Virus record (IMG/VR): IMGVR_UViG_3300028275_000006
Location: 1-64,000 of that record
DNA: 64,000 nucleotides
Strand: one strand, 5' to 3'
The number at the start of each line of letters is the position of its first letter. Within the stretch, counting starts at the first letter, position 1. The notes below the pieces were generated by a model. That model saw nothing but the letters and a program-made list of their open reading frames with translations. It was not told where the DNA came from and searched no databases. This document shows positions 1 through 64,000 of the stretch, in pieces. Both the position numbers and the translations under genes were made by a program.

Positions 1-27
1 TATTATAGCAAAAATACAACAGCCGTG

Positions 28-855
28 TCAATCTTCTGCCGGTGTATTCTCTCGTTTCATTGCGTTATCGTATTCTTGATTAATCATACGGGTGTAACTT
101 GGGTTCATACCATTTTCTTGCAAGATATCGTCTCGGATGTTTTGCATTTTCTTTTCGATATTAATGACACGGACAAACGAATTCGTGACTGCCGCGGTAA
201 AATATGCGAAAGGGTTATCACTTTTGCTTTCATCAAATTGTAATCCTATTTGTGTAAGTTGAAGGATTGCTTGACCCTTCATTTCGTCATTGTAAGTATA
301 ACCTCTAACGTTACCTCTGGTAGCATATCGTTCGCAGAGTTTGATATACATACGGGCTAGTGTGTCTGTAATTTGACCATGATCTTTACTGAACTTGCCC
401 TTAATCATTCCGCCCTTCCAGTGGCTTTTACCTACACATATTAGTTCGTCATTGTCGTCAAATTTCCAGTGCTGGAACGCTGGAAAATTTACTTTCTCTC
501 TATGATCCGCCTGACTTTTTGGTGTACGTTTACGCCCAGGTTCTAGCGGAATGTGATCGTAAGTCATAATTCTAAAAACTAAATCAGTTTTTTCAATTTT
601 CTTATAATCTACTTCAAACTCGGCTACTTTAACTTTGGGGTTTACGGCTTTAGCCGCTTCAAATGCTTGTTGTTGCTGTCGTTTAGCCTTAACTCTTTTG
701 GCTTCTGCGATGGTTCTAATGTTAATTTTTTCTAAACTTGGTAGTATTAAGTCGTATTGATGGTACTCTGGCTTAACAAAACTACAGTAAGAGTTCTTAC
801 TTTTGTGTATCTCGGATAACAAATCTTTGTTATTCAGGTAGTTAACTTTTTTCAT
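28..855 (-). CDS. gp55: T4 gp55-like late-transcription sigma factor
   Basis: N-terminal YLNNKDLL and C-terminal FDESKSDNPFAYFTAAVTNSFVRVINIEKK match the gp55 pattern (YVNNK... FDPEKS.NPFAYFT); strong SD GAGGAG upstream. Confidence 0.8.
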   Translation of the reverse strand: MKKVNYLNNKDLLSEIHKSKNSYCSFVKPEYHQYDLILPSLEKINIRTIAEAKRVKAKRQQQQAFEAAKAVNPKVKVAEFEVDYKKIEKTDLVFRIMTYDHIPLEPGRKRTPKSQADHREKVNFPAFQHWKFDDNDELICVGKSHWKGGMIKGKFSKDHGQITDTLARMYIKLCERYATRGNVRGYTYNDEMKGQAILQLTQIGLQFDESKSDNPFAYFTAAVTNSFVRVINIEKKMQNIRDDILQENGMNPSYTRMINQEYDNAMKRENTPAED

Positions 856-879
856 TATAATTATGACTCCTCACTATAA

Positions 880-908
880 ATTATAAACTATGCACTTAAT
901 AAAGTCAA
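880..908 (-). promoter_or_regulatory. sigma70-type promoter for the late sigma gene
   Basis: Minus strand reads TTGACT-N17-TATAAT. Confidence 0.8.
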
Positions 909-914
909 TAAATA
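907..914 (+). promoter_or_regulatory. late promoter (AATAAATA) for the baseplate operon
   Basis: T4-like TATAAATA variant 22 nt upstream of the ATG at 937; the same core precedes other structural genes. Confidence 0.65.
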
Positions 915-936
915 TGTTTAACAAGGATAACCAAAA

Positions 937-1824
937 ATGCCATTAGACTTAAACAATTTTGTTAGCGGTGCTAGATCTATTGCTGGCTCTGTAGCCGGTA
1001 CATTGGGTACTATCGGGAATACGGTAAACACATTAAAAACGGAAGGGTTTGGCGCGGCATTACGTAGCGTTAATTTACTCCCGGGCGGAGAAACAGGCGC
1101 AAAAAGTAATCCAGCATCTGCAATTTTTAGTTCATCTGCAAGTAGAGATTGGAGAGTGCGTTTAAGCCTCCCAACTAACCCAGCATATAAATCTAGTTCT
1201 ATTATGCGTCCGTTGATAGAAACCAATGGTATGGTGTTTCCTTTTACGCCCTCAATACAGATGCAACATACGGCAAACTACCAGCCAATGACACCTGTAC
1301 ACAATAATTATCCTTTCTTGTCTTATGAAAACAGCAAAGTTGATGCAATGACAATTACAGGACAGTTTTTCTGCGAAGATGCTGTGGAAGCCGCATACTG
1401 GATTGCCGCAGTACATTATCTAAAATCAGTAACAAAGATGGCATTCGGTTCTGACACAAATGCAGGAGCACCTCCTCCAGTATTAAAACTTAACGGATAC
1501 GGAGATTATGTATTCAAAGATGTGCCTGTGGTAGTTACAAACTTTTCAATAGAATTACCTAATGATTGTGATTATATTTCTACAGGACTATCTGCCGGCG
1601 CACCTAGTGCAGGTGTAGTATCAAAGGCAGCATCTTTAGTTGGAATTAACATTCCAGGATCCAGCGTAGGACAAGGTGTCGCGTGGGCACCAGTTAAAAG
1701 TACAATTACAGTTACAGTACAGCCATTGTACAGTAGAGAACAAGTTAGAAACTTTAGCCTTGATAAGTTTATCAAAGGAGACTATGTACTTGGTTCAGGT
1801 AACAATAAATCAGGATTCATTTAA
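937..1824 (+). CDS. baseplate tail-tube initiator (gp48/gp54-like, CIS tube-like)
   Basis: FPFTPSIQ...ITITGQF...PPPVLKLNGYG...VPVVVTNFSIELP pattern of tube-fold baseplate proteins; first gene before gp53-like. Confidence 0.55.
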   Translation: MPLDLNNFVSGARSIAGSVAGTLGTIGNTVNTLKTEGFGAALRSVNLLPGGETGAKSNPASAIFSSSASRDWRVRLSLPTNPAYKSSSIMRPLIETNGMVFPFTPSIQMQHTANYQPMTPVHNNYPFLSYENSKVDAMTITGQFFCEDAVEAAYWIAAVHYLKSVTKMAFGSDTNAGAPPPVLKLNGYGDYVFKDVPVVVTNFSIELPNDCDYISTGLSAGAPSAGVVSKAASLVGINIPGSSVGQGVAWAPVKSTITVTVQPLYSREQVRNFSLDKFIKGDYVLGSGNNKSGFI

Positions 1825-2123
1825 TGGTAACGTATAACAATAAAAGCCCGTGGTTTAAAACACAAGAACTTCCAGGATTTCTTGCACCTATCAATGTGCG
1901 CCCAGTTAGTGCAGAGCCAGACGATTGGGTTTATACAATTGAACCGCAGTACAATCACAGACCTGATTTATTAGCATATGACTTGTATGGCTCTACTAAA
2001 TTATGGTGGGTGTTCATGCAACGTAATATGGACACTATAAAAGATCCAATTTTTGATTTTAGATCTGGAGTAAAAATTTACATTCCTAAAAAATCTAGTT
2101 TATTCGATGTGTTAGGATTATAA
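1824..2123 (+). CDS. baseplate wedge protein, gp53/LysM-like
   Basis: RPDLLAYDLYGSTKLWWVF motif, 99 aa. Confidence 0.75.
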   Translation: MVTYNNKSPWFKTQELPGFLAPINVRPVSAEPDDWVYTIEPQYNHRPDLLAYDLYGSTKLWWVFMQRNMDTIKDPIFDFRSGVKIYIPKKSSLFDVLGL

Positions 2124-2124
2124 T

Positions 2125-4560
2125 ATGCCTTTAACAGACAGTATCGGTATTAAACGAAATGTACTGGAAAAATTTTCTTCCTATAACAGCATTTTTACAA
2201 TTAGTGCTTTAACTAGTGAACAAATAAATTTTCCAGAATCATCTACAAGTTATAAAAATAATCAACTAGGACAGATTATTTTACGTAGCGGTGCAGGCAG
2301 ACCCGACAACAGAGTTATGACTGCATATACTTCAGCGGCAAACCCAACAGGAAAATACGACTTTTATATTGACAACATTGAAATAGGTAGTTTAATAACC
2401 TACGATAAAAGAACTAAAGGAACAAACTCTACAAATATAAGTTTTGAAATATTTGAACCTTATAGTTTAGGAATGTTTTTACAGACATTACAATTAGCCG
2501 CCGCCGCACAATCGGATCAAGGTATGATGGTTAACTATACAGAAATGCCTTTTTTGTTAACCATAGAATTTATTGGCTATGACAGCGCAGGAAATATTAT
2601 TCCTGTAGACGACGTTTTAAATCGACACATTCCTTTTACTTGGGGACAGATAGAAATGGATATTTCTGCCTCTGGTTGTCGATATAAATGCACAGCCATT
2701 CCTTACAACGAATCTGCACTGTCAGACGAAGTAAACACATTAAAATCAGATATAAAAATCAGCGGCACAACAGTTCAGGAAATATTACAGTCGGGTACTA
2801 ATAGTCTGCAAAGATGGGCCAATGAGCGTACAAAAGAAATGGCCAAACAAGGAAGTGAAACAGGCAAAGAAGAATATGTTCCAGACGAAATTGTTATAAT
2901 CTTTCCTAAAGACGGCGCACAGATATCATCTACAGAAATTCAAGATGATGCTGGACAATCAGCAACAGTTAATCCATCGTCGGAATCAAAAGATAAAAAA
3001 GTTCAAGAAAAATTAACATTAAACAAAAGTAGTAACTCTGTGGGCGGCACAGCAGGATCTGTAAAAATGCTCGTGCAGAATTCAGAATCTTTAAACGATA
3101 TAGGTAAATCAAAAATGGGATTTGACCTAGACACTGGCGGAGACAGTCAATTAAAACCTAAAGATCAAATACAAAAAGACCCAGACAAGCCTAACTCTAG
3201 AAAAGACAACGTCTACGATCCTAAGGATAAAGTTTTTAAATTTGGCCAAGGCACAACAATAGTTAATGCTATTACAGAAGTATTGTTGATGAGCGAATTT
3301 TGTAAAACAAACACAACGGCGCCTTCAGACAAAATGGGATTTAAAAAATGGTTTAGAATTGAAACACAGGTATTCAATTTAAAGCCACAGCCTGGAAACA
3401 ATAACAGGGCAAAGATTCCTAAACTTTATGTTTTTAAAATTGTTGAATATCTTGTACACGAGCACAGATTTAAACCTCCAGGCGCACAGCCACAGGGTTA
3501 CGATGAATTAAAAAAGAATGCAGTTAAAGAATACAATTACATTTACACTGGCAAAAACGTAGATATTCTTACTTTTAATATTCAATTAAAAGCAGGATTG
3601 TTTACAACGGCTTATGCAGATAAAAACGCACTATCCGGCGCGGTGTACCCGCAAATTAATGGCCAAGGCGTAGGTTCCGCAGGACAACCGACCAACGACG
3701 AAGCAAACAAAAATGCTGTTGAAAAAGGTGCTCCAGTTGTTCCTGTAGGCGAAACATTTAGAAGATATAAAAATGCTGGTGGCGGTCCAAACGATGACTA
3801 TCGTAGTTTAGTTGCTAAAAACTTTTACGAAGCATTACTAAACAGTCAAGCAGATTTAATGACAGCAGACATAGAAATACTAGGAGACCCTTACTATATT
3901 GCCGATAGTGGTATGGGAAATTTCAGTGACATTCCTGCAAACTTTAATGAAACATCCAGTGGCGCAATGAATTATCAAAGTGGCGAAGTCGATGTTATCG
4001 TTAATTTTAGAACACCATCGGATTATAATTCTATCACCGGAAACATGGACTTTATGTCTGGTGTTCAAAATGCAGGATTTAGTGGGTTGTATAATGTTCA
4101 AGAAGTTACAAACGTCTTTAAAGGCGGAAAATTTACACAAACATTAAAAGCAATACGCAGACCAATACAAGAACCAGTTAAAGAAGCACCGGCTGAAACT
4201 AAACAAGATGTTAAAAAACAAGAAGTTCCTGTAGCAGAACAAGCAACAAACAAACCTGAACCTCCAAAACAACAAACGTTTGCACAGGCATTTGCATCTG
4301 CAAGAAAGAGTGCAGGAAATAGCGGCGGCAGATTTACTTGGACAGATCCTAAGACAGGTAATACTGGAGTTTATCATACTGGATATAAAGGTGAAAATGT
4401 ATTACCGCCTAACACAGACGAAGGTAAATCATTAACACAACGTCCAGGAGAAACTGCTAAGAAGTCAATCGATTCTGTTTCTAAAGGATCGAGAGAAAGT
4501 CAAGTTGAATACACTAATACAGGAATACCAATTCCAGGAAGACCAAGAGGCGGCGCATAA
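2125..4560 (+). CDS. baseplate hub protein (gp27-like) with a C-terminal extension
   Basis: Position between gp53-like and spike; IEILGDPY and FSGLYNVQEVTNVFKGGKFTQTLKAIR hub-like motifs. Confidence 0.55.
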   Translation: MPLTDSIGIKRNVLEKFSSYNSIFTISALTSEQINFPESSTSYKNNQLGQIILRSGAGRPDNRVMTAYTSAANPTGKYDFYIDNIEIGSLITYDKRTKGTNSTNISFEIFEPYSLGMFLQTLQLAAAAQSDQGMMVNYTEMPFLLTIEFIGYDSAGNIIPVDDVLNRHIPFTWGQIEMDISASGCRYKCTAIPYNESALSDEVNTLKSDIKISGTTVQEILQSGTNSLQRWANERTKEMAKQGSETGKEEYVPDEIVIIFPKDGAQISSTEIQDDAGQSATVNPSSESKDKKVQEKLTLNKSSNSVGGTAGSVKMLVQNSESLNDIGKSKMGFDLDTGGDSQLKPKDQIQKDPDKPNSRKDNVYDPKDKVFKFGQGTTIVNAITEVLLMSEFCKTNTTAPSDKMGFKKWFRIETQVFNLKPQPGNNNRAKIPKLYVFKIVEYLVHEHRFKPPGAQPQGYDELKKNAVKEYNYIYTGKNVDILTFNIQLKAGLFTTAYADKNALSGAVYPQINGQGVGSAGQPTNDEANKNAVEKGAPVVPVGETFRRYKNAGGGPNDDYRSLVAKNFYEALLNSQADLMTADIEILGDPYYIADSGMGNFSDIPANFNETSSGAMNYQSGEVDVIVNFRTPSDYNSITGNMDFMSGVQNAGFSGLYNVQEVTNVFKGGKFTQTLKAIRRPIQEPVKEAPAETKQDVKKQEVPVAEQATNKPEPPKQQTFAQAFASARKSAGNSGGRFTWTDPKTGNTGVYHTGYKGENVLPPNTDEGKSLTQRPGETAKKSIDSVSKGSRESQVEYTNTGIPIPGRPRGGA

Positions 4561-5954
4561 TGTCTAATGAAAATAATAGAAGTAATGAAGTAAGCGGTGG
4601 AAGAGTTGATCCAGGCCCTCACTTGGCAAGAGTAGTTAGAAATGAAGATAACAAATATATGGGCACACTCCATGTACAGTTATTGCGTGATGTTGGTAAT
4701 ATACCAAACAGTGAAGGTAGCACATATCCTGTACAGTATCTAAGTCCATTTTATGGTGTTACTAGTTTAGAGCATGTGGGAAAAAATAATACCTATGACG
4801 ACACACAAAAAAGTTACGGTATGTGGATGGTGCCGCCAACTGAAGGAGGAATAGTTGTTGTTATTTTTATTGAAGGCGATACTAGCAAAGGTTTCTGGCT
4901 AGGCTGTGTTCAGGATGAATACATGAATTTTATGATTCCTGGAATTGCCGCAACGGAATTGAATACAAAAATTCCTCCAGCAAAAGAACCTGTAGCAGAA
5001 TACAATAAAAAACTTAATACAGGAAATCAACCTGATGCTACACAAATTAAAAAACCTGTACATCCGTTTACAGGAGTATTAAGCACACAAGGTTTACTAA
5101 CAGATGAAATTAGAGGCATAACAACTAGCTCTGCTCGCAGAGAAAGCCCAAGTAATGTATTTGGTATTAGTACCCCAGGGCCTGTAGATAGATTATCTGG
5201 ACAGGCACGCGGTACAGTTGGAACAAAAGAAAATCCTGTTAAAGGAGCCTTTGTTAGTCGTTTAGGCGGCACAACTTTAGTAATGGATGACGGCGATGAA
5301 AATTATCTACGAACAGGACATGCTTCAGAAACTGCTTCTAATTATGTGTCTGTAGATGACAAAGGCGGCAGCAAAGATATACCTCACAATGAATTATTTC
5401 GTATTAGGACAAGAACTGGACATCAGATTCTTTTACACAATAGTGAAGATTTAATTTACATAGGTAATGCTCGAGGTACTACTTGGATCGAATTGACTAG
5501 CAACGGAAAGATAGATATTTTTGCCGAAGACAGCATTAGTATCCATACTAAAAACGACCTAAATATTACAGCAGACAGAGATATTAATATGAAAGCCGGT
5601 AGAAATATAAATTTAATTGCCGGAGAAAAAATGCACACGGAAACGGGTGCAGACTGGTTAGTGTCTGTAGGTGCAGACAGCAAATTAACAGTTAGCGGAC
5701 AGAGCAATATCAGTGCCGGCGGCAACCATGTTGAAACAGCCAGCCAAATTCATATGAACGGCCCTGCGGCATCGACCTGCGGATCGGCTAGTGCGCCCAA
5801 GCGAATTCCACAGCACGAACCGTGGTCAGGACATGAAAATTTAAATCCAGCAGGCCATACTCCTGCTAAAACAGACTCTAGTTCTAGTGCAAGTGTAACA
5901 GATGGAACACAGTCTAAAATCGTTGATACCTTCAAAAAGATATCAAAAAAATAA
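4560..5954 (+). CDS. baseplate central spike (gp5/VgrG-like), no lysozyme domain seen
   Basis: OB-fold N-terminus (GMWMVPP..G..VVVIFIEGD...FWLG), RTRTGHQILL, beta-helix repeats SISIHTKNDLNITADRDINMKAG. Confidence 0.75.
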   Translation: MSNENNRSNEVSGGRVDPGPHLARVVRNEDNKYMGTLHVQLLRDVGNIPNSEGSTYPVQYLSPFYGVTSLEHVGKNNTYDDTQKSYGMWMVPPTEGGIVVVIFIEGDTSKGFWLGCVQDEYMNFMIPGIAATELNTKIPPAKEPVAEYNKKLNTGNQPDATQIKKPVHPFTGVLSTQGLLTDEIRGITTSSARRESPSNVFGISTPGPVDRLSGQARGTVGTKENPVKGAFVSRLGGTTLVMDDGDENYLRTGHASETASNYVSVDDKGGSKDIPHNELFRIRTRTGHQILLHNSEDLIYIGNARGTTWIELTSNGKIDIFAEDSISIHTKNDLNITADRDINMKAGRNINLIAGEKMHTETGADWLVSVGADSKLTVSGQSNISAGGNHVETASQIHMNGPAASTCGSASAPKRIPQHEPWSGHENLNPAGHTPAKTDSSSSASVTDGTQSKIVDTFKKISKK

Positions 5955-5957
5955 GAA

Positions 5958-5964
5958 ATAAATA
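5958..5964 (+). promoter_or_regulatory. late promoter core ATAAATA
   Basis: Directly upstream of the gp25-like ATG. Confidence 0.55.
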
Positions 5965-5971
5965 TTAAACT

Positions 5972-6415
5972 ATGGCAACTTATAACTCAGTCTCAGGTAG
6001 AAGTGTAATCCCTCAAAACGGAATACCAGATGCCGTTCCAACGGGCCGAGCGTACCGCGGACTAAGCACAATTAGCAACCCAACAGGTAGTTTTACACTA
6101 TATGATTTAAGTCTAATCAAGCAGGATATTGTGAATCATCTACATATTAGACAGGGTGAAAAATTAGAAAATCCTGAGTTTGGTTGTATTATTTGGGACC
6201 TTTTATTCGATCCTTTAACAGAAGAATTAAAAGATATTATTGCAGAAAACGTTACACAGATAATGAACTACGACCCTAGAGTTAAAGTAGATAGCCTTAT
6301 AGTAAGCCAATATGAAAGCGGCATTCAAGTAGAATGTAACTTAACTTATTTGCCTTATAATATTTCTGAACAACTACGCTTCAGATTTGACGAAGAAAAT
6401 AACATCCTCAGTTAA
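5972..6415 (+). CDS. gp25: baseplate wedge protein gp25-like
   Basis: LIKQDIVNHLHIRQGEKLENPEFGCIIWDLLFDP...YDPRV pattern. Confidence 0.85.
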   Translation: MATYNSVSGRSVIPQNGIPDAVPTGRAYRGLSTISNPTGSFTLYDLSLIKQDIVNHLHIRQGEKLENPEFGCIIWDLLFDPLTEELKDIIAENVTQIMNYDPRVKVDSLIVSQYESGIQVECNLTYLPYNISEQLRFRFDEENNILS

Positions 6416-6438
6416 TAATCTACCCACTTTTTAGACTT

Positions 6439-6446
6439 GATAAATA
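6439..6446 (+). promoter_or_regulatory. late promoter GATAAATA
   Basis: In the intergenic gap before the gp6-like gene. Confidence 0.65.
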
Positions 6447-6464
6447 TAATATCGAGGGCTGATT

Positions 6465-9400
6465 ATGGCAAGTGTAGATAGACAAAATAAACTAATAGCG
6501 GCAGAAGACTGGAAACGAGTATACCAGAGCTTTAAAAACGCAGACTTTAAATCGTACGACTTTGACAACCTTCGTCGTACTATGATCACGTATCTACGTG
6601 AAAATTATCCAGAAGATTTTAACGATTATATTGAGTCAAGTGAATACTTGGCCCTTATTGACCTTATTGCTTTCTTGGGACAAAACCTAGCATTTAGATT
6701 TGATTTAAACGCTCGTGATAACTTCCTTGAACTAGCAGAACGTCGTGAAAGTGTGCTACGTCTAGCACGTTTACTATCCTACAACCCTAAGCGCAATCAG
6801 CCAGCCAACGGACTTTTAAAGTTCACTTCTATATCTACAACAGAATCTGTTATTGACAGCAACGGCAGAGATTTATCCAATCAGACTATTGTATGGAATG
6901 ACAGTGCTAACAGCAATTGGTACGAGCAGTTTATTAAAGTAATCAATGCTTCGTTGCCAGAAACCAGCCAATTTGGAAAACCAACAGACAGCGCAACAAT
7001 TAGTGGTGTTCCTTGCGAACAATATCGATTCAACGCATCAAATACTGAAGTGCCTATCTACGGATTTAGCAAAAATATTGATGGTAGAAATATTGATTTC
7101 GAAGTAGTATCTACATCATTTTCTGGAGCAAACTTTATCTATGAAGAACCTCCGTTTCCAACAAACAGTCTAGCATTCTTATACAGAGATGATGGCGGCG
7201 GTCCTCCTAGTAGTAACACAGGTTTCTTTGTACATTTCCGTCAAGGTACATTACAAGAAAGTACATTTACAATTGAACGACCAAGCACTAGTGAAACATT
7301 AGACATTGACAGTCCTAACGTAAACAACACAGACGTGTGGTTATACGGACTTGACAGTATTGGTTTTGAATCCACACTATGGACTAAAGTTGATTCTGTT
7401 GAAGGCAACAACATCATTTACAATAGTCTTTCTAAGAATATTAGAGATGTTTACTCTGTGCTTACACGTTCATTGGATCGTATTAGATTAATCTTTTCTG
7501 ATGGAACTTTTGGAAATTTACCACAAGGTAATTTTAAAGTTTATTACAGAACAAGTAATGGACAGTCTTATTCTATTAATCCAGCAGATATTAAAAACGT
7601 TACCATTGATATTCCTTACATCAGTCGCTCAGGAAAGAAGGAAGTTGTAACCGTTGCATTAGGATTAAAATATACAGTTACTAATGCGACTATTGCAGAA
7701 ACATCTGACGAAATTAAAAACAATGCTCCTGCAACTTATTATACACAGAGTCGAATGATCACCGGTGAAGATTATAATATTCTTCCACTAAGTGTTAATC
7801 AAGAAGTTGTTAAAATTAAATCTGTTAACAGAGTTAGCAGTGGTATTAGCCGTTATTTTGACCTAAAAGATTCTACAGGAAAATACAGCACGACTAATTT
7901 GTTTGGTACAGATGGAGTTATCTATAAAGAACCGATAGTAGATATTTTTACCTTTAGCGTAAGCACACGTTCTGATATCGAAAATGTAGTATTAAATCAA
8001 ATAGAGCCTATACTTGCTCTTAGAAAAACTATTGATTTTTATCTTGACAGATATCCAACAGTTACACTAGCACCTAATTATAGTGCATTTTATCAAAAGA
8101 CTAATGCAGTTAATTTGTCTACAGGTTATGTAGGCGACATTGAAAATGCAGCCACAAAGAAGTTAGGATCTTTTACCAGTTCTAATTTGAGATACTTAAT
8201 TCCAGGTGCCCTTGCAAAATTTATTCCACCGACAGGAAAAGTATTTGATGCAGATAATAATATTATAGATGCAACAGCGGCAGATGAAAATTCAAAAACA
8301 TACATTTGGAGCAAAGTAATTAATGTTATTTCTGATGGTACTGCTTCAAATACAGGACAATTAACTGACGGAACCGGACCGGTTATCCTTAACGATGTTA
8401 TTGCTACCGGATCATACATAGATTCTATATTACCTAAATTTGTAACAGGTTTAGAATCTAGCGTAATTACCAGAATGGTTGATTTAATATTTGCTAATAA
8501 AGAATTTGGTTTACGTTACGATGCTAATCTTACTACATGGAAAATTGTTACAGACACCAACGTCGATAAGAAAAACGATTTTAGTTTAGGTAAAGCAGGA
8601 GATGTAAGTAACCAACAATTAGACGCCAGTTGGATTATTTTATTTGAAACTAACGGTGAAACTTATACTGTTACAAGTCGCGGCACTCGCTACGTTTTTG
8701 AAAGCGAAAAAGAAATTAGATTTTTCTTTGATAGTTCAGACAAAGTATACGACACTAGTACAGGAAAAATTGTTAGAGACAAAATTTCTGTATTAGGAAT
8801 CAACCCAGAACCAGATGCCACAACACCGATTAATCAAGATGTTAATTGGGAAATTGTTGACGAATATAAAGGATCTGACGGCTACATCGATAGTAAAAAG
8901 ATTTCAATTAGTTTTTACGATCAGGACGAAGACGGTGTAGTTGACAACCCAGAAATTTTTGATGTTATTGTTGCACCAGATGTTAACCCAGAACAAAAAT
9001 TTATTTTTCAAAAGAGCAGAGTTAGTATCGATGGTATAACAGATTACTATTATATTAAGAATGAAAATAATCTAATTAAAATTTTTACGACACAGGGTGT
9101 AGTAGACAGCAATCTGTTAGACAACCAACAATTAATCTATATTATGGATGAAAACGTTGTTAAAGTTTTCTATAAAGAAAGTGTAAGTTTTGTAATCACT
9201 ACAGAGTACAGAGCATTTGTGGGCAGAGACATGTTAAAATTCCAATACGTACACGCCGCAGATGAAAGTGCAAGAATAGATCCGGCAGCAACAAATATTA
9301 TTGATGTATTCATGTTAACAAAAAACTATGACACGCAATATCGCTTGTGGCTAAACGGTGACATAACAACCAAGCCACTGCCTCCAAGCAGTGATGCACT

Positions 9401-9896
9401 ATTCATTAATTTTGGTGCAGAGTTAGGAAAAATTAAAGCAATTAGCGACGAAGTAATCTATCATCCTGTAAAATATAAAAATTTATTTGGATCTAAAGCA
9501 GATATTAGTCTACAGGCAACATTTAAAGTTGTTAAAAATAGTTCATTAGTAGTCAGCGACAATGATATTAAGACTGGAGTTGTTAGCGCAATTAAGGAAT
9601 TCTTTTCTATAGATAACTGGGACTTTGGAGATACATTCTACTTTGGAGAATTAGCAACCTATATCATGAACAGAATGAGTCCAAGAATTGCAAATATTGT
9701 TTTAGTTCCTAAAAATCAAAACTTGTCATTTGGCAGTCTTTATGAAATTAAAGCAAATCCGGATGAAATATTTGCCAGTTCTGTGTCTGTAGATAATGTT
9801 GAAATTATTTCAGAAATTACAGCGGCAAGATTAAACACAACAGGAGTTGTGCTAACATCTAGCACCACTTCAGCAAACGGCATAGTAAGTAACTAA
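6465..9896 (+). CDS. gp6: baseplate wedge protein gp6-like (baseplate J family)
   Basis: DFDNLRRTMITYLR...DFNDYIESSEYLALIDLIAF, AERRESVLRLARLLSYNPKR, RMITGEDY. Confidence 0.8.
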   Translation: MASVDRQNKLIAAEDWKRVYQSFKNADFKSYDFDNLRRTMITYLRENYPEDFNDYIESSEYLALIDLIAFLGQNLAFRFDLNARDNFLELAERRESVLRLARLLSYNPKRNQPANGLLKFTSISTTESVIDSNGRDLSNQTIVWNDSANSNWYEQFIKVINASLPETSQFGKPTDSATISGVPCEQYRFNASNTEVPIYGFSKNIDGRNIDFEVVSTSFSGANFIYEEPPFPTNSLAFLYRDDGGGPPSSNTGFFVHFRQGTLQESTFTIERPSTSETLDIDSPNVNNTDVWLYGLDSIGFESTLWTKVDSVEGNNIIYNSLSKNIRDVYSVLTRSLDRIRLIFSDGTFGNLPQGNFKVYYRTSNGQSYSINPADIKNVTIDIPYISRSGKKEVVTVALGLKYTVTNATIAETSDEIKNNAPATYYTQSRMITGEDYNILPLSVNQEVVKIKSVNRVSSGISRYFDLKDSTGKYSTTNLFGTDGVIYKEPIVDIFTFSVSTRSDIENVVLNQIEPILALRKTIDFYLDRYPTVTLAPNYSAFYQKTNAVNLSTGYVGDIENAATKKLGSFTSSNLRYLIPGALAKFIPPTGKVFDADNNIIDATAADENSKTYIWSKVINVISDGTASNTGQLTDGTGPVILNDVIATGSYIDSILPKFVTGLESSVITRMVDLIFANKEFGLRYDANLTTWKIVTDTNVDKKNDFSLGKAGDVSNQQLDASWIILFETNGETYTVTSRGTRYVFESEKEIRFFFDSSDKVYDTSTGKIVRDKISVLGINPEPDATTPINQDVNWEIVDEYKGSDGYIDSKKISISFYDQDEDGVVDNPEIFDVIVAPDVNPEQKFIFQKSRVSIDGITDYYYIKNENNLIKIFTTQGVVDSNLLDNQQLIYIMDENVVKVFYKESVSFVITTEYRAFVGRDMLKFQYVHAADESARIDPAATNIIDVFMLTKNYDTQYRLWLNGDITTKPLPPSSDALFINFGAELGKIKAISDEVIYHPVKYKNLFGSKADISLQATFKVVKNSSLVVSDNDIKTGVVSAIKEFFSIDNWDFGDTFYFGELATYIMNRMSPRIANIVLVPKNQNLSFGSLYEIKANPDEIFASSVSVDNVEIISEITAARLNTTGVVLTSSTTSANGIVSN

Positions 9897-9906
9897 AGGA
9901 CAGTAA

Positions 9907-12900
9907 ATGGCATTTACTAAAGATCAAAAAGAACCAAGTCTGCCAATCGGTACAGATACAACTAGAAGCGCGGTTAATTTTTTACCTAGATATTTTAGAA
10001 CTAGTACCAATCAGAAATTTTTAAACGGAACATTAGATCAGTTAATTTCTGTTGGCAATGTTGATAAAATTAATGCGTATATTGGTAGAAAAAATAGCAA
10101 AGCCTATGTGCCTTCGGACAACTATGTTGATGAAATATCTGTAGAACGTTCTGCCTACCAACTTGAGCCAGCAATTATTGTCAAAGATAGTTTAGAGAAT
10201 GTAACATTCTTCAGTGATTATAACGACTATATCAACCAACTTGTATATTTTAATTCTTCTGCGGTAGACCATAGCAAGATTAACAGTCAAGAGTTTTATA
10301 GTTGGAATCCTAATATAGATTGGGACAAATTTGTTAACTATAGAGAATATTACTGGCTACCAAAAGGTCCGCAGTCTATTGCAGTTAAAGGACAATCTCG
10401 TAGTATTATTAGCACATATACTGTGACTACTGTCAGCGATGTTGACAATATTGCCTATGTTTTCAGTCCAGACGGATTAACTCGCAACCCAAGTCTAAAA
10501 TTGTATAGAGGTCAAACTTATAAGTTTGATATTAATTGTCCAGGTAATGCAATCGCATTTAAGACAATCAGAGATATGGCCGATTCTTATATCTACACTG
10601 ATGGGGTTATCAGCGATACTCCTTATGTAGAAGTGGGAACTATTACTTTTACAGTTCCAGACGATGCACCAGATTTATTATATTACGTTAGTGCTAACAA
10701 TATTAATACATCTGGATTCTTTAAAATTTATGATATTGCCGAGAATACATTTATCGATGTCGAAAAAGAAATACTAGGAAAGAAAACATATAATATTGAC
10801 GGTACAACAGAGTTGTCCAACGGTATGAAAGTTTATTTTATAGGTAATGTTACTCCGGCGAAGTATGCTACAGACAACTGGTATGTTGAAGGTGTAGGTG
10901 ATAAAATTAGATTAATTGCAGAGTTTGATTTACAAACTCCATCATCTTTTGCCTTAGACAGCGACATCGAATTTGATACAGAAAACTTTGATACACAAGG
11001 TTTTGATGTTAATAGTAACTATCCTGCGGAAAAAGATTATATCACTATCAGCAGAGCAAGCAGAGATAGAAATCACTGGTCGAGATATAACCGCTGGTTC
11101 CATCGTTCAGTCATAGAAGCCAGTGCAACATATAATAATCAACCTGTTGAAATAGATCAGACTGCTAGAGCTAAACGACCTATTATTGAATTTAAACCAG
11201 ACTTACAATTATGGAATTTTGGACGTCAGGCAAAGCGTAGCGTTGATTTAGTTGACTTGTATACTAAAGATGCGTTTTCGACTGTTGAAGGTAGTATAGG
11301 TTATAATATTGACGGTGTATTATTACTAGAAGGCATGCGTGTTCTGTTTGCCGCTGATACTGATGCCATTGTAAATGGTCGTATTTTTAAAATTGGATTT
11401 ATTACACACCTTGGTGTTAAGAGAATTACACTATTAGAAGAAACAGATACTACTCCTATTGACGGTGAAACTGTACTAGTTACAGACGGCGACAATTTTA
11501 AAGGAAAAATGTTCCACTATTCTAGTGGTGCGTGGGTAGAGAGTCAGGACAAAACAGCAGTTAATGTTGCACCATTGTTTGATGTAGTTGATGTAAACGC
11601 CACAAGTTTTGGAGATAGAACAACTTATATTGGTTCTTCATTTATCGGATCTAAAGTTTTTAGTTACCAGCCAGGCGACACATATGATAATATTTTAACA
11701 CAAAATATTTCTTATAGAAACATTGGTAATATTGGAGATATTGTTTTTGACTTCAATTTACAAAAAGATTCATTTACCTATCAAGGCGAAGTTGAACTTA
11801 TCACACGAGTGCTTGACCGAGGGTATCTTCGAATTAATGATAGTCTTTCAGACTATAGACTTGTTAATGGATGGGTCAAATCTGAGTTTCAAACAAAACA
11901 ACCGGTTATACGACAAATCAATGTCCAGGCAGATTTGTTAAATTTATTCCCTATTGACGTCTATGCAAAGAGCGGAATGTTAGACGACTTAGATGTTAAG
12001 GTTTTTGTTAACAATAAGAAACGTACAGATTATGAAATTTACAGACAAAATAGTATTGCTTACATTCAGTTTACCGCAGATTTAACTGTAGACGATGTTG
12101 TAGTTATAGAAACAATGTCTTCTGCTACTAAATTAGATAACATCGGATATTATAAATTCCCAAGTAATCTTGAAAGCAACCCGCAAAATTTAAGTTTAGA
12201 AGATTTGACCTTAGGTCAAATTTCTAATCATTTAAAAACTATTTCAGAAAATTTTGTTAAGTTTGAAGGTAACATTCCAGGCATTAGTAATCTGCGCGAC
12301 CTAGGAAACATATCAGGATATGGTACACAGATAGTTCAGCATTCTGGACCTTTAGCACCAATCATGTATAGTTTTACAAATAAAAACGTTAACATTATTA
12401 AGAGTTTGCGTTATGCCAGAGACGAATATTCTAAATTCAAACGTAATTTAATTAGAACTGCAACTACATATGGTTACGATGGTATAACTCGTACACATTT
12501 AGATTTGGTGCTTAAAGAAGTAACCAAAGATAAAACAGTCGAGTCTCCATTTTATCTAAGCGACATGGTTCCGTTTGGAGTTAATTTTGTCTATGAACAA
12601 GAAGTTATTGATAATTCCTTCACTGATTATCCACTGACATTCGATTTTAATTTAGACGAAGCAAGTTCTAAAGCAGTAATGGTATATGTCAACGATGATC
12701 TTTTACTGCACGGCAGAGATTACATTTTCGTCAATACAAGTTTTGTTAGAATATTATCTGCAATACAAACTGGCGATATATTAAAAATTTATCAATACGA
12801 TCAAACTGCGGGCTGTTGTGTTCCACCGACTCCTACTAAGTTAGGATTGTATCCATTGTTTGAACCAAAGATTTTTGTCGATAACACTTATGTTACTCCT

Positions 12901-15900
12901 ACAAAAGTTATACAAGGTCACGACGGTAGTATTACTGTTGCATTTTCAAAACCAGATGAGCCAAATGAATTTAGAGACGAGTTATTACTAGAATTAGAAA
13001 CACGTATCTATAATAATATTAAAATTCGTTACAATCCAGAATTGTTTAATCTTGATACATTAATGACTGGATATTTTAGAAATGCCGATATTACTGTTGA
13101 CGAATTGAATTCTACACTAAGACAAGAGTTCTTAAACTGGACTAGTTTAATCAACGACGATTATACTAAACACAGTTTCTTTGATAGAAACGAGCCGTTT
13201 ACTTATAACTATAAGTCATTTGCTGACCCGCAAGGAAATCCGTTGCCAGGTTTCTGGAGAGGAATATACAAATATTTCTACGATACAGATCGTCCGCACA
13301 CACATCCATGGGAGATGTTAGGATTCAGTATTAAACCAAAATGGTGGGAGACTACCTACGGTCCAGCACCTTATACTAAAGATAATTTATTACTATGGAA
13401 TGACCTAGCAGAAGGCCTTGTAAGAGCTCCGGGTCAGTTACCAACACGAAACAGTTTATATGCTAGACCTGAATTGTTAAAATATGTACCTGTTAATGCG
13501 TCAGGAGAATTAATTGACCCACTAACTGTTGGACTAGTTTCAGATTTTGTTTCAGTCTTTACAGAAAAAGAATTCACTTTTGGCGATCAAACACCTATTG
13601 AAACAGCGTGGAGACGTAGCAGTCATTACGCATTTTCTTTAATTACTGCACTTACTCTATTACGTCCTGCAAAAATGTTTGCTTTAGGATTTGATAGAAT
13701 TCGCCAGTACAGAGATCAAACAGGACAAATTGTTTATAAACTTCCTACAGGTAACTTGAGATTTAATACCACAAATATGGTATTCCCAAGTACTGTTAAA
13801 GACAGCACAAGAGTGTTTACCAGCGGACTAGTAAACTATTTGTCAGACTATGGTATTAGCAAATCGTTTGCAATACTTGACAATTTTAAATCAGACTTAA
13901 CTTCTTTACAAGTAAAAATTTCCAGCAAATTAGCCGGCTTTACTACTAAAGAAAAATTTAAATTAATTTTAGATAGTCGTAGTCCTTTGAATGAAGGCAA
14001 TGTATTCATTCCTCAGGAAAACTATAACATTATTTTAAACTCTAGCACACCAGTTACTACTATTAACTATAGCGGTGTAATTATTGAAAAAACAACCAGC
14101 GGCTTTGTTATTAAAGGTTACGATAAATCTATACCAGAATTTAAGTATAAAAAAGCTCTGGATACAGTATCGGACCCGATAATCAATGTGGGCGGAATCT
14201 CTGAAACTTATATTGACTGGAATTCAAATAAATTCTACAGCAAAGGTCAAATTGTTAAGACAGATCAAAACTATTTTAGAGTTACTGTAGCGCATACAAG
14301 TACTACGGCATTTGAATCAAAGTATTTTGTTAAACTGCCATATCTACCAATTGTTGGCGGACGTCAGATTGTAATAAGAAGAAATTTTGAAAAATCTGTA
14401 AGCACATTACACTACGGCGCAGAATTAAGAACAGTACAAGAAGTCGTTGATTTCTTATTAGGTTACGGAAAATATCTAACAGATGCAGGTTTCACATTTG
14501 AATATTTTAATCCTAATTTAAAAACAGTCACAGACTGGCAAACCAGTGCCAAAGAGTTTGCGTTTTGGACTACACAAAACTGGGCCGAAGGTTCGATTAT
14601 TACTGTAAGTCCTGCCGCAGAAGAATTGATTTACAGACAAGATTATGCTGTAGTTGACAGCATTTACGATCCTTTCTATGAATATAGCCTATTCAAACAA
14701 GACGGCGTAGAATTAGAACCAAGTTTTACTAATAGCATTCGTGAAAATAATAGTTTTAGTCTGCGACCAAAAAATACAGCAGACGGTTTATATCATGCTA
14801 CATTGAATCTTGTACAAAAAGAACACGTTTTAATTTTAGATGACACTACAATTTTTAATGACATTATCTACGATCAAGTACAGGGCTATAGACAAGAACG
14901 TATTAAAGTAGTTGGATATAAAATTAGCGACTGGACAGGCGACTTTAGTATTCCAGGGTTTGTCTACGACCGTGCAGTTGTTTCAGAATGGACAGCATGG
15001 AAAGACTATGCCTTAGGTGAAACTGTAAAATACAAAGAATTTTATTATAGTGCCAGAACAAATGTTCCAGGTACAGAATTGTTTGACGACAATAATTGGT
15101 ACAGACTAGATGGAAGACCACAAAGTAAATTAATTCCTAACTGGGATTATCGTGCTACACAGTTTGAAGATTTTTATGATTTAGATACAGATAGTTTTGA
15201 TGTTGACCAACAAAAGTTTGCTCAACATTTAATCGGCTATCAAAAGCGCCAATACCTTGAGAATATTATTAATGATGATGTAAGTCAGTACAAGTTCTAT
15301 CAAGGTATGATTCAAGAAAAGGGTACACAAAACAGTTTATCTAAATTGTTTGACGCACTAAACTATGCAAACACAGATAGTTTAGAATTCTTTGAAGAGT
15401 GGGCAATTCGCTTAGGACAATACGGTGCCAGCGGTGGCTACGAGGAAGTAGAATATATTCTTAATGAAGAAAAATTCTTAATTAACCCACAGCCAATTGA
15501 ATTAGTAAATGCAGTTCCGTTTGGAGTGAACGATTTTGTTTATAGAATTACTCAGGATCAAGTTTACTTAAAACCTGACGACTATACACACGAGCCGTTC
15601 CCAGTACTAGCATCTCAGAAAGAATATATTAGAACTGCGGGCTATGTTAACTATGAAGACGTTGACTACATTATTTCTTCTAAAGATGAATTCGCCAACT
15701 ACAATATTAAAAATCTTGTAGAAGGTACATATTTCTGGTTAGGATTTGATAACAGTTCTTGGAATGTTTATAGATTTACTAATTTCGCTAAGTCTGTTAA
15801 GAGTGTATCAGAAGGTACTAACTTAAGAATTACTCTTAATACTAAACTACCTGTAGATATAGAAGTTGGATCTTATATTGGAATTAATAATACTAATGCT

Positions 15901-18900
15901 TCGTTAGAAGGCATTAAACAAGTATTAGATACAGGCTTAAACTGGTTTGAAATAACCATGCCTGCTAATTTAGATACTGCGGCAATTGCAGAAATTAATT
16001 TATTTTTAAACATTAATTTGTTTAAATTTACTCCACAACGACTATCGTCAATTAACGATTTAAATTCCTTGCCTGTTTCTGCTAAGAAAAATAATGAAAT
16101 AGTATGGACAGACGGAGTCAACAATGCTTGGAGTGTCTGGAAGTTTGCTAAAACATACACTAGCACAAAAATCACTAGTGAAGAAAATTATTTTGGAAAA
16201 GTTATTGCGGTTGATAACACAGAAACAGTATTGGCAGCAACATCAACAAATGCAGTTTTGTTCTACAGCAGACCTACATCGACATTTGGATGGGCGTTCC
16301 AGGATTCTATTTTCCCATTATCGACAGAAACATTTACCGACACTAACGGAAGTTTCGGTGATAGTTTATGCTTTAATGCCGACGGATCTTACTTATTTGT
16401 AGGCGCACCGCGTTACGGTATTACATCTGAACCAGGTGCTCTACCAACAGATCCTCCAATCATTACAGAAGTGGATATTGGTTATGTGGCACAGTACACA
16501 AAAAATATCTACGGCAGTTACGAATTTACAAGAGTAATTCAAAGTGCTACACCAACACAGTTCCAATATTTTGGACAGAAGATACAGGTAAATGGAAATG
16601 TATTATACATTGTTTCTAAAGGCAATGGATCTTCAGTTCCAGCAGCCGTGTCTGCGTATAACTTAACAACAAACACTTTCCTAGCAACACTAACTCTACC
16701 AACAGGTATTAGTATAACTGACATAGATATTAGTTCGAGCAATATTGTAGCAATATCTAAAAATGACGAATCTGTTTTAGTTGTTCGTTTAGCAGGAACA
16801 GCCTTTACAACAGTACAAGAAATCAATGTTAGCGATTTTACATCACTAGAAGTTTTAGAAACAGGTAGTAATTTTGGCACATCTGTAGCAATTACAAAAG
16901 ATTCAACTTTTGTTGCTGTTGGTGTACCAGGGTATTCAGGCGTAGCATCTAATCAAGGAGCAGTTGCACTATTCAAATTAAATGCTTCAACATACGTTGC
17001 TGATGATTTTATTACAAGTCCGCTAAACCAAGACAGTGAAAAATTTGGATATAGAGTAAGATTTAATCTAGACAATGATAGATTAGTAATTTATAGTTAC
17101 GGTGGTAGTCAAACAATTGAAACAATAATTGACTCCGGCGAAACAACATTTGATTTAAATGTAACTACATTTATCGAAGAACAAGAATTTACTGGCAGTG
17201 TTCGTGTTTATGAAAAATACGACGCCAAGTTCTTAATCGGCGACGAATTAGAACCAACAGCAGTTTCTGGAATTAACTACGGCGATGCGTTTGTTGTAGC
17301 AAGAAAAATTTATATTAACGATCAAACATCGATTAACGGATCATTCCATGAGTTTTCTGGAAGCACTAAATCTTGGACTAAGTTCCGCGAACCGGAACCT
17401 AGTGTTAACTTATCTAAGATTAAATCATTGTTCTTATATAATACAAGAACAAACAGCGTAGTTGCCAACTTAGATTTTATCGATCCAATTACAGGAAAGA
17501 TTTTAGGAATCGCTGAACAAGAATTAACATTCAAAACATACTACGATCCAGCAATATATACAGTTGGTGTAGAATCTGTAGTAGTAGATTTACTAATGGG
17601 ATGGACAACACCTCATGTTGGTAAATTATGGTGGGATCTCAGCACTATTAAATTTGCTAATCCCCTACAAGGATCTATTGTATATAAAGCCAACACTTGG
17701 AATAATGTCTACAATGATTCCACTGTGGATATCTACGAATGGGTAGAATCTGAATACACACCGAGCGAATGGGATTCGTTAGCAGATACTGAAACTGGAC
17801 TAGCATTAGGTATTAGCGGAACATCTAAGTACGGCGACCTTGCATACAGTATTAAACAAAAATATGATACTATAAGCAAAACATTTACCAACACTTATTA
17901 TTTCTGGGTTAAAAATAAAACTACAGTACCTGACGTTACCTTTAGAAAAACGTCTGCCAGCGATGTTGCAAATTTAATATCCAATCCTAAAGGTCAGGGC
18001 ATTCAGTATGCTACTTTATTAGGTAAAAATCAATTTGCATTAGTGAACTGCAAAGGATTAATCACAGGCAAAGATGTTGCACTAAATGTTCGTTACTGGA
18101 CAGTGAATAATACTGAAAACAATATTCATGCACATTATCAGTTATTAGCAGAAGGAAACACTAATAAAAAACTTAACAAGTATGTTGAACAGAAATGGTT
18201 TGACAGTTTAATCGGTTACGATATCAACGGCGCAGAAGTGCCAGATCCTAGATTGCCTGCTAAATTGAAATACGGTATTCTAAACAAACCTCGTCAAGGT
18301 ATGTTTGTTAACAGACTTGAAGCTCTAAAACAATTTATAGAGCGTGTTAACTCTGTATTAATACAACGTGCAATTATTGACGACTTTGATTTTACAGCAT
18401 TAAACTCTAAAGAAGAACCTCCGACTGAATTATCAGGAAAGTACGATATTGCAATCGACAGTCAAAGTCAAATACGTTTTGTTGGCTCTACAGGATTTAT
18501 TCAAGCCACTGCTGTTCCGGTAGTAGAAGCAGGAAAGATTGTACGTGTTGTAGTTACAAATCCAGGCCGTGGATATAAAATTGCTCCAGAAATTATAGTT
18601 AATGGTGCAGGCACTGGCGTAAAATTAACAGCAAAGATTAACACTATTGGCGAAGTTACTGGTGTAACAGTTGATAACTTTGGCCGAGATTATTTAGATT
18701 CTACTACATTGTATATTAGACCATTTACAATTTTAGTCAACAATGATGAAACAGCGGCTAATAAATGGAGTTTATACATTTGGGATAGTGTCAAAGGCGA
18801 CTGGTTCAGATCAAAAACTCAAATTTATGATGTAACCAAGCATTGGGATTATGCCGACTGGTATGCCGATGGCTACAGCGCATTTACTAAAGTTGACCAT

Positions 18901-21900
18901 TTAGTTGACTTCTCATATGAAATGAGTTTCATAGATATTGCTGTAGGCGATTTAGTAAAAATTAAAAATGAAAAATCTGGTGGTTGGATTCTTTTAGAAA
19001 GAATTAATACACTAGTTACAGATAACATTTCTTTAAATTACACAACAGTAGGTCGTCAAAACGGAACAATCCAATTCAATAGTAATTTGTACAAGTTTAC
19101 AAATAGTAATATTGGATTTGATAGTTTTACCTATGATGGCGATGTATACGACGACGAACCAAAAGAAGAATTAAGAATTATTCTCGATGTCATTAAAAAT
19201 AATTTATTAATAGACGATTTAGAAGTAGAGTATAATAAGTTATTCTTTGCAAGTCTGCGTTACGTATTCTCAGAACAAACATTTGTTGATTGGGCATTTA
19301 AGACTTCGTTCGTTAAGAGTCAACACAACCTTGGCGAATTAAAACAAAAAGTTAATTATAAAAATGACAATCTTGCTAGTTACGAAGAATACATTAATGA
19401 AGTAAAACCTTACAGAACTAAAGTTAGAGAATTTATCAGCAATTACACAGCAACTGATAATACATATACAGGAACTACAGACTTTGACCTTCCAGCACGT
19501 TATGATACTGAAGAAGGAAAAATTCTTCCGTTTGATGTAAAAGTCAATAATTCTGTAATTACATATAACTCATCTGCAATATTAAATGCACCATACAGTG
19601 ATTGGTTAGATCATGCTGGATATCGTGTTACAGAAATTGTTGTTGTTGACGGTGGCTCAGGATACCAAGCCGCACCTGCTGTTGAAGTAGTTGGTGTGTG
19701 CAAAACTAAAGCCACTGCTAAAGCGTATATTTCACAAGGATCAGTAACAAAGATTGCAGTAGAAACTAAAGGAGAAGGTTACCTAACTACACCTACTATA
19801 GTTATTAGCGGATCAGTTGGCGCAAGCGGAGTAACAGCCAAGGCTACAGCAATTCTTGGAGAAGGCGTTACAAGAACAAACACCATTGGTGTTAAATTTG
19901 ACAGAATTATTCCGGAGTATCAAGTAAGTTCTATTACAATGTCGCAGACATTCGATGGTACAGGATCTAGAACATTGTTCCAGTTAAACTGGCCTATTGA
20001 TATTAGAACAAACAAGACTGCGGTAACAGTATCTAACGAAGAATTATTGTCTAGTGATTTTACAGTTTATAATAAGAAAGATACTTCGTTAGGATATACA
20101 CGTTATATTGGTATATTAGAGTTATCTACTGCGGCAGAAGTTGGCAGTTCTAATATTACTGTAACTTATACTAAAGATATAAGACTTCTTACAGCCGCAG
20201 ATAGAATTCAATATTACTATAGTCCAATAACAGGACAGATTGGTAAAGACCTAGGACAGTTAATGTCTGGAGTTGACTACGGCGGCGTTGAAATTACAGG
20301 GCTAGGATTTGAAATAAGTTCTGGTTGGGACGGACTTCCATGGTTTACTGCTGGCTGGGACGACTTCGATGAAGATTATACAGACTTTTTAGTTGTATCA
20401 GATGGTACAACACGTTCTTATAATCTGCCATATATTCCTGCAGATGGAGAACAGATTAACGTTTATATTAATGGTGTAAGAATTGATGACATTAATTATG
20501 ACGTTTACACCAGTGCCGAAACTGCATATAATACCGCAGCCGCATTATTAGAAGTTTATACTGCTGAAGAGATTGCTCTACAAGCAGATAAAGACGCTAA
20601 AGAAATAACAGTTAATTCTCTAACACAAGAGCTTATTGATACACAGGCAGTTATTGCTGACTTACAAGCACAGTTAGAAATTACCTCCCCAAGCGATCCT
20701 TTATACTTTGCTTTACAAACTACATTGGCAGAAAATCAAGCACAGGAAACACAGTTAATTTCAGACTTGACCATTGCCCAAGGCGAACTAGACGATGCAG
20801 AAGCATTACTAACAGCCAAACAAGTACAAGTGGCTAACAAAACTCTTGATGTTGCCGCAAAGTTAGCAACATTAAATGCAACCGATGAAATTACAAATCC
20901 AGATGCACAGATGCAGACATTTGTAGGAGACGGAAGCACTGATACTCCTATAGTCATTCCTGCATACGTAGATGTAAACAGCGGAGATACTATTATCTTC
21001 CGTAAGAGTACCAGCGATGGTAGTTTTAGACCAAACCAGCAATATTTAGACTCTGAAATCAGCGGCGGAGATTTTACATATACTACTGCCCGAGGCATTC
21101 GTGCAGAAGACATCAATCTTGACGGCGACAATTTTGTAACACCAACTAACAGCCATGCACCGGAAGAAGTAGTTACGGGACAGGTTGTAGACTCTGTAGC
21201 AATTACAGTCTACCATACTGTAGAAGACGGTACACCTATTATTGTCACAAGACATTATATAACAACAGAGCCAGAAAACGAGTTCTTAATTGGACAGCGT
21301 CCAAACAGCACTCAAGCGGCAGTTGTTAAATTAAACGGATTAATTAAAAAGCAAGATGTAGATTATACACTAAATTACGCTATGCAAAAAGTTGTGTTCC
21401 CAACTAACTTGCCTGTGGGCAGTGAAGTTGTGATTACTTCTATGAGCAAAAACGGTACAAGCATTCTTGATTCCGATTCATTTACTGGCGATGGTGTTTC
21501 TGTAGATTTTGTAACAGTAGCACGTTGGGATGGAGATTATTCTGCACTAGTTACTGTTAACGGTGTACCAGCCACAGTAACAACATTTGTAACAGATAAT
21601 ACTTACAGCGAAGTTGGAAACATTGGAATTAGATTTGCTACAGCACCAGTCAATACGGCAATTATCGACTACACGATTATTGGTACAGCATTAAACACAG
21701 TAAGTCGTGTTTCAACAGAAACTGTTGTTTATGACGGCACAAGTCAGGTGTATAGTTTAACAAATACACCGGCCAACTTACGTCCGTTTGATAATAACGT
21801 ATTAGTTGAATATGCTGGAAGAATTTTACGTCCGGCAGATACTGTTTATTTTGATGTCGTAGGAACAGTTCGTACTTACACAGTAAGCACAGTTGACTAT

Positions 21901-23991
21901 GCTATTAATACCATTGATGCAAACAAGGTTAGAGTTTTCTTAAACGGCACCGAACTAGCAATTTCAAGACAATTTACTTGGAAGTCATCTAGCAATCAGT
22001 TAACAATTAAGCGTGGAGTTGCTAAAGTTGGCGATAAAATTGCATTGGTAATTTTAGAAAATGCAGAATACTACATTGACGAAGACTCAACAGGTGCTCA
22101 ATTGCGCTTAGTAGATAGTTACTCGGTTAACGATAAATTTGCAGTTACTACATTTACTAATCACGATATTTTAGATATCGAACGTAATAGTGATTATATT
22201 ACATCTGCAAGTATTGTGACTGTAGGAACTACCGACTACTATAGATTAAATCAATTATTAGCAGGACGCATCCAACTTAGAAACCCTGCGTTGGGCGCAC
22301 AGTATATTTGGTTAGCATTGAACGGAGAATTGTTAACTCCTGAAATCGATTATATCTTAGAAGATAATTTAACTTATATTCAAATTGATAGAAACAGAGT
22401 GTTAACATCTACAGATGTAATAGACCTTATTGTATTCAGTAGCGATGTAACTACTGGTAGACCTTTTGGTTATAGAATATTCAAAGATATGTTAAACAGA
22501 ACAATCTATAAGAGATTAGATTCTGAAGCATCGGCAGTATTAGCACAGCCATTAAATTATTATGATACAACTATTGTGTTAGAAGATGCCAGCGGCTTAG
22601 TTGAACCATTGCGTAGTCAGAATCAAGCAGGTATTGTTCTAATTGATAAAGAGCGTATAGAATATCTTGAAAAAGATGGAAATACATTAAAATATCTACG
22701 CAGAGGTACACTAGGAACTGGAGTTCCTGAAGTGCATCCAGTAGGAACAGCAGTACTTGATGCAAGTACAAACCAAACTGTTCCTTATAAAGATGAAACA
22801 GAAACTGTTGTTTTAGTTGCTGGCGGATACTCACAGGCATCTGAAATATATGAAAACAGTTTTGGTATCAATGTTACTTCAGTCAAGTATAATTTTAACA
22901 ATACTACAGCGTTCCCATTAGGCGGACAAGTTGTGACTGTAAAAGGAACTGGATTCAAGGAAAACGTTGAAGTTGTTATCGGTGACCCTACACTAAAAAC
23001 AACATTTGTAGCCACAGAAGTTAATTCTGCCAATGAAATAATTGTTAGCAACATCGATAGATTATTTGTAGGCAAGGAAGTTGTATTCAGCGGCGCAGTT
23101 TTTGGCGGTATTGATTCTTCTATTTCTTATTATATTTTAACTTATGGACAGGATGTAGTTACAGAAGAATATTATATTACAGTTAGCGAAACAGTAAACG
23201 GCAGTCCGGTGTCATTATCAGTAAGTACTGGCGAAATGACCGGTTCTCATATGAGAGCTAAGTGCAACACTACTTATGTAAGTAGTACTGAATTGACATT
23301 TATCAGTCAAGCAGAAGTAGTTGGTGCGTACGATTTAGTAATAGTAAATCCGTCGTTTAGTGTTGGACCAGTTACAGTGGCACAAACTAGTTACGTAGCA
23401 CCAGCGGCTATAAAATATGTACAAATCTTGTTACCGTTTAGCCCAATAGTTAATACTATTACCACAAGAAACCCAGCAGAAACTGGTGAGTGGTATAAGG
23501 AAACTGCCGAAATTAGTGTGGCAAATATTCAAGTAGGAAGAGGTTATAAGATTAAAACCATTGGTACAACAGATTACATGAGTATCGGCGCAAGTTCTAA
23601 CACAATTGGTACAGAATTTATAGCAACAGCAGTGGGTTCAGGCACAGGTACAGTATTAGACTATACAAGTATTCCTTTAGAATACTGGGAAGGTTTGGAT
23701 ATTGAAGTGTTTGTAGCAGGCCGCCGCTTGCGTAAAAATCCAACATCAGTATGGGACGAAAGTTTAGGCCCAGATAGCCCAAGTGGTGACAAACAATTAC
23801 AAGCAGAATTTGCAGTAAACAAGAATGTGGGTGCTTATGTACGTTTAACAGAGCCTCCAACAAATGGCGCAAAAGTTATTGTACAGAAGAAAGTGGGTCA
23901 AGCGTGGGTAGCACAAGGTCAGAGCCTTGTTGATGCACAAACTGACCAAGCAAAATTCGTTCGTGCAAAGACTGCGAATTTGCCTCGATAA
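9907..23991 (+). CDS. giant 4694-aa virion baseplate/wedge protein (gp7-like position)
   Basis: Uninterrupted 14 kb ORF after gp6-like; beta-propeller-like repeats (FG..V.I/FG..L), Ig/IPT-like segments, repeated F.GDG motifs, coiled-coil insert. Confidence 0.7.
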   Translation: MAFTKDQKEPSLPIGTDTTRSAVNFLPRYFRTSTNQKFLNGTLDQLISVGNVDKINAYIGRKNSKAYVPSDNYVDEISVERSAYQLEPAIIVKDSLENVTFFSDYNDYINQLVYFNSSAVDHSKINSQEFYSWNPNIDWDKFVNYREYYWLPKGPQSIAVKGQSRSIISTYTVTTVSDVDNIAYVFSPDGLTRNPSLKLYRGQTYKFDINCPGNAIAFKTIRDMADSYIYTDGVISDTPYVEVGTITFTVPDDAPDLLYYVSANNINTSGFFKIYDIAENTFIDVEKEILGKKTYNIDGTTELSNGMKVYFIGNVTPAKYATDNWYVEGVGDKIRLIAEFDLQTPSSFALDSDIEFDTENFDTQGFDVNSNYPAEKDYITISRASRDRNHWSRYNRWFHRSVIEASATYNNQPVEIDQTARAKRPIIEFKPDLQLWNFGRQAKRSVDLVDLYTKDAFSTVEGSIGYNIDGVLLLEGMRVLFAADTDAIVNGRIFKIGFITHLGVKRITLLEETDTTPIDGETVLVTDGDNFKGKMFHYSSGAWVESQDKTAVNVAPLFDVVDVNATSFGDRTTYIGSSFIGSKVFSYQPGDTYDNILTQNISYRNIGNIGDIVFDFNLQKDSFTYQGEVELITRVLDRGYLRINDSLSDYRLVNGWVKSEFQTKQPVIRQINVQADLLNLFPIDVYAKSGMLDDLDVKVFVNNKKRTDYEIYRQNSIAYIQFTADLTVDDVVVIETMSSATKLDNIGYYKFPSNLESNPQNLSLEDLTLGQISNHLKTISENFVKFEGNIPGISNLRDLGNISGYGTQIVQHSGPLAPIMYSFTNKNVNIIKSLRYARDEYSKFKRNLIRTATTYGYDGITRTHLDLVLKEVTKDKTVESPFYLSDMVPFGVNFVYEQEVIDNSFTDYPLTFDFNLDEASSKAVMVYVNDDLLLHGRDYIFVNTSFVRILSAIQTGDILKIYQYDQTAGCCVPPTPTKLGLYPLFEPKIFVDNTYVTPTKVIQGHDGSITVAFSKPDEPNEFRDELLLELETRIYNNIKIRYNPELFNLDTLMTGYFRNADITVDELNSTLRQEFLNWTSLINDDYTKHSFFDRNEPFTYNYKSFADPQGNPLPGFWRGIYKYFYDTDRPHTHPWEMLGFSIKPKWWETTYGPAPYTKDNLLLWNDLAEGLVRAPGQLPTRNSLYARPELLKYVPVNASGELIDPLTVGLVSDFVSVFTEKEFTFGDQTPIETAWRRSSHYAFSLITALTLLRPAKMFALGFDRIRQYRDQTGQIVYKLPTGNLRFNTTNMVFPSTVKDSTRVFTSGLVNYLSDYGISKSFAILDNFKSDLTSLQVKISSKLAGFTTKEKFKLILDSRSPLNEGNVFIPQENYNIILNSSTPVTTINYSGVIIEKTTSGFVIKGYDKSIPEFKYKKALDTVSDPIINVGGISETYIDWNSNKFYSKGQIVKTDQNYFRVTVAHTSTTAFESKYFVKLPYLPIVGGRQIVIRRNFEKSVSTLHYGAELRTVQEVVDFLLGYGKYLTDAGFTFEYFNPNLKTVTDWQTSAKEFAFWTTQNWAEGSIITVSPAAEELIYRQDYAVVDSIYDPFYEYSLFKQDGVELEPSFTNSIRENNSFSLRPKNTADGLYHATLNLVQKEHVLILDDTTIFNDIIYDQVQGYRQERIKVVGYKISDWTGDFSIPGFVYDRAVVSEWTAWKDYALGETVKYKEFYYSARTNVPGTELFDDNNWYRLDGRPQSKLIPNWDYRATQFEDFYDLDTDSFDVDQQKFAQHLIGYQKRQYLENIINDDVSQYKFYQGMIQEKGTQNSLSKLFDALNYANTDSLEFFEEWAIRLGQYGASGGYEEVEYILNEEKFLINPQPIELVNAVPFGVNDFVYRITQDQVYLKPDDYTHEPFPVLASQKEYIRTAGYVNYEDVDYIISSKDEFANYNIKNLVEGTYFWLGFDNSSWNVYRFTNFAKSVKSVSEGTNLRITLNTKLPVDIEVGSYIGINNTNASLEGIKQVLDTGLNWFEITMPANLDTAAIAEINLFLNINLFKFTPQRLSSINDLNSLPVSAKKNNEIVWTDGVNNAWSVWKFAKTYTSTKITSEENYFGKVIAVDNTETVLAATSTNAVLFYSRPTSTFGWAFQDSIFPLSTETFTDTNGSFGDSLCFNADGSYLFVGAPRYGITSEPGALPTDPPIITEVDIGYVAQYTKNIYGSYEFTRVIQSATPTQFQYFGQKIQVNGNVLYIVSKGNGSSVPAAVSAYNLTTNTFLATLTLPTGISITDIDISSSNIVAISKNDESVLVVRLAGTAFTTVQEINVSDFTSLEVLETGSNFGTSVAITKDSTFVAVGVPGYSGVASNQGAVALFKLNASTYVADDFITSPLNQDSEKFGYRVRFNLDNDRLVIYSYGGSQTIETIIDSGETTFDLNVTTFIEEQEFTGSVRVYEKYDAKFLIGDELEPTAVSGINYGDAFVVARKIYINDQTSINGSFHEFSGSTKSWTKFREPEPSVNLSKIKSLFLYNTRTNSVVANLDFIDPITGKILGIAEQELTFKTYYDPAIYTVGVESVVVDLLMGWTTPHVGKLWWDLSTIKFANPLQGSIVYKANTWNNVYNDSTVDIYEWVESEYTPSEWDSLADTETGLALGISGTSKYGDLAYSIKQKYDTISKTFTNTYYFWVKNKTTVPDVTFRKTSASDVANLISNPKGQGIQYATLLGKNQFALVNCKGLITGKDVALNVRYWTVNNTENNIHAHYQLLAEGNTNKKLNKYVEQKWFDSLIGYDINGAEVPDPRLPAKLKYGILNKPRQGMFVNRLEALKQFIERVNSVLIQRAIIDDFDFTALNSKEEPPTELSGKYDIAIDSQSQIRFVGSTGFIQATAVPVVEAGKIVRVVVTNPGRGYKIAPEIIVNGAGTGVKLTAKINTIGEVTGVTVDNFGRDYLDSTTLYIRPFTILVNNDETAANKWSLYIWDSVKGDWFRSKTQIYDVTKHWDYADWYADGYSAFTKVDHLVDFSYEMSFIDIAVGDLVKIKNEKSGGWILLERINTLVTDNISLNYTTVGRQNGTIQFNSNLYKFTNSNIGFDSFTYDGDVYDDEPKEELRIILDVIKNNLLIDDLEVEYNKLFFASLRYVFSEQTFVDWAFKTSFVKSQHNLGELKQKVNYKNDNLASYEEYINEVKPYRTKVREFISNYTATDNTYTGTTDFDLPARYDTEEGKILPFDVKVNNSVITYNSSAILNAPYSDWLDHAGYRVTEIVVVDGGSGYQAAPAVEVVGVCKTKATAKAYISQGSVTKIAVETKGEGYLTTPTIVISGSVGASGVTAKATAILGEGVTRTNTIGVKFDRIIPEYQVSSITMSQTFDGTGSRTLFQLNWPIDIRTNKTAVTVSNEELLSSDFTVYNKKDTSLGYTRYIGILELSTAAEVGSSNITVTYTKDIRLLTAADRIQYYYSPITGQIGKDLGQLMSGVDYGGVEITGLGFEISSGWDGLPWFTAGWDDFDEDYTDFLVVSDGTTRSYNLPYIPADGEQINVYINGVRIDDINYDVYTSAETAYNTAAALLEVYTAEEIALQADKDAKEITVNSLTQELIDTQAVIADLQAQLEITSPSDPLYFALQTTLAENQAQETQLISDLTIAQGELDDAEALLTAKQVQVANKTLDVAAKLATLNATDEITNPDAQMQTFVGDGSTDTPIVIPAYVDVNSGDTIIFRKSTSDGSFRPNQQYLDSEISGGDFTYTTARGIRAEDINLDGDNFVTPTNSHAPEEVVTGQVVDSVAITVYHTVEDGTPIIVTRHYITTEPENEFLIGQRPNSTQAAVVKLNGLIKKQDVDYTLNYAMQKVVFPTNLPVGSEVVITSMSKNGTSILDSDSFTGDGVSVDFVTVARWDGDYSALVTVNGVPATVTTFVTDNTYSEVGNIGIRFATAPVNTAIIDYTIIGTALNTVSRVSTETVVYDGTSQVYSLTNTPANLRPFDNNVLVEYAGRILRPADTVYFDVVGTVRTYTVSTVDYAINTIDANKVRVFLNGTELAISRQFTWKSSSNQLTIKRGVAKVGDKIALVILENAEYYIDEDSTGAQLRLVDSYSVNDKFAVTTFTNHDILDIERNSDYITSASIVTVGTTDYYRLNQLLAGRIQLRNPALGAQYIWLALNGELLTPEIDYILEDNLTYIQIDRNRVLTSTDVIDLIVFSSDVTTGRPFGYRIFKDMLNRTIYKRLDSEASAVLAQPLNYYDTTIVLEDASGLVEPLRSQNQAGIVLIDKERIEYLEKDGNTLKYLRRGTLGTGVPEVHPVGTAVLDASTNQTVPYKDETETVVLVAGGYSQASEIYENSFGINVTSVKYNFNNTTAFPLGGQVVTVKGTGFKENVEVVIGDPTLKTTFVATEVNSANEIIVSNIDRLFVGKEVVFSGAVFGGIDSSISYYILTYGQDVVTEEYYITVSETVNGSPVSLSVSTGEMTGSHMRAKCNTTYVSSTELTFISQAEVVGAYDLVIVNPSFSVGPVTVAQTSYVAPAAIKYVQILLPFSPIVNTITTRNPAETGEWYKETAEISVANIQVGRGYKIKTIGTTDYMSIGASSNTIGTEFIATAVGSGTGTVLDYTSIPLEYWEGLDIEVFVAGRRLRKNPTSVWDESLGPDSPSGDKQLQAEFAVNKNVGAYVRLTEPPTNGAKVIVQKKVGQAWVAQGQSLVDAQTDQAKFVRAKTANLPR

Positions 23992-23994
23992 ATA
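23987..23994 (+). promoter_or_regulatory. late promoter GATAAATA
   Basis: Overlaps the giant gene's stop codon, 21 nt before the next ATG. Confidence 0.65.
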
Positions 23995-24015
23995 TAGAAT
24001 ACAGGTGATTTTAAC

Positions 24016-24630
24016 ATGACAACAAAACCAAACGAAAATTCAGGAATCCGAGTACAAGGACATATAAAAATATTTGATCCAACTACTAAGGAAGTCTTTA
24101 TTGATAAGAAAAACGCTATTCACTACGAAAATATGAGTATAGCCCTGGCAGAAAGTCTTGCAAACGCAGGCAAAGGGTTTATATATGAGATGGTGTTTGG
24201 CAATGGCGGCACTTCGGTGGACCCAACAGGAGTTATTACATACCTTACTCCTAACAGCACAGGGTCTAATGCCAGTTTATACAACGAAACATACACTAAA
24301 GTAGTTGATGATAGAAGCACAAATAATTTAGATCCAACTAGAAATAAGATAGAAACACGTCATGTTACTGGTACAAACTACACAGACATCTTAATCACTT
24401 GTTTATTAGACTACGGCGAGCCTAGCAATCAAGACGCATTTGACAACGCCACGTACACAGACGGCGAATATGTGTTTGATGAACTAGGTTTAAGAGGTTA
24501 CGATCCTGCTGGAACAGGTCGTTTACTAACACACGTTATCTTCCACCCTGTACAAAAGAGTTTAAACCGTTTAATTCAAATAGACTACACAGTTAGAGTA
24601 CAGAGCTTAACCGGTTTTAATGAGGCTTAA
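24016..24630 (+). CDS. virion structural protein, probable fibre-attachment/baseplate component
   Basis: Between wedge and fibres; FDELGL...LLTHVIFHPVQKS beta-rich pattern. Confidence 0.5.
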   Translation: MTTKPNENSGIRVQGHIKIFDPTTKEVFIDKKNAIHYENMSIALAESLANAGKGFIYEMVFGNGGTSVDPTGVITYLTPNSTGSNASLYNETYTKVVDDRSTNNLDPTRNKIETRHVTGTNYTDILITCLLDYGEPSNQDAFDNATYTDGEYVFDELGLRGYDPAGTGRLLTHVIFHPVQKSLNRLIQIDYTVRVQSLTGFNEA

Positions 24631-24632
24631 TT

Positions 24633-26945
24633 ATGTCATACCAAGTTAGATATACAGATTCAACAAATTTAGACAAACCAGCATTAACGGTAGAAGATAA
24701 TACCATTAATGATTCAACATCGTTACAATTTCCAGGTCGTAATGTTACTGGTTATGGCACAATTATTGCAGAAAACTTTTTACACTTATTAGAAAATTTT
24801 GCTAACGACAGCGCACCAACAAATCCAATAGAAGGACAATTATGGTACGATAATACTGCTGGTGTTAACCAACTAAAAGTGTGGGACGGTACTAGTTGGT
24901 CTAGTGCTGGCGGTTTAAAGAAAGGCAACGTTGAGCCAGAATTGGCAACTAGTTTACCAGGAGACCTATGGGTAAACACCGATACACAACAATTATACCT
25001 ATACACAGGTTCAGGTTGGATCTTAGTTGGTCCAAGATTTAGTGAAGGTGCTCGTACTGGTGCTGAACCAGAGTTTATCGAAGACACATTAAGCAACGCT
25101 CAGCCAGTGGTTTCTAACTATATTAATGGTGAGCGTGTTTGTATTATTAGTAAAACAGCGTTTACACCAAAAACTTTAATCACAGGCTTTCAAACAATCA
25201 AAGCAGGTGTTAATTTAAACTCTAACTACAATACATATTGGGGTACTGCTGAAAAGGCAGCGGCGCTGTTAGTAGGTACCACTACAGTTTCTGCATCAAA
25301 CTTCCTAAGAGGCGATGCAACTAGTAATACAACATTTCCAATCAACGTTAGAAATGCAGGCGGTATTGCAATCGGTGAAGATACTCAGTTAAATTTAGGT
25401 ATTGACGGTGCCGCAGGTGTAATTTTTCACAAAACATCTGGTAGTAACTTAGATATTCGTATGAACAACAACGGTGCTATCCGTACAGTTGTTCGTGTTG
25501 ACAGTTCAGAGCGTGTTGGTATTAATAATATTAACCCACAGACTGACTTAGATGTAGGCGGAGACTTTAACGCATCCGGTAACATTACCGCAGACGGTAG
25601 TGCTACATTTGGCGGCGGACTTACAGTAACAGGCGCATTAGATATTGCAGGTGATGTATCGTTTGGTACAGACAATACAAATACAGTAACAGTATCTGGT
25701 GTTATTTTACCAGACGTAAACTTAGGTGCAGATATTGGTACTGTAGATAAAAAGTTTCAAAGAATTTGGAGTTCACGCTTTGACGGTGAATTTTATGGAA
25801 ACGTGTTTGGTTCGTTAACTGGTAATGCCAGCGGATCGTCTACTAAACTAGCATCTCCAACAATCTTTGACTTAGACGGTGACATTACATCTAACGAAGT
25901 TGAATTTGATGGACAAACAGGTACTCCGACACTTAATACTCTAACAGCATCAGGTACAGGCACAGAAGCAACATTGACATTTGTGGCACAGACAGTTGCT
26001 CCGTATCCAACAGGATCTACTATTGTAGTATCTGGTGTTGCTCCAACAGGATATCGCGGAACTTACACAGTTACAGACGGTGGACTAGACTATGTTAAGT
26101 ATGCTAGTACACAAACTGGCCCACAAACATCGGCAGGTGCTGTTTCAAGATTTGGGTTATCAGGAAATAGAAAACGTTTTTACACACAATTAAGCGAAAC
26201 CTTTATTGCAGATAAACCAGAAGTTACAAGTATTCAAGAAGGTGATGAATTTGTTGTACAGCGTGGAGCAGAAGGTCTTAAAAAGATTACAAAACAAAGT
26301 CTGTGGACAGCAATACCTGTAACACCTTGCGGAGTAGTGCTACCATTTGCTGGTTTAGTTGCACCTACAGGATGGCTATTCTGCGACGGTTCAGAAGTAT
26401 TAATATCGAGCTACCCAGAATTGTTTGATATCATAGGATATCAGTTCGGCGACATTACTACATTATTAGGACTTGGTACTTTCAAACTTCCAGATATGCG
26501 AGGCAGAATGGCTCTTGCTATGGATAGTATGAATAATGGTATTACAGTTCCAAGCAAATTAGATCCAACACAGCAAATTAGCACAGGCGGCGGCGCCGCA
26601 AATAGAGTAACAGATGCAACTGCTGATATTGTTGGCCAAGGCGGCGGCGTTGAGAAGAAGTTAATTGACACTTCTGAAATACCAGATCACGTACACGATT
26701 TAATCGGCGACGATGAAAACAAATACTATGCGTTTAGAAACGTTCCAGGAGATCCAACTGATACTAATGCTATTAGCGGAGAAGGTTCTACTACTACAGC
26801 CCGAGGACAATACATGTCAGACTCTGGTGGCATTTTAGGATATCCAAAAACTGCTGGCGGCGAATCTATACAATCACAATTCAATGTTATGAATCCATAC
26901 TTAACATTGAACTACATTATTAATACTGGACGAAACGTACTATGA
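24633..26945 (+). CDS. tail fibre/pin protein with a C-terminal tail-collar domain
   Basis: PCGVVLPFAG..APTGWLFCDGS...YPELFDIIG...FKLPDMRGR collar motif; N-terminal module shared with the next two genes. Confidence 0.8.
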   Translation: MSYQVRYTDSTNLDKPALTVEDNTINDSTSLQFPGRNVTGYGTIIAENFLHLLENFANDSAPTNPIEGQLWYDNTAGVNQLKVWDGTSWSSAGGLKKGNVEPELATSLPGDLWVNTDTQQLYLYTGSGWILVGPRFSEGARTGAEPEFIEDTLSNAQPVVSNYINGERVCIISKTAFTPKTLITGFQTIKAGVNLNSNYNTYWGTAEKAAALLVGTTTVSASNFLRGDATSNTTFPINVRNAGGIAIGEDTQLNLGIDGAAGVIFHKTSGSNLDIRMNNNGAIRTVVRVDSSERVGINNINPQTDLDVGGDFNASGNITADGSATFGGGLTVTGALDIAGDVSFGTDNTNTVTVSGVILPDVNLGADIGTVDKKFQRIWSSRFDGEFYGNVFGSLTGNASGSSTKLASPTIFDLDGDITSNEVEFDGQTGTPTLNTLTASGTGTEATLTFVAQTVAPYPTGSTIVVSGVAPTGYRGTYTVTDGGLDYVKYASTQTGPQTSAGAVSRFGLSGNRKRFYTQLSETFIADKPEVTSIQEGDEFVVQRGAEGLKKITKQSLWTAIPVTPCGVVLPFAGLVAPTGWLFCDGSEVLISSYPELFDIIGYQFGDITTLLGLGTFKLPDMRGRMALAMDSMNNGITVPSKLDPTQQISTGGGAANRVTDATADIVGQGGGVEKKLIDTSEIPDHVHDLIGDDENKYYAFRNVPGDPTDTNAISGEGSTTTARGQYMSDSGGILGYPKTAGGESIQSQFNVMNPYLTLNYIINTGRNVL

Positions 26946-28789
26946 CATATAGAATTAACAAAACTGACGGCAATCAATTAACAGATATCCCAGACGGTAC
27001 GTTTGATACCAGCACAACATCACTAACGTTAATTGGTAAAAACGTTACAGCATTTGGAGAAGCATACAATGAGAACTTGGTAAAGTTGCTAGAAAACTTT
27101 GCTAGTTCTAGCGCACCAGAATCGGCATTAAAAGGGCAGTTGTGGTACGATACTGGTAGTGGAAGATTAAATGTATATGACGGCAGCGACTTTAGAGCAG
27201 CCGGTGGTCCTATTGTTAGTAACAGAGAACCAACTAATTTAGTTGCAGGAGATTTGTGGATCAACAATGAAACTAATCAGTTATGGTTTTATGATGGCAC
27301 TGACTTAACACTTGCTGGTCCTATATACAACAATATTCAAGGTACTACAGGATTTGTAGTAGAAACAGTACTGGACAACTTTAATAGAGGCCATACAGTT
27401 GCAAAATTATATGTGGCCAGCACTTTACTAGGGTTGTTTAGTAAAGATGCATTTACACCTGCACAGCCAATTGTTGGATATGCAGAAGGAATCAAAGATA
27501 TTCAAGTTGGATTTAATGCTGGTTCGTTAACAGACATGAAATTTGATGCTATTGTGACTCGTGCTGAAAATATTTTAACAGCAGTAGGTGATTTAAAATC
27601 AGCAGAACAAATTGTCTATAACGACGAAGATCAGGTTATTGTTGGTAGTTTAACACTACAATCAGATGCAGGGTTAATCATAGGTTCTTCAGAAGACGTT
27701 GATTTAAAAGTTGATGGCGGAAAATTTACCATTGAGCACAAACTTACAGGACAAGATATTGGTATTAAAATTAAATCACCAACAGGTACTATTGAAGCCA
27801 TTACTATAGATTCAGTGAATTCAAGAGTTGGTATTTTCCAAGAAATTCCAACATCGACTATGGACATCAACGGCAATTTAAAAGTTGCAGGGGACTTATT
27901 TGTTGGAGGAGATACTGTAACATTAAACACTACAGTACTTGAAGTTGAAGATAAAAACATAGTTTTAGGTAAAACACTTAGCACACCTACAGATTCGTCA
28001 GCCGATGGCGGTGGTATTATATTACAAGGAACTACTGATAAAAGTATCTTGTATGATTTAGCAACTGTAAGTTGGAGTTCTAATCTTAATTGGAATTTAA
28101 CAACAGGAAACTCTTATAGAGTTAACAATGTTTCTGTACTGTCTAACAATACCCTGGGCGCAGGTGTGTTATATTCTAGTTTACAAACATTAGGAGCACT
28201 ACAAACTCTTAACGTTGATGATGCTACCTATATCAATAATACAACTATTAGTACCTCTGCAAATAATTTAATTTTAAATCCTGCAGATAACGTTGCAATT
28301 AGCAGTAAAAGAATTGTTGACCTAGCAGATCCTGTAGATGAACAGGATGCGGCTACTAAAAATTATACAGATGCTCGTGTGTTTGACCGCGGTCTTTCTA
28401 TGAGCATGGACGTAACTGGATTATCAAACAACCAAATTGCTACAATTTTAGATACTATTGCTCCGTATTATGATCCAATAACAGCGCCAGAAGGTGTAGC
28501 CAAAGACGGTACTAGACTTCGTTTACATGCAACTACACTATCAGCGTCTTCAGGAAATATTACATACAGTCCTACAGTGGGCGTAGAGTTCCAGACTATT
28601 TTAGTTGATAAAGCAGGCGGTTCAGAAAATCAAGCAGTTGTAAGCGACCTAGCAGTAGGACAAACTATTACTGGTCCTAGCGTGTCAATTAGCGTAGTTA
28701 GACAGGATAAATTATTTGTTATGGGCGGTGGTTTAACACCTACTCCAGGACAATGGGGATTTGAGAGCGATATCAATGCACCTTATTAA
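26942..28789 (+). CDS. tail fibre protein (paralogue 2)
   Basis: Shared N-module (GKN...GE..NEN...LLENFA...GQLWYD); fibre repeat LADPVDEQDAATKNY. Confidence 0.7.
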   Translation: MTYRINKTDGNQLTDIPDGTFDTSTTSLTLIGKNVTAFGEAYNENLVKLLENFASSSAPESALKGQLWYDTGSGRLNVYDGSDFRAAGGPIVSNREPTNLVAGDLWINNETNQLWFYDGTDLTLAGPIYNNIQGTTGFVVETVLDNFNRGHTVAKLYVASTLLGLFSKDAFTPAQPIVGYAEGIKDIQVGFNAGSLTDMKFDAIVTRAENILTAVGDLKSAEQIVYNDEDQVIVGSLTLQSDAGLIIGSSEDVDLKVDGGKFTIEHKLTGQDIGIKIKSPTGTIEAITIDSVNSRVGIFQEIPTSTMDINGNLKVAGDLFVGGDTVTLNTTVLEVEDKNIVLGKTLSTPTDSSADGGGIILQGTTDKSILYDLATVSWSSNLNWNLTTGNSYRVNNVSVLSNNTLGAGVLYSSLQTLGALQTLNVDDATYINNTTISTSANNLILNPADNVAISSKRIVDLADPVDEQDAATKNYTDARVFDRGLSMSMDVTGLSNNQIATILDTIAPYYDPITAPEGVAKDGTRLRLHATTLSASSGNITYSPTVGVEFQTILVDKAGGSENQAVVSDLAVGQTITGPSVSISVVRQDKLFVMGGGLTPTPGQWGFESDINAPY

Positions 28790-28815
28790 GCACAGACTTC
28801 AAATAAGCAGGCAGC

Positions 28816-28823
28816 GATAAATA
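28816..28823 (+). promoter_or_regulatory. late promoter GATAAATA
   Basis: In the intergenic gap before fibre 3. Confidence 0.65.
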
Positions 28824-28845
28824 ACATATATTAGGGGTTATAAGA

Positions 28846-30789
28846 ATGGCGTACACAATAAACCGATGGGACGGAACAGCGATTGCAGTAATCGAAGACG
28901 GTACCGTCAATCAAAGTTTAGACATTAAGTTAATCGGTAAAAATTATGCCGGCTACGGTGAAATTCAGAACGAAAACACAGTATTCATGTTGGAGAATTT
29001 CGCAAGCGGAACAAGTCCAGCAAACGCAGTACGTGGACAGTTATGGTACGATAGCGGTAATAAAAAGTTAAAGATTTATACAGGCGATATAGTCGGTGCT
29101 GTAAAGCAATGGAAGCAAATTGGCGGAGCAGAATACGGCAGCACAGAACCAAGTTATCCTAACAACGGTGATTTTTGGTTTGATGTAAATCGAGATCAAC
29201 TTAAAGTAAGAAACGGAGATAGTTGGCTAGCAATCGGACCTCAAAGTGCTGGTGCTGGCGTAACGCAAATGGTTTCTAAGCAAGTTCGTGGATTCCCTGT
29301 AGGCAGTACAACTCCTCAAACTTATTCTATCATTATTGCTAATATTAATGATATTCCTGTTTATATTACTTCTAGAGAAGAATTTACACTAGATACTAGC
29401 GACCCTGATTCTATTATTGTTGGTTTTAATCTAATTAAGAAAGGTTTAACACTACAAGAAGTAGACGATACAACCGGTGTCAGCGGAACTCCAACATACT
29501 TATATTGGGGTACATCTAGTAACGCATTACGACTAGGCGGATTCCTAGCATCAGATTATGTACGTTCAGGTAGTTCAAACTTTACAGCCACAGTTCGTTT
29601 TAGCGATTTAGGCTATACCGTAGGCGACAGTAACGACCTGGCAGTATTCATTGAAACAGGTACAGAGCCAGTAATTCAAAATACTACAGGTCCCAGAGTT
29701 TATTTTAGAGTTAGAGACGGTTCAGATGTTAAGAACCCATTAACAATTAATGCAACTAAACTTGAACCAGGTGTTGATAACACATTTAGTATCGGTACTA
29801 GTCTTAAAAAATGGAAAGAAGTTTATGCTACAAACTTCTACGGTATTGCAGATAATGCAAATGCACTTCAAGTAGAAGCAGGAGTTTATCGTGTAGCCAG
29901 CACAAGTGCAGGTGTTAATACTATTGCCGCTCGCGACAGCAGTGGTAATTTAACAGCAAATACATTTAATGGTAACGCTACTAGTGCTACTAAATTAGCA
30001 ACTATTAGAACTATTAACGGTGTAAACTTTGATGGTACTACAAATATTATTATCGAAGACGATACAAAAGTTAGAATAGACGGTAGTACAATGACTGGCT
30101 ATTTGACTTTAAATGGCGATCCAACATCATTAAATCATGCCGCTACAAAAAACTATGTTGATGCACAGTTTGGTGTAGGCGGTGTATTAAGTATTGCAAG
30201 AGGTGGTTCTGGTGCAAGCACAGCCGCTAATGCTAGATCTAACTTAGACGTTCCAACACGCACAGGTGGAGACGCCAGTGGTACATGGAACATTAACATT
30301 TCTGGATCAGCCGCACAATTAAACGGATATGCAAGTTCAACATCTGCGACAGGCGATACTATTGCTAGACGAGATAGTAGTGGTAATTTAACTGCTAACG
30401 TGTTTAGCGGTACTGCTACTTCAGCACGTTACGCTGACTTGGCAGAAAAGTATATTCCAGATAACAATTACGAAGTTGGAACAGTTGTAATGGTAGGCGG
30501 CGAAAAAGAAGTCACTGCGTGTACATTTGGCTCACGTGCAATCGGCGCAATATCTGGTAACCCTGCTTATATGATGAACAGCGGCTTAGAAGGCGGCGTA
30601 TATGTTGCACTAAAAGGTCGTGTTCCAGTTAAAGTAACTGGCCGTGTTAAGAAAGGTGATCGCATGATTGCTAGTGAAGGCGGTGTTGCTATAGCAGGTC
30701 AATTCCACTCAAACGCAGATGTATTTGCCATTGCGTTAGAATCAAACGATAATATAGATATTAAAATAGTGGAGTGTTTAATTCTTTAA
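28846..30789 (+). CDS. tail fibre protein (paralogue 3) with a C-terminal autocleaving-chaperone-like domain
   Basis: Shared N-module; two RDSSGNLTAN repeats; C-terminal RYADLAEKY...VALKGRVPVKV..VKKGD pattern. Confidence 0.7.
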   Translation: MAYTINRWDGTAIAVIEDGTVNQSLDIKLIGKNYAGYGEIQNENTVFMLENFASGTSPANAVRGQLWYDSGNKKLKIYTGDIVGAVKQWKQIGGAEYGSTEPSYPNNGDFWFDVNRDQLKVRNGDSWLAIGPQSAGAGVTQMVSKQVRGFPVGSTTPQTYSIIIANINDIPVYITSREEFTLDTSDPDSIIVGFNLIKKGLTLQEVDDTTGVSGTPTYLYWGTSSNALRLGGFLASDYVRSGSSNFTATVRFSDLGYTVGDSNDLAVFIETGTEPVIQNTTGPRVYFRVRDGSDVKNPLTINATKLEPGVDNTFSIGTSLKKWKEVYATNFYGIADNANALQVEAGVYRVASTSAGVNTIAARDSSGNLTANTFNGNATSATKLATIRTINGVNFDGTTNIIIEDDTKVRIDGSTMTGYLTLNGDPTSLNHAATKNYVDAQFGVGGVLSIARGGSGASTAANARSNLDVPTRTGGDASGTWNINISGSAAQLNGYASSTSATGDTIARRDSSGNLTANVFSGTATSARYADLAEKYIPDNNYEVGTVVMVGGEKEVTACTFGSRAIGAISGNPAYMMNSGLEGGVYVALKGRVPVKVTGRVKKGDRMIASEGGVAIAGQFHSNADVFAIALESNDNIDIKIVECLIL

Positions 30790-31631
30790 ACAGCCATATC
30801 TGCTTTAATAGCAGGATCTGGATTATAGTTTTCCAACATAAAATCGTCGACTACATAGTCGGCGATTTTTTTTCCTACTGTAATAAACAATGTTGGTAAT
30901 TGCTTTGGGGTGCGGGCTAGTTGTTCATTGACTGCGTCAATATGATTATTGTAGATGTGACAGTCTCCCCCAGTCCATACAAAATCGCCTACTTTTAAAT
31001 TACACTCTCTAGCAATAATATGTGTAAGTAAACTGTAACTGGCAATGTTAAATGGTACACCTAAGAACATATCGCAACTACGTTGATATAGTTGACAACT
31101 TAGATACCCGTCAGTAACATTAAATTGACTTAATATATGACATGGCGGTAATGCCATTTGATCGAGCTCTCCGGGATTCCATGCAGTCATAATATGTCTA
31201 CGACTACCTGGATCTTTCTTAATCCCTTCGATTAAATTCTCAAGTTGATCGATGTCGGAGTTTAGAAAAGGTCGTTGCCAATGACGCCATTGTACTCCGT
31301 AAACCCGACCTAGATCGCCTTCGAACTTTGCTTTTGGTTTCCAGTAATCTGCTTCTGCATTAGCAGTCCAAATAGTATTTTTACTGGAGTCTCTTGTGCC
31401 ATGTAGGATTTCTGCAAGACGGCGTTCGTCGCCGCTACCTTCTAAAAACCAAAGAAGTTCCGAAACTACTGCTCGCCAAGCGAGCTTCTTAGTAGTAACT
31501 GCGGGAAAACCTTCTTGCAGATTAAAACGCATTTGATAACCAAACACGCTACGAGTACCTACACCCGTCCTATCAGTCTTGTTCTTTCCGTTTTCTAGTA
31601 TTTGTTTTAGTGCTTCGTGATATTGTTTCAT
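30786..31631 (-). CDS. thyA: thymidylate synthase
   Basis: DRTGVGT, MALPPCH, YQRSCDMFLGVPFNIASY. Confidence 0.97.
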   Translation of the reverse strand: MKQYHEALKQILENGKNKTDRTGVGTRSVFGYQMRFNLQEGFPAVTTKKLAWRAVVSELLWFLEGSGDERRLAEILHGTRDSSKNTIWTANAEADYWKPKAKFEGDLGRVYGVQWRHWQRPFLNSDIDQLENLIEGIKKDPGSRRHIMTAWNPGELDQMALPPCHILSQFNVTDGYLSCQLYQRSCDMFLGVPFNIASYSLLTHIIARECNLKVGDFVWTGGDCHIYNNHIDAVNEQLARTPKQLPTLFITVGKKIADYVVDDFMLENYNPDPAIKADMAV

Positions 31632-32106
31632 TGTGATATTCTTCTACTATACAGGTTCCTAAGTTAACAGTTTGATGTAATTTCATACCATCTAAGAACT
31701 CTGTTAAATCTATACTAGTATCGTTTAAGTATTCGCCTTGTATTCTAGTTAAGTAAACTTTATCTAAAACTGGTTTGCTTTGTAATAGTAAATTTGGTCC
31801 ACCGATTACAAATATGTTTTTGCGTCTATTTGTCTGTTTTAAACTTTTTAATGCTTCGCAGGCATCGCCGCGAATTTGTTCTATATCTTCACGTTCTAAA
31901 AACTTGTTAGTAAAAAGAACATTTAATCGTCCAGGTAATGGGCTAGGCATATCGGGACTTTCCCAAGTCTTACGACCCATAACAACGACTTGATTTTGTG
32001 TAACGGATTTAAACCATTTCATATCGTCCTTGTTACTAGGCCACGGTAACGACCCTTTCCACCCCATACCACCTATATCATCTACTGCAAATAAAGCCGC
32101 TATCAT
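31573..32106 (-). CDS. folA: dihydrofolate reductase
   Basis: GGMGWKGSLPWP, VVMGRKTWES, FVIGG; adjacent to thyA. Confidence 0.92.
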   Translation of the reverse strand: MIAALFAVDDIGGMGWKGSLPWPSNKDDMKWFKSVTQNQVVVMGRKTWESPDMPSPLPGRLNVLFTNKFLEREDIEQIRGDACEALKSLKQTNRRKNIFVIGGPNLLLQSKPVLDKVYLTRIQGEYLNDTSIDLTEFLDGMKLHQTVNLGTCIVEEYHNETISRSTKTNTRKRKEQD

Positions 32107-32109
32107 AAT

Positions 32110-32424
32110 TTATTTTTTTGGTTTTTTAAGAAAACTCTTTGTTTGTTTCATTACATCTTTCTTCACACGCTCAACGTCTAACCTGAAGTCTATATGTTCA
32201 ATAGAATCCTCATAGGTTGTGATTAGTTCAGAAAGATGTGCTTCAAGATCGTCTATGCTGTTTTTTCTAGCGTGATCGTCGATGTTAATATCCCATACCT
32301 TCCCATCTTTGAAGATGATTCTCATCGAATACAAATATGGGATAGGTATTGCTTTTACATCTACATCGCTAAAAACCTCTGGCCATTGATCTACAACATC
32401 TTTTGGCAGAGATTTTTTCTTCAC
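32110..32424 (-). CDS. hypothetical protein
   Basis: 104-aa ORF tightly packed in the operon. Confidence 0.65.
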   Translation of the reverse strand: MKKKSLPKDVVDQWPEVFSDVDVKAIPIPYLYSMRIIFKDGKVWDINIDDHARKNSIDDLEAHLSELITTYEDSIEHIDFRLDVERVKKDVMKQTKSFLKKPKK

Positions 32425-33038
32425 GCTTCAGCAGTAGCCTTCTTCTTAGTCGGTACCAGTGCTTCTGCTTGACGACGAAGTTCAGCGGCTTCTTTGCTCA
32501 AACGATCTGCTTGGCTTCGATAAGACTTTGCTAGGTCCTCGTCAGATAAAGGTTGCTCATTAATTTTTGCAACTTGGCTTTCGGCTACAACATCTGTCTT
32601 AGTAGTTTCTGTAATGTCTTTTACAGTAGCAACTTCAGTGGCTTGGGATCCATTGCCCAGTGCTAAGTCATTAACACTAATGCCTCTTTGCTCTGCAATG
32701 ATTTGATTAAGTTGATCTAAACTAATAGTCGACTGCATCGTTGGAATCATTTCAATTTCAGATGTTTTAACTTTAAGCAATTTGCTATTAAAATGCAAAT
32801 TGGCAAGCATGATACTACCGTCTGGGAAATTTGTACGAGCCATTGCTTCTGCAAATTCGTATGCACTTTGTCCTGCTGGGCTTTCGACTAATTTAATAAG
32901 AGAATCATGTTGATCATCAGATAAACTAGCAGTATCGATAACTAGTGCGGCATCACTTTCACCGGGTAGTGTTCTATAAGCAACGATAACTTTACGTCCG
33001 TTTGCTTTAATGCGTCCTACGTGTTTTAAATTAACCAT
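32421..33038 (-). CDS. hypothetical protein with a C-terminal coiled segment
   Basis: Long ORF; start moved to MVNLKH, which has an AAGGA SD. Confidence 0.7.
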   Translation of the reverse strand: MVNLKHVGRIKANGRKVIVAYRTLPGESDAALVIDTASLSDDQHDSLIKLVESPAGQSAYEFAEAMARTNFPDGSIMLANLHFNSKLLKVKTSEIEMIPTMQSTISLDQLNQIIAEQRGISVNDLALGNGSQATEVATVKDITETTKTDVVAESQVAKINEQPLSDEDLAKSYRSQADRLSKEAAELRRQAEALVPTKKKATAEA

Positions 33039-33264
33039 TTTGTTGTTGTCCTTGTTTAGCAACGCCCTCTAAAAATCCATTGAGTTTGTTATAAACTCCG
33101 CCCACGGCCGCCATTTCGCCAGGTTTAAATGCACCACGCTGTGCCGCAAGGTCGATGATGCTTCTTAGTAGGTTTAAATCTTGAACATTTAAGTCTACTG
33201 ATTGTTGCGCTTCTGCTGGCGCAGGTTGTTGTGCTACTTCTTGAGTTTCGGTTTTTTCGGTCAT
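33031..33264 (-). CDS. hypothetical protein
   Basis: 77 aa, AAGGAG SD. Confidence 0.7.
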   Translation of the reverse strand: MTEKTETQEVAQQPAPAEAQQSVDLNVQDLNLLRSIIDLAAQRGAFKPGEMAAVGGVYNKLNGFLEGVAKQGQQQNG

Positions 33265-33296
33265 AATTATACTCCTTTGTATTATTATATATGCAG

Positions 33297-33581
33297 TTAA
33301 TTATTTAGATACTTTAAATGTGAACACGCCAGTAAAAAGAAACTGGCTTCTTTTGGCTCTTCAAAACCAACTTTAATTTTGGTTTGATATTGATTATTTT
33401 CTAACACTAAACACTCGCCAATATAAAATCGGTGTTTAAGATTTTCGTAAATCCAATCCTTAACGGATGCTACAATATTATATTTTAGATCCAAATAGTA
33501 GTAATGGAAATAGGGAGGCGGATCCTGCACCTCCCTACAGCCTAACACATTAAGTGGATTTATTTTAGCATTATTTGCCAT
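33297..33581 (-). CDS. hypothetical protein
   Basis: 94 aa, start overlaps the upstream stop codon. Confidence 0.6.
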   Translation of the reverse strand: MANNAKINPLNVLGCREVQDPPPYFHYYYLDLKYNIVASVKDWIYENLKHRFYIGECLVLENNQYQTKIKVGFEEPKEASFFLLACSHLKYLNN

Positions 33582-34759
33582 TATTTCTTATCAGGAAACT
33601 CGTAGTATGCGTATGTACCAAATGGCGGAACAATAGTGTCGTTACCGTGAATAATAAAAATTGTATCACAGTAATCTTCATCACCCCAACTGTCCCAAGG
33701 ATAACCGTCTGTGAACATGATAAACTTCTTAGGGTTAATGTCATGTTCTTTCATGTATTCCCAGTTACAATCAAAGTCAGTGCCGCCACCGCCCATTAAT
33801 TCATACTCGCCAATTTCTTCAGAAGTATATCCGTTAAAGTCTTGTTCATTATATACCTTAGTGTCAAAGCACCAGATTTTAATGTTGAAGTCTTTAAACT
33901 CTTCCATAATGCCTTTAATTTCGCCTAGGAAGTCTGAACCCATAGCATCAGTAATACTACCAGACATATCCAAAGATACACAAATATCGATGCTAGTATC
34001 AAAATTACAACCAGGCAAAATTGCGCCAGTCATTTGACCTTTGCGACTTGGACGAGCCCAACTAAAGTCGTTTTTAATTGTGCTCTGGATTTGCTGACGT
34101 AACAGTTCACGCCAGTTCATCTTTGGTTCAGTCATTTCCTTAATCATACGAGCAATATCACCAGGCACATTACCTGCGCCTGCGGCCTGTGCGGCTTGAA
34201 TCATTGCTTCTTTGATTTCGTCGCGAATCTTTTTCAATTCTTCTTTACTATATTTTGGACCTTTGCCGTCGCCGTCTTTATCCGGATCCAAATGTTCGTC
34301 CAACAGTTCGCCAAGTGCGGCTAATTGTTCATCGTCGTATTTGCTATAGATTTCGTCATACACTTGTTCCGCACTCCAACCGTCATACTTGCGGTCATAG
34401 AAAAATTTAACTGGAGGATCGTCTCCGATACGTTCGCGTTTTAGCAAACCGTTTACGCAATAGTCAGCGGCAATATTCCAAACTTTCTTATCGCGACTTT
34501 CTACACGCATCATATGGTCATAAACACAATGCAAAATTTCGTGTGCTACAACGAATTCAACTTGTCTAGGAGTCATCTTTTCGAAGAACTCTCTGTTAAA
34601 GTAAAAATTACGGAAGTCTGTTGCGGCAGTGGGCAACCAATCGCTTGCATCGACAAGTTTCATGCGAGTAGCCATATTGCCAAAAAATGGATGACGTAAT
34701 AGCAAACCAACTCGTGCTACAACAATCTTGTCGATAATTGGATCTAGTGAATGTGACAT
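33581..34759 (-). CDS. vWA-domain protein with an N-terminal HEXXH metallopeptidase-like domain (DUF2201-like)
   Basis: TAATD...FVVAHEILH; MIDAS-like LDMSGS; GGGGTDF; FTDGY. Confidence 0.85.
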   Translation of the reverse strand: MSHSLDPIIDKIVVARVGLLLRHPFFGNMATRMKLVDASDWLPTAATDFRNFYFNREFFEKMTPRQVEFVVAHEILHCVYDHMMRVESRDKKVWNIAADYCVNGLLKRERIGDDPPVKFFYDRKYDGWSAEQVYDEIYSKYDDEQLAALGELLDEHLDPDKDGDGKGPKYSKEELKKIRDEIKEAMIQAAQAAGAGNVPGDIARMIKEMTEPKMNWRELLRQQIQSTIKNDFSWARPSRKGQMTGAILPGCNFDTSIDICVSLDMSGSITDAMGSDFLGEIKGIMEEFKDFNIKIWCFDTKVYNEQDFNGYTSEEIGEYELMGGGGTDFDCNWEYMKEHDINPKKFIMFTDGYPWDSWGDEDYCDTIFIIHGNDTIVPPFGTYAYYEFPDKK

Positions 34760-34789
34760 TTATGCTCCGTTTCTTTACTGTATGTTTAT

Positions 34790-34818
34790 ATTATACAGTC
34801 ACTTCTATACTTTGTCAA
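34790..34818 (-). promoter_or_regulatory. sigma70-type promoter
   Basis: TTGACA-N17-TATAAT, perfect consensus. Confidence 0.85.
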
Positions 34819-34821
34819 GGT

Positions 34822-34845
34822 TAGAGGTGCATCTCTGCACCTCTA
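34822..34845. terminator. 10-bp hairpin downstream of the AAA ATPase gene
   Basis: TAGAGGTGCA/TGCACCTCTA stem; loop reads GAGA (GNRA) on minus; the T-tract follows only on the plus strand. Confidence 0.45.
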
Positions 34846-34851
34846 TTTTGG

Positions 34852-35952
34852 TTATCGCTTGTCCTGAGCGGCCGCGATGTACTTACCAAACTTTTCGTGG
34901 AACTCATCGAAACACTCGATTTCGTCTGGATCTAACGGAAGTTGATATTGGGTAAGTGCAAGTTTGGTGCCCATAACAACCAATTCAGTTTCAAAATTAT
35001 CCATCATAAAACGGAAGAAGTTATTAACCTTCTCGTCAAATTTCTTGTCTTGCTTTTCGGTTGCATCTTTCAACTCGTAGCACATAGACACAGTCAAAGA
35101 ATACATAGCAGAAATTTCAATTTTGGAATCTAATTTCTTAACTTTACCGGCCAAAATATCTTCTGGCTTAGGCAGTTTGCTAGACACTTTTCGGTGTGCC
35201 ATAAACTTAAGAGCAAGACCTTCACCCACTGCACCGGAAATCAAATCCATCAGCGTTTCATCGTTTGTGTCATCTTCCTCTAAAAGCTCAGAAACGAAAC
35301 TCCAAGAACGGGGTGTTGCAAATGCACGGCTTGAAGACTTAGGATCGAAGTCGTACAAGTCTTTCTTGGCAAAAGTAACGTAGCCGACAACATCTTTGTG
35401 TACACGGTTGTTAGTAGCCCACAAAGACCAGTCATCAAAGTCTACACGCATTTCCAAGTGAACGAAACGATTAGCCAACGGTGCTGGCATACGATATGTA
35501 ACACCTTTGTCTGCTTCGCGGTTACCAGCCGCAACAATCAAAACGTTATCTGGCAGTTTGTACTGTCCCACACGACGGTTCAAAATAAGTTGATAAGCGG
35601 CGGCTTGTACGCTAGGAGCCGCAGAGTTCATTTCGTCCAAGAACAAAATTACATTAGGGAATTTAGATGCAAGTTCTTCGGTGGGTAGTTCGCTTGGGCT
35701 ACCCCAAACCATAGTGCCTGAATTGGTATCAAAATATGGAATACCTTTGATATCTGTAGGTTCCCAAAGGCTTAGGCGAATGTCAATGACATGGGCACCC
35801 ATCTCTGCACCAATTTGGTGAATAATATCGGATTTACCAATGCCCGGAGGACCCCAAAGGAACAACGGACGCTGTTTCTTAAATGCCTTACGAATAGCGT
35901 TCTTTGCACCGTTCGGGCTAACTTGACGATTGACTACTTCTGCTTTTGCCAT
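34852..35952 (-). CDS. MoxR-like AAA+ ATPase
   Basis: Walker A GPPGIGKS, Walker B LFLDEMN, AAGNR, PLANRF; start moved to MAKAE after AGGAG. Confidence 0.88.
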   Translation of the reverse strand: MAKAEVVNRQVSPNGAKNAIRKAFKKQRPLFLWGPPGIGKSDIIHQIGAEMGAHVIDIRLSLWEPTDIKGIPYFDTNSGTMVWGSPSELPTEELASKFPNVILFLDEMNSAAPSVQAAAYQLILNRRVGQYKLPDNVLIVAAGNREADKGVTYRMPAPLANRFVHLEMRVDFDDWSLWATNNRVHKDVVGYVTFAKKDLYDFDPKSSSRAFATPRSWSFVSELLEEDDTNDETLMDLISGAVGEGLALKFMAHRKVSSKLPKPEDILAGKVKKLDSKIEISAMYSLTVSMCYELKDATEKQDKKFDEKVNNFFRFMMDNFETELVVMGTKLALTQYQLPLDPDEIECFDEFHEKFGKYIAAAQDKR

Positions 35953-36001
35953 TACATGCTCCTGTGTTAAAAATGATTGCAATTAATTTCGCAGTATCAT
36001 T

Positions 36002-36030
36002 AGTATAACGCCACTCCGCAGGAATGTCAA
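36002..36030 (-). promoter_or_regulatory. sigma70-type promoter
   Basis: TTGACA-N17-TATACT. Confidence 0.8.
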
Positions 36031-36038
36031 CGTGATTT

Positions 36039-36440
36039 TTAAAAAGTTTTGTGGGTTTTTGGTAATTCGCGCTTCATAGCCTTAATCAAACCATATTTTC
36101 GAACATCGCCCGAAAATAAGTGTAGTTCTATGGCTTTACGCTCGCTCAAAACTGTAATTGAGTCTTCTGTAAGATGATATGGACAGTCCAAAAATTTGTC
36201 CAAATATAATAGTACCTGTGGTTTTAAATCCAAATCAGGTGGAAACGGAACTTCGTAAACTTTGATATCCAAAACTTCAGTTATGTAACGCAGGCCTTCG
36301 TCTGTTAGTCTGAGACTTTCACGCTCTTTGGCTCTGTTGTTTTTCCACCACAATCTTGTTTTAATTTTAAGATTTTCTTCGCTCAAAGCCTCTCCAGATT
36401 CTTTAATAAAAATCTTAGTATAGGCCTGCTTGGTGTTCAT
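36039..36440 (-). CDS. hypothetical protein
   Basis: 133-aa ORF, ATGA-type coupling with the upstream gene. Confidence 0.7.
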   Translation of the reverse strand: MNTKQAYTKIFIKESGEALSEENLKIKTRLWWKNNRAKERESLRLTDEGLRYITEVLDIKVYEVPFPPDLDLKPQVLLYLDKFLDCPYHLTEDSITVLSERKAIELHLFSGDVRKYGLIKAMKRELPKTHKTF

Positions 36441-36721
36441 TTAAGTTCTTCGCCAGTGGTTAGTTTGTAAACAGCAAAGTCGGTTGAATTGAAAAGTGTA
36501 TTAAGTTTCTTTGCCAAATTGTGTGCATGGCCAGGATTGCTAAAACTAACTTTTTTATATTTGCTTCCTGGATAACCGCTAAGACTATTTTGACTTTTTA
36601 AGTTAAAAGGTTTACCCTGATAGAATACCGCCCAAATTGCCTCGGCTTCTAAAATTTGGTCACTTTTAAATGTCTTCTTGTTAATTTTTTCCAATACAAC
36701 TGTTGGCTTTGGGCGACTCAT
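36437..36721 (-). CDS. hypothetical basic protein
   Basis: Likely start MSRPKP after GAGGA; preceded by a late-promoter motif. Confidence 0.7.
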   Translation of the reverse strand: MSRPKPTVVLEKINKKTFKSDQILEAEAIWAVFYQGKPFNLKSQNSLSGYPGSKYKKVSFSNPGHAHNLAKKLNTLFNSTDFAVYKLTTGEELK

Positions 36722-36749
36722 ATATACGTTCCTCAATAATATACGTATA

Positions 36750-36757
36750 TATTTATC
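36750..36757 (-). promoter_or_regulatory. late promoter GATAAATA
   Basis: Minus strand GATAAATA 28 nt upstream of MSRPKP. Confidence 0.5.
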
Positions 36758-36763
36758 CAAAAA

Positions 36764-37009
36764 TTACATCTTTTGGTCCCAACTTCCTCCGTCCATTTCG
36801 ACCTTAACTACAGTATCGTCCTTGCGAGATTCTTGTATTAGACCTTCATAGTTACCTGCTAGTCTAGTCATAACCATACCTAATGTATAGGCAAGATTTT
36901 TAGCAGTAGCCATGTCGAATCTAACTTCTCTTTGATTGCCTAAATCGGCACCCTTAATGGTTTGAAGCACCTGTTGTATTACCGCGGTATTGATTTTATT
37001 TTCTTGCAT
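36764..37009 (-). CDS. hypothetical protein
   Basis: 81-aa ORF in the operon. Confidence 0.65.
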   Translation of the reverse strand: MQENKINTAVIQQVLQTIKGADLGNQREVRFDMATAKNLAYTLGMVMTRLAGNYEGLIQESRKDDTVVKVEMDGGSWDQKM

Positions 37010-37538
37010 TTGATAACCTGTGTTTCATTTCTATTTCTGTTTTAAACGGTCCTTCATACGGATAACGTTCGATAGTAATTAGTTTAGGACAGAAACTACG
37101 CACCCAACCTTTATCAAATTTAATAATATAATATCCGGCGCAGTAAACACTTTTAGATTTATTACTCTTTGTAAACAACGGTAAATGACGTTTAACATCG
37201 AATAACGGATTGTATGGAAGTGTGCTAGTTGGATAACCGTGTACTTCTAAATCTTCTTCGGACTTAACTTTCTTTTCTAAAGTTTTCTTTATAAAAAATT
37301 CAGGACCAAATCGTTCTACAATTTTCTTTTTTGTATCGAATGTAGTAATAGCATTTTTAGAACTAAAGATATATTTCTTTTGTTCGGTGATTTTTAATAC
37401 ACCTACTTTATTGCCATTTTCTTCTACTATCCAAAACTTACCATCGACTACGGGTTTGGCGTGTATCTCTGTCATATTAGGACTCCAACAATTTTCTGTT
37501 TTGTTTTCACAAGTATCTTCGTACTGGCAAATTTTCAT
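36996..37538 (-). CDS. hypothetical protein
   Basis: 180-aa ORF; the start may be at 37475 (MTEIH). Confidence 0.65.
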   Translation of the reverse strand: MKICQYEDTCENKTENCWSPNMTEIHAKPVVDGKFWIVEENGNKVGVLKITEQKKYIFSSKNAITTFDTKKKIVERFGPEFFIKKTLEKKVKSEEDLEVHGYPTSTLPYNPLFDVKRHLPLFTKSNKSKSVYCAGYYIIKFDKGWVRSFCPKLITIERYPYEGPFKTEIEMKHRLSNARK

Positions 37539-38503
37539 TTATGATATCTCGCATTGAGTGGTTCGGCATACTGCTGTGCTTGATCTGAAATCTTTTTAAG
37601 ATCATATAATTGACAAAACTTAAGAAGACGTATACCGACCTGGCTTACATTCTTTTCTTTGTCGATATTATCTTTAATGGTACCGAAGATTTTTTCTTTA
37701 ATATCGCTAGGTTGTGCCGCTAAATCTATTAACTGTCTATTACGTTCGTAGTCATCTTTAACACGATGTTCGACTCCGTTATGGTCTACCCAACGTTGCA
37801 ACATGAGATTGTTCCAAGCGAATCCCTGTGCTTCTCTGTCTTTAAATGCTTCTTGTAGTTTGTTTACACGCACCTTAGGATATGCACTAAACACGTTATC
37901 GCTACTATCTCCACGAATACATTTTTCAAACAATAACCACTTTGGATCAGGAATTGCCTTAGGTTCTTTAGTTTTGTTATCTATAACAAGTTTACCTTTC
38001 TTGTCAAAGATACCTTCGTGTGTAATATGATGTTCTTGAACACCGTTATACTGACTCACGTTGGGCGCAATTAACTGTACAAAATCGCTGTCTGTTGAGA
38101 TAATCACGTGCTTGTCTTCTGGATGACTCTGAATCCACCCAGCAATTAAGTCATCTGCTTCTAGTTCGCCGTGCTGTAGTACAGTACAGTTAGTTTTTTC
38201 AATAATAAATTCTTTGAACTTATCAAAACTTTCCCAGAATAGTTGATCCTCTTCTTGTTCTTTGACAGTTAATGCCGCACGAGCATCGCTACGATTGCGT
38301 TTGTACGGTTCGTAGTAATCTTTGCGCCATGAGCGACCTTCGAGGCAGAATACTACATGGCTACCGCCAAAGTCTTGCCAGGCCTTTTTGATACTGTTTA
38401 AAGTGATGTGAAACGCCATGCCAAGTTTAATGTCAGCATCGCCCTTAATTACGTGTCTAGCACGAAAGAATGTGTTAGCAGTATCTACTAAAATATATGT
38501 CAT
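37535..38503 (-). CDS. rnh: RNase H / 5'-3' exonuclease (T4 rnh, FEN family)
   Basis: ILVDTAN, EADDLIA, STDSDFVQL, RGDSSDNV. Confidence 0.9.
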   Translation of the reverse strand: MTYILVDTANTFFRARHVIKGDADIKLGMAFHITLNSIKKAWQDFGGSHVVFCLEGRSWRKDYYEPYKRNRSDARAALTVKEQEEDQLFWESFDKFKEFIIEKTNCTVLQHGELEADDLIAGWIQSHPEDKHVIISTDSDFVQLIAPNVSQYNGVQEHHITHEGIFDKKGKLVIDNKTKEPKAIPDPKWLLFEKCIRGDSSDNVFSAYPKVRVNKLQEAFKDREAQGFAWNNLMLQRWVDHNGVEHRVKDDYERNRQLIDLAAQPSDIKEKIFGTIKDNIDKEKNVSQVGIRLLKFCQLYDLKKISDQAQQYAEPLNARYHK

Positions 38504-38952
38504 GAAACCTCAGACTTGCCTTCGGCAATCTTTTTAACATTAATAAATCCAGCACCTCTATCTGACATATCGATGCCCTCTTCGCTGGCTACATTTTTGC
38601 ATAGTTCTCTAAACCAACGATCCACAATTTCTTCATCAGGATCGCCATCAAATCCATAACCCGCTTGTTTTAATTGTACTACAAATTCATCGTTCCAGTC
38701 AATCTCGAAGAAACCATTCTTTAAGTTATCTTTATTGACATGTGTCTCCAAAACAGCGACCCAAGGTTCTCCTTTGGCTGTAGCACGGTCTTTTGGAGTC
38801 ATTTTAGCCAATTCTTCTTCGCGTTTGGCTACTGCTTCTTTGGCTGTTGCTTCTTCAGCACGGGCAAGTGCTTCTGCACGTTCTTTTTCTAGACGTTCTT
38901 TTTCTGCTTCTAATTTGTCTATGCCAAATAATTTTTTAATAATTGCTTTCAT
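38500..38952 (-). CDS. hypothetical protein with an N-terminal coiled coil
   Basis: Start moved to MKAIIKK after GGGGGA; acidic C-terminal domain. Confidence 0.65.
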   Translation of the reverse strand: MKAIIKKLFGIDKLEAEKERLEKERAEALARAEEATAKEAVAKREEELAKMTPKDRATAKGEPWVAVLETHVNKDNLKNGFFEIDWNDEFVVQLKQAGYGFDGDPDEEIVDRWFRELCKNVASEEGIDMSDRGAGFINVKKIAEGKSEVS

Positions 38953-39619
38953 GTTTCCCCCATACCCGCGATTGCGGATAAAAAAATGCGTTTTCGTTTT
39001 GCCCCATATCCCAAATAATACTGCCCATTGTATTTCTTTCATTTAGTGGCAACGATTGAATAAAAGTATTTGTACTATAACGAACACCTTTAGTTATTGG
39101 TTTAACTTCGTGTACCCAAAGAGGATCTGCTGGAAAAATCATAGCATCTCCTTTATTCAATTTAACTTCGTATCTGCCATTCCAAAAAGTAAATTCGCCA
39201 CCTTCATAGTCGTCATTTAATGAAATAGTACAACTGGCGTGAATCATTTCCTCCCAATCCACATGAGGATGTATCCATTCGCCGACTTCGTATTTCATAA
39301 GTCGGTGCATGTGGGAAAATCTTAAAGATTTTTTTAATGCTGTAGTGTGAAACGCTTTAAACTCTTCTAGATATGTTATCCAATCTTCGATAATTTTATT
39401 TGTATGATTATGTACTACTAAAAAGTTTTCTGTATCAGGAATTAACTCTACTCTTTTAAAAGTAGAAGTAGTCATTTTATTAGTTACGGCGTGTATGCAA
39501 CTTTCTTGAACCGCACTGGCAGAACGCAATTCGTATTCGTCAATTAACGAATTGCATTGGTCTTCTGTTAATGCGTTTCTAACAACAAAAATTAAATCGG
39601 ATAACTTTATATCTTCCAT
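38936..39619 (-). CDS. 2OG-Fe(II) oxygenase (prolyl-4-hydroxylase-like)
   Basis: HxD (HPHVD), LNDDYEGGEF, distal H (WVHEVKP) and R (GVRYS). Confidence 0.88.
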   Translation of the reverse strand: MEDIKLSDLIFVVRNALTEDQCNSLIDEYELRSASAVQESCIHAVTNKMTTSTFKRVELIPDTENFLVVHNHTNKIIEDWITYLEEFKAFHTTALKKSLRFSHMHRLMKYEVGEWIHPHVDWEEMIHASCTISLNDDYEGGEFTFWNGRYEVKLNKGDAMIFPADPLWVHEVKPITKGVRYSTNTFIQSLPLNERNTMGSIIWDMGQNENAFFYPQSRVWGKHESNY

Positions 39620-40483
39620 TTATGTTCCCCACTCATTTTTAAAGAGTGGAACTTGTAATCTATCGCTGTAGCGTAAACCGTTTTTCATTGCTAGTTCCGC
39701 TACACGCCTGTTGTTAAGAGTATAGACACTTTCAACGCCACCCACGGGCATAAGATATATAGGACCGGTAAAACCATTTTCTCTATAAATGTCAGCAGTT
39801 TCAATTGCTTCCTCCGCATCTTCTTCTGTGGCCACTACAAATTTAAGATATGTATGACCGTATTCTTCGTATTCACAAACTACGTCTGGACGAATTGCTT
39901 CGTGACGTTCTTCACCGGAGCAACTTAATTTAGCACTAACACTAAATGTAACTTCTCGCCAAAAATCTTTATCGCTGTGATATTTCCATGTGTGCAGATA
40001 TTGCTTGAACTCGTCGGTGAGTTTTTGAGTACCATTCGTTTCAAATGTAATCTCTTTTAAGTTTGTCATTTTTGGATGGTCGAGCAAGTCTGGATACGCT
40101 CGTTGCCATCCAAGCAAAGGTTCCCCTCCGGTAATGACCAAGTGTTCGTCTCGCCATTCGTTGAAGGGTAGAATCTCTGCGATCCTGTCTGCGATGGCGT
40201 CTGAAGTGAGCATTGGACTAAGATCCTTAAAGCGAGGATCCCAACTAGCATAACTATCACAGCCCGTAGATACCAAAGGAAGTTCTTCATATTTTTTATA
40301 TGGGGTTCGTTCATGTTGGATTGCAATATCTTCAACTTCTGTACTTAGTTCACCTTTTGGTAATCCAAAGCCAGCACATTTAAAGTTACAACCAAATGTT
40401 CTCAAGAAAACAGACGGTACACCCATGTAACGTCCTTCGCCTTGAATACTATAAAATAATTCTGCAATTTTTAATTTGCTCAT
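39620..40483 (-). CDS. queE: 7-carboxy-7-deazaguanine synthase (radical SAM)
   Basis: ELFYSIQGEG, VFLRTFGCN, VITGGEP, ETNGT, RLQVPL; the Cys motif is split by an insertion. Confidence 0.9.
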   Translation of the reverse strand: MSKLKIAELFYSIQGEGRYMGVPSVFLRTFGCNFKCAGFGLPKGELSTEVEDIAIQHERTPYKKYEELPLVSTGCDSYASWDPRFKDLSPMLTSDAIADRIAEILPFNEWRDEHLVITGGEPLLGWQRAYPDLLDHPKMTNLKEITFETNGTQKLTDEFKQYLHTWKYHSDKDFWREVTFSVSAKLSCSGEERHEAIRPDVVCEYEEYGHTYLKFVVATEEDAEEAIETADIYRENGFTGPIYLMPVGGVESVYTLNNRRVAELAMKNGLRYSDRLQVPLFKNEWGT

Positions 40484-40944
40484 ATACAGTCACCTTGTTC
40501 TGCCAGTTTACTGGCGCTTGATTTTTCTTTACCTGCTTGTCTAAACAGTTTAACATCTTTAATTGCAGATTTCAATGTTTCGGCATAATTCAGTGCCTGT
40601 TGTTCAGTCATAGAAATAGTTGTTTCAACGGTCACTGCACCAGTTGTCCAAAGTTGCCAAGTTACTTTCAAACGAGTCCATAGCCCATTAATTAAATCTT
40701 TAACAAACCAATCAATCTCTTGTAGATACGGACTATCAATATCGTATCTTTTTTCAACTAGTTCAGACCAATAATCAGTTTTAGCAGTTGCGTAAATGTT
40801 TACATTAATACCAGTCTCACTAGATTCAACTTCTACATTGTGATCGTGATACTCTTGCCCGCAACCGCAGACAATTTGATAAAACTTAGTGTCGCCAAAG
40901 TCACTGCGTTTTAGAATTCCTTCTGCTGGTTGCTCTAATTTCAT
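40480..40944 (-). CDS. hypothetical protein
   Basis: 154 aa; CGC..H near the N-terminus. Confidence 0.65.
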   Translation of the reverse strand: MKLEQPAEGILKRSDFGDTKFYQIVCGCGQEYHDHNVEVESSETGINVNIYATAKTDYWSELVEKRYDIDSPYLQEIDWFVKDLINGLWTRLKVTWQLWTTGAVTVETTISMTEQQALNYAETLKSAIKDVKLFRQAGKEKSSASKLAEQGDCI

Positions 40945-41261
40945 TGTTTGAACATCTCTAAGTTAATAATTTTAGCAACACGCTCGCCAATATCTTCTCC
41001 GTTAGGAATCACATAAGTTTGACTTTCGTGTCTATCTTTACGGTCATCGTAGTGTCTTACATTTAAAATTTTACCACCGACGGCGGTGCTTAATTCGAAA
41101 GTGATTCGTCCTTCACCTTCTGCACGACCGCGTTCTATTGCTTGTGCTGTTCCGATTGCCAATTTATACTCTCTTTCTTTCATAGTTGCTTCTTCGTACT
41201 TGTGTCGATTATCCCACATATCGCGGACTTTTCCATACAACCATTTATCGACAAAATTCAT
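40941..41261 (-). CDS. hypothetical protein
   Basis: Start at MNFVDK gives an ATGA overlap with the upstream gene. Confidence 0.6.
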   Translation of the reverse strand: MNFVDKWLYGKVRDMWDNRHKYEEATMKEREYKLAIGTAQAIERGRAEGEGRITFELSTAVGGKILNVRHYDDRKDRHESQTYVIPNGEDIGERVAKIINLEMFKQ

Positions 41262-41473
41262 TTGCATGTCTCCAACCATTTATCAAGAATATTTACAGCA
41301 TCATTGAAATCGATACCATATACTTCTGCACTGATAACATTGTCTTTGATTTGTATATCAAACGGAACAGTTCCGTTAAATCGAAAATCTTCGGGAACAT
41401 CTGTCTCTACAATATACTTGTGTAGATTTTTTGCTCTATTAATTAAATTAGTCGCCATGTCTACTGAATTCAT
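41258..41473 (-). CDS. hypothetical protein
   Basis: 71 aa, overlaps the folE stop codon. Confidence 0.55.
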   Translation of the reverse strand: MNSVDMATNLINRAKNLHKYIVETDVPEDFRFNGTVPFDIQIKDNVISAEVYGIDFNDAVNILDKWLETCK

Positions 41474-42168
41474 CTTGGTGCAAACTCCTGTTGTAGTTTA
41501 ATGTTATCAAAGAACTCTTTCTTTGTACCAGCATCGTCTTTGAACGCACCTTTAAGTACAGTAGTTTGAGTTAATGAACTATGTGCCATAATGCCACGAT
41601 TCTCACAGCATCCATGAACTGCCTGAATATAAACGCCAATATCACTTGCGCCAGTGGCCTTTTCAATTTCTCTGGCTATGTCGTTACACAATTCTTCCTG
41701 TAAGGTACCACGACGAGCGCACCATTGCGCGATTCGTGTGTATTTTGACAGCCCAATGAGTTTTTGGGCGGCGATGATTCCGATGTAGGCAACACCAGAA
41801 ACAGGCTGATGATGATGACTACACATACTACGAAGCTCACTCCTAACCACCAACATACCCTCATAACGATCTTCGCTATCGTTAGGAAACGCTGTTGCAT
41901 CTGGTGCTGGTTCATATCTTCCTGCCATTATTTCGTTAAAGTACATTTTTGCTAATCGTTTCGCTGTACCGTGCGAGTTAGGATCTGTCTCTCTGTCAAT
42001 AAGAAGTTTGTCTAAAACACTTTCAAATGCCTCAGTTGCTTCTTTGATTAGTTGTTCTTTGACTAGATCAGATTCGATGTATTCGCTGATGTTATCTCCT
42101 GCCCAGAATCTTTTTCCGTCTAGGACCATCTTTTCGCGAATCGCTTGTGCTAAATTTTTTTCTGACAT
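41470..42168 (-). CDS. folE: GTP cyclohydrolase I
   Basis: SMCSHH, GLSKYTRI, QEELC, HGCCENRGI. Confidence 0.95.
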   Translation of the reverse strand: MSEKNLAQAIREKMVLDGKRFWAGDNISEYIESDLVKEQLIKEATEAFESVLDKLLIDRETDPNSHGTAKRLAKMYFNEIMAGRYEPAPDATAFPNDSEDRYEGMLVVRSELRSMCSHHHQPVSGVAYIGIIAAQKLIGLSKYTRIAQWCARRGTLQEELCNDIAREIEKATGASDIGVYIQAVHGCCENRGIMAHSSLTQTTVLKGAFKDDAGTKKEFFDNIKLQQEFAPR

Positions 42169-42182
42169 TATTTCTCCGAGTT

Positions 42183-42200
42183 ATAGACGAGGATGTCTAT
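42183..42200 (-). promoter_or_regulatory. leader hairpin upstream of the folE SD
   Basis: ATAGAC-ATCCTC-GTCTAT between the -10 box and GGAG. Confidence 0.45.
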
Positions 42201-42205
42201 GTAAT

Positions 42206-42234
42206 ATAATATAGTTTATTTAGGTTTTTGTCAA
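42206..42234 (-). promoter_or_regulatory. sigma70-type promoter for the folE-queE operon
   Basis: TTGACA-N17-TATTAT. Confidence 0.75.
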
Positions 42235-42447
42235 CTAAGTGCGTATACTTTTCTTATCAATATGTTGTTGTTCATATCGTAATCTACGGCATTCTTCCCT
42301 GACTGTATTAGGGATATCAGGATGCCATTCTGCCATCCCGCAATCATAGATGCGAGTTTGACTACCGTAATCGGTAAAAATAAGAATAAGCACAGCCGCT
42401 ATTAAAGCGACTGCGGCTGTAATCTTTCCGATAATAGTATCCGACAT
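42235..42447 (-). CDS. small membrane-anchored protein
   Basis: N-terminal hydrophobic helix; two Cys (DCG...ECR). Confidence 0.6.
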   Translation of the reverse strand: MSDTIIGKITAAVALIAAVLILIFTDYGSQTRIYDCGMAEWHPDIPNTVREECRRLRYEQQHIDKKSIRT

Positions 42448-42635
42448 AAGTCAGCATCCTTTTTTGATTTGAATGTAAATTTCATGTAGTCGTGTTGTGG
42501 ATGACTTTCGTATCTTCCGCCAGGTAGGCCAAATACTTCGAGCACCATGGCGCAAGTTTCATTCCACCAAAAACCTGATTGCCCGTCCCAATGGACGTAG
42601 ATATTATTCTGATCTTCCACTGGTGCAACTATCAT
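42402..42635 (-). CDS. hypothetical protein
   Basis: 77-aa ORF. Confidence 0.55.
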   Translation of the reverse strand: MIVAPVEDQNNIYVHWDGQSGFWWNETCAMVLEVFGLPGGRYESHPQHDYMKFTFKSKKDADLCRILLSERLQPQSL

Positions 42636-42804
42636 TCCAAAGTTCTTGTGCTCTGCGCTTATAGTCTTCTAATTCCCACACGGCTAATTTTTCACGAAAT
42701 ACTTCTTCGCTTAATCCGTGCCAGCCGATACAGTCTCCTGTAGGACTACGACCACAACCGCAAGTTCCAATTTTCTTTCCTTCTTCAGGTACTCTTACTT
42801 GCAT
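42604..42804 (-). CDS. CDGSH-like Fe-S/zinc-finger protein
   Basis: CGCGRSPTGDCIGWH resembles C-x-C-x2-S-x5-C-D-G-S-H; likely start MQVRV. Confidence 0.55.
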   Translation of the reverse strand: MQVRVPEEGKKIGTCGCGRSPTGDCIGWHGLSEEVFREKLAVWELEDYKRRAQELWNDSCTSGRSE

Positions 42805-43168
42805 TTTTATAATTTCCTTTACTTGGTATAACGTGACGAACCCCGCCACGAGGGTCTTCCATATCACCCTTGCGTCTAGGGATCATGTGTATATGAGGAT
42901 ACATTACTGTTTGGCCAGCAGTCTCGCCACAGTTTTGTCCGACATTAAAAGCGTCCCAACGTTCAGATTGGACACCATCGAACCCGAACTTGTATGCTCC
43001 TTTGAAACATTCGACGATGTTGGTAAAACGTTCATAGGTTGGCACAAAAAGCAAATGTCCTTCCGTAACTGGGTAGGCATCGTTGAAGACCCAATAGTCT
43101 TTTGTTCTGTACTCGATACTAGTCCATGGTGCTCTGCGTTCATCTAGTGCCCTTTCTAAATCAGTCAT
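42785..43168 (-). CDS. HIT-family nucleotide hydrolase
   Basis: DAYPVTEGHLLFVP; GETAGQTVMYPHIHMIPRR.GD. Confidence 0.88.
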   Translation of the reverse strand: MTDLERALDERRAPWTSIEYRTKDYWVFNDAYPVTEGHLLFVPTYERFTNIVECFKGAYKFGFDGVQSERWDAFNVGQNCGETAGQTVMYPHIHMIPRRKGDMEDPRGGVRHVIPSKGNYKNASKST

Positions 43169-43716
43169 AACCAAAATTCTTCCCAAGGATAAACAAGCCA
43201 ACAATCTTCTTGTCGCTTGTCTACGGTCCAAACATGATAGTCTGGATCTTTAAACTCACTGCCGTAATTATGTGTTAATACAGCAAAACGAACATTGTCT
43301 CCCCATACTTGATTCCATGCTTCATCGTTAGGAAAACAACCACTGGGCCAATCTTTCTTAATCCAATTAAGAGTAGATCCTTGATCGTTAATATCGTCTA
43401 CAATTAAGATTTTCTTTTTAAGACGTTCTAAATGTTTGTGATCGCCCCAAATGTGCCTTTCGTCATTGGGAACAACTCCCAAGGCATCTTCGGCCATCCA
43501 AAGATTACTTTCGCAATCGTTTTTATTATCGCGAAGGCTGACATTAAGTGTGTGCATCTTAATGCCAGTATATTGACTTAGTAAGTTAGCCGGAACAAGA
43601 CCACCGCGTGTAATACCTACAATATAGTCAGGCCTCCAATTATGTTCAGACATTTGGCGAGCAATTTCTAAACATGCGCCTTCAACTTGTGACCAACTGT
43701 AGTATACTTTCTTCAT
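43165..43716 (-). CDS. type I phosphoribosyltransferase (purine/Gpt-like)
   Basis: IVGITRGGLVPA, PRPP-binding ILIVDDINDQGST, WLVYPWE. Confidence 0.88.
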   Translation of the reverse strand: MKKVYYSWSQVEGACLEIARQMSEHNWRPDYIVGITRGGLVPANLLSQYTGIKMHTLNVSLRDNKNDCESNLWMAEDALGVVPNDERHIWGDHKHLERLKKKILIVDDINDQGSTLNWIKKDWPSGCFPNDEAWNQVWGDNVRFAVLTHNYGSEFKDPDYHVWTVDKRQEDCWLVYPWEEFWL

Positions 43717-43949
43717 GCAGTTAACCCATAGGCCAATGATTGACATTCTTCTTTAGTCATAAAGAAATTATAAGTTTGTGTACCAACAACTTCACCGTCT
43801 TTAAGACTTTCTTGAACCATATCGATACTAAACAAACCTTTAGGGCTTAGTACTTCGTGTTTCTTTAATGTTAGCCTAAAACCGGCGTGTTCTTTGACAA
43901 CCATTTCTTTATAAGTATCTCTAACTGATTCATGTAGTTCCATCATCAT
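43713..43949 (-). CDS. hypothetical protein
   Basis: 78 aa, coupled to the PRTase start. Confidence 0.55.
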   Translation of the reverse strand: MMMELHESVRDTYKEMVVKEHAGFRLTLKKHEVLSPKGLFSIDMVQESLKDGEVVGTQTYNFFMTKEECQSLAYGLTA

Positions 43950-44382
43950 CTCCTTTAATTGCGTCCCACGTTCTATATTTGGCTAATGCCTTAATATAGT
44001 CATCATACATCTTTTTTAACTTTGGATGCTTCTTTTCTAGTTTAACATCTCGCTCGGGAATTTGCAAGACTTTTTCAATTGTGTTTAACCTTTCTTCTAG
44101 GTCAACACCATTTAATACCATTCGACCTTTAACTTCTAACTCCGGTGGATCGTTTTTGGCAACCATCACCGGATTGGTAGTAGGATTAGCCCAAGTTACA
44201 TTTGTACCTGTAGTATAAGTTAACGGCACAGATGTAGTGCCGGCTCCGGTTGAAATCGTATATCCACTGCCAGAGCCGCCTGTGCCGTTCGATACTAAAA
44301 CACTACCTGAACCGGCACCGGAACCTGCTATGCCGCCGGCTGTATTAAGTATTACGCTTCCGTGATTGTAAGTATAGCTCAT
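43930..44382 (-). CDS. hypothetical protein with a Gly/Thr-rich N-terminus and a helical C-terminus
   Basis: 150-aa ORF. Confidence 0.6.
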   Translation of the reverse strand: MSYTYNHGSVILNTAGGIAGSGAGSGSVLVSNGTGGSGSGYTISTGAGTTSVPLTYTTGTNVTWANPTTNPVMVAKNDPPELEVKGRMVLNGVDLEERLNTIEKVLQIPERDVKLEKKHPKLKKMYDDYIKALAKYRTWDAIKGDDDGTT

Positions 44383-44800
44383 TTGGTATCCATTTATTAT
44401 TAACGAGAAATCCCCATTCTCTCTTTTGCGGACCTGGCATAAAAAGTGTCCAACACTCTACGTTGGGATCAATTTCAATTCTATGAAAACTGTTGGCACT
44501 ACAAATTCTAAAGTGTCCAGGCTTTCTCCATTTGGCAATTTCACAGACCTTTACTCCCTGGCTGTTAAATTGAGGAATCCATTCCCAATAGCCACCTTTT
44601 AGAATAAGTGTGGCATAAGGCCATGGGTGATCATGCACATCATCTGGATCACCTTTATGAAACTTGTGTAAGAATACATTAAATGGAAACCATTTACGAT
44701 CCTTTAAAAATAGATAATAACGTGTAAGTAACGGCTCGTCACAGGTACGATCCATAATAATACGCTTGCGACCGAGACGTTCTAACAGTTTTAATATCAT
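44345..44800 (-). CDS. cupin-fold protein
   Basis: HDHPWP...LKGGYWE and distal FHRIE: the H-x-H...E...H metal site. Confidence 0.75.
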   Translation of the reverse strand: MILKLLERLGRKRIIMDRTCDEPLLTRYYLFLKDRKWFPFNVFLHKFHKGDPDDVHDHPWPYATLILKGGYWEWIPQFNSQGVKVCEIAKWRKPGHFRICSANSFHRIEIDPNVECWTLFMPGPQKREWGFLVNNKWIPNELYLQSRKRNT

Positions 44801-45870
44801 ACAAGTCTTTCTAAGAGTCCATTTGCAGAAAAGAAATTTTCAGTTAAGTCTTGAGTTTGTTTTCTAAGTTGTGGTAAAAACTTTTCATAGTTATCCATAT
44901 ACTGGATAATCTTTGCACATATTTCTGGACGGTGTGCTTTATATGCTTCGAAACTTTCAGTCCATTCACTAGGATACTTAAAAGTATCATAGCCCATTTC
45001 ACTGTAACTAAGTCTATCTGGCACCATAGGAATAGCATCTACAACAGCGCCTTCATACCAACTAATCCCTAATGTCTCTTGTAAGTTTGCAGAGAACACT
45101 AATTTCGATTCGCCTAACAAGTTATGATATTCATTTTTTGTTAGTTGTTGATCCTGACAGACTACGAACTCGTACTGTGGCAAGTGTTCTTTTAAATCTC
45201 TAAAAATTTCAACTTGCTTCTCGGGTGCGATGCGATGAGGGAAAAGAATTAAATCACGTTTTTTCATCCCTTTATATGGAGTTAATGTATCTTCCATATA
45301 CTCCATTGGCCAACCTGTGCGTACAATTTTTCCTTTATCGATATATGATGCTTTTGCAGTATCGTAATCTATGTTTAAAAGATTATGACAAAACATTTCA
45401 ATATGGAATGTTGTAGCAAAGTAGTTATGATCTATAGCATGAAAGAAACTCTTTTCAGCATTTCTGACCCAAGGAGCATCGCCAATTAGACGACCTAAAA
45501 AGTCCTGTGGATCGTAACTACCGGCATGCCATAGTGCGTGAATAGTTACAGGAATCTGTAACAGTTCACTCATATACTTTAGGTTGATGATACCAGGGTG
45601 CCAAGCATCAGTAAAGATGAAGTGATCATTAGGAGCCACTGATCCGGCGCAAAACAACCTACCCATTTGCTCAACTTGAGCAGACTTGTATATATTGGTG
45701 CCACCAAAATTAAGAAAAGCACCAGGAGTAGTGGCTGAAGGAATATCCGTAGGCCCAGATAAAACTTGAACATCGTGTCCTCTCTTTCTCAGGATAGCCG
45801 GTAGGTGGGTCTTCCACTGCGCTGTATAGCGTGTTTCTACCGGCTCAAGGTCTACTAAGTAGACGGTCAT
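44797..45870 (-). CDS. GT-B glycosyltransferase (GT4-like)
   Basis: LFPHRIAPEK; EX7E motif ETLGISWYE; IPMVPDRLSYSE. Confidence 0.82.
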   Translation of the reverse strand: MTVYLVDLEPVETRYTAQWKTHLPAILRKRGHDVQVLSGPTDIPSATTPGAFLNFGGTNIYKSAQVEQMGRLFCAGSVAPNDHFIFTDAWHPGIINLKYMSELLQIPVTIHALWHAGSYDPQDFLGRLIGDAPWVRNAEKSFFHAIDHNYFATTFHIEMFCHNLLNIDYDTAKASYIDKGKIVRTGWPMEYMEDTLTPYKGMKKRDLILFPHRIAPEKQVEIFRDLKEHLPQYEFVVCQDQQLTKNEYHNLLGESKLVFSANLQETLGISWYEGAVVDAIPMVPDRLSYSEMGYDTFKYPSEWTESFEAYKAHRPEICAKIIQYMDNYEKFLPQLRKQTQDLTENFFSANGLLERLV

Positions 45871-46100
45871 TGGCGACCATTCCTGTAGTTGTTATTGTAC
45901 CCGTTGTTATTACGGGGACGATTTTCAAATCGTCTGTCGTTGTTATAACGACGAGGACGCTTAGACGCCTCGTAAGCCTGCCAAGTTTTACTTTGGCGGT
46001 TATACAAGTCTGCCTCATTGTAAGGCAGAAGGTTGAATCTGCAAAAATCTAGCAGATTGTCAAGATCGTCAAAAATTTGAACGACTTCTTTTTTCATCAT
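45867..46100 (-). CDS. small protein with an Arg/Asn-rich tail
   Basis: C-terminal RPRRYNNDRRFENRPRNNNGYNNNYRNGRQ. Confidence 0.6.
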   Translation of the reverse strand: MMKKEVVQIFDDLDNLLDFCRFNLLPYNEADLYNRQSKTWQAYEASKRPRRYNNDRRFENRPRNNNGYNNNYRNGRQ

Positions 46101-46108
46101 TGTTTCCT

Positions 46109-46504
46109 TTAGTATTTGATGAATGAACCATTTTCTCCGTCTTCGGAGACCTCAATCCAAATCTCGCGATTTGGATACTTCTTGCTAATGATGTCATGTA
46201 ATTCGTCAGACATCATTTCACAACTCTTGTAGTCAAGGCTTATAGTGGCACCTTGACCATTATACAACGACTCGAGCCATCGTTTGAATTGGATGAATTC
46301 GATGTCCCTGTCATTGTGTTGCACACTGATCCACACCCTGAAATGAAAGATGTGGCGATGAGGGTGACCCAAAAACGATACGTCATATTCGTCTCCTGTT
46401 GCTAGATTAGGATCTGTTAGTGCCGCAGGATACTTATGGATACCTTCTTTGCGGAAAGTTACCCAGATCATTTTGTTTGGTCTAATGTCTTGTTTGATAA
46501 TCAT
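46109..46504 (-). CDS. dpdL: QueD-paralogous T-fold protein, DpdL-like
   Basis: LGHPHRHIF (LxxxHRHxF in place of QueD CxxxHGH), SCEMMS, VSEDGENG; start at MIIKQ (ATGA overlap). Confidence 0.65.
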   Translation of the reverse strand: MIIKQDIRPNKMIWVTFRKEGIHKYPAALTDPNLATGDEYDVSFLGHPHRHIFHFRVWISVQHNDRDIEFIQFKRWLESLYNGQGATISLDYKSCEMMSDELHDIISKKYPNREIWIEVSEDGENGSFIKY

Positions 46505-47040
46505 GTTGGTGTATCTTGAGTGTACAAATCCCAATGAGTATACTTGTCTTTAGTCATTAGGCTTTGTAAATGATGTGTCCACACACCTGGATTTGTAGCA
46601 CCCCAAGTTCGGTCATCCAGTTTGAGTGTGGCATTGTAGTTGAGTTGATTAATGTAGGGTAACTTGACACTAATCATAGGTACAAACTTGGGATATTCGT
46701 TATAAGCAGACTCTAGTACGCCTTCGATGTGTTCAACACCAAAGTCTAGAGCTACCCAATAGCCTGCTTTTAGACAGCCTATAATAACTTCGTCCCATGC
46801 TTTGTATTCTTCGTGTGAAATACTTTTAGGATTAAAACTTTGACTAGTGCCAAAGTAAATTTGTTTAATGCGTTTGTTTTCGTCTAAGTATGCTTGTGTG
46901 TCACCAGCAATACGTAGTATTTCTTCTAGCGGAGGAGTGCCTACTACAAATAGTGTATACATACCATAGCAAATAGTATGTTCGACTTCGTAGCCTGTAA
47001 AGTAGACAATGTCTTGTCTTTCTTCAGTGTTTAATCCCAT
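46501..47040 (-). CDS. uncharacterised alpha/beta protein inside the deazaguanine cluster
   Basis: 179 aa; TLFVVG, IYFG, LKLDD...ATNPGVW; no family recognised. Confidence 0.7.
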   Translation of the reverse strand: MGLNTEERQDIVYFTGYEVEHTICYGMYTLFVVGTPPLEEILRIAGDTQAYLDENKRIKQIYFGTSQSFNPKSISHEEYKAWDEVIIGCLKAGYWVALDFGVEHIEGVLESAYNEYPKFVPMISVKLPYINQLNYNATLKLDDRTWGATNPGVWTHHLQSLMTKDKYTHWDLYTQDTPT

Positions 47041-47921
47041 TTAATATAACCTCTGCTATAACCATTTGGACGATCCACACCATCCGCAAATGCTTGTTGC
47101 CATTCTGTGTTACGATTATAACCTTTTGTCCAGAAAGAATCAACCTCTAGTTTACCGTTTTCAATCATCCAACGTGCTTCAAACATAGCACCAATAAATT
47201 CTTCTGTTCTTGGACTTGGTTTAACTGTAGTAACAGCCTTCCAAAGTTGTTGTTGTGCTTCTTCTTTACTTACTGCTTTACCAACAGCATCAATGATTAC
47301 TGCATTGTTATTTAGATTAATGTCGGTACCTAGTTGATATTTTCCAGATAAATCTACTATCAAATCGTAACTGTCGGTAGTACCTAACAGTAACGCATCT
47401 CCCCAAAGTTCCTGATTACTAGAACCTAGTACATCTACTTCAAGTTCTGGAAAATGATGTGCCAGGTTATTAAAAACTACCCATGCAAGGAAACCACTAC
47501 CTAGGATTAAGCATTTACCATTTTGTCTACGTTCAAAAAGAGTATACGCTTGTCTAATACAGTTAACACCACAGGCCACTGGTTCTAAAATGTAACGTGG
47601 ATGTAGTTCTAAAACTGTTACAAACTCACCGTCACGACAGTTGTAATAATCTGCGTATGCTGGTTCGCCGCGGGTAGCAACATAATCGCCTACTTTAACA
47701 CCTAATACACTGGCACCGACTTTAGTTACGATTCCTAGACCTTCGTGACCTTGCATGTGTAGTGGTAAAGGTCCAAAGTTGCCCTGCATCATATCTATGT
47801 CACTGCGACATACACCAGTCATAACTGCTTTAACTTCAATTTCAGTTGACGTAGGTTCTGGCTTTGCATATTCTACTTCTTCAAAGTAACCTTGTCCAGT
47901 TGTTTGTAGACAGCGTGTCAT
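47031..47921 (-). CDS. zinc-dependent medium-chain dehydrogenase (MDR)
   Basis: GVCRSD, GHEGLG, EPVACG, LILGSG; structural-zinc Cys lobe absent. Confidence 0.88.
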   Translation of the reverse strand: MTRCLQTTGQGYFEEVEYAKPEPTSTEIEVKAVMTGVCRSDIDMMQGNFGPLPLHMQGHEGLGIVTKVGASVLGVKVGDYVATRGEPAYADYYNCRDGEFVTVLELHPRYILEPVACGVNCIRQAYTLFERRQNGKCLILGSGFLAWVVFNNLAHHFPELEVDVLGSSNQELWGDALLLGTTDSYDLIVDLSGKYQLGTDINLNNNAVIIDAVGKAVSKEEAQQQLWKAVTTVKPSPRTEEFIGAMFEARWMIENGKLEVDSFWTKGYNRNTEWQQAFADGVDRPNGYSRGYIKWD

Positions 47922-48796
47922 AGTTTTTCTATTCTTTCGTGTATCCAAAGGTCAATTTCTAACTGTACTTTCCAGTACTCGTCATTATTTAGGTTTTCTA
48001 CAGCATCTTTAATCATATTTAGGTACGCTTCTTCTGGACACCAGCCTAACTCAAATACATCTTTGGTATTATCTTGATTAATAAATGTAATAGCACTACG
48101 TTCAACAGTCATACTGCGCCAGTTAGCACGGCAGTTCCATTTAGAACCAAATCCAATGTGACACTGGTCGTCTACATCATAAGTTCCATTTGGGTTTACA
48201 GTACCATACTCTGTGCTTTCGATATCTTTTAACAGCCATGATTGTATAGATGATTCGCCGTTAACTTTTTCTATGCGCCAGTCTGGATGTAGTGCAATAT
48301 ACAAACTTAATAAGTGTGGCATTAAGTCCCTACTAACTCCGCCAAATGCTAGTTTGCGTGTAGTAAACCAACTACCTGGGCTAGGAATACAGTTCTTTCT
48401 AATCCATTCGATGTCTACATTCTTTGCTACTTTAGCCTTTTCCTGTAATTCTGCAATATTGTCACGCCACATATTATTTTTAACCATCATAAATCGTGTG
48501 CGTGGAAATCTTTTACATAATTTAGCCCATTCGTTTCTATTAATCAGTCCAGGCTTTTCAATAAAGACAATTTTACTGATAGGAGCCAGTTTAACGGCTA
48601 ATTCTAAATGCGTAAAATTTGGTGTGCAAATATGTACGGTGTCAAAAGACCCGTGAAGTAATATGGCTGGTTCTATACTAGGGAAGTCGGCATTTTTATT
48701 AATGTCTGTATCGACAGTACAAACTTCATAACCTAATTGAGTTAGGACAGATTTATATAACTGTCCTATTCCCATTCCTACAACTAAACTTTTCAT
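47918..48796 (-). CDS. Gfo/Idh/MocA-family oxidoreductase
   Basis: VVGMGIG, ICTPNFTH, FIEKPG, GGVSRDLMPH. Confidence 0.85.
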   Translation of the reverse strand: MKSLVVGMGIGQLYKSVLTQLGYEVCTVDTDINKNADFPSIEPAILLHGSFDTVHICTPNFTHLELAVKLAPISKIVFIEKPGLINRNEWAKLCKRFPRTRFMMVKNNMWRDNIAELQEKAKVAKNVDIEWIRKNCIPSPGSWFTTRKLAFGGVSRDLMPHLLSLYIALHPDWRIEKVNGESSIQSWLLKDIESTEYGTVNPNGTYDVDDQCHIGFGSKWNCRANWRSMTVERSAITFINQDNTKDVFELGWCPEEAYLNMIKDAVENLNNDEYWKVQLEIDLWIHERIEKL

Positions 48797-49050
48797 CTAT
48801 ATGTTGGTAGTTCGTTAACACATTTAATAAGAGATCCGGATTGTTTGCCCGCTAATTGATGTAGCGCATAATCCGGAGAGGATACACAGGCTTCGTGCCC
48901 ATTGAATTTATCTGCTAGGGCAATGGTGTTGCCAGTTTCTGCAAATTTAATTACAAGATAGTAGTCGTTTGGACCCACGGCATCTGCCGTTTTATAAAAC
49001 AAACCAAAACTTAATACTGCTAAAACACCAATGCCTAGTAGTTTTTTCAT
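48793..49050 (-). CDS. small exported protein
   Basis: Signal peptide MKKLLGIGVLAVLSFG..ADA; two Cys. Confidence 0.6.
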   Translation of the reverse strand: MKKLLGIGVLAVLSFGLFYKTADAVGPNDYYLVIKFAETGNTIALADKFNGHEACVSSPDYALHQLAGKQSGSLIKCVNELPTYR

Positions 49051-50594
49051 TTTACGCCTTCTTCGAGTTCGTCAAGTTTAGCAATTTCATCATCGGTAAA
49101 TTCTTCACCGTGCTCTAATTGTACACTCTCTTCCTCTACTTCGTCAAACAGTTTGGCAAATTGTGTACTTGCGTTTACAGTCTTCTTACCTACTGCTCCG
49201 CGAGTTCCAATAATACTTTGCCAAAATTTATTATACTCTTCAACGACTTTGTCTGCTTCTGCACGACTACTAGTAGCAAAAATGGCTTCTACTACATCTT
49301 TAAAGAATAGTCTATCAAACCGTTCTTCTACTAACATAGCAGGAACAATGCCCAAATCGTATTGACGATTGGCTTCTTGTACAGCATTAATGTGCATCCA
49401 AACATTATGGCCCATTAAGATAGCGTAACTAAAACTATCCCACGAAGTTTTACCTTCCTTGCCAATCTTGTTTAGATCCCCGGGCCCGTAAATACAAACA
49501 TCTTTAATTTGAACCCCGTCAATAATTGGACTATTGTCAAAGTTTTTAAAATGTCCGTCCTGTACTACTGCATCGCGGAATAGTCTAGTATCTTTACTAT
49601 ATTTTTTATTATCGATACTAGGTAACATTCTATATACCCACTTAGTTCTGTCTTGTGTTTCTGTTTGAACGTATACTTGTCCGTTTGCAGTTGCTAAGAA
49701 TGGACTAGCACAGTCGAAACTAATTGTAAAGTTAGGATTGTGATACTTGCGTACAGCACGTTGAATGTCTGTTAATAAACAAGCCCACTCTAATTTACTA
49801 GTACCTAAGAAGTGCATCCAGTCTTGTTTGCCCTGTTCAAGTAATCCGTCAAATCGTAATGCTACTAGGCGTTTTAATACCAAGTGTACATCACACATAT
49901 TCTGACCACCCATGGCCCAACCGTTAAATGCACGGTCACCGTAGACAGTAGGATCGCAGTACTTCTTCATTCGGTCATACCAATCGTCTGCATCGGTATG
50001 ATTTTCACCTTGGAGAACGTTTAAGAATTTACAATTACCATTGCGATTGTTTACAAACCAATCGTTGTTAATGTAAGTACCTTGAACTGCTTCTGCGTAT
50101 GTAGTAATGCCTGTGGCTTTTTGTCCAGCAGGGCTACGAGCTACCCAAGCAGGGATATCAAGACACATACCATAGTCCATTAGACTATCCATCCACTTAA
50201 GAACCTGTTCACGTTTCTTTTGTGCTTTAGGACAGTTGGGATTCTTCCAATCGCCTTCCCATACACCTTTACCAATTTGGAAACCACCGGAGTCGCCTAG
50301 TACCCAACTAGTACTGCGATCTCTATTACGAAACATATCTTCGCTGTGATCAACTTTGTTAAGGTCTAGATTAGCATGACCTGCACTATACAAGCAGTGG
50401 TCATAGTAGAACGCACCTTTTTCCGGTTCTAAGTAGTTTAGACTTTCTACTCCGTTTTTAAAACTAGCAGGAACTCTTGCCGGATCAACATAGTTTCCAT
50501 ATCTTTGTTTACCTATAAAGGTACTATAGAAACCGCTAGTTGCCGGCAAAAAGTATGCGTAGTCGTTTTGTGTTGCGGTTAAATTTTTATTCAT
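49047..50594 (-). CDS. dpdA: TGT-fold guanine transglycosylase, DpdA-like (7-deazaguanine insertion)
   Basis: TGT barrel motifs in order: LGDSGGFQ, CLDIP, NVLQG, WAMGG, MHFLG, SFDCASP; no CxCxxC zinc site of tRNA TGTs. Confidence 0.82.
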   Translation of the reverse strand: MNKNLTATQNDYAYFLPATSGFYSTFIGKQRYGNYVDPARVPASFKNGVESLNYLEPEKGAFYYDHCLYSAGHANLDLNKVDHSEDMFRNRDRSTSWVLGDSGGFQIGKGVWEGDWKNPNCPKAQKKREQVLKWMDSLMDYGMCLDIPAWVARSPAGQKATGITTYAEAVQGTYINNDWFVNNRNGNCKFLNVLQGENHTDADDWYDRMKKYCDPTVYGDRAFNGWAMGGQNMCDVHLVLKRLVALRFDGLLEQGKQDWMHFLGTSKLEWACLLTDIQRAVRKYHNPNFTISFDCASPFLATANGQVYVQTETQDRTKWVYRMLPSIDNKKYSKDTRLFRDAVVQDGHFKNFDNSPIIDGVQIKDVCIYGPGDLNKIGKEGKTSWDSFSYAILMGHNVWMHINAVQEANRQYDLGIVPAMLVEERFDRLFFKDVVEAIFATSSRAEADKVVEEYNKFWQSIIGTRGAVGKKTVNASTQFAKLFDEVEEESVQLEHGEEFTDDEIAKLDELEEGVK

Positions 50595-50811
50595 TAAGTT
50601 GTATCCAAATTTCGTAGTAAGGGTCGTAAGCCCAGCCTAACGGAGGATCCAACGGATCATAATGCTCTGGATGCGTCAGGGGAGTTACTGAAATTTTATA
50701 ACGCTTATTATAAGCCTCGTATATTTCTTTTCTAACAGACGCATTAGTATAATCGTGAGCCATTGGACCTTCAGTTATTGTTTCGTAACGATTCCAATTA
50801 AATAGTTTCAT
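50587..50811 (-). CDS. hypothetical protein
   Basis: Start MKLFNW by ATGA overlap. Confidence 0.55.
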   Translation of the reverse strand: MKLFNWNRYETITEGPMAHDYTNASVRKEIYEAYNKRYKISVTPLTHPEHYDPLDPPLGWAYDPYYEIWIQLNE

Positions 50812-51161
50812 TTTATTAAATGCTGTGCCAATACCATACAACTAATCCAAGTCCATACAGTATTAAACCCTACTAAAGTTGGCAAAAACTTTTTATTACT
50901 GGCCCAAATTAATGCTAGACTAGTAGCCAAAGTCAAAAAGTACAACCACCAAAGGCTAATGCCAAAGATTAATCCTGGCACAATAATCAATGCCTTAGCA
51001 AACCAACTTACAAATTCTACAGTATTATAATTAGTCCAATACTCTTTTGTAAACCACATGCCGTAGCATTCTTTAACTTTTTGCCAACCTGTTCTATGAT
51101 AAACGATAACCAATAAAACTACGGCGGCAATGTTAGCGTATAGTAATTGTTCAATAGTCAT
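50808..51161 (-). CDS. small polytopic membrane protein
   Basis: About four hydrophobic segments in 117 aa. Confidence 0.7.
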   Translation of the reverse strand: MTIEQLLYANIAAVVLLVIVYHRTGWQKVKECYGMWFTKEYWTNYNTVEFVSWFAKALIIVPGLIFGISLWWLYFLTLATSLALIWASNKKFLPTLVGFNTVWTWISCMVLAQHLIK

Positions 51162-51163
51162 GA

Positions 51164-51898
51164 TTATTTGCTCTGTGCTGGCAAGATGTAATCATATACA
51201 GCAACACCGCTGTCAACAGTAATCTGCATAGCACCTGCATCTGCAATCTTCATAGTAATATTACCATCGAGATTTAAAATGCTTTGTACTTGTGCAACAG
51301 GCCATGACCATGTGTGCTTTAACTTGCCGCCAACATCGTGTTGGAATACAAAAGAACCTGCGTGTGTACTTGCATCACCGAAGAAGAATACAAGATTGTT
51401 ATCTTCTGTACGAACTTGGAAAACAGTTTCTTCACTGTGTGCCGCACTTTGTAACTTCAAACGACCAATTGCCGCCATGCTTGGTTCAAACTCAACTTCC
51501 CATGTTGCACCTTTGAACTTAACAGATTTTAGTTTTTCGTTAATAAGTTCTGATGCCATGAAACGATAATCGTTTTGGAAGTCACCTGCTTGGTTTTCAA
51601 AGTGCAAACCTACTGGAACTGTGTTGCCGTTACGTTCCGCAGTAACTACATCGATCTTTGCGTTTTCTTTATACTCTGGATTCTTCAAGTGAAGATTTAA
51701 CTTGTCCAAGTTTGGCATACCAAATGTGCCATCAAACTCTGATACTGGCTTGTGTGCAGTAGCAGTAACAATAACGCTACGATCCTCTGCCATTGATTCG
51801 ATAGTTGTGCTATCTTTAGCACCTGTAATTTTTACCAAAGGCAAAAAGCCTAGGCTATGTGTATGTGCTACGATGTCGGTTAGAATATCTTTAATCAT
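51164..51898 (-). CDS. DNA polymerase sliding clamp (gp45-like)
   Basis: 244 aa with a two-domain beta pattern; FGMPNLDKL resembles gp45 FAIYDL; lies just downstream of the polymerase. Confidence 0.6.
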   Translation of the reverse strand: MIKDILTDIVAHTHSLGFLPLVKITGAKDSTTIESMAEDRSVIVTATAHKPVSEFDGTFGMPNLDKLNLHLKNPEYKENAKIDVVTAERNGNTVPVGLHFENQAGDFQNDYRFMASELINEKLKSVKFKGATWEVEFEPSMAAIGRLKLQSAAHSEETVFQVRTEDNNLVFFFGDASTHAGSFVFQHDVGGKLKHTWSWPVAQVQSILNLDGNITMKIADAGAMQITVDSGVAVYDYILPAQSK

Positions 51899-51919
51899 TT
51901 ATAGTTCTCCTTAATGTTG

Positions 51920-51948
51920 ATTATATTTAGGTTTTTGGTCAAAGTCAA
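51920..51948 (-). promoter_or_regulatory. sigma70-type promoter heading the clamp-dpdA-GT operon
   Basis: TTGACT-N17-TATAAT followed by an AAGGAG SD. Confidence 0.85.
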
Positions 51949-51952
51949 GTCT

Positions 51953-54622
51953 TTAAAACTCAAACAGTTGATTAAATGTGTTCTTTTCTTCTGTGGATTT
52001 AATATCCCAGTTAAGAACTCCAATTAAGTTTTCTAGTTTGTTATCTATAATAGTTTGTTCCATTTCTGCATCGTCGAATGGAAGTTCCATAAACCATTTA
52101 GGCAAACGTAGTTCGTCTACAGGATATGCTACCGATGTGTACCCTAGCGGATTTGCTTTGAGTTTACATACAATAACTTTTTGGCCGTCTGTGACCTGCA
52201 TACTATACTTGTCCGAATTCATTCGACGCAGAGTATTCCAATTAATACTTGCACGAACGTGTCCAGGCATATTAGCCTTGCCCTGTTTCTTTTCTTTGGC
52301 TTCGTACTCAGTAATGTTGTTGGCTCGCTTAGGAGAACCTTTCTCCCAACCAGGACGGGCCTTAAACTCTGTACGGAATTGAGTAATGTGATCTAATACT
52401 TGTTCTTCTGTAGCACCAGTTAGAACTTTCTCAAGTACATCACTTAAAAAGTCTTGAATAAATGCAGGAGTATCACTGCGCTTCAAGTCTAAGCCCATGG
52501 CCTTGATCTTGCCTGGTTTACCATCTACGTCTGCACGTTTGCCTTCTTTATCATAGTAAAGTACAGCATAACGTTTCTTAGTAATAAACAATCCTTTACT
52601 AGCAACAATTTCTCGACCTGCTCGAATAACATCACCACGACTTGGCGGGCAATGAAATGCCTGCTCCATAAACTTAACGAATGTACTGTTTACTTCCTCG
52701 CCAATTTGGTCATAGAGTGCAGTAACGTTTTCCTTAGTCCAAGGAATAACTCCAGATTCGATGTCTTTCTTTAATGTAGTATATGCACTGAAATAACAAG
52801 AGTCTGTATCACCATAGATAACTGCCTTACCTACGTGATTGTATTCACCTGTGATAATTTCATTTACTTTACTAGCCATGTGTTTGGCAATTTGTCTACC
52901 GACTAGAGTAGTTGACTGTCCAATACGTTTATCGAAGAATCTACAACCTGGGTTAAGAATAGCACCATACAAACTGTTCAAGTTAATCTTTTTAACTAAC
53001 TGACGTTTATCCCAATACTCTTCTTCGACCTTGTTACCTGCCTGAATACATTCTTTTAATTTGGCCTGCATTTCTTTACGTTCAGCATACCAACGCTTTA
53101 ACAGTCCAGGAATAATACCTTCCTTTTCGTAGGTAAAGATTGTACCATTTGCCGAAAGCATCCAAGGCTGATGACTATCAAAAATAACTTTATATACTTC
53201 TGCACCACTGTGTACAGTACTGTTGCCATCTTCCCAGTCTATGGTAATTTCCACATCTTTACGTTGTGCCATAACTGCTTCGTATTCGTCAGTTCCAAAC
53301 TTGCCTTCCCAACTGCCTGCAAACGATTTCTTTTTAAGAGTCATTTGTTCATGGATAAATGCTTCTGTCATTGTAGGACGTAATTGACCTACAATAGTTT
53401 CCGGACCCATGTTAAGCGCACGAATGGCGCTTGGATAAAGACTGTTAATATCCAGCGATCCAATCCAATCTTGCAGACCTTCTTTCGGATGTGCTACATA
53501 AGCACCAGCAGCCGCAGTATTTTCATCGTCATCTCGTTTAGGACGATTAGGAACTTGGAAACCTCTACGATGCGCTTCGTTAATAATAGCCTGTTCGGTA
53601 ACAGCCACAGCACCCATTGTAGTCTGTAATAATACAGTATTTTCATGTGCAATTTTATTAGCAAGGTCAATGAATTTAAGTTTTTCATCTAGTTTGTTTA
53701 ATAGTGCAACGTCTTGTCTGTTATACACAATAAATCTTTTAAAGTCATTGTTGTATAGTTGATCAAGTGTGCCTTCGTAAACAGTTTTGTTCTCGCCAAT
53801 TTCCATTTCACCGATGGCATCTAATCGATAGGTGTGTCGTTCTTCGTAGGTAAACTTGCGATAAAGTTCTAGACTGTCTAAGTGTACACGACCAATTAAG
53901 TCATATGTTTGTGCAGTCTTGCCATACTTTTCATATTCTCTACGTTTAGGAAATTGATTCCATAGACAGAAACGTCTTGTATCTTCTTTACTTAACACCT
54001 GTGTCACACGGTTAACAGTATAAGGAATATCATAGCCTTCGCTGTTCCAACCTGTGATAATGTCTGCATCTTGAATTAAATCTAAGAATGTTTCCAACAT
54101 ATCTGCTTCATTAGTAAACAGATGTGTATCTGGAATATCGGCTACTAACGCTTCGGCTTCAGCAAAGGTTAATGTCTTTGGAGGAAGAGCCAGTGTAATT
54201 AATTTGTCTAACCATTTTAGGTGAACTGTGATAGCAGTAATTGGCATAAACGCATCTTCAGGAGTGCTATAGCCGCGTTCTGGATCGAAGTCCACCTCAA
54301 TGTCGAAGAAGCAAATATTTAGATTAGGTGCATCTTGATTTAGATAGTTTTCGCTTAGATGTACAAAAATTGGATTGATGTCGCTTTCGTATAAGTCCTT
54401 ACCACTGTTAATGGCTAATTCTTTTCGAAAGTCTTTGGTGTTTTTACAAACTACCCTAGTCAGCGGATCGCCGTAAATGCTAGTAAACTTGCCTTTTTGA
54501 TCCGGATAGTAAAACGTGTAGCGTACAGGATGTTCTTTGAAAACCCGTTCGCCTTGGTCGTTTCGCTCTACGACCTTAATAATATCATTCTCTCTGTCAA
54601 AGAGAGCGTCAACGTAACTCAT
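51953..54622 (-). CDS. gp43: family B DNA polymerase (gp43-like)
   Basis: ExoI FFDIE, ExoII WNSEGYD, ExoIII YNRQD; DINSLYPS, KINLNSLYG, YGDTDS. Confidence 0.97.
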   Translation of the reverse strand: MSYVDALFDRENDIIKVVERNDQGERVFKEHPVRYTFYYPDQKGKFTSIYGDPLTRVVCKNTKDFRKELAINSGKDLYESDINPIFVHLSENYLNQDAPNLNICFFDIEVDFDPERGYSTPEDAFMPITAITVHLKWLDKLITLALPPKTLTFAEAEALVADIPDTHLFTNEADMLETFLDLIQDADIITGWNSEGYDIPYTVNRVTQVLSKEDTRRFCLWNQFPKRREYEKYGKTAQTYDLIGRVHLDSLELYRKFTYEERHTYRLDAIGEMEIGENKTVYEGTLDQLYNNDFKRFIVYNRQDVALLNKLDEKLKFIDLANKIAHENTVLLQTTMGAVAVTEQAIINEAHRRGFQVPNRPKRDDDENTAAAGAYVAHPKEGLQDWIGSLDINSLYPSAIRALNMGPETIVGQLRPTMTEAFIHEQMTLKKKSFAGSWEGKFGTDEYEAVMAQRKDVEITIDWEDGNSTVHSGAEVYKVIFDSHQPWMLSANGTIFTYEKEGIIPGLLKRWYAERKEMQAKLKECIQAGNKVEEEYWDKRQLVKKINLNSLYGAILNPGCRFFDKRIGQSTTLVGRQIAKHMASKVNEIITGEYNHVGKAVIYGDTDSCYFSAYTTLKKDIESGVIPWTKENVTALYDQIGEEVNSTFVKFMEQAFHCPPSRGDVIRAGREIVASKGLFITKKRYAVLYYDKEGKRADVDGKPGKIKAMGLDLKRSDTPAFIQDFLSDVLEKVLTGATEEQVLDHITQFRTEFKARPGWEKGSPKRANNITEYEAKEKKQGKANMPGHVRASINWNTLRRMNSDKYSMQVTDGQKVIVCKLKANPLGYTSVAYPVDELRLPKWFMELPFDDAEMEQTIIDNKLENLIGVLNWDIKSTEEKNTFNQLFEF

Positions 54623-54634
54623 ATTTTAATTTTT

Positions 54635-54687
54635 CTCCTATGCCATTTAGGGCTGGCAAATACCAAACAAGTCATTTGTGGCTGACT
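54635..54687 (-). promoter_or_regulatory. tandem hairpins before the polymerase SD, putative translational operator
   Basis: AGTCA-GCCACAAA-TGACT and TGCCA-GCCCTAAA-TGGCA, followed one base later by AGGAG. Confidence 0.6.
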
Positions 54688-54702
54688 AAACCTTTCTTTA
54701 TA

Positions 54703-54996
54703 TTAGTTAATTAGCATTCTGATCAAGCCAACTGTGTCGATAGTGGTTAGCAAGATATAGTTGGCTAGCATACCAAATGATTTTCTAGTATAAGCGGCCC
54801 ACGCATACATCGCACAGCCGCTAATCCATACAGGATACAGAGCAAGCAATGGCGGATTAGGTACAGTAACGGCCATAGTAATACTACAGCCAATACTAAC
54901 AGCCCAGGCAAGTAACTCAACAATAAATCGAAATGGATGACTATTCCAGTCATCCTTGATCCATTGTATAGTTGGCCCAAAAATAGCGTCTATCAT
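54703..54996 (-). CDS. small membrane protein
   Basis: About three hydrophobic helices. Confidence 0.65.
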   Translation of the reverse strand: MIDAIFGPTIQWIKDDWNSHPFRFIVELLAWAVSIGCSITMAVTVPNPPLLALYPVWISGCAMYAWAAYTRKSFGMLANYILLTTIDTVGLIRMLIN

Positions 54997-55253
54997 TTGT
55001 CTTTGCCAACAGTAACGATAATTGTTTCTAAATCATCGAAATCACTGAATACATCGTTCCAGTTGCCTTTGTGTGCAATACTGATTGCTTTGTTAATTAG
55101 TGCAGGTTTGATTTCTAATTCTTCTGCTACTGCCTTAACTGTTTCTTTTAAGCCTTCTGTCAGACTTTCAATTTCATATTTGACTTGAACGCCTTCGTTA
55201 ATTAGTCGCTCTAGTTTGGCCTTTTCTTCTGGTCCATAGGTTCTATTGCCCAT
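54993..55253 (-). CDS. T4 DsbA-like dsDNA-binding protein
   Basis: 86 aa; helical pattern LINEG...LKETVKAVAEELEIKPALINKAISIAHK like T4 DsbA. Confidence 0.6.
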   Translation of the reverse strand: MGNRTYGPEEKAKLERLINEGVQVKYEIESLTEGLKETVKAVAEELEIKPALINKAISIAHKGNWNDVFSDFDDLETIIVTVGKDK

Positions 55254-55277
55254 GATATCTCCTTAGTAATAAGTTTA

Positions 55278-55306
55278 ATTATATATGTTTATTTGATCAG
55301 AGTCAA
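55278..55306 (-). promoter_or_regulatory. sigma70-type promoter for the dsbA-polymerase operon
   Basis: TTGACT-N17-TATAAT. Confidence 0.85.
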
Positions 55307-55326
55307 CGAATATTTTGTCAAAAGAC

Positions 55327-55352
55327 AAAAAAAGCGGCCGAAGCCGCTTTTT
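55327..55352 (-). terminator. rho-independent terminator, probably bidirectional
   Basis: GCGGC-TTCG-GCCGC followed by T7 on minus and T5 on plus. Confidence 0.9.
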
Positions 55353-55365
55353 AAGTGTTAGTATT

Positions 55366-57144
55366 TTACTTTGCTGGAGCCGCAGGTGCTGCCGCAGGAG
55401 CCGCAGGTTGTTGTCCGCCTGCTGCCTTAGCCTTTTTAAGTTTGTCTAACTTGGAAATTACAACATCTAGACGTTTTTGGACATCTGCTGGTAAGCCTGC
55501 TTTGATTGCAGGATCTTGTCCATATTGATCTAGAACTTTCAAATGCTTCTGTAGTTCTGCTAGATCTTTTGGATCCATTTCAATGTCACCGCCGCTAAAT
55601 GCTTTCCATAGTGCGCCTAGTGCCAATGCCCCACCAACAGCGGCAGTTGCAATAGCCGCTTTTGGATTCTTTAGTACACCAAGTGCCTTTGATCCTGCGC
55701 CTTTGACAAAGTCCATGGCACGTTGTCCCCAACTTGGTTTTGGAGTAATGTCTCTGAATGGAACATCGATGACGTTTGGATTAGCACCACCTGGTGTAGA
55801 TAGTGCCGGTAGTTTGCCGCCAGGACCAGGTAGTGCTGGCACAGGTGCTTCACTTAGATAATCTCTTGTAATAGCAATTTGTTCTGCTTCGCTAAAGTAT
55901 TTGATATTTTTCATAACAAACGCTCTTGCTTCGTTTTCAGTCATTGCTAATACATCTTCTTCAGTTACACTTTCAGAAATTTTGTACTTAGTAACGATTG
56001 CTTCGATAGCAGTTAATGATTGTGTTAACTGACTACGTGCAACGATATTTTTACCGTCTGCCAATAGTGTAGATAGTTCAGGAGTAACTTTACCAGTTTC
56101 TGGTTTGCCTGCCATCTTTTCAAATGCTTTAATACCAGCAACAGTTTTAGGACCCATCTTACCATCGATTGGACCAGGGTCAACACCTAATGCTTTTAGT
56201 TGTTCTTGAATTTTCTGAATTGCAGGATCTGCACCAGCAGTCTTCTTATCTTGTGCAGTCTTATCTTGTGCAGTCTTGTCTTGAGATGCTTTAGTATCAG
56301 CGGCAACTTTATCTGCTTCTGCACTTGCGGCATCTAAGTCTTTATCCATCTTTGCATCGTATTTTGCTTTTTCGGCTGCTTCAACATCTGCAACAGTTTT
56401 CTTAGCATCATCGATTGCTTTACGTACTTCTGGATCATCTCCTAAAGTTTCTAATTCGTCAATTAACGCATTAATTTGATCTGCCACTGCCTTGGCTTCT
56501 GGACTTAGTTGCTCTTGCATTGGTACATCACCAACTACGTCTTGGAATTCTCTCATCAATGATTCAAAGATACTTCCTTCACCAACTTTTAATCCACCAA
56601 GTTTTGGAGCATTAGCAGTCATGCCTGGCATCTTAAGTCCAGTTCCGCTACTTGCTGTTCCGGTATCTGATCCACCAGTAATAGATTGTAACTTTTTAAC
56701 CAAGTCCGCTAATTGCGGAAGTTTTTCTGCTTTAATTTCGGCAGTCTGGCGATCTTTATTAACTTTGTCACTAGTACCTTTAACTGCGGTATCGTGTTCG
56801 CCTTTGTCGTCGCCACGGAACATACGTCCTAGTGCTGTAGATGTTTTTGCGTTTTGTGGAACTAAACCTAGATCTGCAAGTGTTTTATCTGCGCTTGATG
56901 TTGCAGTTGCGGCAATACTGTATTTGCCACCCATGCTGTTTGGCTGTCCTTGCTTGCCAACAAAGTAACCGCTAACAGGATCATACAAACCTGGTAGTTT
57001 GTGTTTCCATGCTAGGTCATTAAGGATCTCTGCACGTTCTTGCTCGTCTGATTTACCAGCAACTGCGGCTTCAACGTCTTTGATTGTGATAGCCTCTGCA
57101 AGTACTACAGTATCCAATTTGTTTAGAATTGATCTAATATCCAT
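55366..57144 (-). CDS. putative head-internal/ejection protein with a peptidoglycan-binding domain
   Basis: IQEQLKALG..PGPIDGKMGPKTVAGIKAF (PG_binding_1 pattern); leader MDIRSILNKLD..LAE; late promoter upstream. Confidence 0.65.
   Translation of the reverse strand: MDIRSILNKLDTVVLAEAITIKDVEAAVAGKSDEQERAEILNDLAWKHKLPGLYDPVSGYFVGKQGQPNSMGGKYSIAATATSSADKTLADLGLVPQNAKTSTALGRMFRGDDKGEHDTAVKGTSDKVNKDRQTAEIKAEKLPQLADLVKKLQSITGGSDTGTASSGTGLKMPGMTANAPKLGGLKVGEGSIFESLMREFQDVVGDVPMQEQLSPEAKAVADQINALIDELETLGDDPEVRKAIDDAKKTVADVEAAEKAKYDAKMDKDLDAASAEADKVAADTKASQDKTAQDKTAQDKKTAGADPAIQKIQEQLKALGVDPGPIDGKMGPKTVAGIKAFEKMAGKPETGKVTPELSTLLADGKNIVARSQLTQSLTAIEAIVTKYKISESVTEEDVLAMTENEARAFVMKNIKYFSEAEQIAITRDYLSEAPVPALPGPGGKLPALSTPGGANPNVIDVPFRDITPKPSWGQRAMDFVKGAGSKALGVLKNPKAAIATAAVGGALALGALWKAFSGGDIEMDPKDLAELQKHLKVLDQYGQDPAIKAGLPADVQKRLDVVISKLDKLKKAKAAGGQQPAAPAAAPAAPAK
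56245..56289. repeat. 15-bp tandem repeat encoding QDKTA
   Basis: CTTATCTTGTGCAGT twice plus one degenerate copy. Confidence 0.8.
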
Positions 57145-57170
57145 TTGTTTGTCCCCAAAATCTTATTAAG

Positions 57171-57178
57171 TATTTATC
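57171..57178 (-). promoter_or_regulatory. late promoter GATAAATA
   Basis: 26 nt upstream of the start at 57144. Confidence 0.65.
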
Positions 57179-57180
57179 AG

Positions 57181-57266
57181 TGCTCACTTTAAATCGTCAG
57201 GGTAGCGAATCCGTTGATTAGCCCAGCAGCCGGGCACATAACCCCAAACGGTCCTAGGGTATGTTC
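57181..57266 (-). ncRNA. candidate pseudoknotted structured RNA
   Basis: GC-rich non-coding island; three stems plus a loop CCGUU/AACGG pseudoknot. Confidence 0.5.
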
Positions 57267-57365
57267 TTACAATTCATAAGGAATTCCGGCTAATCCGCAT
57301 CCAAAGCGAGCTAACCCTTCTACAATGTCATTAAACAGGGCTGTAAGGGTTTCTCGGACGGTCAT
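57267..57365 (-). CDS. small ORF, 32 aa (MTVRETLTALFNDIVEGLARFGCGLAGIPYEL)
   Basis: GAGGA SD 8 nt upstream; below the ORF-track cutoff. Confidence 0.45.
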   Translation of the reverse strand: MTVRETLTALFNDIVEGLARFGCGLAGIPYEL

Positions 57366-57405
57366 AGCCATCTTCCTCTGGGTAAACTGGATATTCGTTT
57401 TCCAT
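57331..57405 (-). CDS. small ORF, 24 aa (MENEYPVYPEEDGYDRPRNPYSPV)
   Basis: Start overlaps the dps stop codon (TAATG). Confidence 0.4.
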   Translation of the reverse strand: MENEYPVYPEEDGYDRPRNPYSPV

Positions 57406-57839
57406 TATTTTAGAGTTGCTCGCAACATCCATGAATGTTTGCGATGAGCATCTTGACGATCTGCTAGGAAATTAGCAAGACCAAATTCATTGTTTGTTTC
57501 TGCAATTTTGTACACTAGGCCAAATAAGTTAGCCATTTTATCAGAGTCTTCTAATAAAATTTGTGTCATAGATAGTGCATCTGGAATCTCTGTTTCATCA
57601 TCAATTTTAGTAAGCATAGTGAAACGTTCAAAACTACCAGGAGTGTAACTACCACTCTTGCGAATATTTTCTGCAAAAGTATCTATACTTCCATATACTT
57701 CTTCGTAGATGTTACCAAATAGTTCATGAAATTCTGCAAAATCAGGTCCTTCTACGTTCCAGTGAAAGTAGTGTGCCTTTAGATAAAAACTAAATTCTGA
57801 TGCGAATACTATTTTAAGTGCTTTTGCTAATTCTTCCAT
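57405..57839 (-). CDS. dps: Dps / ferritin-like protein
   Basis: AHYFHWNVEGPDFAEFHELF...DTFAENIR; HRKHSWML. Confidence 0.93.
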   Translation of the reverse strand: MEELAKALKIVFASEFSFYLKAHYFHWNVEGPDFAEFHELFGNIYEEVYGSIDTFAENIRKSGSYTPGSFERFTMLTKIDDETEIPDALSMTQILLEDSDKMANLFGLVYKIAETNNEFGLANFLADRQDAHRKHSWMLRATLK

Positions 57840-58073
57840 TTATGCCACCTGTGCTACTGCGTATACGGCTGTGACTAACATAGTTTTTAAATTTATGTCG
57901 TCTGCCTCTTCTTCTAATTTATCTGTTCTGACTAGGTCTAGCATTAATTCTCTAAACTCGTCTTCGCCTATTTGTCCTTGCTGACGTGCTTCACATATCT
58001 GCAATGCCACTGCGGCACGTTCAGCCGCCCATGGGCGACCACATTGTGTTAACATCTGCAACTGTTCTATCAT
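57840..58073 (-). CDS. hypothetical protein
   Basis: 77 aa, coupled to the lipoprotein gene. Confidence 0.6.
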   Translation of the reverse strand: MIEQLQMLTQCGRPWAAERAAVALQICEARQQGQIGEDEFRELMLDLVRTDKLEEEADDINLKTMLVTAVYAVAQVA

Positions 58074-58459
58074 TAGAATCTCCCAAGAACTGCACTAGCG
58101 GCTTTATCCGCTTGTGTAGCCATTAATTTCTTTTTAATTTCGCAGTAAGTTTCGCTACCCTGCTTTTCTGTACTGCGTTTATAAAAGTCATCTACAGTTT
58201 CCTGCATAGGTTTAACTAACTTAAGAACGTCCTGTTGACGCCAACCTTTGCTTTCACTATAAAGTTGAAACCATTCTAAATTATCTTTGATAATTTTAAC
58301 CTGTGGTGCGTGTGCTTGTTTACAATCTAATTGTGCTACACTTTGACGCACGTCTATAATACGTGCTGATTGATTAGGATCGCTGAAACTAGGAATCCAA
58401 CTCTTAACAGTAGCGCAACCTGTTAATGATATTGCTAATGCTAAGACAAGGGCTCTCAT
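58073..58459 (-). CDS. putative lipoprotein
   Basis: Lipobox LTGC after the hydrophobic leader MRALVLALAIS. Confidence 0.7.
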   Translation of the reverse strand: MRALVLALAISLTGCATVKSWIPSFSDPNQSARIIDVRQSVAQLDCKQAHAPQVKIIKDNLEWFQLYSESKGWRQQDVLKLVKPMQETVDDFYKRSTEKQGSETYCEIKKKLMATQADKAASAVLGRF

Positions 58460-59331
58460 TTTCCATCCTTGACACAGTTATCAACAGTCTTACCGCCTTT
58501 CTGTTTGGTACCCATACGTTTGTAACCATCCCAGCAAGCCTTACCATCGACACCTTTTTGCTTTTCTTCTGCTAATGTAAGGTAGTCTAAGAAAGATTTT
58601 TTAGTTTCCATAGTTGCTGGTTGTTGCTGTTGTACTACGTGTGTGGCAGCACCGTCAGGAACAGATGCTGTATTAGTTACATTCTTGTTAGCATCTTGTT
58701 GACGTCTAACTTTTGCAACACCTAAATCGTATTCGGCATCACTGGCACCTGTTTCCTTGCCAGTTTTGTCATAGGTCTTAACAACATTTAATGGACCGTT
58801 CATATACTTTACAGTAATATTGCCAGTGACTAAATCGTGTTCCTGACTATAGCCGTTAAACATTGGACTAGAATATTTGATTGCTTTACCTGCTTTGTCG
58901 TAGGTAAATGAACCAAACCCGCTATCGTGTACTCTAGTACCGTCTTGCTTTACTGTAAGTTTCTCACCGCCTTCTAAATCGTAACGACCTGGTTTAGAAA
59001 AATCGCCCTGTGGAAATGCAGGAGCATTTGGAATTTGTAGATTGGGTTTAAAACCCGGCTCCCCAGGTCTGCCTGCTTCTTCTAGATCGCTGTCTTCTTT
59101 TTTATTTGCAGTTTTAATATTATACATCTTAGCCACTGCTTTTTCATCATACGGTCTAAAGTCGCTGAGTTTTTCTTTTGCGGCATCAGCGGCAGACGCA
59201 ACTTTGTCAGCAACTGTTTTTAATGTATTGTTTTCCTGCACAATAGACACGAAACGGCGCATGTCATTTGCGCCTTCTACTCTACGACTAGATGCTTTAT
59301 CTAGTGCTTGTAAAATTTGTTTCATGTCCAT
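58456..59331 (-). CDS. putative head-internal protein
   Basis: Leader MDMKQILQALD; Glu-delimited segments; C-terminal CWDGYKRMGT..GGKTVDNCVK module. Confidence 0.55.
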   Translation of the reverse strand: MDMKQILQALDKASSRRVEGANDMRRFVSIVQENNTLKTVADKVASAADAAKEKLSDFRPYDEKAVAKMYNIKTANKKEDSDLEEAGRPGEPGFKPNLQIPNAPAFPQGDFSKPGRYDLEGGEKLTVKQDGTRVHDSGFGSFTYDKAGKAIKYSSPMFNGYSQEHDLVTGNITVKYMNGPLNVVKTYDKTGKETGASDAEYDLGVAKVRRQQDANKNVTNTASVPDGAATHVVQQQQPATMETKKSFLDYLTLAEEKQKGVDGKACWDGYKRMGTKQKGGKTVDNCVKDGK

Positions 59332-59335
59332 GATA

Positions 59336-60751
59336 TTATAGGCCTGATAAGAATTTCAAACGAGATAAGTCAGTAGATTCTTTAACTGTTTCTTTTTTCT
59401 TATCTGCTTTGCCGCCCATTTCGTCTTTGCCTAAACGACCAGCAACTACATCACCTTTGGTTACTTTGTCATATGGTTTAGCATTGTTGGCTAAGTTACC
59501 ATCGCCCTTTTTCTTTTCAGCAACAACTTTTCTAACAATAGACTTAACTAGGTTAGATTCTTGTACTGCTGGCGTAGGAGCAGTTGTACCACCTTCGGCT
59601 TCTAATTTCTTTCTAAGAGCACTAATAGTTCTTGCTAAGTTTGTCTTATCGGCACCTGTAGCAGTTTTGTATTGTTCTTCGTATTTTGCGAGTGCTTTTG
59701 CAGTTGGGCTATCTGCTTCAGCACCTTCTTTAAATGCTGGATTTGTAGGACCAGGAGTCTTTTCGCTCCACTCTTTACCCTTGTTTGGACCAGAAGTTAC
59801 TTTTGGATACTTGCCAGTCTTTGGATCTTTCTTAGGAGCGGCTGTAGCACCATCTGGTGGGCTCATTACTTGACCTTCGTCAGTTTTCTTTTTCTTTTCT
59901 GGAAGACCTTTATGCTTTGTACTAGCAAAGTCTTTGGCATCTTTGTCTTTCATGCCTTTAGCAACTTTAGCAACTTCCTTACTGGCTGGCTTTTCGCCTT
60001 TCTTTGCGGCGTGTACCATGCCCATAAATTTTTGTTGTGCTTTGCTTACAGCCTTTTCGACTACTTGTGTAAGGGCTTCCTTAATCATCTTGTCTTTTTC
60101 TTTCTTGTTCTTGGCGTCTTTTTCAGCCTTGGCAATTTTTTCTGCGGCTTCGTCGATTTCATCCTTAACACGGATGCTGGCCACAGTCCAACCTGGATTG
60201 TCGCGTTTCATACGATCACGTACTTCGCCTTGGCTTTCGCCTTCGTCGGCAACAGTAGTAACACCACGAGTTTTGTTATCTTTTTCAAGTTTAACAAAGT
60301 ATTGTTTCTTTTCTGATTTATCAACTTGACCTTTCTTTTTGTCAGTTGCACGTACACCAGACGCTTCTTTAACAGCACCTTCTAACAAGGATGCTAATTT
60401 TTGTTCATATGTAGTCATTTCGTCAATTTTCCTTTCTTCGTCATCCATGTCAGACACTGGCTCTTCGCTTGGTAGCTCTTGTTCAGCATCACCTGTAATG
60501 TCGTCGATGTTGGATGCGTTGCTGCCATCGCCGAACTTAACTTGGTACTCCATATAGTGATATACACTATCTAAGTAATCTGCAGATTTAGTAATTTTAG
60601 CCTGTACCCAACCTTCTAAATCTTGTCCGTCTTGAATCATTTGGAACAATTTCATAGAGTACTTTGCGGCTCTATATAGTTCTGAACGTGCCATAGCCCC
60701 TTCGTGGTCGTCCACTGGTCCTGGCATAACTGGTCTCATCTGGTCGTGCAT
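59336..60751 (-). CDS. putative head-internal polyprotein
   Basis: Late promoter upstream; many Lys-rich modules each starting after a Glu. Confidence 0.55.
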   Translation of the reverse strand: MHDQMRPVMPGPVDDHEGAMARSELYRAAKYSMKLFQMIQDGQDLEGWVQAKITKSADYLDSVYHYMEYQVKFGDGSNASNIDDITGDAEQELPSEEPVSDMDDEERKIDEMTTYEQKLASLLEGAVKEASGVRATDKKKGQVDKSEKKQYFVKLEKDNKTRGVTTVADEGESQGEVRDRMKRDNPGWTVASIRVKDEIDEAAEKIAKAEKDAKNKKEKDKMIKEALTQVVEKAVSKAQQKFMGMVHAAKKGEKPASKEVAKVAKGMKDKDAKDFASTKHKGLPEKKKKTDEGQVMSPPDGATAAPKKDPKTGKYPKVTSGPNKGKEWSEKTPGPTNPAFKEGAEADSPTAKALAKYEEQYKTATGADKTNLARTISALRKKLEAEGGTTAPTPAVQESNLVKSIVRKVVAEKKKGDGNLANNAKPYDKVTKGDVVAGRLGKDEMGGKADKKKETVKESTDLSRLKFLSGL

Positions 60752-60772
60752 GGTTAAAATCTCCTGGTGTTG

Positions 60773-60780
60773 TATTTATC
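60773..60780 (-). promoter_or_regulatory. late promoter GATAAATA
   Basis: 21 nt upstream of the start at 60751. Confidence 0.65.
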
Positions 60781-61435
60781 GTTTTGCTATACTGCCGCCT
60801 GTTAACAGATTAGCCTTCATATCTAGGGCATTTTTAGCAGTACCGTCTTTATTTTTAGGTGTTTTTCCGGCTTTATTTTTGTATACAGGACCCACACTAA
60901 CCATACCTGCACTAGTGCCTCCCGGTGTTGCAGTTTCGTCAAACTTATCGATTCCACGACTCTGCATTCCGCCCTTCTTACGTTTAGCGGCTAATTCTTC
61001 TAAACCGTGACGTACTTGCTCTAAATTCTGTTCTAAACCCATGAACATGCCGCCTTTGGCTAACTTAGTAATTTGATGCCAAGTTGCTAGGTCATCGCTT
61101 TCTGCCATACGTGCTAATTCTTGTAACTGTTTACGTGTTTGCAAAATGCGTCCTTTTAACGTCATAGGATTTGCTTTATTGTGACTGTGAATCATAGGAT
61201 CCATAGGATCATCTGTAGCGGCAATAGGTGCTTCTAAGGTAAGTTGATCTGCAACAGTTTCGCTCATCTGTGCCATTTGTACAGCCTGCGCGGCCAATCT
61301 TGCAGGAATACCTTCTTTAACAAGTTTATCCTGTGCTTGTTGTTCGCTTAGTCCTTGTGCTAATAATGCCTTGGCACGTTTAGCCAAAGCCATCATATCA
61401 ATAACACCTTCGTTTATAATGTCTATCAATCTCAT
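60776..61435 (-). CDS. putative head-internal protein
   Basis: Leader MRLIDIINE; C-terminal ETATPGGTSAG module. Confidence 0.55.
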   Translation of the reverse strand: MRLIDIINEGVIDMMALAKRAKALLAQGLSEQQAQDKLVKEGIPARLAAQAVQMAQMSETVADQLTLEAPIAATDDPMDPMIHSHNKANPMTLKGRILQTRKQLQELARMAESDDLATWHQITKLAKGGMFMGLEQNLEQVRHGLEELAAKRKKGGMQSRGIDKFDETATPGGTSAGMVSVGPVYKNKAGKTPKNKDGTAKNALDMKANLLTGGSIAKR

Positions 61436-63177
61436 TTCTTTTTTCCTTGACGCATATTAATTTGCCAGTGTGCTAATTGTTTTTTACGTGGACTAGCAGA
61501 ATCGCTACTGCGTATCTTTTTTAACTGTGCTATGCTCATGCCTTTAGTGATGCCGTGACGTTTACTATCACCTTTATCTTGTGGATTTTTTCCATCGGCA
61601 AAGTTTTCATCTACATTAAATGTCGGATCAACTTTTTGACGCGGCATATTCTTAGGCCGCTTTGGATCAACCGGGTCAATGTCTGTGGTATCAAGGCCCA
61701 ACTTTTTCAAAGCCGCAATATATTTGTGCTCTTCTTCTTCACTGCCAAAAGATACAATAGTACTAGGAGGCCCTTTACCAAAATCTTTATTTGATAAATT
61801 TTTTAAGTTGGCAATATTCTTACCTAACTTGTACCAATCATACACATCACTTACATCAACTCTAACAGTGCCTCTAGGCATTGTAGGTTTAATTTCAGGA
61901 CCTCTTGGTTTTTCATTAGGGTGCTGGTCTTCTTCTGCGTGTTTAAAATATTGTACTTGACGTTCACGTTTCTCTGCACCGGCGCGAGTTGGATACTTAC
62001 CTAAGTTCTTATTACCATGTTTGCTTTTTAATTCGTAACCGCCTTTAACTTTAACAATATGTTCGTTAAACTGTTCTGGATTCATTTTACCCCAGTAACG
62101 TAGCAATACTCCAGCAAGAGCATTGGCTTCGTTTTCGTCTGGACTGCCAGTTGCACCATCTAATTCTCTTGCTTCGTTTTGTTTGCGATGCACTAATTCG
62201 TGTGCTAGTGTTCGCATAATATCCATTTGATGTCTATCTTTAACAGATACAACTATGTCTTGTGTTTCAGGATCAAAGTATCCAAGTGCAGTAGTCTTTG
62301 TATCACCTACTAATTTAATACGTGGTGCTTGTTCTATTTCTAAAAGTTTGATAGCCCATAATGCAAAGTCTTTGATACGTTGCTTTTTATCTGGAGTCCA
62401 TGCTTCCATCAATCCGCCGCCGTCACCGCCGTCTCCCGCAGGCACACTACCTACACCACTGTAGCCTGCATCGGTACCATATAGTCCGTAAGGACCTGGT
62501 CCATATAACGCACCGTATTTGTTTCTGCGTTTTTTCTTACGACCTTCGTCTACATCTTTGTCACCACTAGTGGCAATTAATTTTCCTTGACTTCTATCTA
62601 GACTTTTTAACTGCTGTGGTTCGTGTTCTTCTTCACCTTGTCCCACACGTTTAGCACGTTTAAGTCCATCTAATATTACTTGTAAACTATCTTCGTCTGC
62701 TTGATATTTGATACCAATACCGCCAGCGGCTTCCCAAGCACTGATATTACTACCTCTGTCGTCAATTAATACGTTAGGCATTCCGCTAGGATTTCTAGCG
62801 TACTTGGCTTTGTTTGAAACAATGTAAATGTTGTCTGGCAGTTGATTTAAGTGTTCATCGATCCAAATACGTTTGTATTTTTCACTGCCTTCGTGGTCGC
62901 CGCGTAATGGGCTAGAACAAATATTGTAGCCACCGGCCACATCAACTACAATATCAATTAGTTTGTCTGCTGTAGGAAACTTTGGTAGACGTGCAAAAAA
63001 GTCTGTTCCTACCATTTTGTTTAATGTAGGATCAGTCTTCGCTGGTGGAATGTCTCTGTAGTTTCCGCTTTTAATGCCAGCAAGTTTAGCATACTCTGTG
63101 AAAAAGTCTGCAAGAACTCCGTCCATGTCTACATAGACTTCCATGCCTTGGGGTAATTCTAAATCGCTTGCTCTCAT
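61432..63177 (-). CDS. multidomain protein: HAD 5'(3')-deoxyribonucleotidase, HEXXH (ImmA/IrrE-like) domain and basic modules
   Basis: YVDMDGVLADF...LIDDR; RTLAHELVHRKQ...ENEANALAG. Confidence 0.8.
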   Translation of the reverse strand: MRASDLELPQGMEVYVDMDGVLADFFTEYAKLAGIKSGNYRDIPPAKTDPTLNKMVGTDFFARLPKFPTADKLIDIVVDVAGGYNICSSPLRGDHEGSEKYKRIWIDEHLNQLPDNIYIVSNKAKYARNPSGMPNVLIDDRGSNISAWEAAGGIGIKYQADEDSLQVILDGLKRAKRVGQGEEEHEPQQLKSLDRSQGKLIATSGDKDVDEGRKKKRRNKYGALYGPGPYGLYGTDAGYSGVGSVPAGDGGDGGGLMEAWTPDKKQRIKDFALWAIKLLEIEQAPRIKLVGDTKTTALGYFDPETQDIVVSVKDRHQMDIMRTLAHELVHRKQNEARELDGATGSPDENEANALAGVLLRYWGKMNPEQFNEHIVKVKGGYELKSKHGNKNLGKYPTRAGAEKRERQVQYFKHAEEDQHPNEKPRGPEIKPTMPRGTVRVDVSDVYDWYKLGKNIANLKNLSNKDFGKGPPSTIVSFGSEEEEHKYIAALKKLGLDTTDIDPVDPKRPKNMPRQKVDPTFNVDENFADGKNPQDKGDSKRHGITKGMSIAQLKKIRSSDSASPRKKQLAHWQINMRQGKKK

Positions 63178-63461
63178 TTTTTATTTACCGGTTTTTCGCC
63201 TGTCATGTAAGGTAAACTAAACCATAACTGAAACCACTCAGGTGTTCCAGGTTTAATGTTTTGTTCTCTCTGTATTCTGCCTTTATCACTGCCAGTAACA
63301 CTGATGTTACTGCCCTGATACTCGTGTAGTCTTGCGGCATGACCTAAGCCTGCAAGATACTGCATAGATTTAATTTCGTATATAGGATCAGAAGGATCAA
63401 GTAAGCAGTCGTCTGGACTGTCTTGATTTAAATTTTCTGTACTGATTCTATATTGTTTCAT
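63174..63461 (-). CDS. hypothetical protein
   Basis: 95 aa, IKPGTPEWFQLWF. Confidence 0.6.
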   Translation of the reverse strand: MKQYRISTENLNQDSPDDCLLDPSDPIYEIKSMQYLAGLGHAARLHEYQGSNISVTGSDKGRIQREQNIKPGTPEWFQLWFSLPYMTGEKPVNKK

Positions 63462-63464
63462 TTA

Positions 63465-64000
63465 TTATGAAACCTTAACAACAGTAAATCCTGCTTTTAC
63501 GTAGTGATCGTGAGCATAATTCTTTGCGTGTTCGCGACCTTTAGTAGTAGTTACACGGGGTGTTCTTTCAACTTCATTTCCGTCCTTGTCAATAAGAGTA
63601 AAACGGAATGAATACTCTTCTGGATCCGGTCCATTAACATATTCATCATCTTCGCGTTCACGACGTCCAAAGCCTGTGCGACTAGAATCGTAATCGCGTT
63701 GATACGCATCGTAACTACCGTAACGGCCTTCTTCTAATTCTGACATTTTCATAGCATCTTTTTCCTTCTTAGGTTCTTTTTCTTTTTTAGGCTCTTCTTT
63801 TTTCTTAGGTTCTTCTTTTTTCTTAGAATCTTTTTTCTTTGCTTTTTCCTTCGCCTTTTCTTCATAGGGCATCAAGTACTCGGCAACTAAGTCAAAGAAT
63901 GGTTTACCCATAACAGGTGTTTCTGAACTTACGCCAGCGGCATCGCTAAATGCTTGTCTGTCGCCTTTGGCTACTGCTTCACGTAAACTTGTAGCAGAGC
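63465..64000 (-). CDS. 3' part of a cytidyltransferase-like protein, truncated by the window end
   Basis: Frame stays open beyond 63911 and reads SATSLREAVAKGDRQAF (SAT.xR signature); K/E-rich linker follows. Confidence 0.55.
   Translation of the reverse strand, partial: SATSLREAVAKGDRQAFSDAAGVSSETPVMGKPFFDLVAEYLMPYEEKAKEKAKKKDSKKKEEPKKKEEPKKEKEPKKEKDAMKMSELEEGRYGSYDAYQRDYDSSRTGFGRREREDDEYVNGPDPEEYSFRFTLIDKDGNEVERTPRVTTTKGREHAKNYAHDHYVKAGFTVVKVS

Follow-up and report, generated by a model that had tools for sequence, protein, structure and literature searches.

A 7-deazaguanine DNA-modification gene cluster with a predicted glycosyltransferase in a giant uncultured phage

Results

Gene content of the cluster

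We analyzed a 64,000-nucleotide stretch of a giant uncultured phage (IMG/VR record IMGVR_UViG_3300028275_000006, positions 1 to 64,000; hereafter the window), and focused on positions 38936-50594, where the minus strand carries a set of genes related to 7-deazaguanine metabolism, glycosyl transfer and redox chemistry:

49047-50594 (-), DpdA-like DNA-guanine transglycosylase of the TGT superfamily (515 aa), with a C-terminal extension of about 200 aa
47918-48796 (-), Gfo/Idh/MocA NAD(P) oxidoreductase (GFO)
47031-47948 (-), Zn-type medium-chain dehydrogenase/reductase (MDR)
46501-47040 (-), p179, conserved core protein of unknown function
46109-46534 (-), DpdL, a QueD/PTPS paralogue and the proposed 7-carboxy-7-deazaguanine decarboxylase
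45867-46100 (-), p77, small protein with a basic Arg/Asn-rich tail
44797-45870 (-), predicted GT4-type GT-B glycosyltransferase (GT)
44345-44800 (-), cupin-like metalloprotein
43930-44382 (-), p150, function unknown
43165-43746 (-), purine (6-oxopurine-type) phosphoribosyltransferase (PRTase)
42785-43231 (-), HIT-family nucleotide hydrolase/transferase
42206-42234 (-), promoter-like site ahead of folE
41470-42168 (-), FolE, GTP cyclohydrolase I
40480-41279 (-), p112 and p154, two small unknown proteins translationally coupled between FolE and QueE
39620-40483 (-), QueE-like radical-SAM 7-carboxy-7-deazaguanine synthase with a split Fe-S motif
38936-39619 (-), 2OG-Fe(II) oxygenase

The original prediction, made from sequence alone, named eleven functions here (FolE, QueE, a QueD paralogue, a TGT-fold DpdA-like protein, a GT-B glycosyltransferase, an MDR, a Gfo/Idh/MocA oxidoreductase, a cupin, a PRTase, a HIT protein and a 2OG oxygenase), and this observation holds: we find all eleven on the minus strand, at or inside the positions it gave. 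The coupling of many genes through overlapping start and stop codons is also borne out, with 4-nt overlaps at DpdA/p85, p85/GFO, p77/GT, GT/cupin, FolE/p71, p112/p154 and p154/QueE, and a 0-nt gap at QueE/2OG. The real start of DpdL is probably the ATG at residue 11, which would give a 4-nt overlap with p179, and the probable start of the HIT protein is Met22, which would give an ATGA overlap with the PRTase stop. The two promoters that had been proposed, at 51948-51920 and 42234-42206, are two of the three best sigma-70-like matches on this strand, all three at 11 of 12 positions, and both lie in intergenic gaps; the latter reads TTGACA-17-TATTAT in the 66-nt gap upstream of FolE. Because promoter-like sites are no more numerous in total than in shuffled sequence, these consensus matches are consistent with promoters but do not prove them.

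FolE matches Pfam GTP_cyclohydroI (1.4e-38) and is 53-59% identical to FolE of Vibrio phage 2.275.O and of Phosso. The five best NCBIfam hits of the QueE-like protein are all QueE models, but fall below their cut-offs, and the match is split at residues 37/75: the Fe-S motif reads C32-x3-C36, followed by a 38-aa insert and then C75 and DSYAS. This protein is 30% identical over its full length to QueE of PA5oct and of a Vibrio phage. The QueD paralogue is a DpdL homologue: it carries the DpdL signature LxxxHRHxF (as LGHPHRHIF), belongs to phrog_17812, and matches DpdL of Acidovorax phage ACP17 (4.9e-40, 57% identity) and of Cellulophaga phage phiST (1e-13, 34% identity). We found no canonical QueD anywhere in the 64-kb window. 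The DpdA-like protein is missed by plain Pfam and PDB HMM searches, yet an alignment of 53 family members shows an invariant DSGGFQ motif (D101-S-G-G, in GDSGGFQI), D146, an HFLG motif (H261..G264) and D294. Profile-profile comparison with hhalign gives probabilities of 92.3% to E. coli Tgt, 96.4% to ACP17 ASD50403, which we take to be the DpdA of that phage, and 95.4% to the TGT annotated in phage BUDD.

The AlphaFold2 model of the GT (pLDDT 83.7) has as its top Foldseek hits in the PDB retaining GT4/GT5 enzymes, including glycogen synthase, BshA and MshA, at probability 1.0, and matches the ACP17 GT at TM 0.85-0.89. The GT catalytic motifs are invariant, the invariant residues including E265-x7-E273, R213 and K218, and homologues of the protein give weak Pfam Glycos_transf_1 hits. 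Of the oxidoreductases, the MDR matches Pfam ADH_N (5e-12) and PDB alcohol, threonine and iditol dehydrogenases through its N-terminal domain only, and possesses the catalytic-Zn motifs GVCRSD and GHEGLG. The GFO scores 25.8 bits (1.9e-5) against a Pfam GFO_IDH_MocA cut-off of 24, possesses GxGxxG and EKP motifs, and has as its best PDB hit DgpA, a C-glycoside 3-oxidase (7xr9, 2.6e-7). The 2OG oxygenase matches Pfam 2OG-FeII_Oxy_3 (1.9e-11) and has an HxD...H triad. The cupin assignment is supported only by PHROG 4786 ‘cysteine dioxygenase’ (4.6e-35) and an HxH...H pattern, with no Pfam hit.

The PRTase matches Pfam Pribosyltran (2.2e-13) and, in the PDB, the purine PRT 1vdm (1e-11), HGPRT and XGPRT, with homologues in the phiST group, BUCT-ZZ01 and PA5oct; the HIT protein matches Pfam HIT (1.1e-7). 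The remaining proteins resist assignment. p179 has 27 invariant residues and homologues in the PA5oct group and in ACP17, but its AlphaFold2 model (pLDDT 84.4) has no structural neighbor in the PDB (best E 0.06). p77 has a pI of 9.7; p150 has a Gly/Ser/Thr-rich N-terminus followed by a helical C-terminus and partially matches PA5oct EST35_0319; and p112 and p154 gave no family hits.

Conservation of the glycosyltransferase alongside DpdA and DpdL

The original prediction had named co-occurrence with dpdA/dpdL in related genomes as a test, and for the GT the outcome is clearly positive. Across 80 related viral contigs from IMG/VR, the core order DpdA-p179-DpdL-p77-GT-PRTase-FolE-QueE is invariant: the GT is present in 52 of 52 and in 41 of 41 informative loci, p179 in 68 of 68 loci that hold both DpdA and DpdL, p77 in 55 of 80 loci, and the nearly core PRTase in 25 of 28. 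p112 and p154 are conserved in 9 and 17 related loci, respectively. Synteny within this set is partly phylogenetic inertia, as the DpdA proteins of these loci are 64-85% identical to that of the window. For the redox enzymes the outcome is only partly positive: the GFO occurs in 24 of 74 loci, always together with the MDR, the cupin occurs in 28 of 41, the HIT protein and p150 each in 19 of 41, and the window's own 2OG oxygenase in only one other locus, although other 2OG oxygenases occupy the cluster in seven relatives. These enzymes are therefore lineage-specific accessories, not core. The variable slots of the cluster in relatives hold textbook sugar-tailoring enzymes: a DegT aminotransferase, a UDP-Glc/GDP-Man dehydrogenase, an SDR epimerase/4,6-dehydratase and a B12-radical SAM enzyme, as well as a class-III aminotransferase and 2OG oxygenases.

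The association recurs outside this group despite shuffled gene order. The same GT lies within 3 kb of DpdL in six separate cultured phage lineages (Pseudomonas phage PA5oct and its group, ACP17, Phosso, BUDD/X1, BUCT-ZZ01 and BCSR5). Of 23 GenBank phage records with the GT, 18 also hold DpdL within 3 kb, where independence would predict about 0.01 such records among 50,697. In five bacterial loci, four of them on large chromosomal contigs, the GT lies within about 1.7 kb of a DpdA-like gene. In contrast, no homologue of this GT was detected in phiST, RHph_I1_18, Ahp1 or several other DpdL-bearing phages.

Discussion

The region is a 7-deazaguanine DNA-modification cassette of the DpdA/DpdL type that also carries a putative glycosylation arm. 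We propose that FolE, a QueD encoded outside the window or supplied by the host, and QueE convert GTP to 7-carboxy-7-deazaguanine (CDG), and that DpdL removes the carboxyl group to give 7-deazaguanine, a step proposed by Cui et al. 2023 (PMC10516641) that has never been reconstituted. The 515-aa TGT-superfamily enzyme would then exchange guanine in newly replicated phage DNA for the deazaguanine base, and the GT would transfer a sugar from an NDP-sugar onto the deazaguanine, acting either on the free base before insertion or on the base already in DNA. Lineage-specific enzymes (GFO and MDR, the cupin and the 2OG oxygenase in the window) would re-tailor the sugar, so that related phages carry different sugars, and the PRTase most likely recycles the guanine released by base exchange into GMP and then GTP, which feeds FolE. 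The identities of the genes, their order and their co-occurrence rest on our sequence and structure comparisons, and the CDG pathway on established knowledge; base exchange is inferred from family membership, glycosyl transfer from strict and repeated synteny, and sugar tailoring and guanine recycling are likewise inferences.

A glycosylated 7-deazaguanine in DNA is the best-supported reading of these data, though we hold it with only moderate confidence, as it is inferred from sequence alone and no chemical data exist for any phage that carries this cassette. The literature provides a precedent for a glycosyltransferase acting on a 7-deazaguanine base, HuiG of the huimycin pathway (PMC7439116), but we found no paper describing a glycosylated 7-deazaguanine in DNA. 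Cui et al. could not obtain 2'-deoxy-7-deazaguanosine (dDG) from the ACP17 dpdA and dpdL genes alone and suggested that other enzymes may be needed; the ACP17 locus contains the GT and p179 homologues that they left out. Other considerations weigh against this reading. 7-Deazaguanine offers no hydroxyl group, leaving the acceptor atom unclear, while GT4 enzymes are retaining O- or N-glycosyltransferases and no GT4 C-glycosyltransferase is known. The GT's nearest structural neighbors act on small molecules or glucans: T4-type DNA glucosyltransferases are absent from the PDB top 50, and a cyanophage DNA alpha-GT ranks only 33rd in BFVD. DpdL works without this GT in phiST, which has proven plain dDG. 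In addition, we identified no NDP-sugar pyrophosphorylase in the window. Our favored attachment point, which is speculative, is C7, since DpdL frees that position and the TGT pocket tolerates substituents there.

The interpretation in the original prediction, that the phage may make a new hypermodified guanine, such as a reduced or hydroxylated 7-deazaguanine carrying a sugar, with a likely role in protection against restriction enzymes and CRISPR, is partly supported. The sugar-tailoring enzymes in relatives fit a sugar-bearing base better than a reduced or hydroxylated one. Protection from restriction is a reasonable inference, as PA5oct DNA, made by a homologous cassette, resists several G-containing restriction sites and is sensed as carrying a modified G (PMC12191111). 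If our model is correct, the bulky modified G would block restriction enzymes and other DNA-targeting defenses.

A possible though less likely alternative is that the DNA carries only plain dDG, and that the GT and sugar enzymes glycosylate a phage or host protein, the cell envelope or another metabolite, and sit nearby for co-expression. phiST makes dDG with DpdA3, DpdL, FolE, QueD and QueE and without this GT, JGI names the GT homologues ‘glycosyltransferase involved in cell wall biosynthesis’, and the GT's structural neighbors are not DNA glycosyltransferases. The JGI name is, however, a generic COG label, and an unrelated function would have to explain the GT's presence in every informative related locus and its adjacency to DpdA or DpdL in six phage lineages with different gene orders and in five bacterial loci.

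We consider it unlikely that the pathway instead runs at the nucleotide level, with the PRTase turning 7-deazaguanine or CDG into a nucleotide, as TubE and ToyH do in tubercidin and toyocamycin biosynthesis, to be used by the phage polymerase as a modified dNTP or released as a possibly glycosylated deazapurine nucleoside that acts on the host. The recurrence of a purine-type PRTase fits this view, as does the location of the cluster beside the DNA polymerase, and tubercidin clusters combine the CDG genes with a PF00156 PRTase, a decarboxylase, a reductase and a nucleotide hydrolase, mirroring PRTase, DpdL, the oxidoreductases and HIT here. Yet the most conserved member of the cluster is a TGT-superfamily enzyme with an intact catalytic motif, which implies base exchange on a nucleic acid, known secondary-metabolite deazapurine clusters lack DpdA or TGT, and the PRTase is equally well explained as salvage of released guanine. 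Least likely is that FolE, the T-fold protein and the GT make a glycosylated pterin, akin to cyanobacterial tetrahydrobiopterin glucoside, separately from the DpdA/QueE branch: although FolE, a PTPS-like protein and reductases are the ingredients of pterin synthesis and the Synechococcus UDP-glucose:tetrahydrobiopterin glucosyltransferase (5zer) is among the GT's structural matches, its rank of 26 (E 2.5e-6) among generic GT4 hits is not specific, DpdL lacks the catalytic cysteine of PTPS and QueD, and the GT also pairs with a DpdA-like gene in bacterial cassettes where no FolE or DpdL homologue was detected nearby.

The cassette shares with the dDG system of phiST a FolE, a QueE, a DpdL with the LxxxHRHxF motif, a TGT-superfamily DNA transglycosylase and a purine PRTase in the genome, and both lack QueC. 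phiST, however, has no p179 or sugar-tailoring genes, its 259-aa DpdA3 is only marginally related to the 515-aa protein by profile comparison (68%), and it has a MazG and a P-loop kinase-like gene instead. PA5oct, ACP17, Phosso, BUDD/X1, BUCT-ZZ01 and BCSR5 share homologues of DpdA-like, GT, DpdL and QueE in one block, but lack the GFO-MDR pair, cupin, HIT and 2OG oxygenase of the window; PA5oct has an SDR fragment instead. In the literature we searched, the DNA chemistry of these phages has not been published.

The logic would be that of glucosyl-hydroxymethylcytosine in T-even phages, where a non-canonical base is further glycosylated by a GT-B enzyme to evade restriction and the sugar varies between relatives; there, however, the base is a pyrimidine made at the nucleotide level with a hydroxymethyl acceptor, and the GT described here belongs to the GT4-like group and is not close to the T4 enzymes. 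In huimycin/dapiramicin biosynthesis, a FolE/QueD/QueE-derived 7-deazaguanine is glycosylated on its 2-amino group by the clustered HuiG using an NDP-sugar, but the product is a free secondary metabolite of actinomycetes, made from preQ0 (itself made by QueC) with O-methylation and without TGT or DpdA. In the bacterial Dpd restriction-modification system, a TGT-family enzyme also inserts a 7-deazaguanine into DNA, with DpdA/DpdB inserting preQ0 that is then converted to ADG. We saw no DpdB, DpdC or DpdD-K homologues, the base is different and the GT is an added partner, while the bacterial versions of the present cassette lie in defense islands.

Gene content of the cluster

All genes between about 36 and 55 kb lie on the minus strand, and many neighboring genes overlap by 4 nt. 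The original prediction that this region carries a 7-deazaguanine DNA-modification cluster, in which many genes are coupled by overlapping start and stop codons, is borne out by our analysis. Its two proposed promoters, at 51920 and 42206, are among the three best sigma-70-like matches on this strand, and both fall in intergenic gaps. The genes discussed here are:

38936-39619, minus strand: 2OG-Fe(II) oxygenase
39620-40483, minus strand: QueE-like radical-SAM protein
41470-42168, minus strand: FolE, GTP cyclohydrolase I
42785-43231, minus strand: HIT protein
43165-43746, minus strand: purine-type phosphoribosyltransferase (PRTase)
44345-44800, minus strand: cupin-like protein
44797-45870, minus strand: predicted GT4-like GT-B glycosyltransferase (GT), 357 aa
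46109-46534, minus strand: DpdL, 141 aa
46501-47040, minus strand: p179, 179 aa
47031-47948, minus strand: Zn-type medium-chain dehydrogenase/reductase (MDR)
47918-48796, minus strand: Gfo/Idh/MocA oxidoreductase (GFO)
48793-49050, minus strand: 85-aa ORF
49047-50594, minus strand: DpdA-like protein of the TGT superfamily, 515 aa

Family searches support the FolE, PRTase, HIT, 2OG oxygenase, MDR (N-terminal domain only), GFO and QueE-like assignments. FolE scores 132.6 bits (1.4e-38) against a cut-off of 27 for Pfam PF01227. For the QueE-like protein, the five best NCBIfam hits are all QueE models, but at 40-50 bits against cut-offs of 200-300; its Fe-S cluster motif is split, with C32-x3-C36 followed by a 38-residue insert before the third Cys (C75, 'CDSYAS'), matching the two-piece hits to the QueE models, and its homolog in phage PA5oct is annotated as QueE. 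The cupin assignment rests only on PHROG 4786 and a His pattern. The 85-aa ORF, which has a signal-peptide-like N-terminus, is wedged between DpdA and GFO by 4-nt overlaps and is found in only 2 of 80 related loci. Pfam, NCBIfam, PHROG and PDB sequence searches gave nothing for the 515-aa, 357-aa, 179-aa, 154-aa, 150-aa and 112-aa proteins, and the first two of these were resolved only by family alignment, profile-profile comparison and structure prediction.

Three key proteins gave no family hit and required further analysis. The 141-aa protein is a DpdL: it carries 'LGHPHRHIF', which fits the LxxxHRHxF signature that Cui et al. 2023 (PMC10516641) use to separate DpdL from QueD, with its CxxxHGH motif, and it matches the named DpdL proteins of phages ACP17 (phmmer, 4.9e-40; 57% identity by tblastn) and phiST (1e-13; 34%). 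A phmmer search of all window ORFs with two phage QueD proteins found only this DpdL and no canonical QueD. As PA5oct reportedly keeps a PTPS gene elsewhere in its genome, QueD may lie outside the window or be supplied by the host.

The 515-aa protein belongs to a large, divergent family with 1000 representatives at E <= 0.001. In an alignment of 53 family members, D101-S102-G103-G104 is invariant and Q106 is conserved in at least 90%, reading 'GDSGGFQI' and aligning with the same motif of E. coli Tgt; D146, an 'HFLG' motif and D294 are also invariant. D294 ('SFDCASP') aligns with the 'FDC' catalytic Asp of E. coli Tgt, and with 'SYDST' in the ACP17 and BUDD proteins. Profile-profile comparison (hhalign) gives probabilities of 92.3% (E 5e-7) to E. 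coli Tgt, 96.4% to ACP17 ASD50403, which we take to be that phage's DpdA, and 95.4% to the annotated TGT of phage BUDD, but only 68% to phiST DpdA3. The family is too divergent for sequence-to-profile searches: hmmscan of the protein and of all 53 family members finds no TGT model (Pfam PF01702), and a profile search against the PDB finds nothing. A TIM-barrel fold and activity on DNA are inferences from family membership.

The 357-aa protein is predicted to adopt a two-Rossmann-domain GT-B fold of the GT4-like retaining clade. Its AF2 model (pLDDT 83.7, pTM 0.82) has 95 PDB matches with E <= 0.001, of which the 50 listed are all glycosyl- or sugar-transferases, led by glycogen synthase, BshA, MshA, PglA and TreT. 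An E265-x7-E273 motif ('QETLGISWYEG') and R213/K218 ('PHRIAPEKQ'), the expected basic residues for the NDP-sugar diphosphate, are invariant in 24 sequences. The window protein itself has no Pfam Glycos_transf_1 hit at E 0.01, while its homologs hit weakly, below the cut-off (ACP17 at 2.5e-4, PA5oct at 1.1e-3). An hhalign comparison of the GT family with E. coli WaaG was not significant (probability 0.6%), though the alignment has low diversity and the comparison is superseded by the fold search. We considered whether the GT could be a T4-type DNA glucosyltransferase and rejected this assignment, because its structural neighbors are GT4/GT5 enzymes. Isoelectric points gave no hint of DNA binding, as both DpdA and the GT are acidic and the values are therefore uninformative.

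p179 is invariably present between DpdA and DpdL, has 27 invariant residues, and has homologs in PA5oct and ACP17. It has no sequence family, and its confident model (pLDDT 84) has no structural neighbor in the PDB; direct comparison with the Phosso 'glycosylase' and the PA5oct SDR fragment showed no relation to either. It is probably an unrecognized enzyme of the pathway, although no specific function can be given to it on present evidence.

Conservation in related phages

A megablast search of the region against 50,697 phage records found nothing, and no close nucleotide relative exists among cultured phages. The block from DNA polymerase to RNase H is, however, syntenic with the jumbo phage PA5oct at 30-54% protein identity. 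The 515-aa and 357-aa proteins each return at least about 8,000 close clusters at the 90% level in metagenomes, from contigs of up to 384 kb (the window's own contig is 330 kb), indicating a very abundant clade of uncultured jumbo phages.

We mapped every window protein onto 80 related IMG/VR loci. The conserved order is as follows, with variable slots in brackets and with p77, p78, p150, p179, p180 and p244 as working names for proteins of the block:

POL - clamp-like p244 - DpdA - [GFO-MDR] - p179 - DpdL - p77 - GT - [cupin, p150, p78] - PRTase - [HIT] - FolE - ... - QueE - p180 - RNase H

Table. Occurrence of cluster genes in related IMG/VR loci (gene; present / informative loci; status)
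p179; 68 / 68; core
DpdL; 61 / 61; core
GT; 52 / 52 and 41 / 41; core
PRTase; 25 / 28; near-core
GFO+MDR (always together); 24 / 74; accessory
cupin; 28 / 41; accessory
HIT; 19 / 41; accessory
the window's 2OG oxygenase; 1 other locus; rare accessory

In relatives, the variable slots are filled by other enzymes: a DegT/EryC1 sugar aminotransferase, a UDP-glucose/GDP-mannose dehydrogenase, an NAD-dependent epimerase/4,6-dehydratase, a B12-binding radical-SAM enzyme and further radical-SAM enzymes, a class-III aminotransferase, other 2OG oxygenases and, in two loci, a tryptophan-halogenase-type flavoenzyme. This is the pattern expected if a sugar is attached and then diversified. The two flavin-dependent halogenase genes (relatives L045, 12704-14245, and L020, 6918-8138; Pfam 8e-99 and 4e-30) lie between DpdA or MDR and p179. 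As the electron-rich pyrrole ring of 7-deazaguanine would be a plausible substrate, halogenated deazaguanine in DNA is conceivable. GIY-YIG/NUMOD3 homing-endonuclease genes are inserted within the cluster in some relatives (L053, 12220-12903, and L019 and L071, in the p179-DpdL slot), and may drive the exchange of accessory genes.

The GT-DpdL and GT-DpdA pairings outside the clade

Among the 50,697 GenBank phage records, DpdL homologs occur in 28 and GT homologs in 23. Eighteen records have both, always within 3 kb, and represent six lineages: Phosso, the PA5oct group, ACP17, BUDD/X1, BUCT-ZZ01 and BCSR5. Gene order differs between these lineages, so the adjacency has been kept independently. 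DpdL occurs without this GT in the phiST group, which has proven plain 2'-deoxy-7-deazaguanosine (dDG), and in RHph_I1_18, Ahp1 and others. The GT therefore marks a subtype and is not needed for DpdL function. In Vibrio phage 2.275.O (locus L002, 9905-16931), a member of the same DpdA-like family sits with an amidoligase-like protein, QueF, a YhhQ-type transporter, QueC, an amidotransferase and FolE, and without the GT or DpdL; the family is therefore also used for preQ1-type modifications.

The GT also pairs with a DpdA-like gene in bacterial loci. In a Pelagibacterium sp. chromosome (locus L103, 8039-15403; also bacterial loci L099 and L100), a DpdA-like gene (424 aa), a 177-aa multi-pass membrane protein and the GT (50% identical to the window GT) are followed by a 668-aa AAA_15/AAA_21 ATPase, within a defense island that also holds SNIPE, AbiTii, CD-NTase plus patatin (CBASS) and a resolvase. 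This may be a restriction-modification-like system. The membrane protein is only marginally YhhQ-like (E 0.012). In an alphaproteobacterial MAG (locus L107, 5220-11153, on a 3.18-Mb chromosomal contig), an operon encodes PTPS/QueD, the GT, a 531-aa unknown protein, a DpdA-like protein, DpdL and a QueE-like radical-SAM protein, next to a resolvase and a 696-aa unknown; this is the phage cassette in a bacterium, complete with QueD.

A model for a proposed glycosylated 7-deazaguanine

The original prediction proposed that the phage may make a new hypermodified guanine, such as a reduced or hydroxylated 7-deazaguanine carrying a sugar; this interpretation is only partly supported by our data. Co-occurrence with dpdA/dpdL in related genomes, which had been set beforehand as a test, strongly supports the glycosyltransferase arm, while the redox enzymes prove to be accessories and the chemistry itself remains a matter of inference. 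That FolE, QueD and QueE make 7-carboxy-7-deazaguanine (CDG), and that TGT-family enzymes exchange guanine for a 7-deazaguanine base, follows from established pathway knowledge. Decarboxylation of CDG to 7-deazaguanine by DpdL is a proposal of earlier work (PMC10516641) that has never been reconstituted, even for phiST or ACP17. We infer that the GT would add a sugar to the deazaguanine, either before or after the base is inserted into DNA, and that GFO, MDR, the cupin and the 2OG oxygenase would re-tailor that sugar; the GFO is closest to the glycoside 3-oxidase DgpA. The PRTase is closest to 6-oxopurine PRTs, and most likely salvages the guanine released by exchange back to GMP and GTP.

A glycosyltransferase acting on a 7-deazaguanine base has a precedent in HuiG of the huimycin pathway. 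PA5oct DNA resists several G-containing restriction sites and is sensed as G-modified, but its chemistry is unreported. Against our model, which must stand without chemical data, 7-deazaguanine has no obvious O-acceptor for a sugar, the GT resembles small-molecule GT4 enzymes rather than T4 DNA glucosyltransferases, and neither an NDP-sugar pyrophosphorylase nor QueD was found in the window. The rival explanations are that the DNA carries plain dDG and the GT is unrelated to it, that the pathway runs at the nucleotide level through the PRTase in a tubercidin-like route, or, least persuasively, that the product is a pterin glycoside.

In its boldest form, which we put forward only tentatively, our model holds that a widespread cassette of a DpdA-like transglycosylase, a GT4 glycosyltransferase and usually DpdL writes a glycosylated 7-deazaguanine into DNA, which would be the first sugar-bearing purine analog in any genome. 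The sugar might be joined to the C7 position that DpdL frees, its identity would be diversified by swappable tailoring enzymes, and in some relatives a flavin-dependent halogenase may act as well. The same cassette in bacterial defense islands would then mark self DNA in a new restriction-modification-like system.

All 7-deazaguanine DNA modifications known so far carry small substituents, and all glycosylated DNA bases known so far are pyrimidines. A sugar-bearing deazaguanine would add a new chemical class of genome modification. Literature searches found no description of a glycosylated deazaguanine in DNA or of the link between GT and DpdL, although these covered only open-access papers and bioRxiv preprints and a description elsewhere cannot be excluded. 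Our model may explain why Cui et al. failed to obtain dDG from the ACP17 dpdA and dpdL genes alone, since the GT and p179 homologs in the ACP17 locus were not included in that experiment. It also gives a concrete chemical hypothesis for the unidentified 'modified G' of PA5oct, a candidate for phage therapy, and bears on how modification-sensing defenses recognize such DNA. Because six cultured phage lineages carry the cassette, the question is open to direct test. Enzymes that attach sugars to a purine analog in or for DNA would be useful for labeling DNA.

Other genes in the window

On the plus strand, a single ORF of 4694 aa (9907-23991) lies among genes encoding proteins of 1143, 811, 770, 647 and 615 aa, which are probably structural. 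A DUF2201 metallopeptidase/vWA-like protein sits next to a MoxR-type AAA ATPase (33581-35982). At 30786-32106, a canonical thymidylate synthase gene (Pfam 2.5e-108) overlaps a DHFR gene, suggesting ordinary dTMP supply rather than a modified thymine. The N-terminus of a 581-aa protein (61432-63177) matches NT5C deoxyribonucleotidase, and this protein may shape the nucleotide pool.

What the first reader, a model, noticed from the sequence alone, without database searches (positions are those of the whole stretch)
42785..50594. Possible nucleotide-level (pre-replicative) route: DpdA-like enzyme, PRTase, HIT and a phage polymerase
Seen: a purine-type PRTase and a HIT hydrolase share the operon with the transglycosylase, which is headed by the sliding clamp, and the phage has its own family B polymerase. 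Established: PRTases join free bases to PRPP, and some phages replace bases at the dNTP level. Inference: the deazaguanine may be made into a nucleotide and incorporated during replication, giving high or complete G replacement rather than site-specific exchange.
Basis: inference. Interest (0 to 1): 0.62.

Follow-up and report, generated by a model that had tools for sequence, protein, structure and literature searches.

The report
Clamp-tethered deazaguanine DNA-swapping module
This jumbo-phage operon encodes enzymes to make 7-deazaguanine and a tRNA-guanine-transglycosylase-like enzyme that probably rides the sliding clamp to swap it into new DNA; the PRTase and HIT genes that suggested a nucleotide-level route are real but dispensable accessories.

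Summary
They are a family B polymerase, a probable sliding clamp, a 515-aa TGT-fold enzyme (no Pfam hit; VIA Z 17-18; all three catalytic Asp aligned), a Gpt-type purine PRTase and a HIT protein translationally coupled to it.

These are DpdL (proposed CDG decarboxylase), a conserved GT4 glycosyltransferase, FolE and QueE; QueD lies elsewhere on the contig and there is no QueC. The system is therefore a phiST/PA5oct-type 7-deazaguanine system.

The nucleotide-level route is not favoured, for three reasons:
- The transglycosylase carries a tail motif that mirrors its own polymerase's C-terminal peptide in six phage lineages. It is predicted to dock on the clamp (score 0.64, best control 0.00).
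- The PRTase is missing from 8 of 41 close relatives and from ACP17, Phosso and Vibrio 2.275.O.
- HIT is present in only 19 of 41 relatives.

The PRTase does sit beside FolE or QueE in five phage lineages, so a link to the pathway is real. I read it as salvage of the expelled guanine. A TubE-like CDG nucleotide route stays possible at about 15%. Replication-coupled, high-level replacement is plausible, but by base exchange on DNA.

The parts
51953..54622 (-). Family B DNA polymerase (889 aa). Its C-terminus ends in the short motif TFNQLFEF.
   Evidence: PF00136 and PF03104. 47% identical to the PA5oct polymerase. 73 of 77 relatives keep an FxxLF-type C-terminus.
51920..51948 (-). Sigma70-like promoter match (TTGACT-17-TATAAT) in the gap before the clamp gene.
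   Evidence: 11 of 12 positions match. This is a consensus match only, and the total count of such sites in the region is not above shuffled sequence.
51164..51898 (-). Probable sliding clamp (244 aa, gp45/PCNA-like).
   Evidence: Named PCNA or sliding clamp in phages PAC2 and Phosso. Atlas feature neighbours are PCNA and gp45-slide_C clusters, 0.95-0.98. Present in 80 of 80 loci. No Pfam or PDB sequence hit; fold not tested.
49047..50594 (-). DpdA-like DNA guanine transglycosylase (515 aa, P0002). It has a TGT TIM-barrel, and D101, D146 and D294 are invariant.
   Evidence: The family is very large and has no Pfam model.
49137..49169 (-). Clamp-binding-type motif (residues 476-486, STQFAKLFDEV) inside the disordered tail of P0002.
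   Evidence: pLDDT is below 50 for residues 464-495. The motif recurs in diverse homologues. In the predicted complex, residues 474-486 contact the clamp. The motif co-varies with polymerase tails.
47918..48796 (-). GFO/IDH/MocA-type oxidoreductase; an optional cassette, present in 27 of 80 loci.
   Evidence: PF01408.
47031..47948 (-). Zn-alcohol-dehydrogenase-like oxidoreductase; optional, always paired with the GFO gene.
   Evidence: PF08240; 26 of 80 loci.
46501..47040 (-). Conserved 179-aa protein of unknown function. The Phosso annotation calls a positionally equivalent protein 'glycosylase', but that protein shows only 16% identity in my alignment.
   Evidence: 74 of 80 loci. ACP17 gp122 is 29% identical. 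No Pfam or PDB hit.
46109..46534 (-). DpdL, the proposed 7-carboxy-7-deazaguanine decarboxylase (a QueD-like T-fold protein).
   Evidence: The sequence contains LGHPHRHIF, which fits the LxxxHRHxF signature given in PMC10516641. phrog_17812. 57-66% identical to the motif-bearing proteins of ACP17 and Phosso.
44797..45870 (-). GT4-type (GT-B, retaining) glycosyltransferase with an EX7E motif (P0001). It is a core partner of the DpdA-like gene.
   Evidence: AF2 pLDDT 83.6. Foldseek hits BshA, MshA, PimA, glycogen synthase and BH4 glucosyltransferase at E 1e-7 to 1e-10. JGI and GenBank names. Homologues in PA5oct, Phosso, ACP17 and BUCT-ZZ01.
44345..44800 (-). Cupin-like protein (151 aa); optional.
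   Evidence: phrog_4786; 37 of 80 loci.
43165..43746 (-). Gpt-type 6-oxopurine phosphoribosyltransferase. The likely true start is the ATG at 43716.
   Evidence: PF00156. XPRT is the best NCBIfam hit but falls below its cut-off. PDB 1VDM E 1e-23 and E. coli XGPRT E 5e-12. The VDDxxDxGxT motif is invariant. Present in 33 of 41 spanning loci.
42785..43168 (-). HIT-family protein (127 aa from the ATG that overlaps the PRTase stop codon).
   Evidence: PF01230; ATGA overlap; 19 of 41 spanning loci.
41470..42168 (-). GTP cyclohydrolase I (FolE).
   Evidence: PF01227 E 1e-38; NCBIfam FolE.
39620..40483 (-). QueE, 7-carboxy-7-deazaguanine synthase (radical SAM).
   Evidence: Five QueE NCBIfam models are the best hits, E down to 3e-13, all below curated cut-offs. 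49% identical to the annotated QueE of BUCT-ZZ01.

Best explanation
This is a phiST/PA5oct-type 7-deazaguanine DNA modification module built into the replication operon of a jumbo phage.

FolE, QueD (elsewhere on the contig) and QueE make 7-carboxy-7-deazaguanine. No QueC is found on the contig, and a DpdL homologue is predicted to decarboxylate the product to 7-deazaguanine.

The 515-aa TGT-fold enzyme then exchanges guanine for this base in double-stranded DNA. Its disordered C-terminal tail carries a copy of the short motif that ends the phage's own polymerase. Through that motif it is tethered to the sliding clamp, so it works directly behind the fork. This could explain near-complete replacement without any modified dNTP.

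The Gpt-type PRTase is an accessory. I infer that it converts the expelled guanine to GMP. That would stop guanine from re-entering the exchange reaction and would refill the GTP pool that feeds FolE. HIT is a sporadic accessory of unknown role.

The conserved GT4 glycosyltransferase and the variable sugar-enzyme cassettes suggest a further glycosyl decoration.

Shown here: gene identities, the folds of the transglycosylase and the glycosyltransferase, synteny, and motif co-variation. Inferred: the clamp tether, the identity of the base, the guanine-salvage role and the extent of replacement.
For: - TGT fold, with the three aspartates aligned to E. coli TGT.
- DpdL signature present, QueD CxxxHGH motif present, no QueC on the contig. 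phiST has the same gene set and shows 100% dDG (PMC10516641).
- DNA of the relative PA5oct resists restriction enzymes whose sites contain G (PMC12191111).
- Polymerase C-terminus versus transglycosylase tail:
  - ACP17: SLDDLFE / TLDELFE
  - Vibrio 2.275.O: NNTDLFDW / NNNDLFGW
  - BUCT-ZZ01: TLDDFFS / SLDSFFD
  - PA5oct: HFDSLFGW / SFNSLFDV
  - window: TFNQLFEF / QFAKLFDE
- Rank of the transglycosylase tail against the polymerase peptide among local ORFs: 1 of 72, 1 of 14, 2 of 32 and 2 of 37 in ACP17, Vibrio, BUCT-ZZ01 and PA5oct.
- Predicted clamp-tail complex: score 0.64 against a best control of 0.00. That mark is reached by 58 of 80 solved complexes and 2 of 110 mismatched pairs. The runs agree in at least 35% of contacts, and the partner's pLDDT is at least 47. 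The contacts fall on residues 474-486.
- The clamp and transglycosylase genes are neighbours, separated at most by one or two small ORFs, in 80 of 80 loci and in PA5oct and Vibrio 2.275.O.
- The PRTase groups with Gpt-type and archaeal 6-oxopurine PRTases and keeps the Asp that corresponds to the N7-contacting Asp of HGPRT/XGPRT (the role of that residue is from memory).
- The PRTase is dispensable in 8 of 41 relatives.
Against: - No biochemistry: the base, the extent of replacement and the DNA substrate are all inferred.
- In the window's own genome, the ungapped score of the transglycosylase tail against the polymerase peptide ranks only 33 of 244. The regex that singles out 2 of 245 ORFs was written after seeing the motif.
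- The complex predictor may be recalling solved clamp-peptide complexes, and the partner's fold is uncertain.
- The clamp fold was not tested.
- Guanine salvage does not explain why tblastn found the PRTase only in QueC-less phages and not in the other complete-replacement phages CP220 and immuto.
- Hutinet et al. could not reconstitute dDG from DpdL plus DpdA alone, so an enzyme is missing from their scheme.
- The role of HIT is unexplained, although it is translationally coupled to the PRTase.
Confidence: 0.5

Rival explanations
1. The PRTase couples CDG (or 7-deazaguanine) to PRPP, as TubE does in tubercidin biosynthesis. DpdL decarboxylates at the nucleotide level. The phage ribonucleotide reductase and kinases then yield 7-deaza-dGTP, and the family B polymerase incorporates it. 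The TGT-like enzyme acts on nucleotides, or only mops up residual G.
For: - TubE is a CDG-specific purine-type PRTase and is followed by a decarboxylase (PMC6112128).
- All phage homologues of this PRTase found by tblastn lie in phages with FolE/QueE but no QueC. They are often adjacent to those genes, and in Brevundimonas StAshley they sit beside RNR and a dNMP kinase.
- The contig has an RNR and a MazG-like gene.
- DpdL plus DpdA alone failed to make dDG in E. coli.
- The ADG nucleoside was seen in CP220-infected cells.
Against: - The PRTase is absent from 8 of 41 close relatives and was not found in ACP17, Phosso or Vibrio 2.275.O, while the transglycosylase is always there.
- The transglycosylase keeps its catalytic residues and carries a clamp-type tail. 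From general knowledge, no TGT-superfamily member is known to act on free nucleotides.
- No HD dGTPase is present, and the MazG-like gene is about 120 kb away.
- The PRTase retains the Asp that contacts N7 in 6-oxopurine PRTases.
Confidence: 0.15
2. The PRTase and HIT are general nucleotide-pool auxiliary genes (purine salvage for a large, fast-replicating genome). They have no specific tie to the modification. Their position merely reflects clustering of nucleotide-metabolism genes in the replication module.
For: - The sequence is of the Gpt type.
- Both genes are dispensable among relatives.
- HIT homologues are scattered in actinophages with no deazaguanine genes.
- They occupy a variable slot that holds other cargo in relatives.
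Against: Every phage record that tblastn found with this PRTase family (10 records, plus PA5oct by BLASTP) also carries FolE or QueE, usually within a few genes. This holds in at least five unrelated lineages. None of the many DpdA1/DpdA2 phages in the collection was hit.
Confidence: 0.17
3. The PRTase and HIT belong to the variable decoration cassette that serves the GT4 glycosyltransferase. They might make or edit a nucleotide-linked donor, or add a phosphoribosyl group to the deazapurine, rather than salvaging guanine or making a dNTP.
For: - In relatives without the PRTase, the same slot holds NDP-sugar enzymes: UDP-glucose/GDP-mannose dehydrogenase, a 4,6-dehydratase/epimerase, a DegT aminotransferase and a B12 radical SAM enzyme.
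- The GT4 gene is core to the module.
- Some HIT enzymes are NDP-sugar or dinucleotide phosphorylases (general knowledge). The second NCBIfam hit is ATP adenylyltransferase.
- HuiG, a GT4-family enzyme, glycosylates a 7-deazapurine base (bioRxiv 10.64898/2026.04.15.718813).
Against: - The PRTase coexists with the GFO/ADH sugar cassette in many loci, so it does not simply alternate with sugar genes.
- phiST has the PRTase but no GT4 homologue in the regions examined.
- There is no precedent for such a PRTase role.
Confidence: 0.08

Closest known systems
Cellulophaga phage phiST dDG system (DpdA3, DpdL, FolE, QueD, QueE; Hutinet et al. 2023, PMC10516641)
   Same: CDG pathway without QueC. A DpdL with the LxxxHRHxF signature. 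A distant TGT-like enzyme close to the polymerase gene. A homologous Gpt-type PRTase in the genome.
   Different: The transglycosylase here is twice as long (515 against 259 aa) and only weakly related (hhalign 58% probability). It has a clamp-type tail, which phiST DpdA3 lacks. A GT4 glycosyltransferase, a 179-aa core protein and sugar-oxidoreductase cassettes are added. There is no MazG-like gene inside the cluster.
Pseudomonas jumbo phage PA5oct (Wroclawvirus) replication/deazaguanine module
   Same: Same gene order: polymerase, clamp, DpdA-like (33% identical), GT4 (41%), DpdL (54%), PRTase (25%), QueE, 5'-3' exonuclease (52%). PA5oct DNA is experimentally resistant to restriction enzymes whose sites contain G. 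Iyer et al. 2021 already listed a deazaguanine synthesis/incorporation system in it.
   Different: PA5oct lacks the GFO/ADH, cupin and HIT genes at this position in the region examined. Its modified base has not been identified chemically.
Bacterial tRNA-guanine transglycosylase (TGT) and bacterial/phage DpdA
   Same: TIM-barrel fold (Z 17-18). The DSGGFQ, LD and FDC aspartates align to E. coli TGT.
   Different: No significant Pfam TGT match. No CxCxxC zinc motif in the sequence. An extra C-terminal helical region and a disordered tail with a clamp-type motif.
TubE/TubF steps of tubercidin biosynthesis (PMC6112128)
   Same: A purine-type PRTase and a decarboxylase encoded together with FolE/QueD/QueE and no QueC.
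   Different: TubF is a UbiD-family enzyme, whereas DpdL is a T-fold protein. The tub cluster has no transglycosylase. Sequence relatedness of the phage PRTase to TubE was not tested.
Polymerase-clamp tethering in T4/RB69 (C-terminal peptide of gp43 bound to gp45; from memory, PDB 1B8H)
   Same: A short hydrophobic LF/FF-containing peptide at the end of a flexible tail is predicted to dock between the clamp's interdomain loop and its C-terminus.
   Different: Here the motif is carried by a base-exchange enzyme as well as by the polymerase. In the window it is internal to the tail rather than at the extreme C-terminus.

Membership tests
TGT/DpdA transglycosylase superfamily | TGT-type TIM-barrel fold | tested here: met
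   AF2 model pLDDT 90.8. Foldseek top 50 hits are all TGT, E about 2e-7. VIA Z 17-18, about 305 residues aligned, rmsd 4.5 A.
TGT/DpdA transglycosylase superfamily | Catalytic and substrate aspartates (E. coli D89, D143, D264; numbering from memory) | tested here: met
   hhalign of A1 against E. coli TGT: 90.5% probability, E 1e-6. GDSGGFQ aligns to TDSGGFQ, CLDIP to IFDEC, and SFDCASP to MFDCVMP. D101, D146 and D294 are invariant in 55 diverse homologues.
TGT/DpdA transglycosylase superfamily | Zinc-binding CxCxxC...H subdomain | tested here: not met
   No CxCxxC motif in the 515-aa sequence. This region is replaced by other structure in the model.
TGT/DpdA transglycosylase superfamily | Significant match to Pfam PF01702 | tested here: not met
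   No hit for the protein or anywhere on the contig. Only 3 of 55 homologues reach E 0.011 or weaker.
DpdA3 subfamily (complete-replacement type, Hutinet 2023) | Sequence relatedness to phiST CGPG_00065 | tested here: inconclusive
   hhalign 58% probability, E 1e-4, 83 columns including the HFLG motif. The A1 profile hits the ACP17 DpdA gp123 at E 2e-9.
DpdA3 subfamily (complete-replacement type, Hutinet 2023) | Complete replacement of G in virion DNA | not testable with these tools
   Needs LC-MS of DNA.
DpdL (proposed CDG decarboxylase) | LxxxHRHxF signature in a QueD-like protein, encoded with FolE/QueD/QueE and without QueC | tested here: met
   LGHPHRHIF in the 141-aa ORF. No QueC on the contig. 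QueD is at C1:97001-97528. The signature is taken from PMC10516641.
6-oxopurine PRTase, Gpt/XGPRT type | Type I PRT fold motifs (RGG loop, VDDxxDxGxT PRPP motif, C-terminal WxxxPWE) | tested here: met
   Alignment A2. Profile hits 1VDM E 1e-23, Sulfolobus GpT and E. coli XGPRT.
6-oxopurine PRTase, Gpt/XGPRT type | Curated equivalog score (NCBIfam PRK09177) | tested here: not met
   47.5 bits against a cut-off of 138.
6-oxopurine PRTase, Gpt/XGPRT type | Guanine or xanthine as substrate, rather than CDG or 7-deazaguanine | not testable with these tools
   Both substrate classes share the 2-amino-6-oxo face. Only an assay can tell them apart.
TubE-like CDG phosphoribosyltransferase | Closer kinship to TubE/ToyH than to housekeeping Gpt/Hpt | not tested
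HIT superfamily | HIT domain with a histidine motif | tested here: met
   PF01230 at 32.8 bits against a cut-off of 21.5. The motif reads PHIHMIP, so the last two histidines of the triad are kept and the first is Tyr.
Pre-replicative non-canonical dNTP systems (such as Z-genome or T4 hmC phages) | A dedicated hydrolase that removes the canonical dNTP (here dGTP) | tested here: inconclusive
   No HD-domain protein on the contig. One small MazG-like ORF lies at C1:169057-169212, far from the operon. The contig is only about 55% of the genome.
Pre-replicative non-canonical dNTP systems (such as Z-genome or T4 hmC phages) | The enzyme that commits the base to the nucleotide pool is universal in the lineage | tested here: not met
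   The PRTase is absent from 8 of 41 loci that span its slot, by both BLAST and profile search. It was not found in ACP17, Phosso or Vibrio 2.275.O.
Sliding clamp (gp45/PCNA-like) | Two-domain clamp fold | not tested
   There are only names in related records, Atlas feature neighbours and a confident fold in the complex run (pLDDT 92). No fold search was run, and the sequence profile found nothing in the PDB.
GT4 retaining glycosyltransferases (GT-B) | GT-B two-Rossmann fold and EX7E motif | tested here: met
   Foldseek hits to BshA, MshA, PimA and the BA1558 GT4 enzyme, TM 0.6-0.66. E265 and E273 are invariant.

The most novel reading that the evidence does not exclude
Two routes may operate together. 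The cluster PRTase would act as a TubE-like enzyme, committing 7-carboxy-7-deazaguanine to the nucleotide pool. DpdL would decarboxylate it there, and the product would reach DNA as 7-deaza-dGTP through the phage polymerase. The clamp-tethered transglycosylase would proofread the remaining G. The conserved GT4 enzyme, with its variable sugar cassettes, would add a glycosyl group to the deazaguanine, giving a glycosylated 7-deazaguanine DNA base not yet described.
Probability: 0.12. Interest if true: 0.85.

Novelty: new variant of a known kind. Interest (0 to 1): 0.58.

Why it matters
Whether phages that replace every G with a 7-deazaguanine do so before or after replication is unsettled. Hutinet et al. 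argued for a post-replicative route only because a DpdA homologue is always present, and they could not reconstitute the DpdA3/DpdL reaction.

This locus belongs to a very abundant, unannotated transglycosylase family: about 8,000 clusters at 90% identity and at least 1,000 at 50%. It offers two concrete handles on the question. One is a clamp-binding-type tail that would explain how an exchange enzyme can reach completeness. The other is a PRTase recurrently linked to the QueC-less pathway, which the published scheme does not mention.

Both can be tested in the cultured relative PA5oct. Its DNA is known to carry a modified G of unknown structure, and phages of this kind are used against Pseudomonas aeruginosa. 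The GT4 gene and its changing sugar cassettes point to a possible further, undescribed decoration.

Tried and rejected
- Family scans: Pfam, PHROGs and NCBIfam gave nothing for the 515-aa, 357-aa, 244-aa and 179-aa proteins.
- Sequence and profile searches of PDB chains found nothing for the 515-aa protein, the clamp, the GT4 protein or the 179-aa protein. Only folding and fold search resolved the transglycosylase and GT4.
- Megablast of the region against phage genomes found no match.
It is a GT4 glycosyltransferase; the transglycosylase is the 515-aa ORF.
- An unbiased ungapped BLOSUM score of the polymerase's last 8 residues against all ORF tails of the contig ranked the transglycosylase only 33 of 244. 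The window alone therefore does not prove the motif link. The case rests on co-variation in the other lineages and on the complex prediction.
- I searched for dGTP-removing enzymes. No HD domain was found, and the only MazG-like ORF is distant.
I did not pursue it by other means.
- HIT as a pathway enzyme: its phage homologues are mostly in actinophages with no deazaguanine genes, and it is present in under half of the close relatives. I do not assign it a step.
- The paper's supplements, which list the DpdA3 members, are not held.

Full report
**Context.** The window is the first 64 kb of a 212.5-kb IMG/VR virus contig that CheckV estimates to be about 55% complete. Bases 1-30.8 kb on the plus strand hold a baseplate and tail-fibre module. 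From about 31 kb onward the genes run on the minus strand. The polymerase, the 5'-3' exonuclease and several unnamed genes are 33-52% identical to those of Pseudomonas jumbo phage PA5oct and Sinorhizobium phage Phosso, and they lie in the same order.

**The observation.**
- The family B polymerase is at 51953-54622.
- The 244-aa ORF at 51164-51898 has no family hit. It is called PCNA or sliding clamp in two related records, and its Atlas feature neighbours are PCNA and gp45 clusters.
- The 'DpdA-like enzyme' is the 515-aa ORF at 49047-50594. It matches no Pfam, PHROG or NCBIfam model, and the contig has no PF01702 hit at all.
- With an alignment of 55 diverse homologues it folds confidently (pLDDT 90.8). 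Its best structural matches are all tRNA-guanine transglycosylases: Foldseek E about 2e-7 and VIA Z 17-18 over about 305 residues at 4.5 A.
- A profile comparison with E. coli TGT gives 90.5% probability. It aligns GDSGGFQ, LD and FDC with the three functional aspartates of TGT, and these residues are invariant in the family.
- The PRTase (43165-43746) and HIT are confirmed by Pfam. The HIT start is the ATG that overlaps the PRTase stop codon as ATGA, so the two are translationally coupled.
- A near-consensus sigma70-like site lies in the 54-bp gap before the clamp gene. Others lie before polB and before FolE. 'Headed by the clamp' is therefore reasonable but rests on a consensus match only.

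**What else is in the interval.**
- The 141-aa ORF at 46109-46534 carries LGHPHRHIF. This fits the LxxxHRHxF signature by which Hutinet et al. define DpdL, the proposed 7-carboxy-7-deazaguanine decarboxylase.
- FolE (41470-42168) and QueE (39620-40483) follow downstream. QueD lies at 97.0-97.5 kb on the contig, and no QueC is found on the contig.
- This is the gene set of Cellulophaga phage phiST, whose DNA has all G replaced by 7-deaza-2'-deoxyguanosine.
- The 357-aa ORF at 44797-45870 is a GT4-type GT-B glycosyltransferase with an invariant EX7E motif. Sources name its homologues glycosyltransferases.
- Two oxidoreductases (GFO/IDH/MocA type and ADH type), a cupin and several small ORFs complete the interval.

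**Conservation.** I fetched 80 related viral loci through the transglycosylase and mapped the operon proteins onto them. The order is polB, clamp, transglycosylase, [GFO, ADH], 179-aa protein, DpdL, 77-aa protein, GT4, [cupin, 150 aa, 78 aa], PRTase, [HIT], FolE, QueE, 5'-3' exonuclease. Brackets mark optional cassettes.
- Of the 41 loci that span GT4 to FolE, 33 have the PRTase and 19 have HIT.
- A profile search confirms that the other 8 loci have no PRTase in the stretches fetched.
- In those 8, the slot holds NDP-sugar enzymes or nothing. The enzymes are UDP-glucose/GDP-mannose dehydrogenase, a 4,6-dehydratase/epimerase, a DegT aminotransferase and a B12 radical SAM protein.

**The PRTase outside this lineage.**
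- tblastn finds homologues in only ten phage records. They are the phiST group, cyanophage BUCT-ZZ01, two Brevundimonas phages and two unannotated faecal phages.
- In BUCT-ZZ01 the gene lies between QueE and QueD/FolE.
- In Brevundimonas StAshley it follows FolE, next to RNR and a dNMP kinase.
- In PA5oct a weak homologue immediately precedes QueE.
- In phiST it lies near RNR, about 17 kb from the dpd cluster.
- The family is therefore genuinely linked to the QueC-less deazaguanine pathway. The 2023 paper never mentions a phosphoribosyltransferase.
- By sequence it is a Gpt-type or archaeal 6-oxopurine PRTase. Sequence cannot tell guanine from 7-deazaguanine substrates.
- TubE shows that a purine-type PRTase can be CDG-specific.

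**Evidence that the transglycosylase works on DNA at the fork.**
- Its last 50 or so residues are predicted to be disordered. They contain STQFAKLFDEV, and an FxxLF-type motif recurs near the C-terminus of most of the 55 diverse homologues.
- The phage's own polymerase ends in TFNQLFEF.
- The two tails co-vary across lineages. Polymerase tail versus transglycosylase tail:
  - ACP17: SLDDLFE / TLDELFE, both at the extreme C-terminus
  - Vibrio 2.275.O: NNTDLFDW / NNNDLFGW
  - BUCT-ZZ01: TLDDFFS / SLDSFFD
  - PA5oct: HFDSLFGW / SFNSLFDV
  - Phosso: TFNDLFTF / a weaker VEGLF
- I scored each polymerase peptide against the tails of all local ORFs. The transglycosylase ranks 1 of 72 in ACP17, 1 of 14 in Vibrio, 2 of 32 in BUCT-ZZ01 and 2 of 37 in PA5oct. 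In the window's own contig it ranks only 33 of 244.
- A regex written after the fact picks out just the polymerase and the transglycosylase among 245 ORFs of the contig.
- From memory, in T4 and RB69 the C-terminal peptide of the polymerase is what binds the gp45 clamp.
- A complex prediction of the 244-aa protein with residues 461-515 of the transglycosylase passed the tool's mark. The score was 0.64 (runs 0.64, 0.70 and 0.33) against a best control of 0.00. That mark is reached by 58 of 80 solved complexes and 2 of 110 mismatched pairs. The runs agree in at least 35% of contacts, and the partner's pLDDT is at least 47. The confident contacts are between residues 474-486 and clamp residues 39-43, 124-131, 221-223 and 238-242.
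- The tool warns that such a pass can reflect memory of solved clamp-peptide complexes and that the partner's own fold is uncertain.

A nucleotide-level route needs a committed enzyme that is always present, a way to remove dGTP, and no need for an exchange enzyme.
- Here the exchange enzyme is the invariant part, and it looks clamp-tethered.
- The PRTase is dispensable among close relatives. tblastn also does not find it in ACP17, Phosso or Vibrio 2.275.O, which all have the transglycosylase.
- In Vibrio 2.275.O the same transglycosylase family sits beside QueC, QueF and a precursor transporter. The family therefore serves different deazaguanines without any PRTase.
- HIT is sporadic.
- No HD dGTPase is present, and the only MazG-like ORF is about 120 kb away. 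The contig is incomplete, however.

I therefore favour base exchange on DNA, coupled to replication through the clamp. On this reading the PRTase removes the guanine that the exchange releases, in amounts comparable to the G content of all progeny DNA. This would prevent re-insertion and would feed GMP back towards GTP, the substrate of FolE.

That salvage role is an inference. It does not explain why the PRTase tracks the QueC-less systems rather than all complete-replacement phages. Hutinet et al. also failed to obtain dDG from DpdL plus DpdA alone, which leaves room for a TubE-like step.

**Novelty.** Deazaguanine DNA modification, DpdL and distant DpdA subfamilies are known. Iyer et al. 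already noted a deazaguanine synthesis/incorporation system in PA5oct, and PA5oct DNA is known to carry a modified G.

Within the library I could search, I found no description of the following:
- the clamp-type tail on the transglycosylase and its co-variation with polymerase tails;
- the recurrent PRTase linkage;
- the conserved GT4 gene with changing NDP-sugar cassettes.

Together these make the locus a new variant of a known kind. It also gives a directly testable answer to how complete replacement might be achieved.

Noticed in passing
window 44797-45870 (-); L013, L035, L052, L064, L068 between the GT4 homologue and FolE: A GT4 glycosyltransferase is a core member of the deazaguanine cluster in this lineage, PA5oct, Phosso, ACP17 and BUCT-ZZ01. 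Relatives carry different NDP-sugar tailoring enzymes next to it: a dehydrogenase, a 4,6-dehydratase/epimerase, a DegT aminotransferase and a B12 radical SAM enzyme. This suggests a variable glycosyl decoration, possibly on the deazaguanine itself. HuiG, which glycosylates a 7-deazapurine, is a precedent.
   Followed up: partly
window 46501-47040 (-): A 179-aa protein is conserved in 74 of 80 loci and in ACP17 (gp122). A positionally equivalent Phosso protein (16% identity in my alignment) is annotated 'glycosylase'. It has no Pfam or PDB sequence match, and its role in the module is unknown.
   Followed up: partly
L005:11924-13267 (+) (Synechococcus phage BUCT-ZZ01): A second protein in the cyanophage's cluster (447 aa, directly after FolE) also ends in a polymerase-like tail: SLEDFFND against the polymerase's TLDDFFS. 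More than one enzyme of such clusters may be clamp-tethered.
   Followed up: no
L091:5905-7695 (+) (Vibrio phage 2.275.O): The same transglycosylase family sits in the arrangement polymerase, clamp, transglycosylase, next to QueF, a YhhQ-type precursor transporter, QueC, an amidotransferase-like gene and FolE. The family is therefore not restricted to DpdL-type chemistry.
   Followed up: partly
window 9907-23991 (+): A 4,694-aa ORF with no Pfam match lies in the baseplate and tail-fibre module, flanked by a VgrG-like hub, a tail-collar protein and a tail-fibre-like protein.
   Followed up: no
window 38936-39619 (-): A 2OG-Fe(II) oxygenase (PKHD/YbiX-like) lies just downstream of QueE. It was found near the module in only 1 of the 80 related loci, so it is probably lineage-specific cargo.
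   Followed up: no
window 33581-35982 (-): A MoxR-type AAA ATPase is followed by a DUF2201 metallopeptidase/VWA protein. PA5oct has an ATPase at the equivalent position.
   Followed up: no
window 30786-31631 (-): A canonical thymidylate synthase (PF00303, 361 bits). Nothing suggests a hydroxymethyl-pyrimidine pathway that could supply another acceptor for the GT4 enzyme.
   Followed up: partly
window 48793-49050 (-) and 50808-51161 (-): Two small ORFs with hydrophobic, signal-peptide-like or membrane-like segments sit inside the replication/modification operon. They are poorly conserved among relatives (3 and 13 of 80 loci).
   Followed up: no

Follow-up and report, generated by a model that had tools for sequence, protein, structure and literature searches.

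Does a glycosyltransferase (GT) gene encoded close to dpdL in a large river phage point to a sugar placed on the 7-deazaguanine that replaces guanine in phage DNA? The gene lies in a window of 64,000 nucleotides (IMG/VR record IMGVR_UViG_3300028275_000006, positions 1 to 64,000), the genome itself being at least 270 kb. An earlier note, made from the sequence alone, had recognized glycosyltransferase motifs that recall the queuosine mannosyltransferase QTMAN/GTDC1, and had inferred from the proximity of dpdL that a sugar is added to a deazaguanine in phage DNA. What the note saw in the sequence is confirmed: the open reading frame is real, and its three motifs, FPHRIAPEK (residues 210-218), QETLGISWYE (residues 264-273, with E265 and E273 forming the EX7E motif) and IPMVPDRLSYSE (residues 280-291), occupy invariant or near-invariant columns of a large, almost purely viral family. 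In an alignment of 60 homologues at 28-53% identity, F210, R213, K218, E265, G268, I269, L287, S288, Y289 and E291 are at least 90% conserved, whereas E273 and P284 are invariant; the motifs are therefore family signatures and not chance strings. The statement that one short ORF separates the gene from dpdL also holds. The features of the locus are collected in the table.

Table. Predicted features of the GT locus, all on the minus strand; clade refers to the window's own clade.
Coordinates	Strand	Assignment	Observations
39620..40483	-	QueE (7-carboxy-7-deazaguanine synthase)	tblastn 49% to the annotated QueE of BUCT-ZZ01 and 30% to that of PA5oct
41470..42168	-	FolE (GTP cyclohydrolase I)	tblastn 59% to the annotated FolE of Phosso and 32-34% to four other phages
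42785..43231	-	HIT-family protein, accessory gene	PF01230; 40 of 63 clade loci
43165..43746	-	Phosphoribosyltransferase (xanthine/guanine PRT-like)	PF00156; 53 of 64 clade loci; recurs in the deazaguanine clusters of BUCT-ZZ01 and PA5oct; may salvage the guanine released by DpdA or activate the deazapurine base (inference)
44345..44800	-	Cupin of PHROG 4786 ('cysteine dioxygenase')	Overlaps the GT stop codon; probably not part of the module, because homologues are common in unrelated phages that lack the GT
44797..45870	-	Predicted GT-B/GT4 retaining-type glycosyltransferase, 357 aa, ATG start	QTMAN-like C-terminal donor domain, family-specific N-terminal domain (residues 1-185); R213 and K218 (diphosphate pair), E265 and E273 (EX7E), P284-D-R-L-S-Y-x-E291
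45867..46100	-	Short ORF, 77 aa	Between dpdL and the GT; Asn/Arg-rich tail; in 78 of 80 clade loci but variable (median 49% identity); strain variants replace this stretch
46109..46534	-	DpdL (QueD-like T-fold protein, proposed 7-carboxy-7-deazaguanine decarboxylase)	LGHPHRHIF; tblastn matches to 28 phage records including phiST; homologues align from residue 21-23, so the real start is probably the internal ATG near 46471
46501..47040	-	Conserved protein, 179 aa	69 of 69 clade loci, otherwise only in GT-plus-DpdL phages (PA5oct group and ACP17); possible further member of the module; model pLDDT 84, no fold match in PDB by Foldseek and none assigned by the Atlas
47031..48796	-	Accessory insert of two sugar-type oxidoreductases: Zn-ADH-like (47031-47948) and Gfo/Idh/MocA (47918-48796)	Only 14 of about 60 clade loci, so not core; possible sugar tailoring (inference)
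49047..50594	-	DpdA-type DNA-guanine transglycosylase candidate (TGT superfamily), 515 aa	DSGGFQ (101-106) and FDC (293-295), invariant in its family

The predicted fold is that of a GT4-type glycosyltransferase. Single-sequence searches against Pfam, PHROGs, NCBIfam and PDB gave nothing usable, and megablast of the 9-kb cluster against cultured phages gave no match; however, an AlphaFold model (pLDDT 96, pTM 0.93) contains two Rossmann-like domains and recovers 177 PDB matches at E<=0.001 with Foldseek, led by retaining GT4 enzymes (BshA, MshA, GlgA, and LmbT, E about 1e-10). The EX7E motif and the R-x4-K diphosphate-binding pair are conserved in the C-terminal domain. The window protein has no hit to PF00534 (Glycos_transf_1) at E<0.1, whereas 37 of 60 relatives match it at E<=0.01 (best 3e-8).

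The resemblance to QTMAN/GTDC1 is real but covers only half of the protein, as judged from bacterial members of PF12038 (QTMAN_N), which stood in for the eukaryotic GTDC1. Against 30 verified bacterial PF12038 proteins, the C-terminal nucleotide-sugar domain matches at hhalign probability 99.8 and E 1e-30. The phage-family profile scores 45-84 bits on 100 of 103 bacterial QTMAN-family proteins, against at most 25 bits on any PDB sequence, solved GT4 enzymes included, and reciprocal HMM hits are likewise far above those to solved GT4 enzymes. The counterparts of the family-specific motifs WPHRWEHDKxP, HEFFGxAxxE and GCxPxLPxRLAYPE are FPHRIAPEKQV, QETLGISWYE and AIPMVPDRLSYSE. The N-terminal domain, which defines QTMAN and should hold the acceptor, is not shared: no PF12038 hit is found in the window protein or in any of 60 relatives, although 10 of 10 bacterial family members hit it in the same library at E 1e-38 to 1e-63, and hhalign of the N-terminal domains gives a probability of 6.6. 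The protein is therefore not a QTMAN family member, and the argument that a related enzyme has a related acceptor does not follow from the homology. The neighbours of bacterial QTMAN-family genes show no queuosine genes; TsaE recurs in 14 loci.

Gene order provides the stronger evidence. In about 11 lineages, including the PA5oct group, ACP17, Phosso, BUDD, BCSR5, BUCT-ZZ01, and four divergent metagenome contigs, the GT gene lies beside or within about 3.5 kb of dpdL, together with folE, queE, and a DpdA-type transglycosylase gene. Among cultured phages, it is adjacent to dpdL in Phosso, PA5oct, ACP17, and BUCT-ZZ01, within about 3.5 kb of it in BUDD/X1 and BCSR5, and directly adjacent to the DpdA gene in PA5oct, ACP17, BUDD, and BCSR5. 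In the window's own clade, dpdL is present in 71 of 71 loci, DpdA in 54 of 54, queE in 49 of 49, and folE in 53 of 56. A search for related loci with an 11-sequence alignment returned only close relatives (75-100% identity), but among divergent metagenome homologues (29-36% identity) all four contigs with enough flank have dpdL immediately upstream of the GT. The association is asymmetric: 18 of 18 phage records with full-length GT hits also have dpdL, while dpdL occurs without the GT in the phiST group (where dDG is proven), RHph_I1_18, Ahp1, Bakedbeans, D479, and MA9V-3, the pattern expected of a decorating enzyme acting on the DpdL product. Full-length GT relatives lacked an obvious dpdL in one contig only (P0199, a 7-kb contig with a 35%-identical homologue), where none is seen among the listed neighbours and the gene sits with a second GT4, an ATP-grasp protein, a PRTase, and a NUDIX protein.

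The other components of the module are identified with unequal certainty. The LGHPHRHIF motif fits the published DpdL signature LxxxHRHxF (PMC10516641), and its ORF matches the DpdL region of Cellulophaga phage phiST by tblastn. The DpdA candidate rests on motifs, model-based neighbours, and synteny, since HMM searches against Pfam and PDB found nothing: DSGGFQ and FDC are TGT motifs, the Atlas feature score is 0.93 to TGT (PF01702) and 0.88 to DpdA (PF23859) with a structural TM of 0.81, the PA5oct homologue lies directly upstream of the GT homologue, and the homologue in Vibrio phage 2.275.O lies beside queF, queC, and folE. No queC-like hit was seen among the cluster ORFs scanned. No canonical queD was detected in the 64-kb window, either by tblastn with three phage QueDs or by hhalign of seven small ORFs; it may lie elsewhere in the genome or be supplied by the host. 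Reads from riverine DNA libraries and from libraries labelled RNA cover the locus at similar, flat depth, so transcription is not shown.

The interpretation offered in the earlier note is thus partly supported: the GT4 assignment stands, the kinship with QTMAN is limited to the donor domain, and the addition of a sugar to a deazaguanine of phage DNA is supported independently and more strongly, by conserved gene order across many lineages, without chemical demonstration. The best explanation, held with moderate confidence, is that the gene encodes a retaining GT4-type glycosyltransferase that is an optional add-on to the DpdL branch of phage 7-deazaguanine DNA modification. In this view, FolE, a QueD, and QueE would make 7-carboxy-7-deazaguanine, DpdL is proposed to strip the carboxyl group, giving 7-deazaguanine, and a DpdA-type transglycosylase would exchange that base for guanine in phage DNA. 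The glycosyltransferase would then transfer a sugar from a nucleotide-sugar onto the base, most likely from GDP-mannose and most likely after insertion into DNA, yielding a glycosylated deazaguanine that further shields the genome from nucleases. The analysis itself establishes the modelled fold with its catalytic motifs, the kinship of the C-terminal domain with the QTMAN family, and the conserved gene neighbourhood; glycosyl transfer with retention of configuration, the acceptor, the donor, the order of the steps, the attachment site, and the presence of the modified base in virion DNA are all inferred.

The proposed donor is suggested by the QTMAN-like C-terminal domain, as QTMAN uses GDP-mannose and forms an alpha linkage (10.64898/2026.06.28.735034). 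Indirectly, two phage lineages place GDP-mannose-type genes directly downstream of the GT: a ManC-type GDP-mannose pyrophosphorylase/isomerase in the lineage designated L219, and a PF01050 mannose-6-P-isomerase-type cupin plus an FkbM methyltransferase in that designated L215. PA5oct DNA resists five restriction enzymes in a pattern suggesting a modified G and is sensed by nucleases specific for hypermodified DNA, its chemistry being undetermined (PMC12191111). Expression of ACP17 dpdL with dpdA in E. coli gave no dDG, and the authors suggested that other enzymes may be needed (PMC10516641).

Several considerations weigh against this explanation, in addition to the absence of chemical data for any GT-bearing phage. 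7-Deazaguanine has no hydroxyl group, so the sugar would need an unusual C- or N-linkage, or DpdL or another enzyme must make a different acceptor; because the GT depends on the branch that leaves C7 unsubstituted, a C7 C-glycoside is one logical option, yet no GT4 enzyme is known to C-glycosylate. The lack of similarity to QTMAN_N means that homology says nothing about the acceptor. The P0199 homologue without an obvious dpdL, the more distant paralogues of the PhiXhv-12 group, and the lack of a canonical queD in the window also count against it. The family is acidic (median pI 5.7), which gives no support for DNA binding, but the DpdA family is equally acidic, so that isoelectric point does not discriminate between DNA and small-molecule acceptors. 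Two possible sources of an acceptor hydroxyl were considered and dropped. The ADH and Gfo/Idh/MocA genes, which might create a hydroxymethyl acceptor, are confined to a minority of clade loci and occur in no other lineage. The adjacent cupin, which might supply a hydroxyl group or be a mannose-isomerase cupin, has homologues widespread in unrelated phages and shows no similarity to the PF01050 cupin of L215.

Among the alternatives, the one that survives best, although unlikely, is that the sugar goes on before insertion: the GT would glycosylate the free deazapurine base (7-deazaguanine or 7-carboxy-7-deazaguanine) or its nucleotide, and the DpdA-type enzyme or the polymerase would put the pre-glycosylated unit into DNA. 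The best structural neighbours of the enzyme act on small molecules (BshA on malate, MshA on inositol-phosphate, and LmbT on ergothioneine), the family is acidic, a phosphoribosyltransferase recurs in these clusters, the associated DpdA candidates are unusually large (515-596 aa), and dpdL plus dpdA of ACP17 alone gave no dDG. On the other hand, QTMAN, the closest family, works on the base already inserted in a polynucleotide, and GT homologues co-occur with at least two different DpdA subfamilies, which is easier to explain if DpdA does not have to accept the sugar. Moreover, Cui et al. conclude that phage deazaguanine modifications are inserted after replication by DpdA, and no case of a pre-glycosylated base being inserted is reported there.

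It is more doubtful still that the GT is only a neighbour, glycosylating a phage or host protein, a cell-envelope glycan, or another DNA base, and located in the early or nucleotide-metabolism region by chance or for shared timing of expression. Phage GT4 enzymes with other roles are common, more distant paralogues in the PhiXhv-12 group sit with GlmS and an LmbE-like deacetylase and no deazaguanine genes, and P0199 has no obvious dpdL nearby. However, adjacency to dpdL and DpdA is kept in about 11 lineages whose surrounding genes and gene order otherwise differ, with hosts from Pseudomonas, Acidovorax, Xanthomonas, Burkholderia, and Sinorhizobium to Synechococcus, and all 18 full-length hits in cultured phages are in dpdL genomes. 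A glycosylated pterin in place of a DNA base, made by FolE, the PTPS-like T-fold enzyme DpdL, and a pteridine glycosyltransferase in parallel to cyanobacterial biopterin glucoside synthesis, is very improbable. In its favour, the tetrahydrobiopterin glucosyltransferase 5zes is among the Foldseek hits (rank 41, E 1.4e-7) and DpdL is a QueD/PTPS paralogue; against it, the pterin GT is no closer than dozens of other GT4 enzymes, queE and a TGT-like transglycosylase are co-conserved, DpdL lacks the catalytic Cys of QueD/PTPS, and dDG is the proven DNA base in a DpdL phage.

Known 7-deazaguanine DNA modifications carry small substituents (cyano, amido, aminomethyl, methyl, formyl, or carboxyl) or none; a glycosylated purine in DNA is not known, and none turned up in the papers searched, nor was a paper describing the proposed sugar addition found. 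A sugar-bearing deazaguanine would be a new class of DNA hypermodification. It may explain why PA5oct-type therapeutic jumbo phages resist restriction and are sensed by nucleases that detect hypermodified DNA, and why the DpdL pathway could not be rebuilt from dpdL plus dpdA alone. As more than 8,000 close metagenome proteins and 1,111 clusters at 50% identity were found, the modification would be widespread in river, lake, and soil phages. The question is open to direct testing, because cultured phages carry the gene and dDG-containing DNA can be made by PCR with 7-deaza-dGTP. In a bolder and unlikely version, a mannose (or other hexose) would be joined directly to the free C7 carbon by a retaining GT4 enzyme acting as a C-glycosyltransferase on DNA, and a donor domain of common ancestry with the eukaryotic and bacterial queuosine mannosyltransferase family would have been recruited separately for sugar-coating deazaguanines in tRNA and in viral DNA. 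The specific kinship of the donor domain with the QTMAN family also gives an evolutionary link between RNA and the proposed DNA deazaguanine glycosylation.

The closest known system is the QTMAN/GTDC1 family (PF12038 + PF00534), the tRNA-queuosine alpha-mannosyltransferase. The common motifs are [FW]PHRxxxxKxP, the EX7E box (HEFFGxAxxE against QETLGIxxxE), and GCxPx[LV]PxRL[AS]YxE, and both are linked to a 7-deazaguanine base placed by a TGT-type transglycosylase; the neighbouring GDP-mannose genes of the two phage lineages fit the QTMAN donor. Besides the missing N-terminal domain, the likely target, as the genomic context suggests, is DNA or a free base and not tRNA, and the likely acceptor, 7-deazaguanine, lacks the cyclopentenediol hydroxyls that QTMAN uses. 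With generic retaining GT-B enzymes of GT4 (BshA, MshA, PimA, GlgA, and WaaG), the protein shares the predicted two-Rossmann fold (TM 0.6-0.67), the EX7E motif, and the R/K diphosphate pair, but sequence similarity is marginal and the N-terminal domain carries its own invariant residues (Q65, W90, G117, and E139). With the DpdL-type cluster of Cellulophaga phage phiST (dDG), it has in common folE, queE, dpdL, and a DpdA-type transglycosylase gene, without a queC having been seen; phiST and several other dpdL phages have no GT, whereas here an extra transferase and, in this clade, the conserved 179-aa orphan protein are added, which predicts a further-modified base. The T-even phage DNA glucosyltransferases acting on 5-hydroxymethylcytosine differ in the base, which here is a purine analogue with no hydroxymethyl handle, and in the GT family, no T4 glucosyltransferase appearing among the 50 best Foldseek PDB hits shown. 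The working logic is nevertheless the same: a non-canonical base is first installed, and an optional phage-encoded GT-B enzyme then sugar-coats it as a counter-defence (PMC13216743).

The gene under study encodes a clean 357-aa reading frame, in which the motifs FPHRIAPEK (residues 210-218) and QETLGISWYE (residues 264-273) and a third motif at residues 280-291 are found as the earlier note had described them; its observation is thus confirmed. The window belongs to a large myovirus with T4-like replication and structural genes, including a family-B DNA polymerase, a baseplate wedge and tail fibres. A single ORF of 4,694 aa, exceptionally long for a phage protein, lies inside the baseplate and tail-fibre block, between the baseplate wedge gene and tail-fibre-like genes. 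The locus of the glycosyltransferase (GT), taken with 10 kb on each side, is 100% identical to two IMG/VR contigs of 212 and 270 kb, and the phage occurs in many riverine metagenomes. As a single sequence, the protein has no hit in Pfam, PHROGs, NCBIfam or PDB. Nevertheless, it belongs to a very large family, comprising more than 8,000 metagenome proteins (of which the 120 best listed are at least 81% identical) and 1,111 cluster representatives at E<=0.001 in the 50%-identity library, almost all of the family being labelled viral in the ESM Atlas. In 60 diverse full-length members, the three motifs fall in invariant or near-invariant columns.

Coordinates of the features discussed in the text
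Sequence	Position	Strand	Feature
Window	6465-9896		Baseplate wedge gene
Window	9907-23991	+	Very long ORF in the baseplate and tail-fibre block
Window	38936-39619	-	2OG-Fe(II) oxygenase-like ORF (PHROG 61)
Window	39620-50594		Region in which folE and queE are present and no canonical queD was detected
Window	43165-43746	-	Xanthine/guanine-type phosphoribosyltransferase
Window	44797-45870	-	Predicted GT4-type glycosyltransferase (GT)
Window	45757-46109		Stretch replaced in related strains (contigs join 45757 or 46027 to 46109)
Window	46501-47040	-	Orphan 179-aa protein
Window	49047-50594		Candidate DpdA-type transglycosylase
L205 (another phage with a deazaguanine/GT cluster)	5084-5545		Xanthine/guanine-type phosphoribosyltransferase
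L209 (Rhizobium phage RHph_I1_18)	6971-8232		dpdL without the GT, followed by a macro-domain gene
L211 (Xanthomonas phage PhiXhv-12)	3669-6903		Distant GT paralogue with GlmS and an LmbE/BshB-like deacetylase
L215 (divergent metagenome contig)	8407-9424		PF01050 cupin and FkbM-type methyltransferase genes following the GT
L219 (divergent metagenome contig)	8122-9519		ManC-type gene following the GT
P0199 (7-kb contig of a GT homologue)			Xanthine/guanine-type phosphoribosyltransferase
L084-L203 (bacterial genome contigs)			PF12038 (QTMAN_N) glycosyltransferases

The AlphaFold model built on the alignment of these 60 members is confident (pLDDT 96.3, pTM 0.93). A Foldseek search against the PDB returns retaining GT4 GT-B enzymes at E about 1e-10 and TM 0.6-0.67, among them BshA, archaeal glycogen synthase, MshA, LmbT, GlgM and PglA. 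In BFVD only the protein of phage ACP17 and one unnamed 370-aa protein are close (TM 0.83-0.90), while the remaining hits are generic viral GT4 enzymes. PF00534 is hit by 37 of the 60 relatives and PF13439 by 3. The residues Arg213 and Lys218 (R-x4-K) and Glu265 and Glu273 (EX7E) correspond to the standard donor-binding residues of GT4 enzymes.

The earlier note had claimed a kinship with the queuosine mannosyltransferase QTMAN/GTDC1. No solved QTMAN structure appeared in the PDB searches; however, a structure search of the Atlas placed a bacterial PF12038 (QTMAN_N) cluster at TM 0.74 among the nearest non-viral neighbors, although a generic actinobacterial GT4 cluster scored higher (TM 0.80). 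To obtain sequences for comparison, the QTMAN motif quoted in the earlier note served only as a means of retrieval: a degenerate DNA pattern for PHRWE[HY]DK found more than 120 loci in bacterial genomes, mainly of Phycisphaerae, other Planctomycetota, Coriobacteriia and other Actinomycetota, against an estimated nine or so matches by chance. The ORFs carry a conserved [WF]PHRWE[HY]DK motif, and ten of ten tested match PF12038 at E 1e-38 to 1e-63, usually together with PF00534. These glycosyltransferases, with an almost invariant WPHRWEHDK motif, are common in the bacterial groups named; mannosyl-queuosine is not known to have been reported in these bacteria. Their recurrent neighbors include TsaE (tRNA t6A) in 14 of 88 loci, but no queuosine genes.

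Thirty of the bacterial proteins were aligned and compared with the phage family. The whole-length profile-profile comparison gives a probability of 99.7 and E 7.6e-27 over 277 columns. When split by domain, the signal is entirely C-terminal: the C-domains match with a probability of 99.8 and E 1e-30, whereas the probability for the N-domains is 6.6. The HMM of the QTMAN family hits 84 of 84 phage GTs at 36-54 bits, and the phage HMM hits 100 of 103 QTMAN-family proteins at 45-84 bits. As a control, the same phage HMM reaches at most 25 bits on any of 177,635 PDB sequences, which include many GT4 families, while the QTMAN HMM reaches 41.7 bits on one PDB fragment (5i45) and at most 28 bits on all others. 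The resemblance is therefore genuine and specific, but it concerns the nucleotide-sugar half; the N-terminal half, which defines the family and should bind the acceptor, is different. Hence, the protein should not be classified as a QTMAN family member.

A tblastn search of 50,697 phage genomes finds full-length GT homologs in Sinorhizobium phage Phosso (49% identity), eleven PA5oct-type Pseudomonas jumbo phages (41%), Acidovorax phage ACP17 (36%), Xanthomonas phages BUDD and X1 (26%), Synechococcus phage BUCT-ZZ01 (25%), and Burkholderia phage BCSR5 (23%). Every one of these 18 records also has a dpdL homolog. In the annotated regions, the GT is embedded among folE, queD, queE, dpdL, and a DpdA gene. 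A presence matrix shows that only queE, folE, dpdL and the GT recur across all six loci (folE lies outside the PA5oct stretch examined), with DpdA genes of more than one subfamily alongside. In the window, folE and queE are present but no canonical queD (CPH4 synthase) was detectable; the gene may lie elsewhere in the genome, which is at least 270 kb, or the host enzyme may be used.

Within the window's own clade of 80 IMG/VR loci, the constant genes are dpdL (71/71), the 515-aa DpdA candidate (54/54), queE (49/49), folE (53/56), and the orphan 179-aa protein (69/69). Among cultured phages, the last of these is found only in the GT-plus-DpdL phages of the PA5oct group and ACP17; its model (pLDDT 84) has no PDB fold match and no informative Atlas neighbor, and it is a possible unrecognized member of the modification pathway. 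The ADH and Gfo/Idh/MocA pair (14 of about 60 loci), the HIT protein and the phosphoribosyltransferase are accessory. The phosphoribosyltransferase recurs inside deazaguanine/GT clusters of unrelated phages and may recycle the guanine released by base exchange or activate the deazapurine. The 2OG-Fe(II) oxygenase-like ORF directly flanking queE is found in only 2 of 80 related loci, and is thus a strain-specific accessory gene. Contigs from two libraries labelled RNA and one DNA run join position 45757 (or 46027) to 46109, so related strains replace the short ORF between dpdL and the GT, and possibly the first codons of the GT, with other sequence; read depth peaks over the 3' part of dpdL because many related strains share it.

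Four divergent metagenome homologs with usable flanks (the contigs L212/L213, L215, L217, and L219) all have dpdL immediately upstream of the GT. The converse does not hold, as dpdL occurs without the GT in the phiST group, RHph_I1_18, Ahp1, Bakedbeans, D479, and MA9V-3. In the phiST group, guanine in the DNA is fully replaced by 2'-deoxy-7-deazaguanosine. In RHph_I1_18, a dpdL 59% identical to that of the window is followed by a macro-domain (Appr-1-p processing) protein, another possible variation on the DpdL branch. A gene that needs dpdL, while dpdL does not need it, looks like an optional decorating step acting on the product of the DpdL branch. There are exceptions: one 35%-identical homolog (P0199) sits on a 7-kb contig without an obvious dpdL, and more distant paralogs in the PhiXhv-12 group sit with GlmS and an LmbE-type deacetylase. 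The paralog of PhiXhv-12 itself (25% identity over 65% of the query) has no deazaguanine genes beside it and may represent a different, amino-sugar-based modification system.

The candidate transglycosylase has no HMM hit, but other evidence points to a DpdA-type enzyme. Its family keeps the motifs DSGGFQ and FDC invariant, which in TGT are the substrate-binding and nucleophile motifs, and the Atlas places it next to TGT (PF01702) and DpdA (PF23859) clusters both by features (0.93 and 0.88) and by structure (TM 0.81). Its homolog in PA5oct lies immediately upstream of the GT, while that in Vibrio phage 2.275.O lies beside queF, queC, and folE.

With regard to the donor, the gene directly downstream of the GT in L219 (a 281-kb contig with a GT 36% identical to that of the window) encodes a complete ManC-type protein with NTP_transferase, ManC_GMP beta-helix and MannoseP_isomer domains, all above the Pfam cut-offs. 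In L215, the downstream genes encode a PF01050 cupin and an FkbM-type methyltransferase. The mannose-metabolism genes in these two divergent lineages hint at mannose, possibly O-methylated, as the sugar. QTMAN uses GDP-mannose and makes an alpha linkage; together with the QTMAN-like donor domain, this makes GDP-mannose the best guess, at moderate confidence.

In the proposed sequence, GTP would be converted to CDG by FolE, QueD and QueE, and CDG to 7-deazaguanine by DpdL (itself only predicted), which would then be exchanged into DNA by DpdA and finally receive a sugar from the GT. The weak point is chemical, as 7-deazaguanine offers no hydroxyl group. The product might be a C-glycoside at the electron-rich, unsubstituted C7, which would explain the dependence on the decarboxylating branch; an N-glycoside; or a glycosyl ester on dCDG; alternatively, there may be an as yet unrecognized hydroxylated intermediate. 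Transfer to the free base rather than on DNA remains a rival possibility that the present evidence does not decide. Published observations are consistent with the proposal: PA5oct DNA behaves as G-modified and hypermodified, with undetermined chemistry, and dpdL plus dpdA of ACP17 did not yield dDG in E. coli. No paper in the literature searched describes a glycosylated deazaguanine in DNA or discusses this GT.

The interpretation offered in the earlier note, a QTMAN-related enzyme adding a sugar to a deazaguanine of phage DNA, is partly supported: the homology holds for one domain only, and the functional idea is supported by synteny and not by that homology. The analysis itself establishes the conserved motifs, the predicted fold, the kinship of the C-terminal domain and the gene neighborhood, whereas glycosyl transfer as such, its stereochemistry, donor, acceptor, attachment site, and place in the order of steps are inferred. 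The system is of high interest, as it is widespread, occurs in cultured and therapeutic phages, and is directly testable. Deazaguanine modification of DNA and glycosylation of phage DNA are each already known; the system proposed here would differ from both in combining them.
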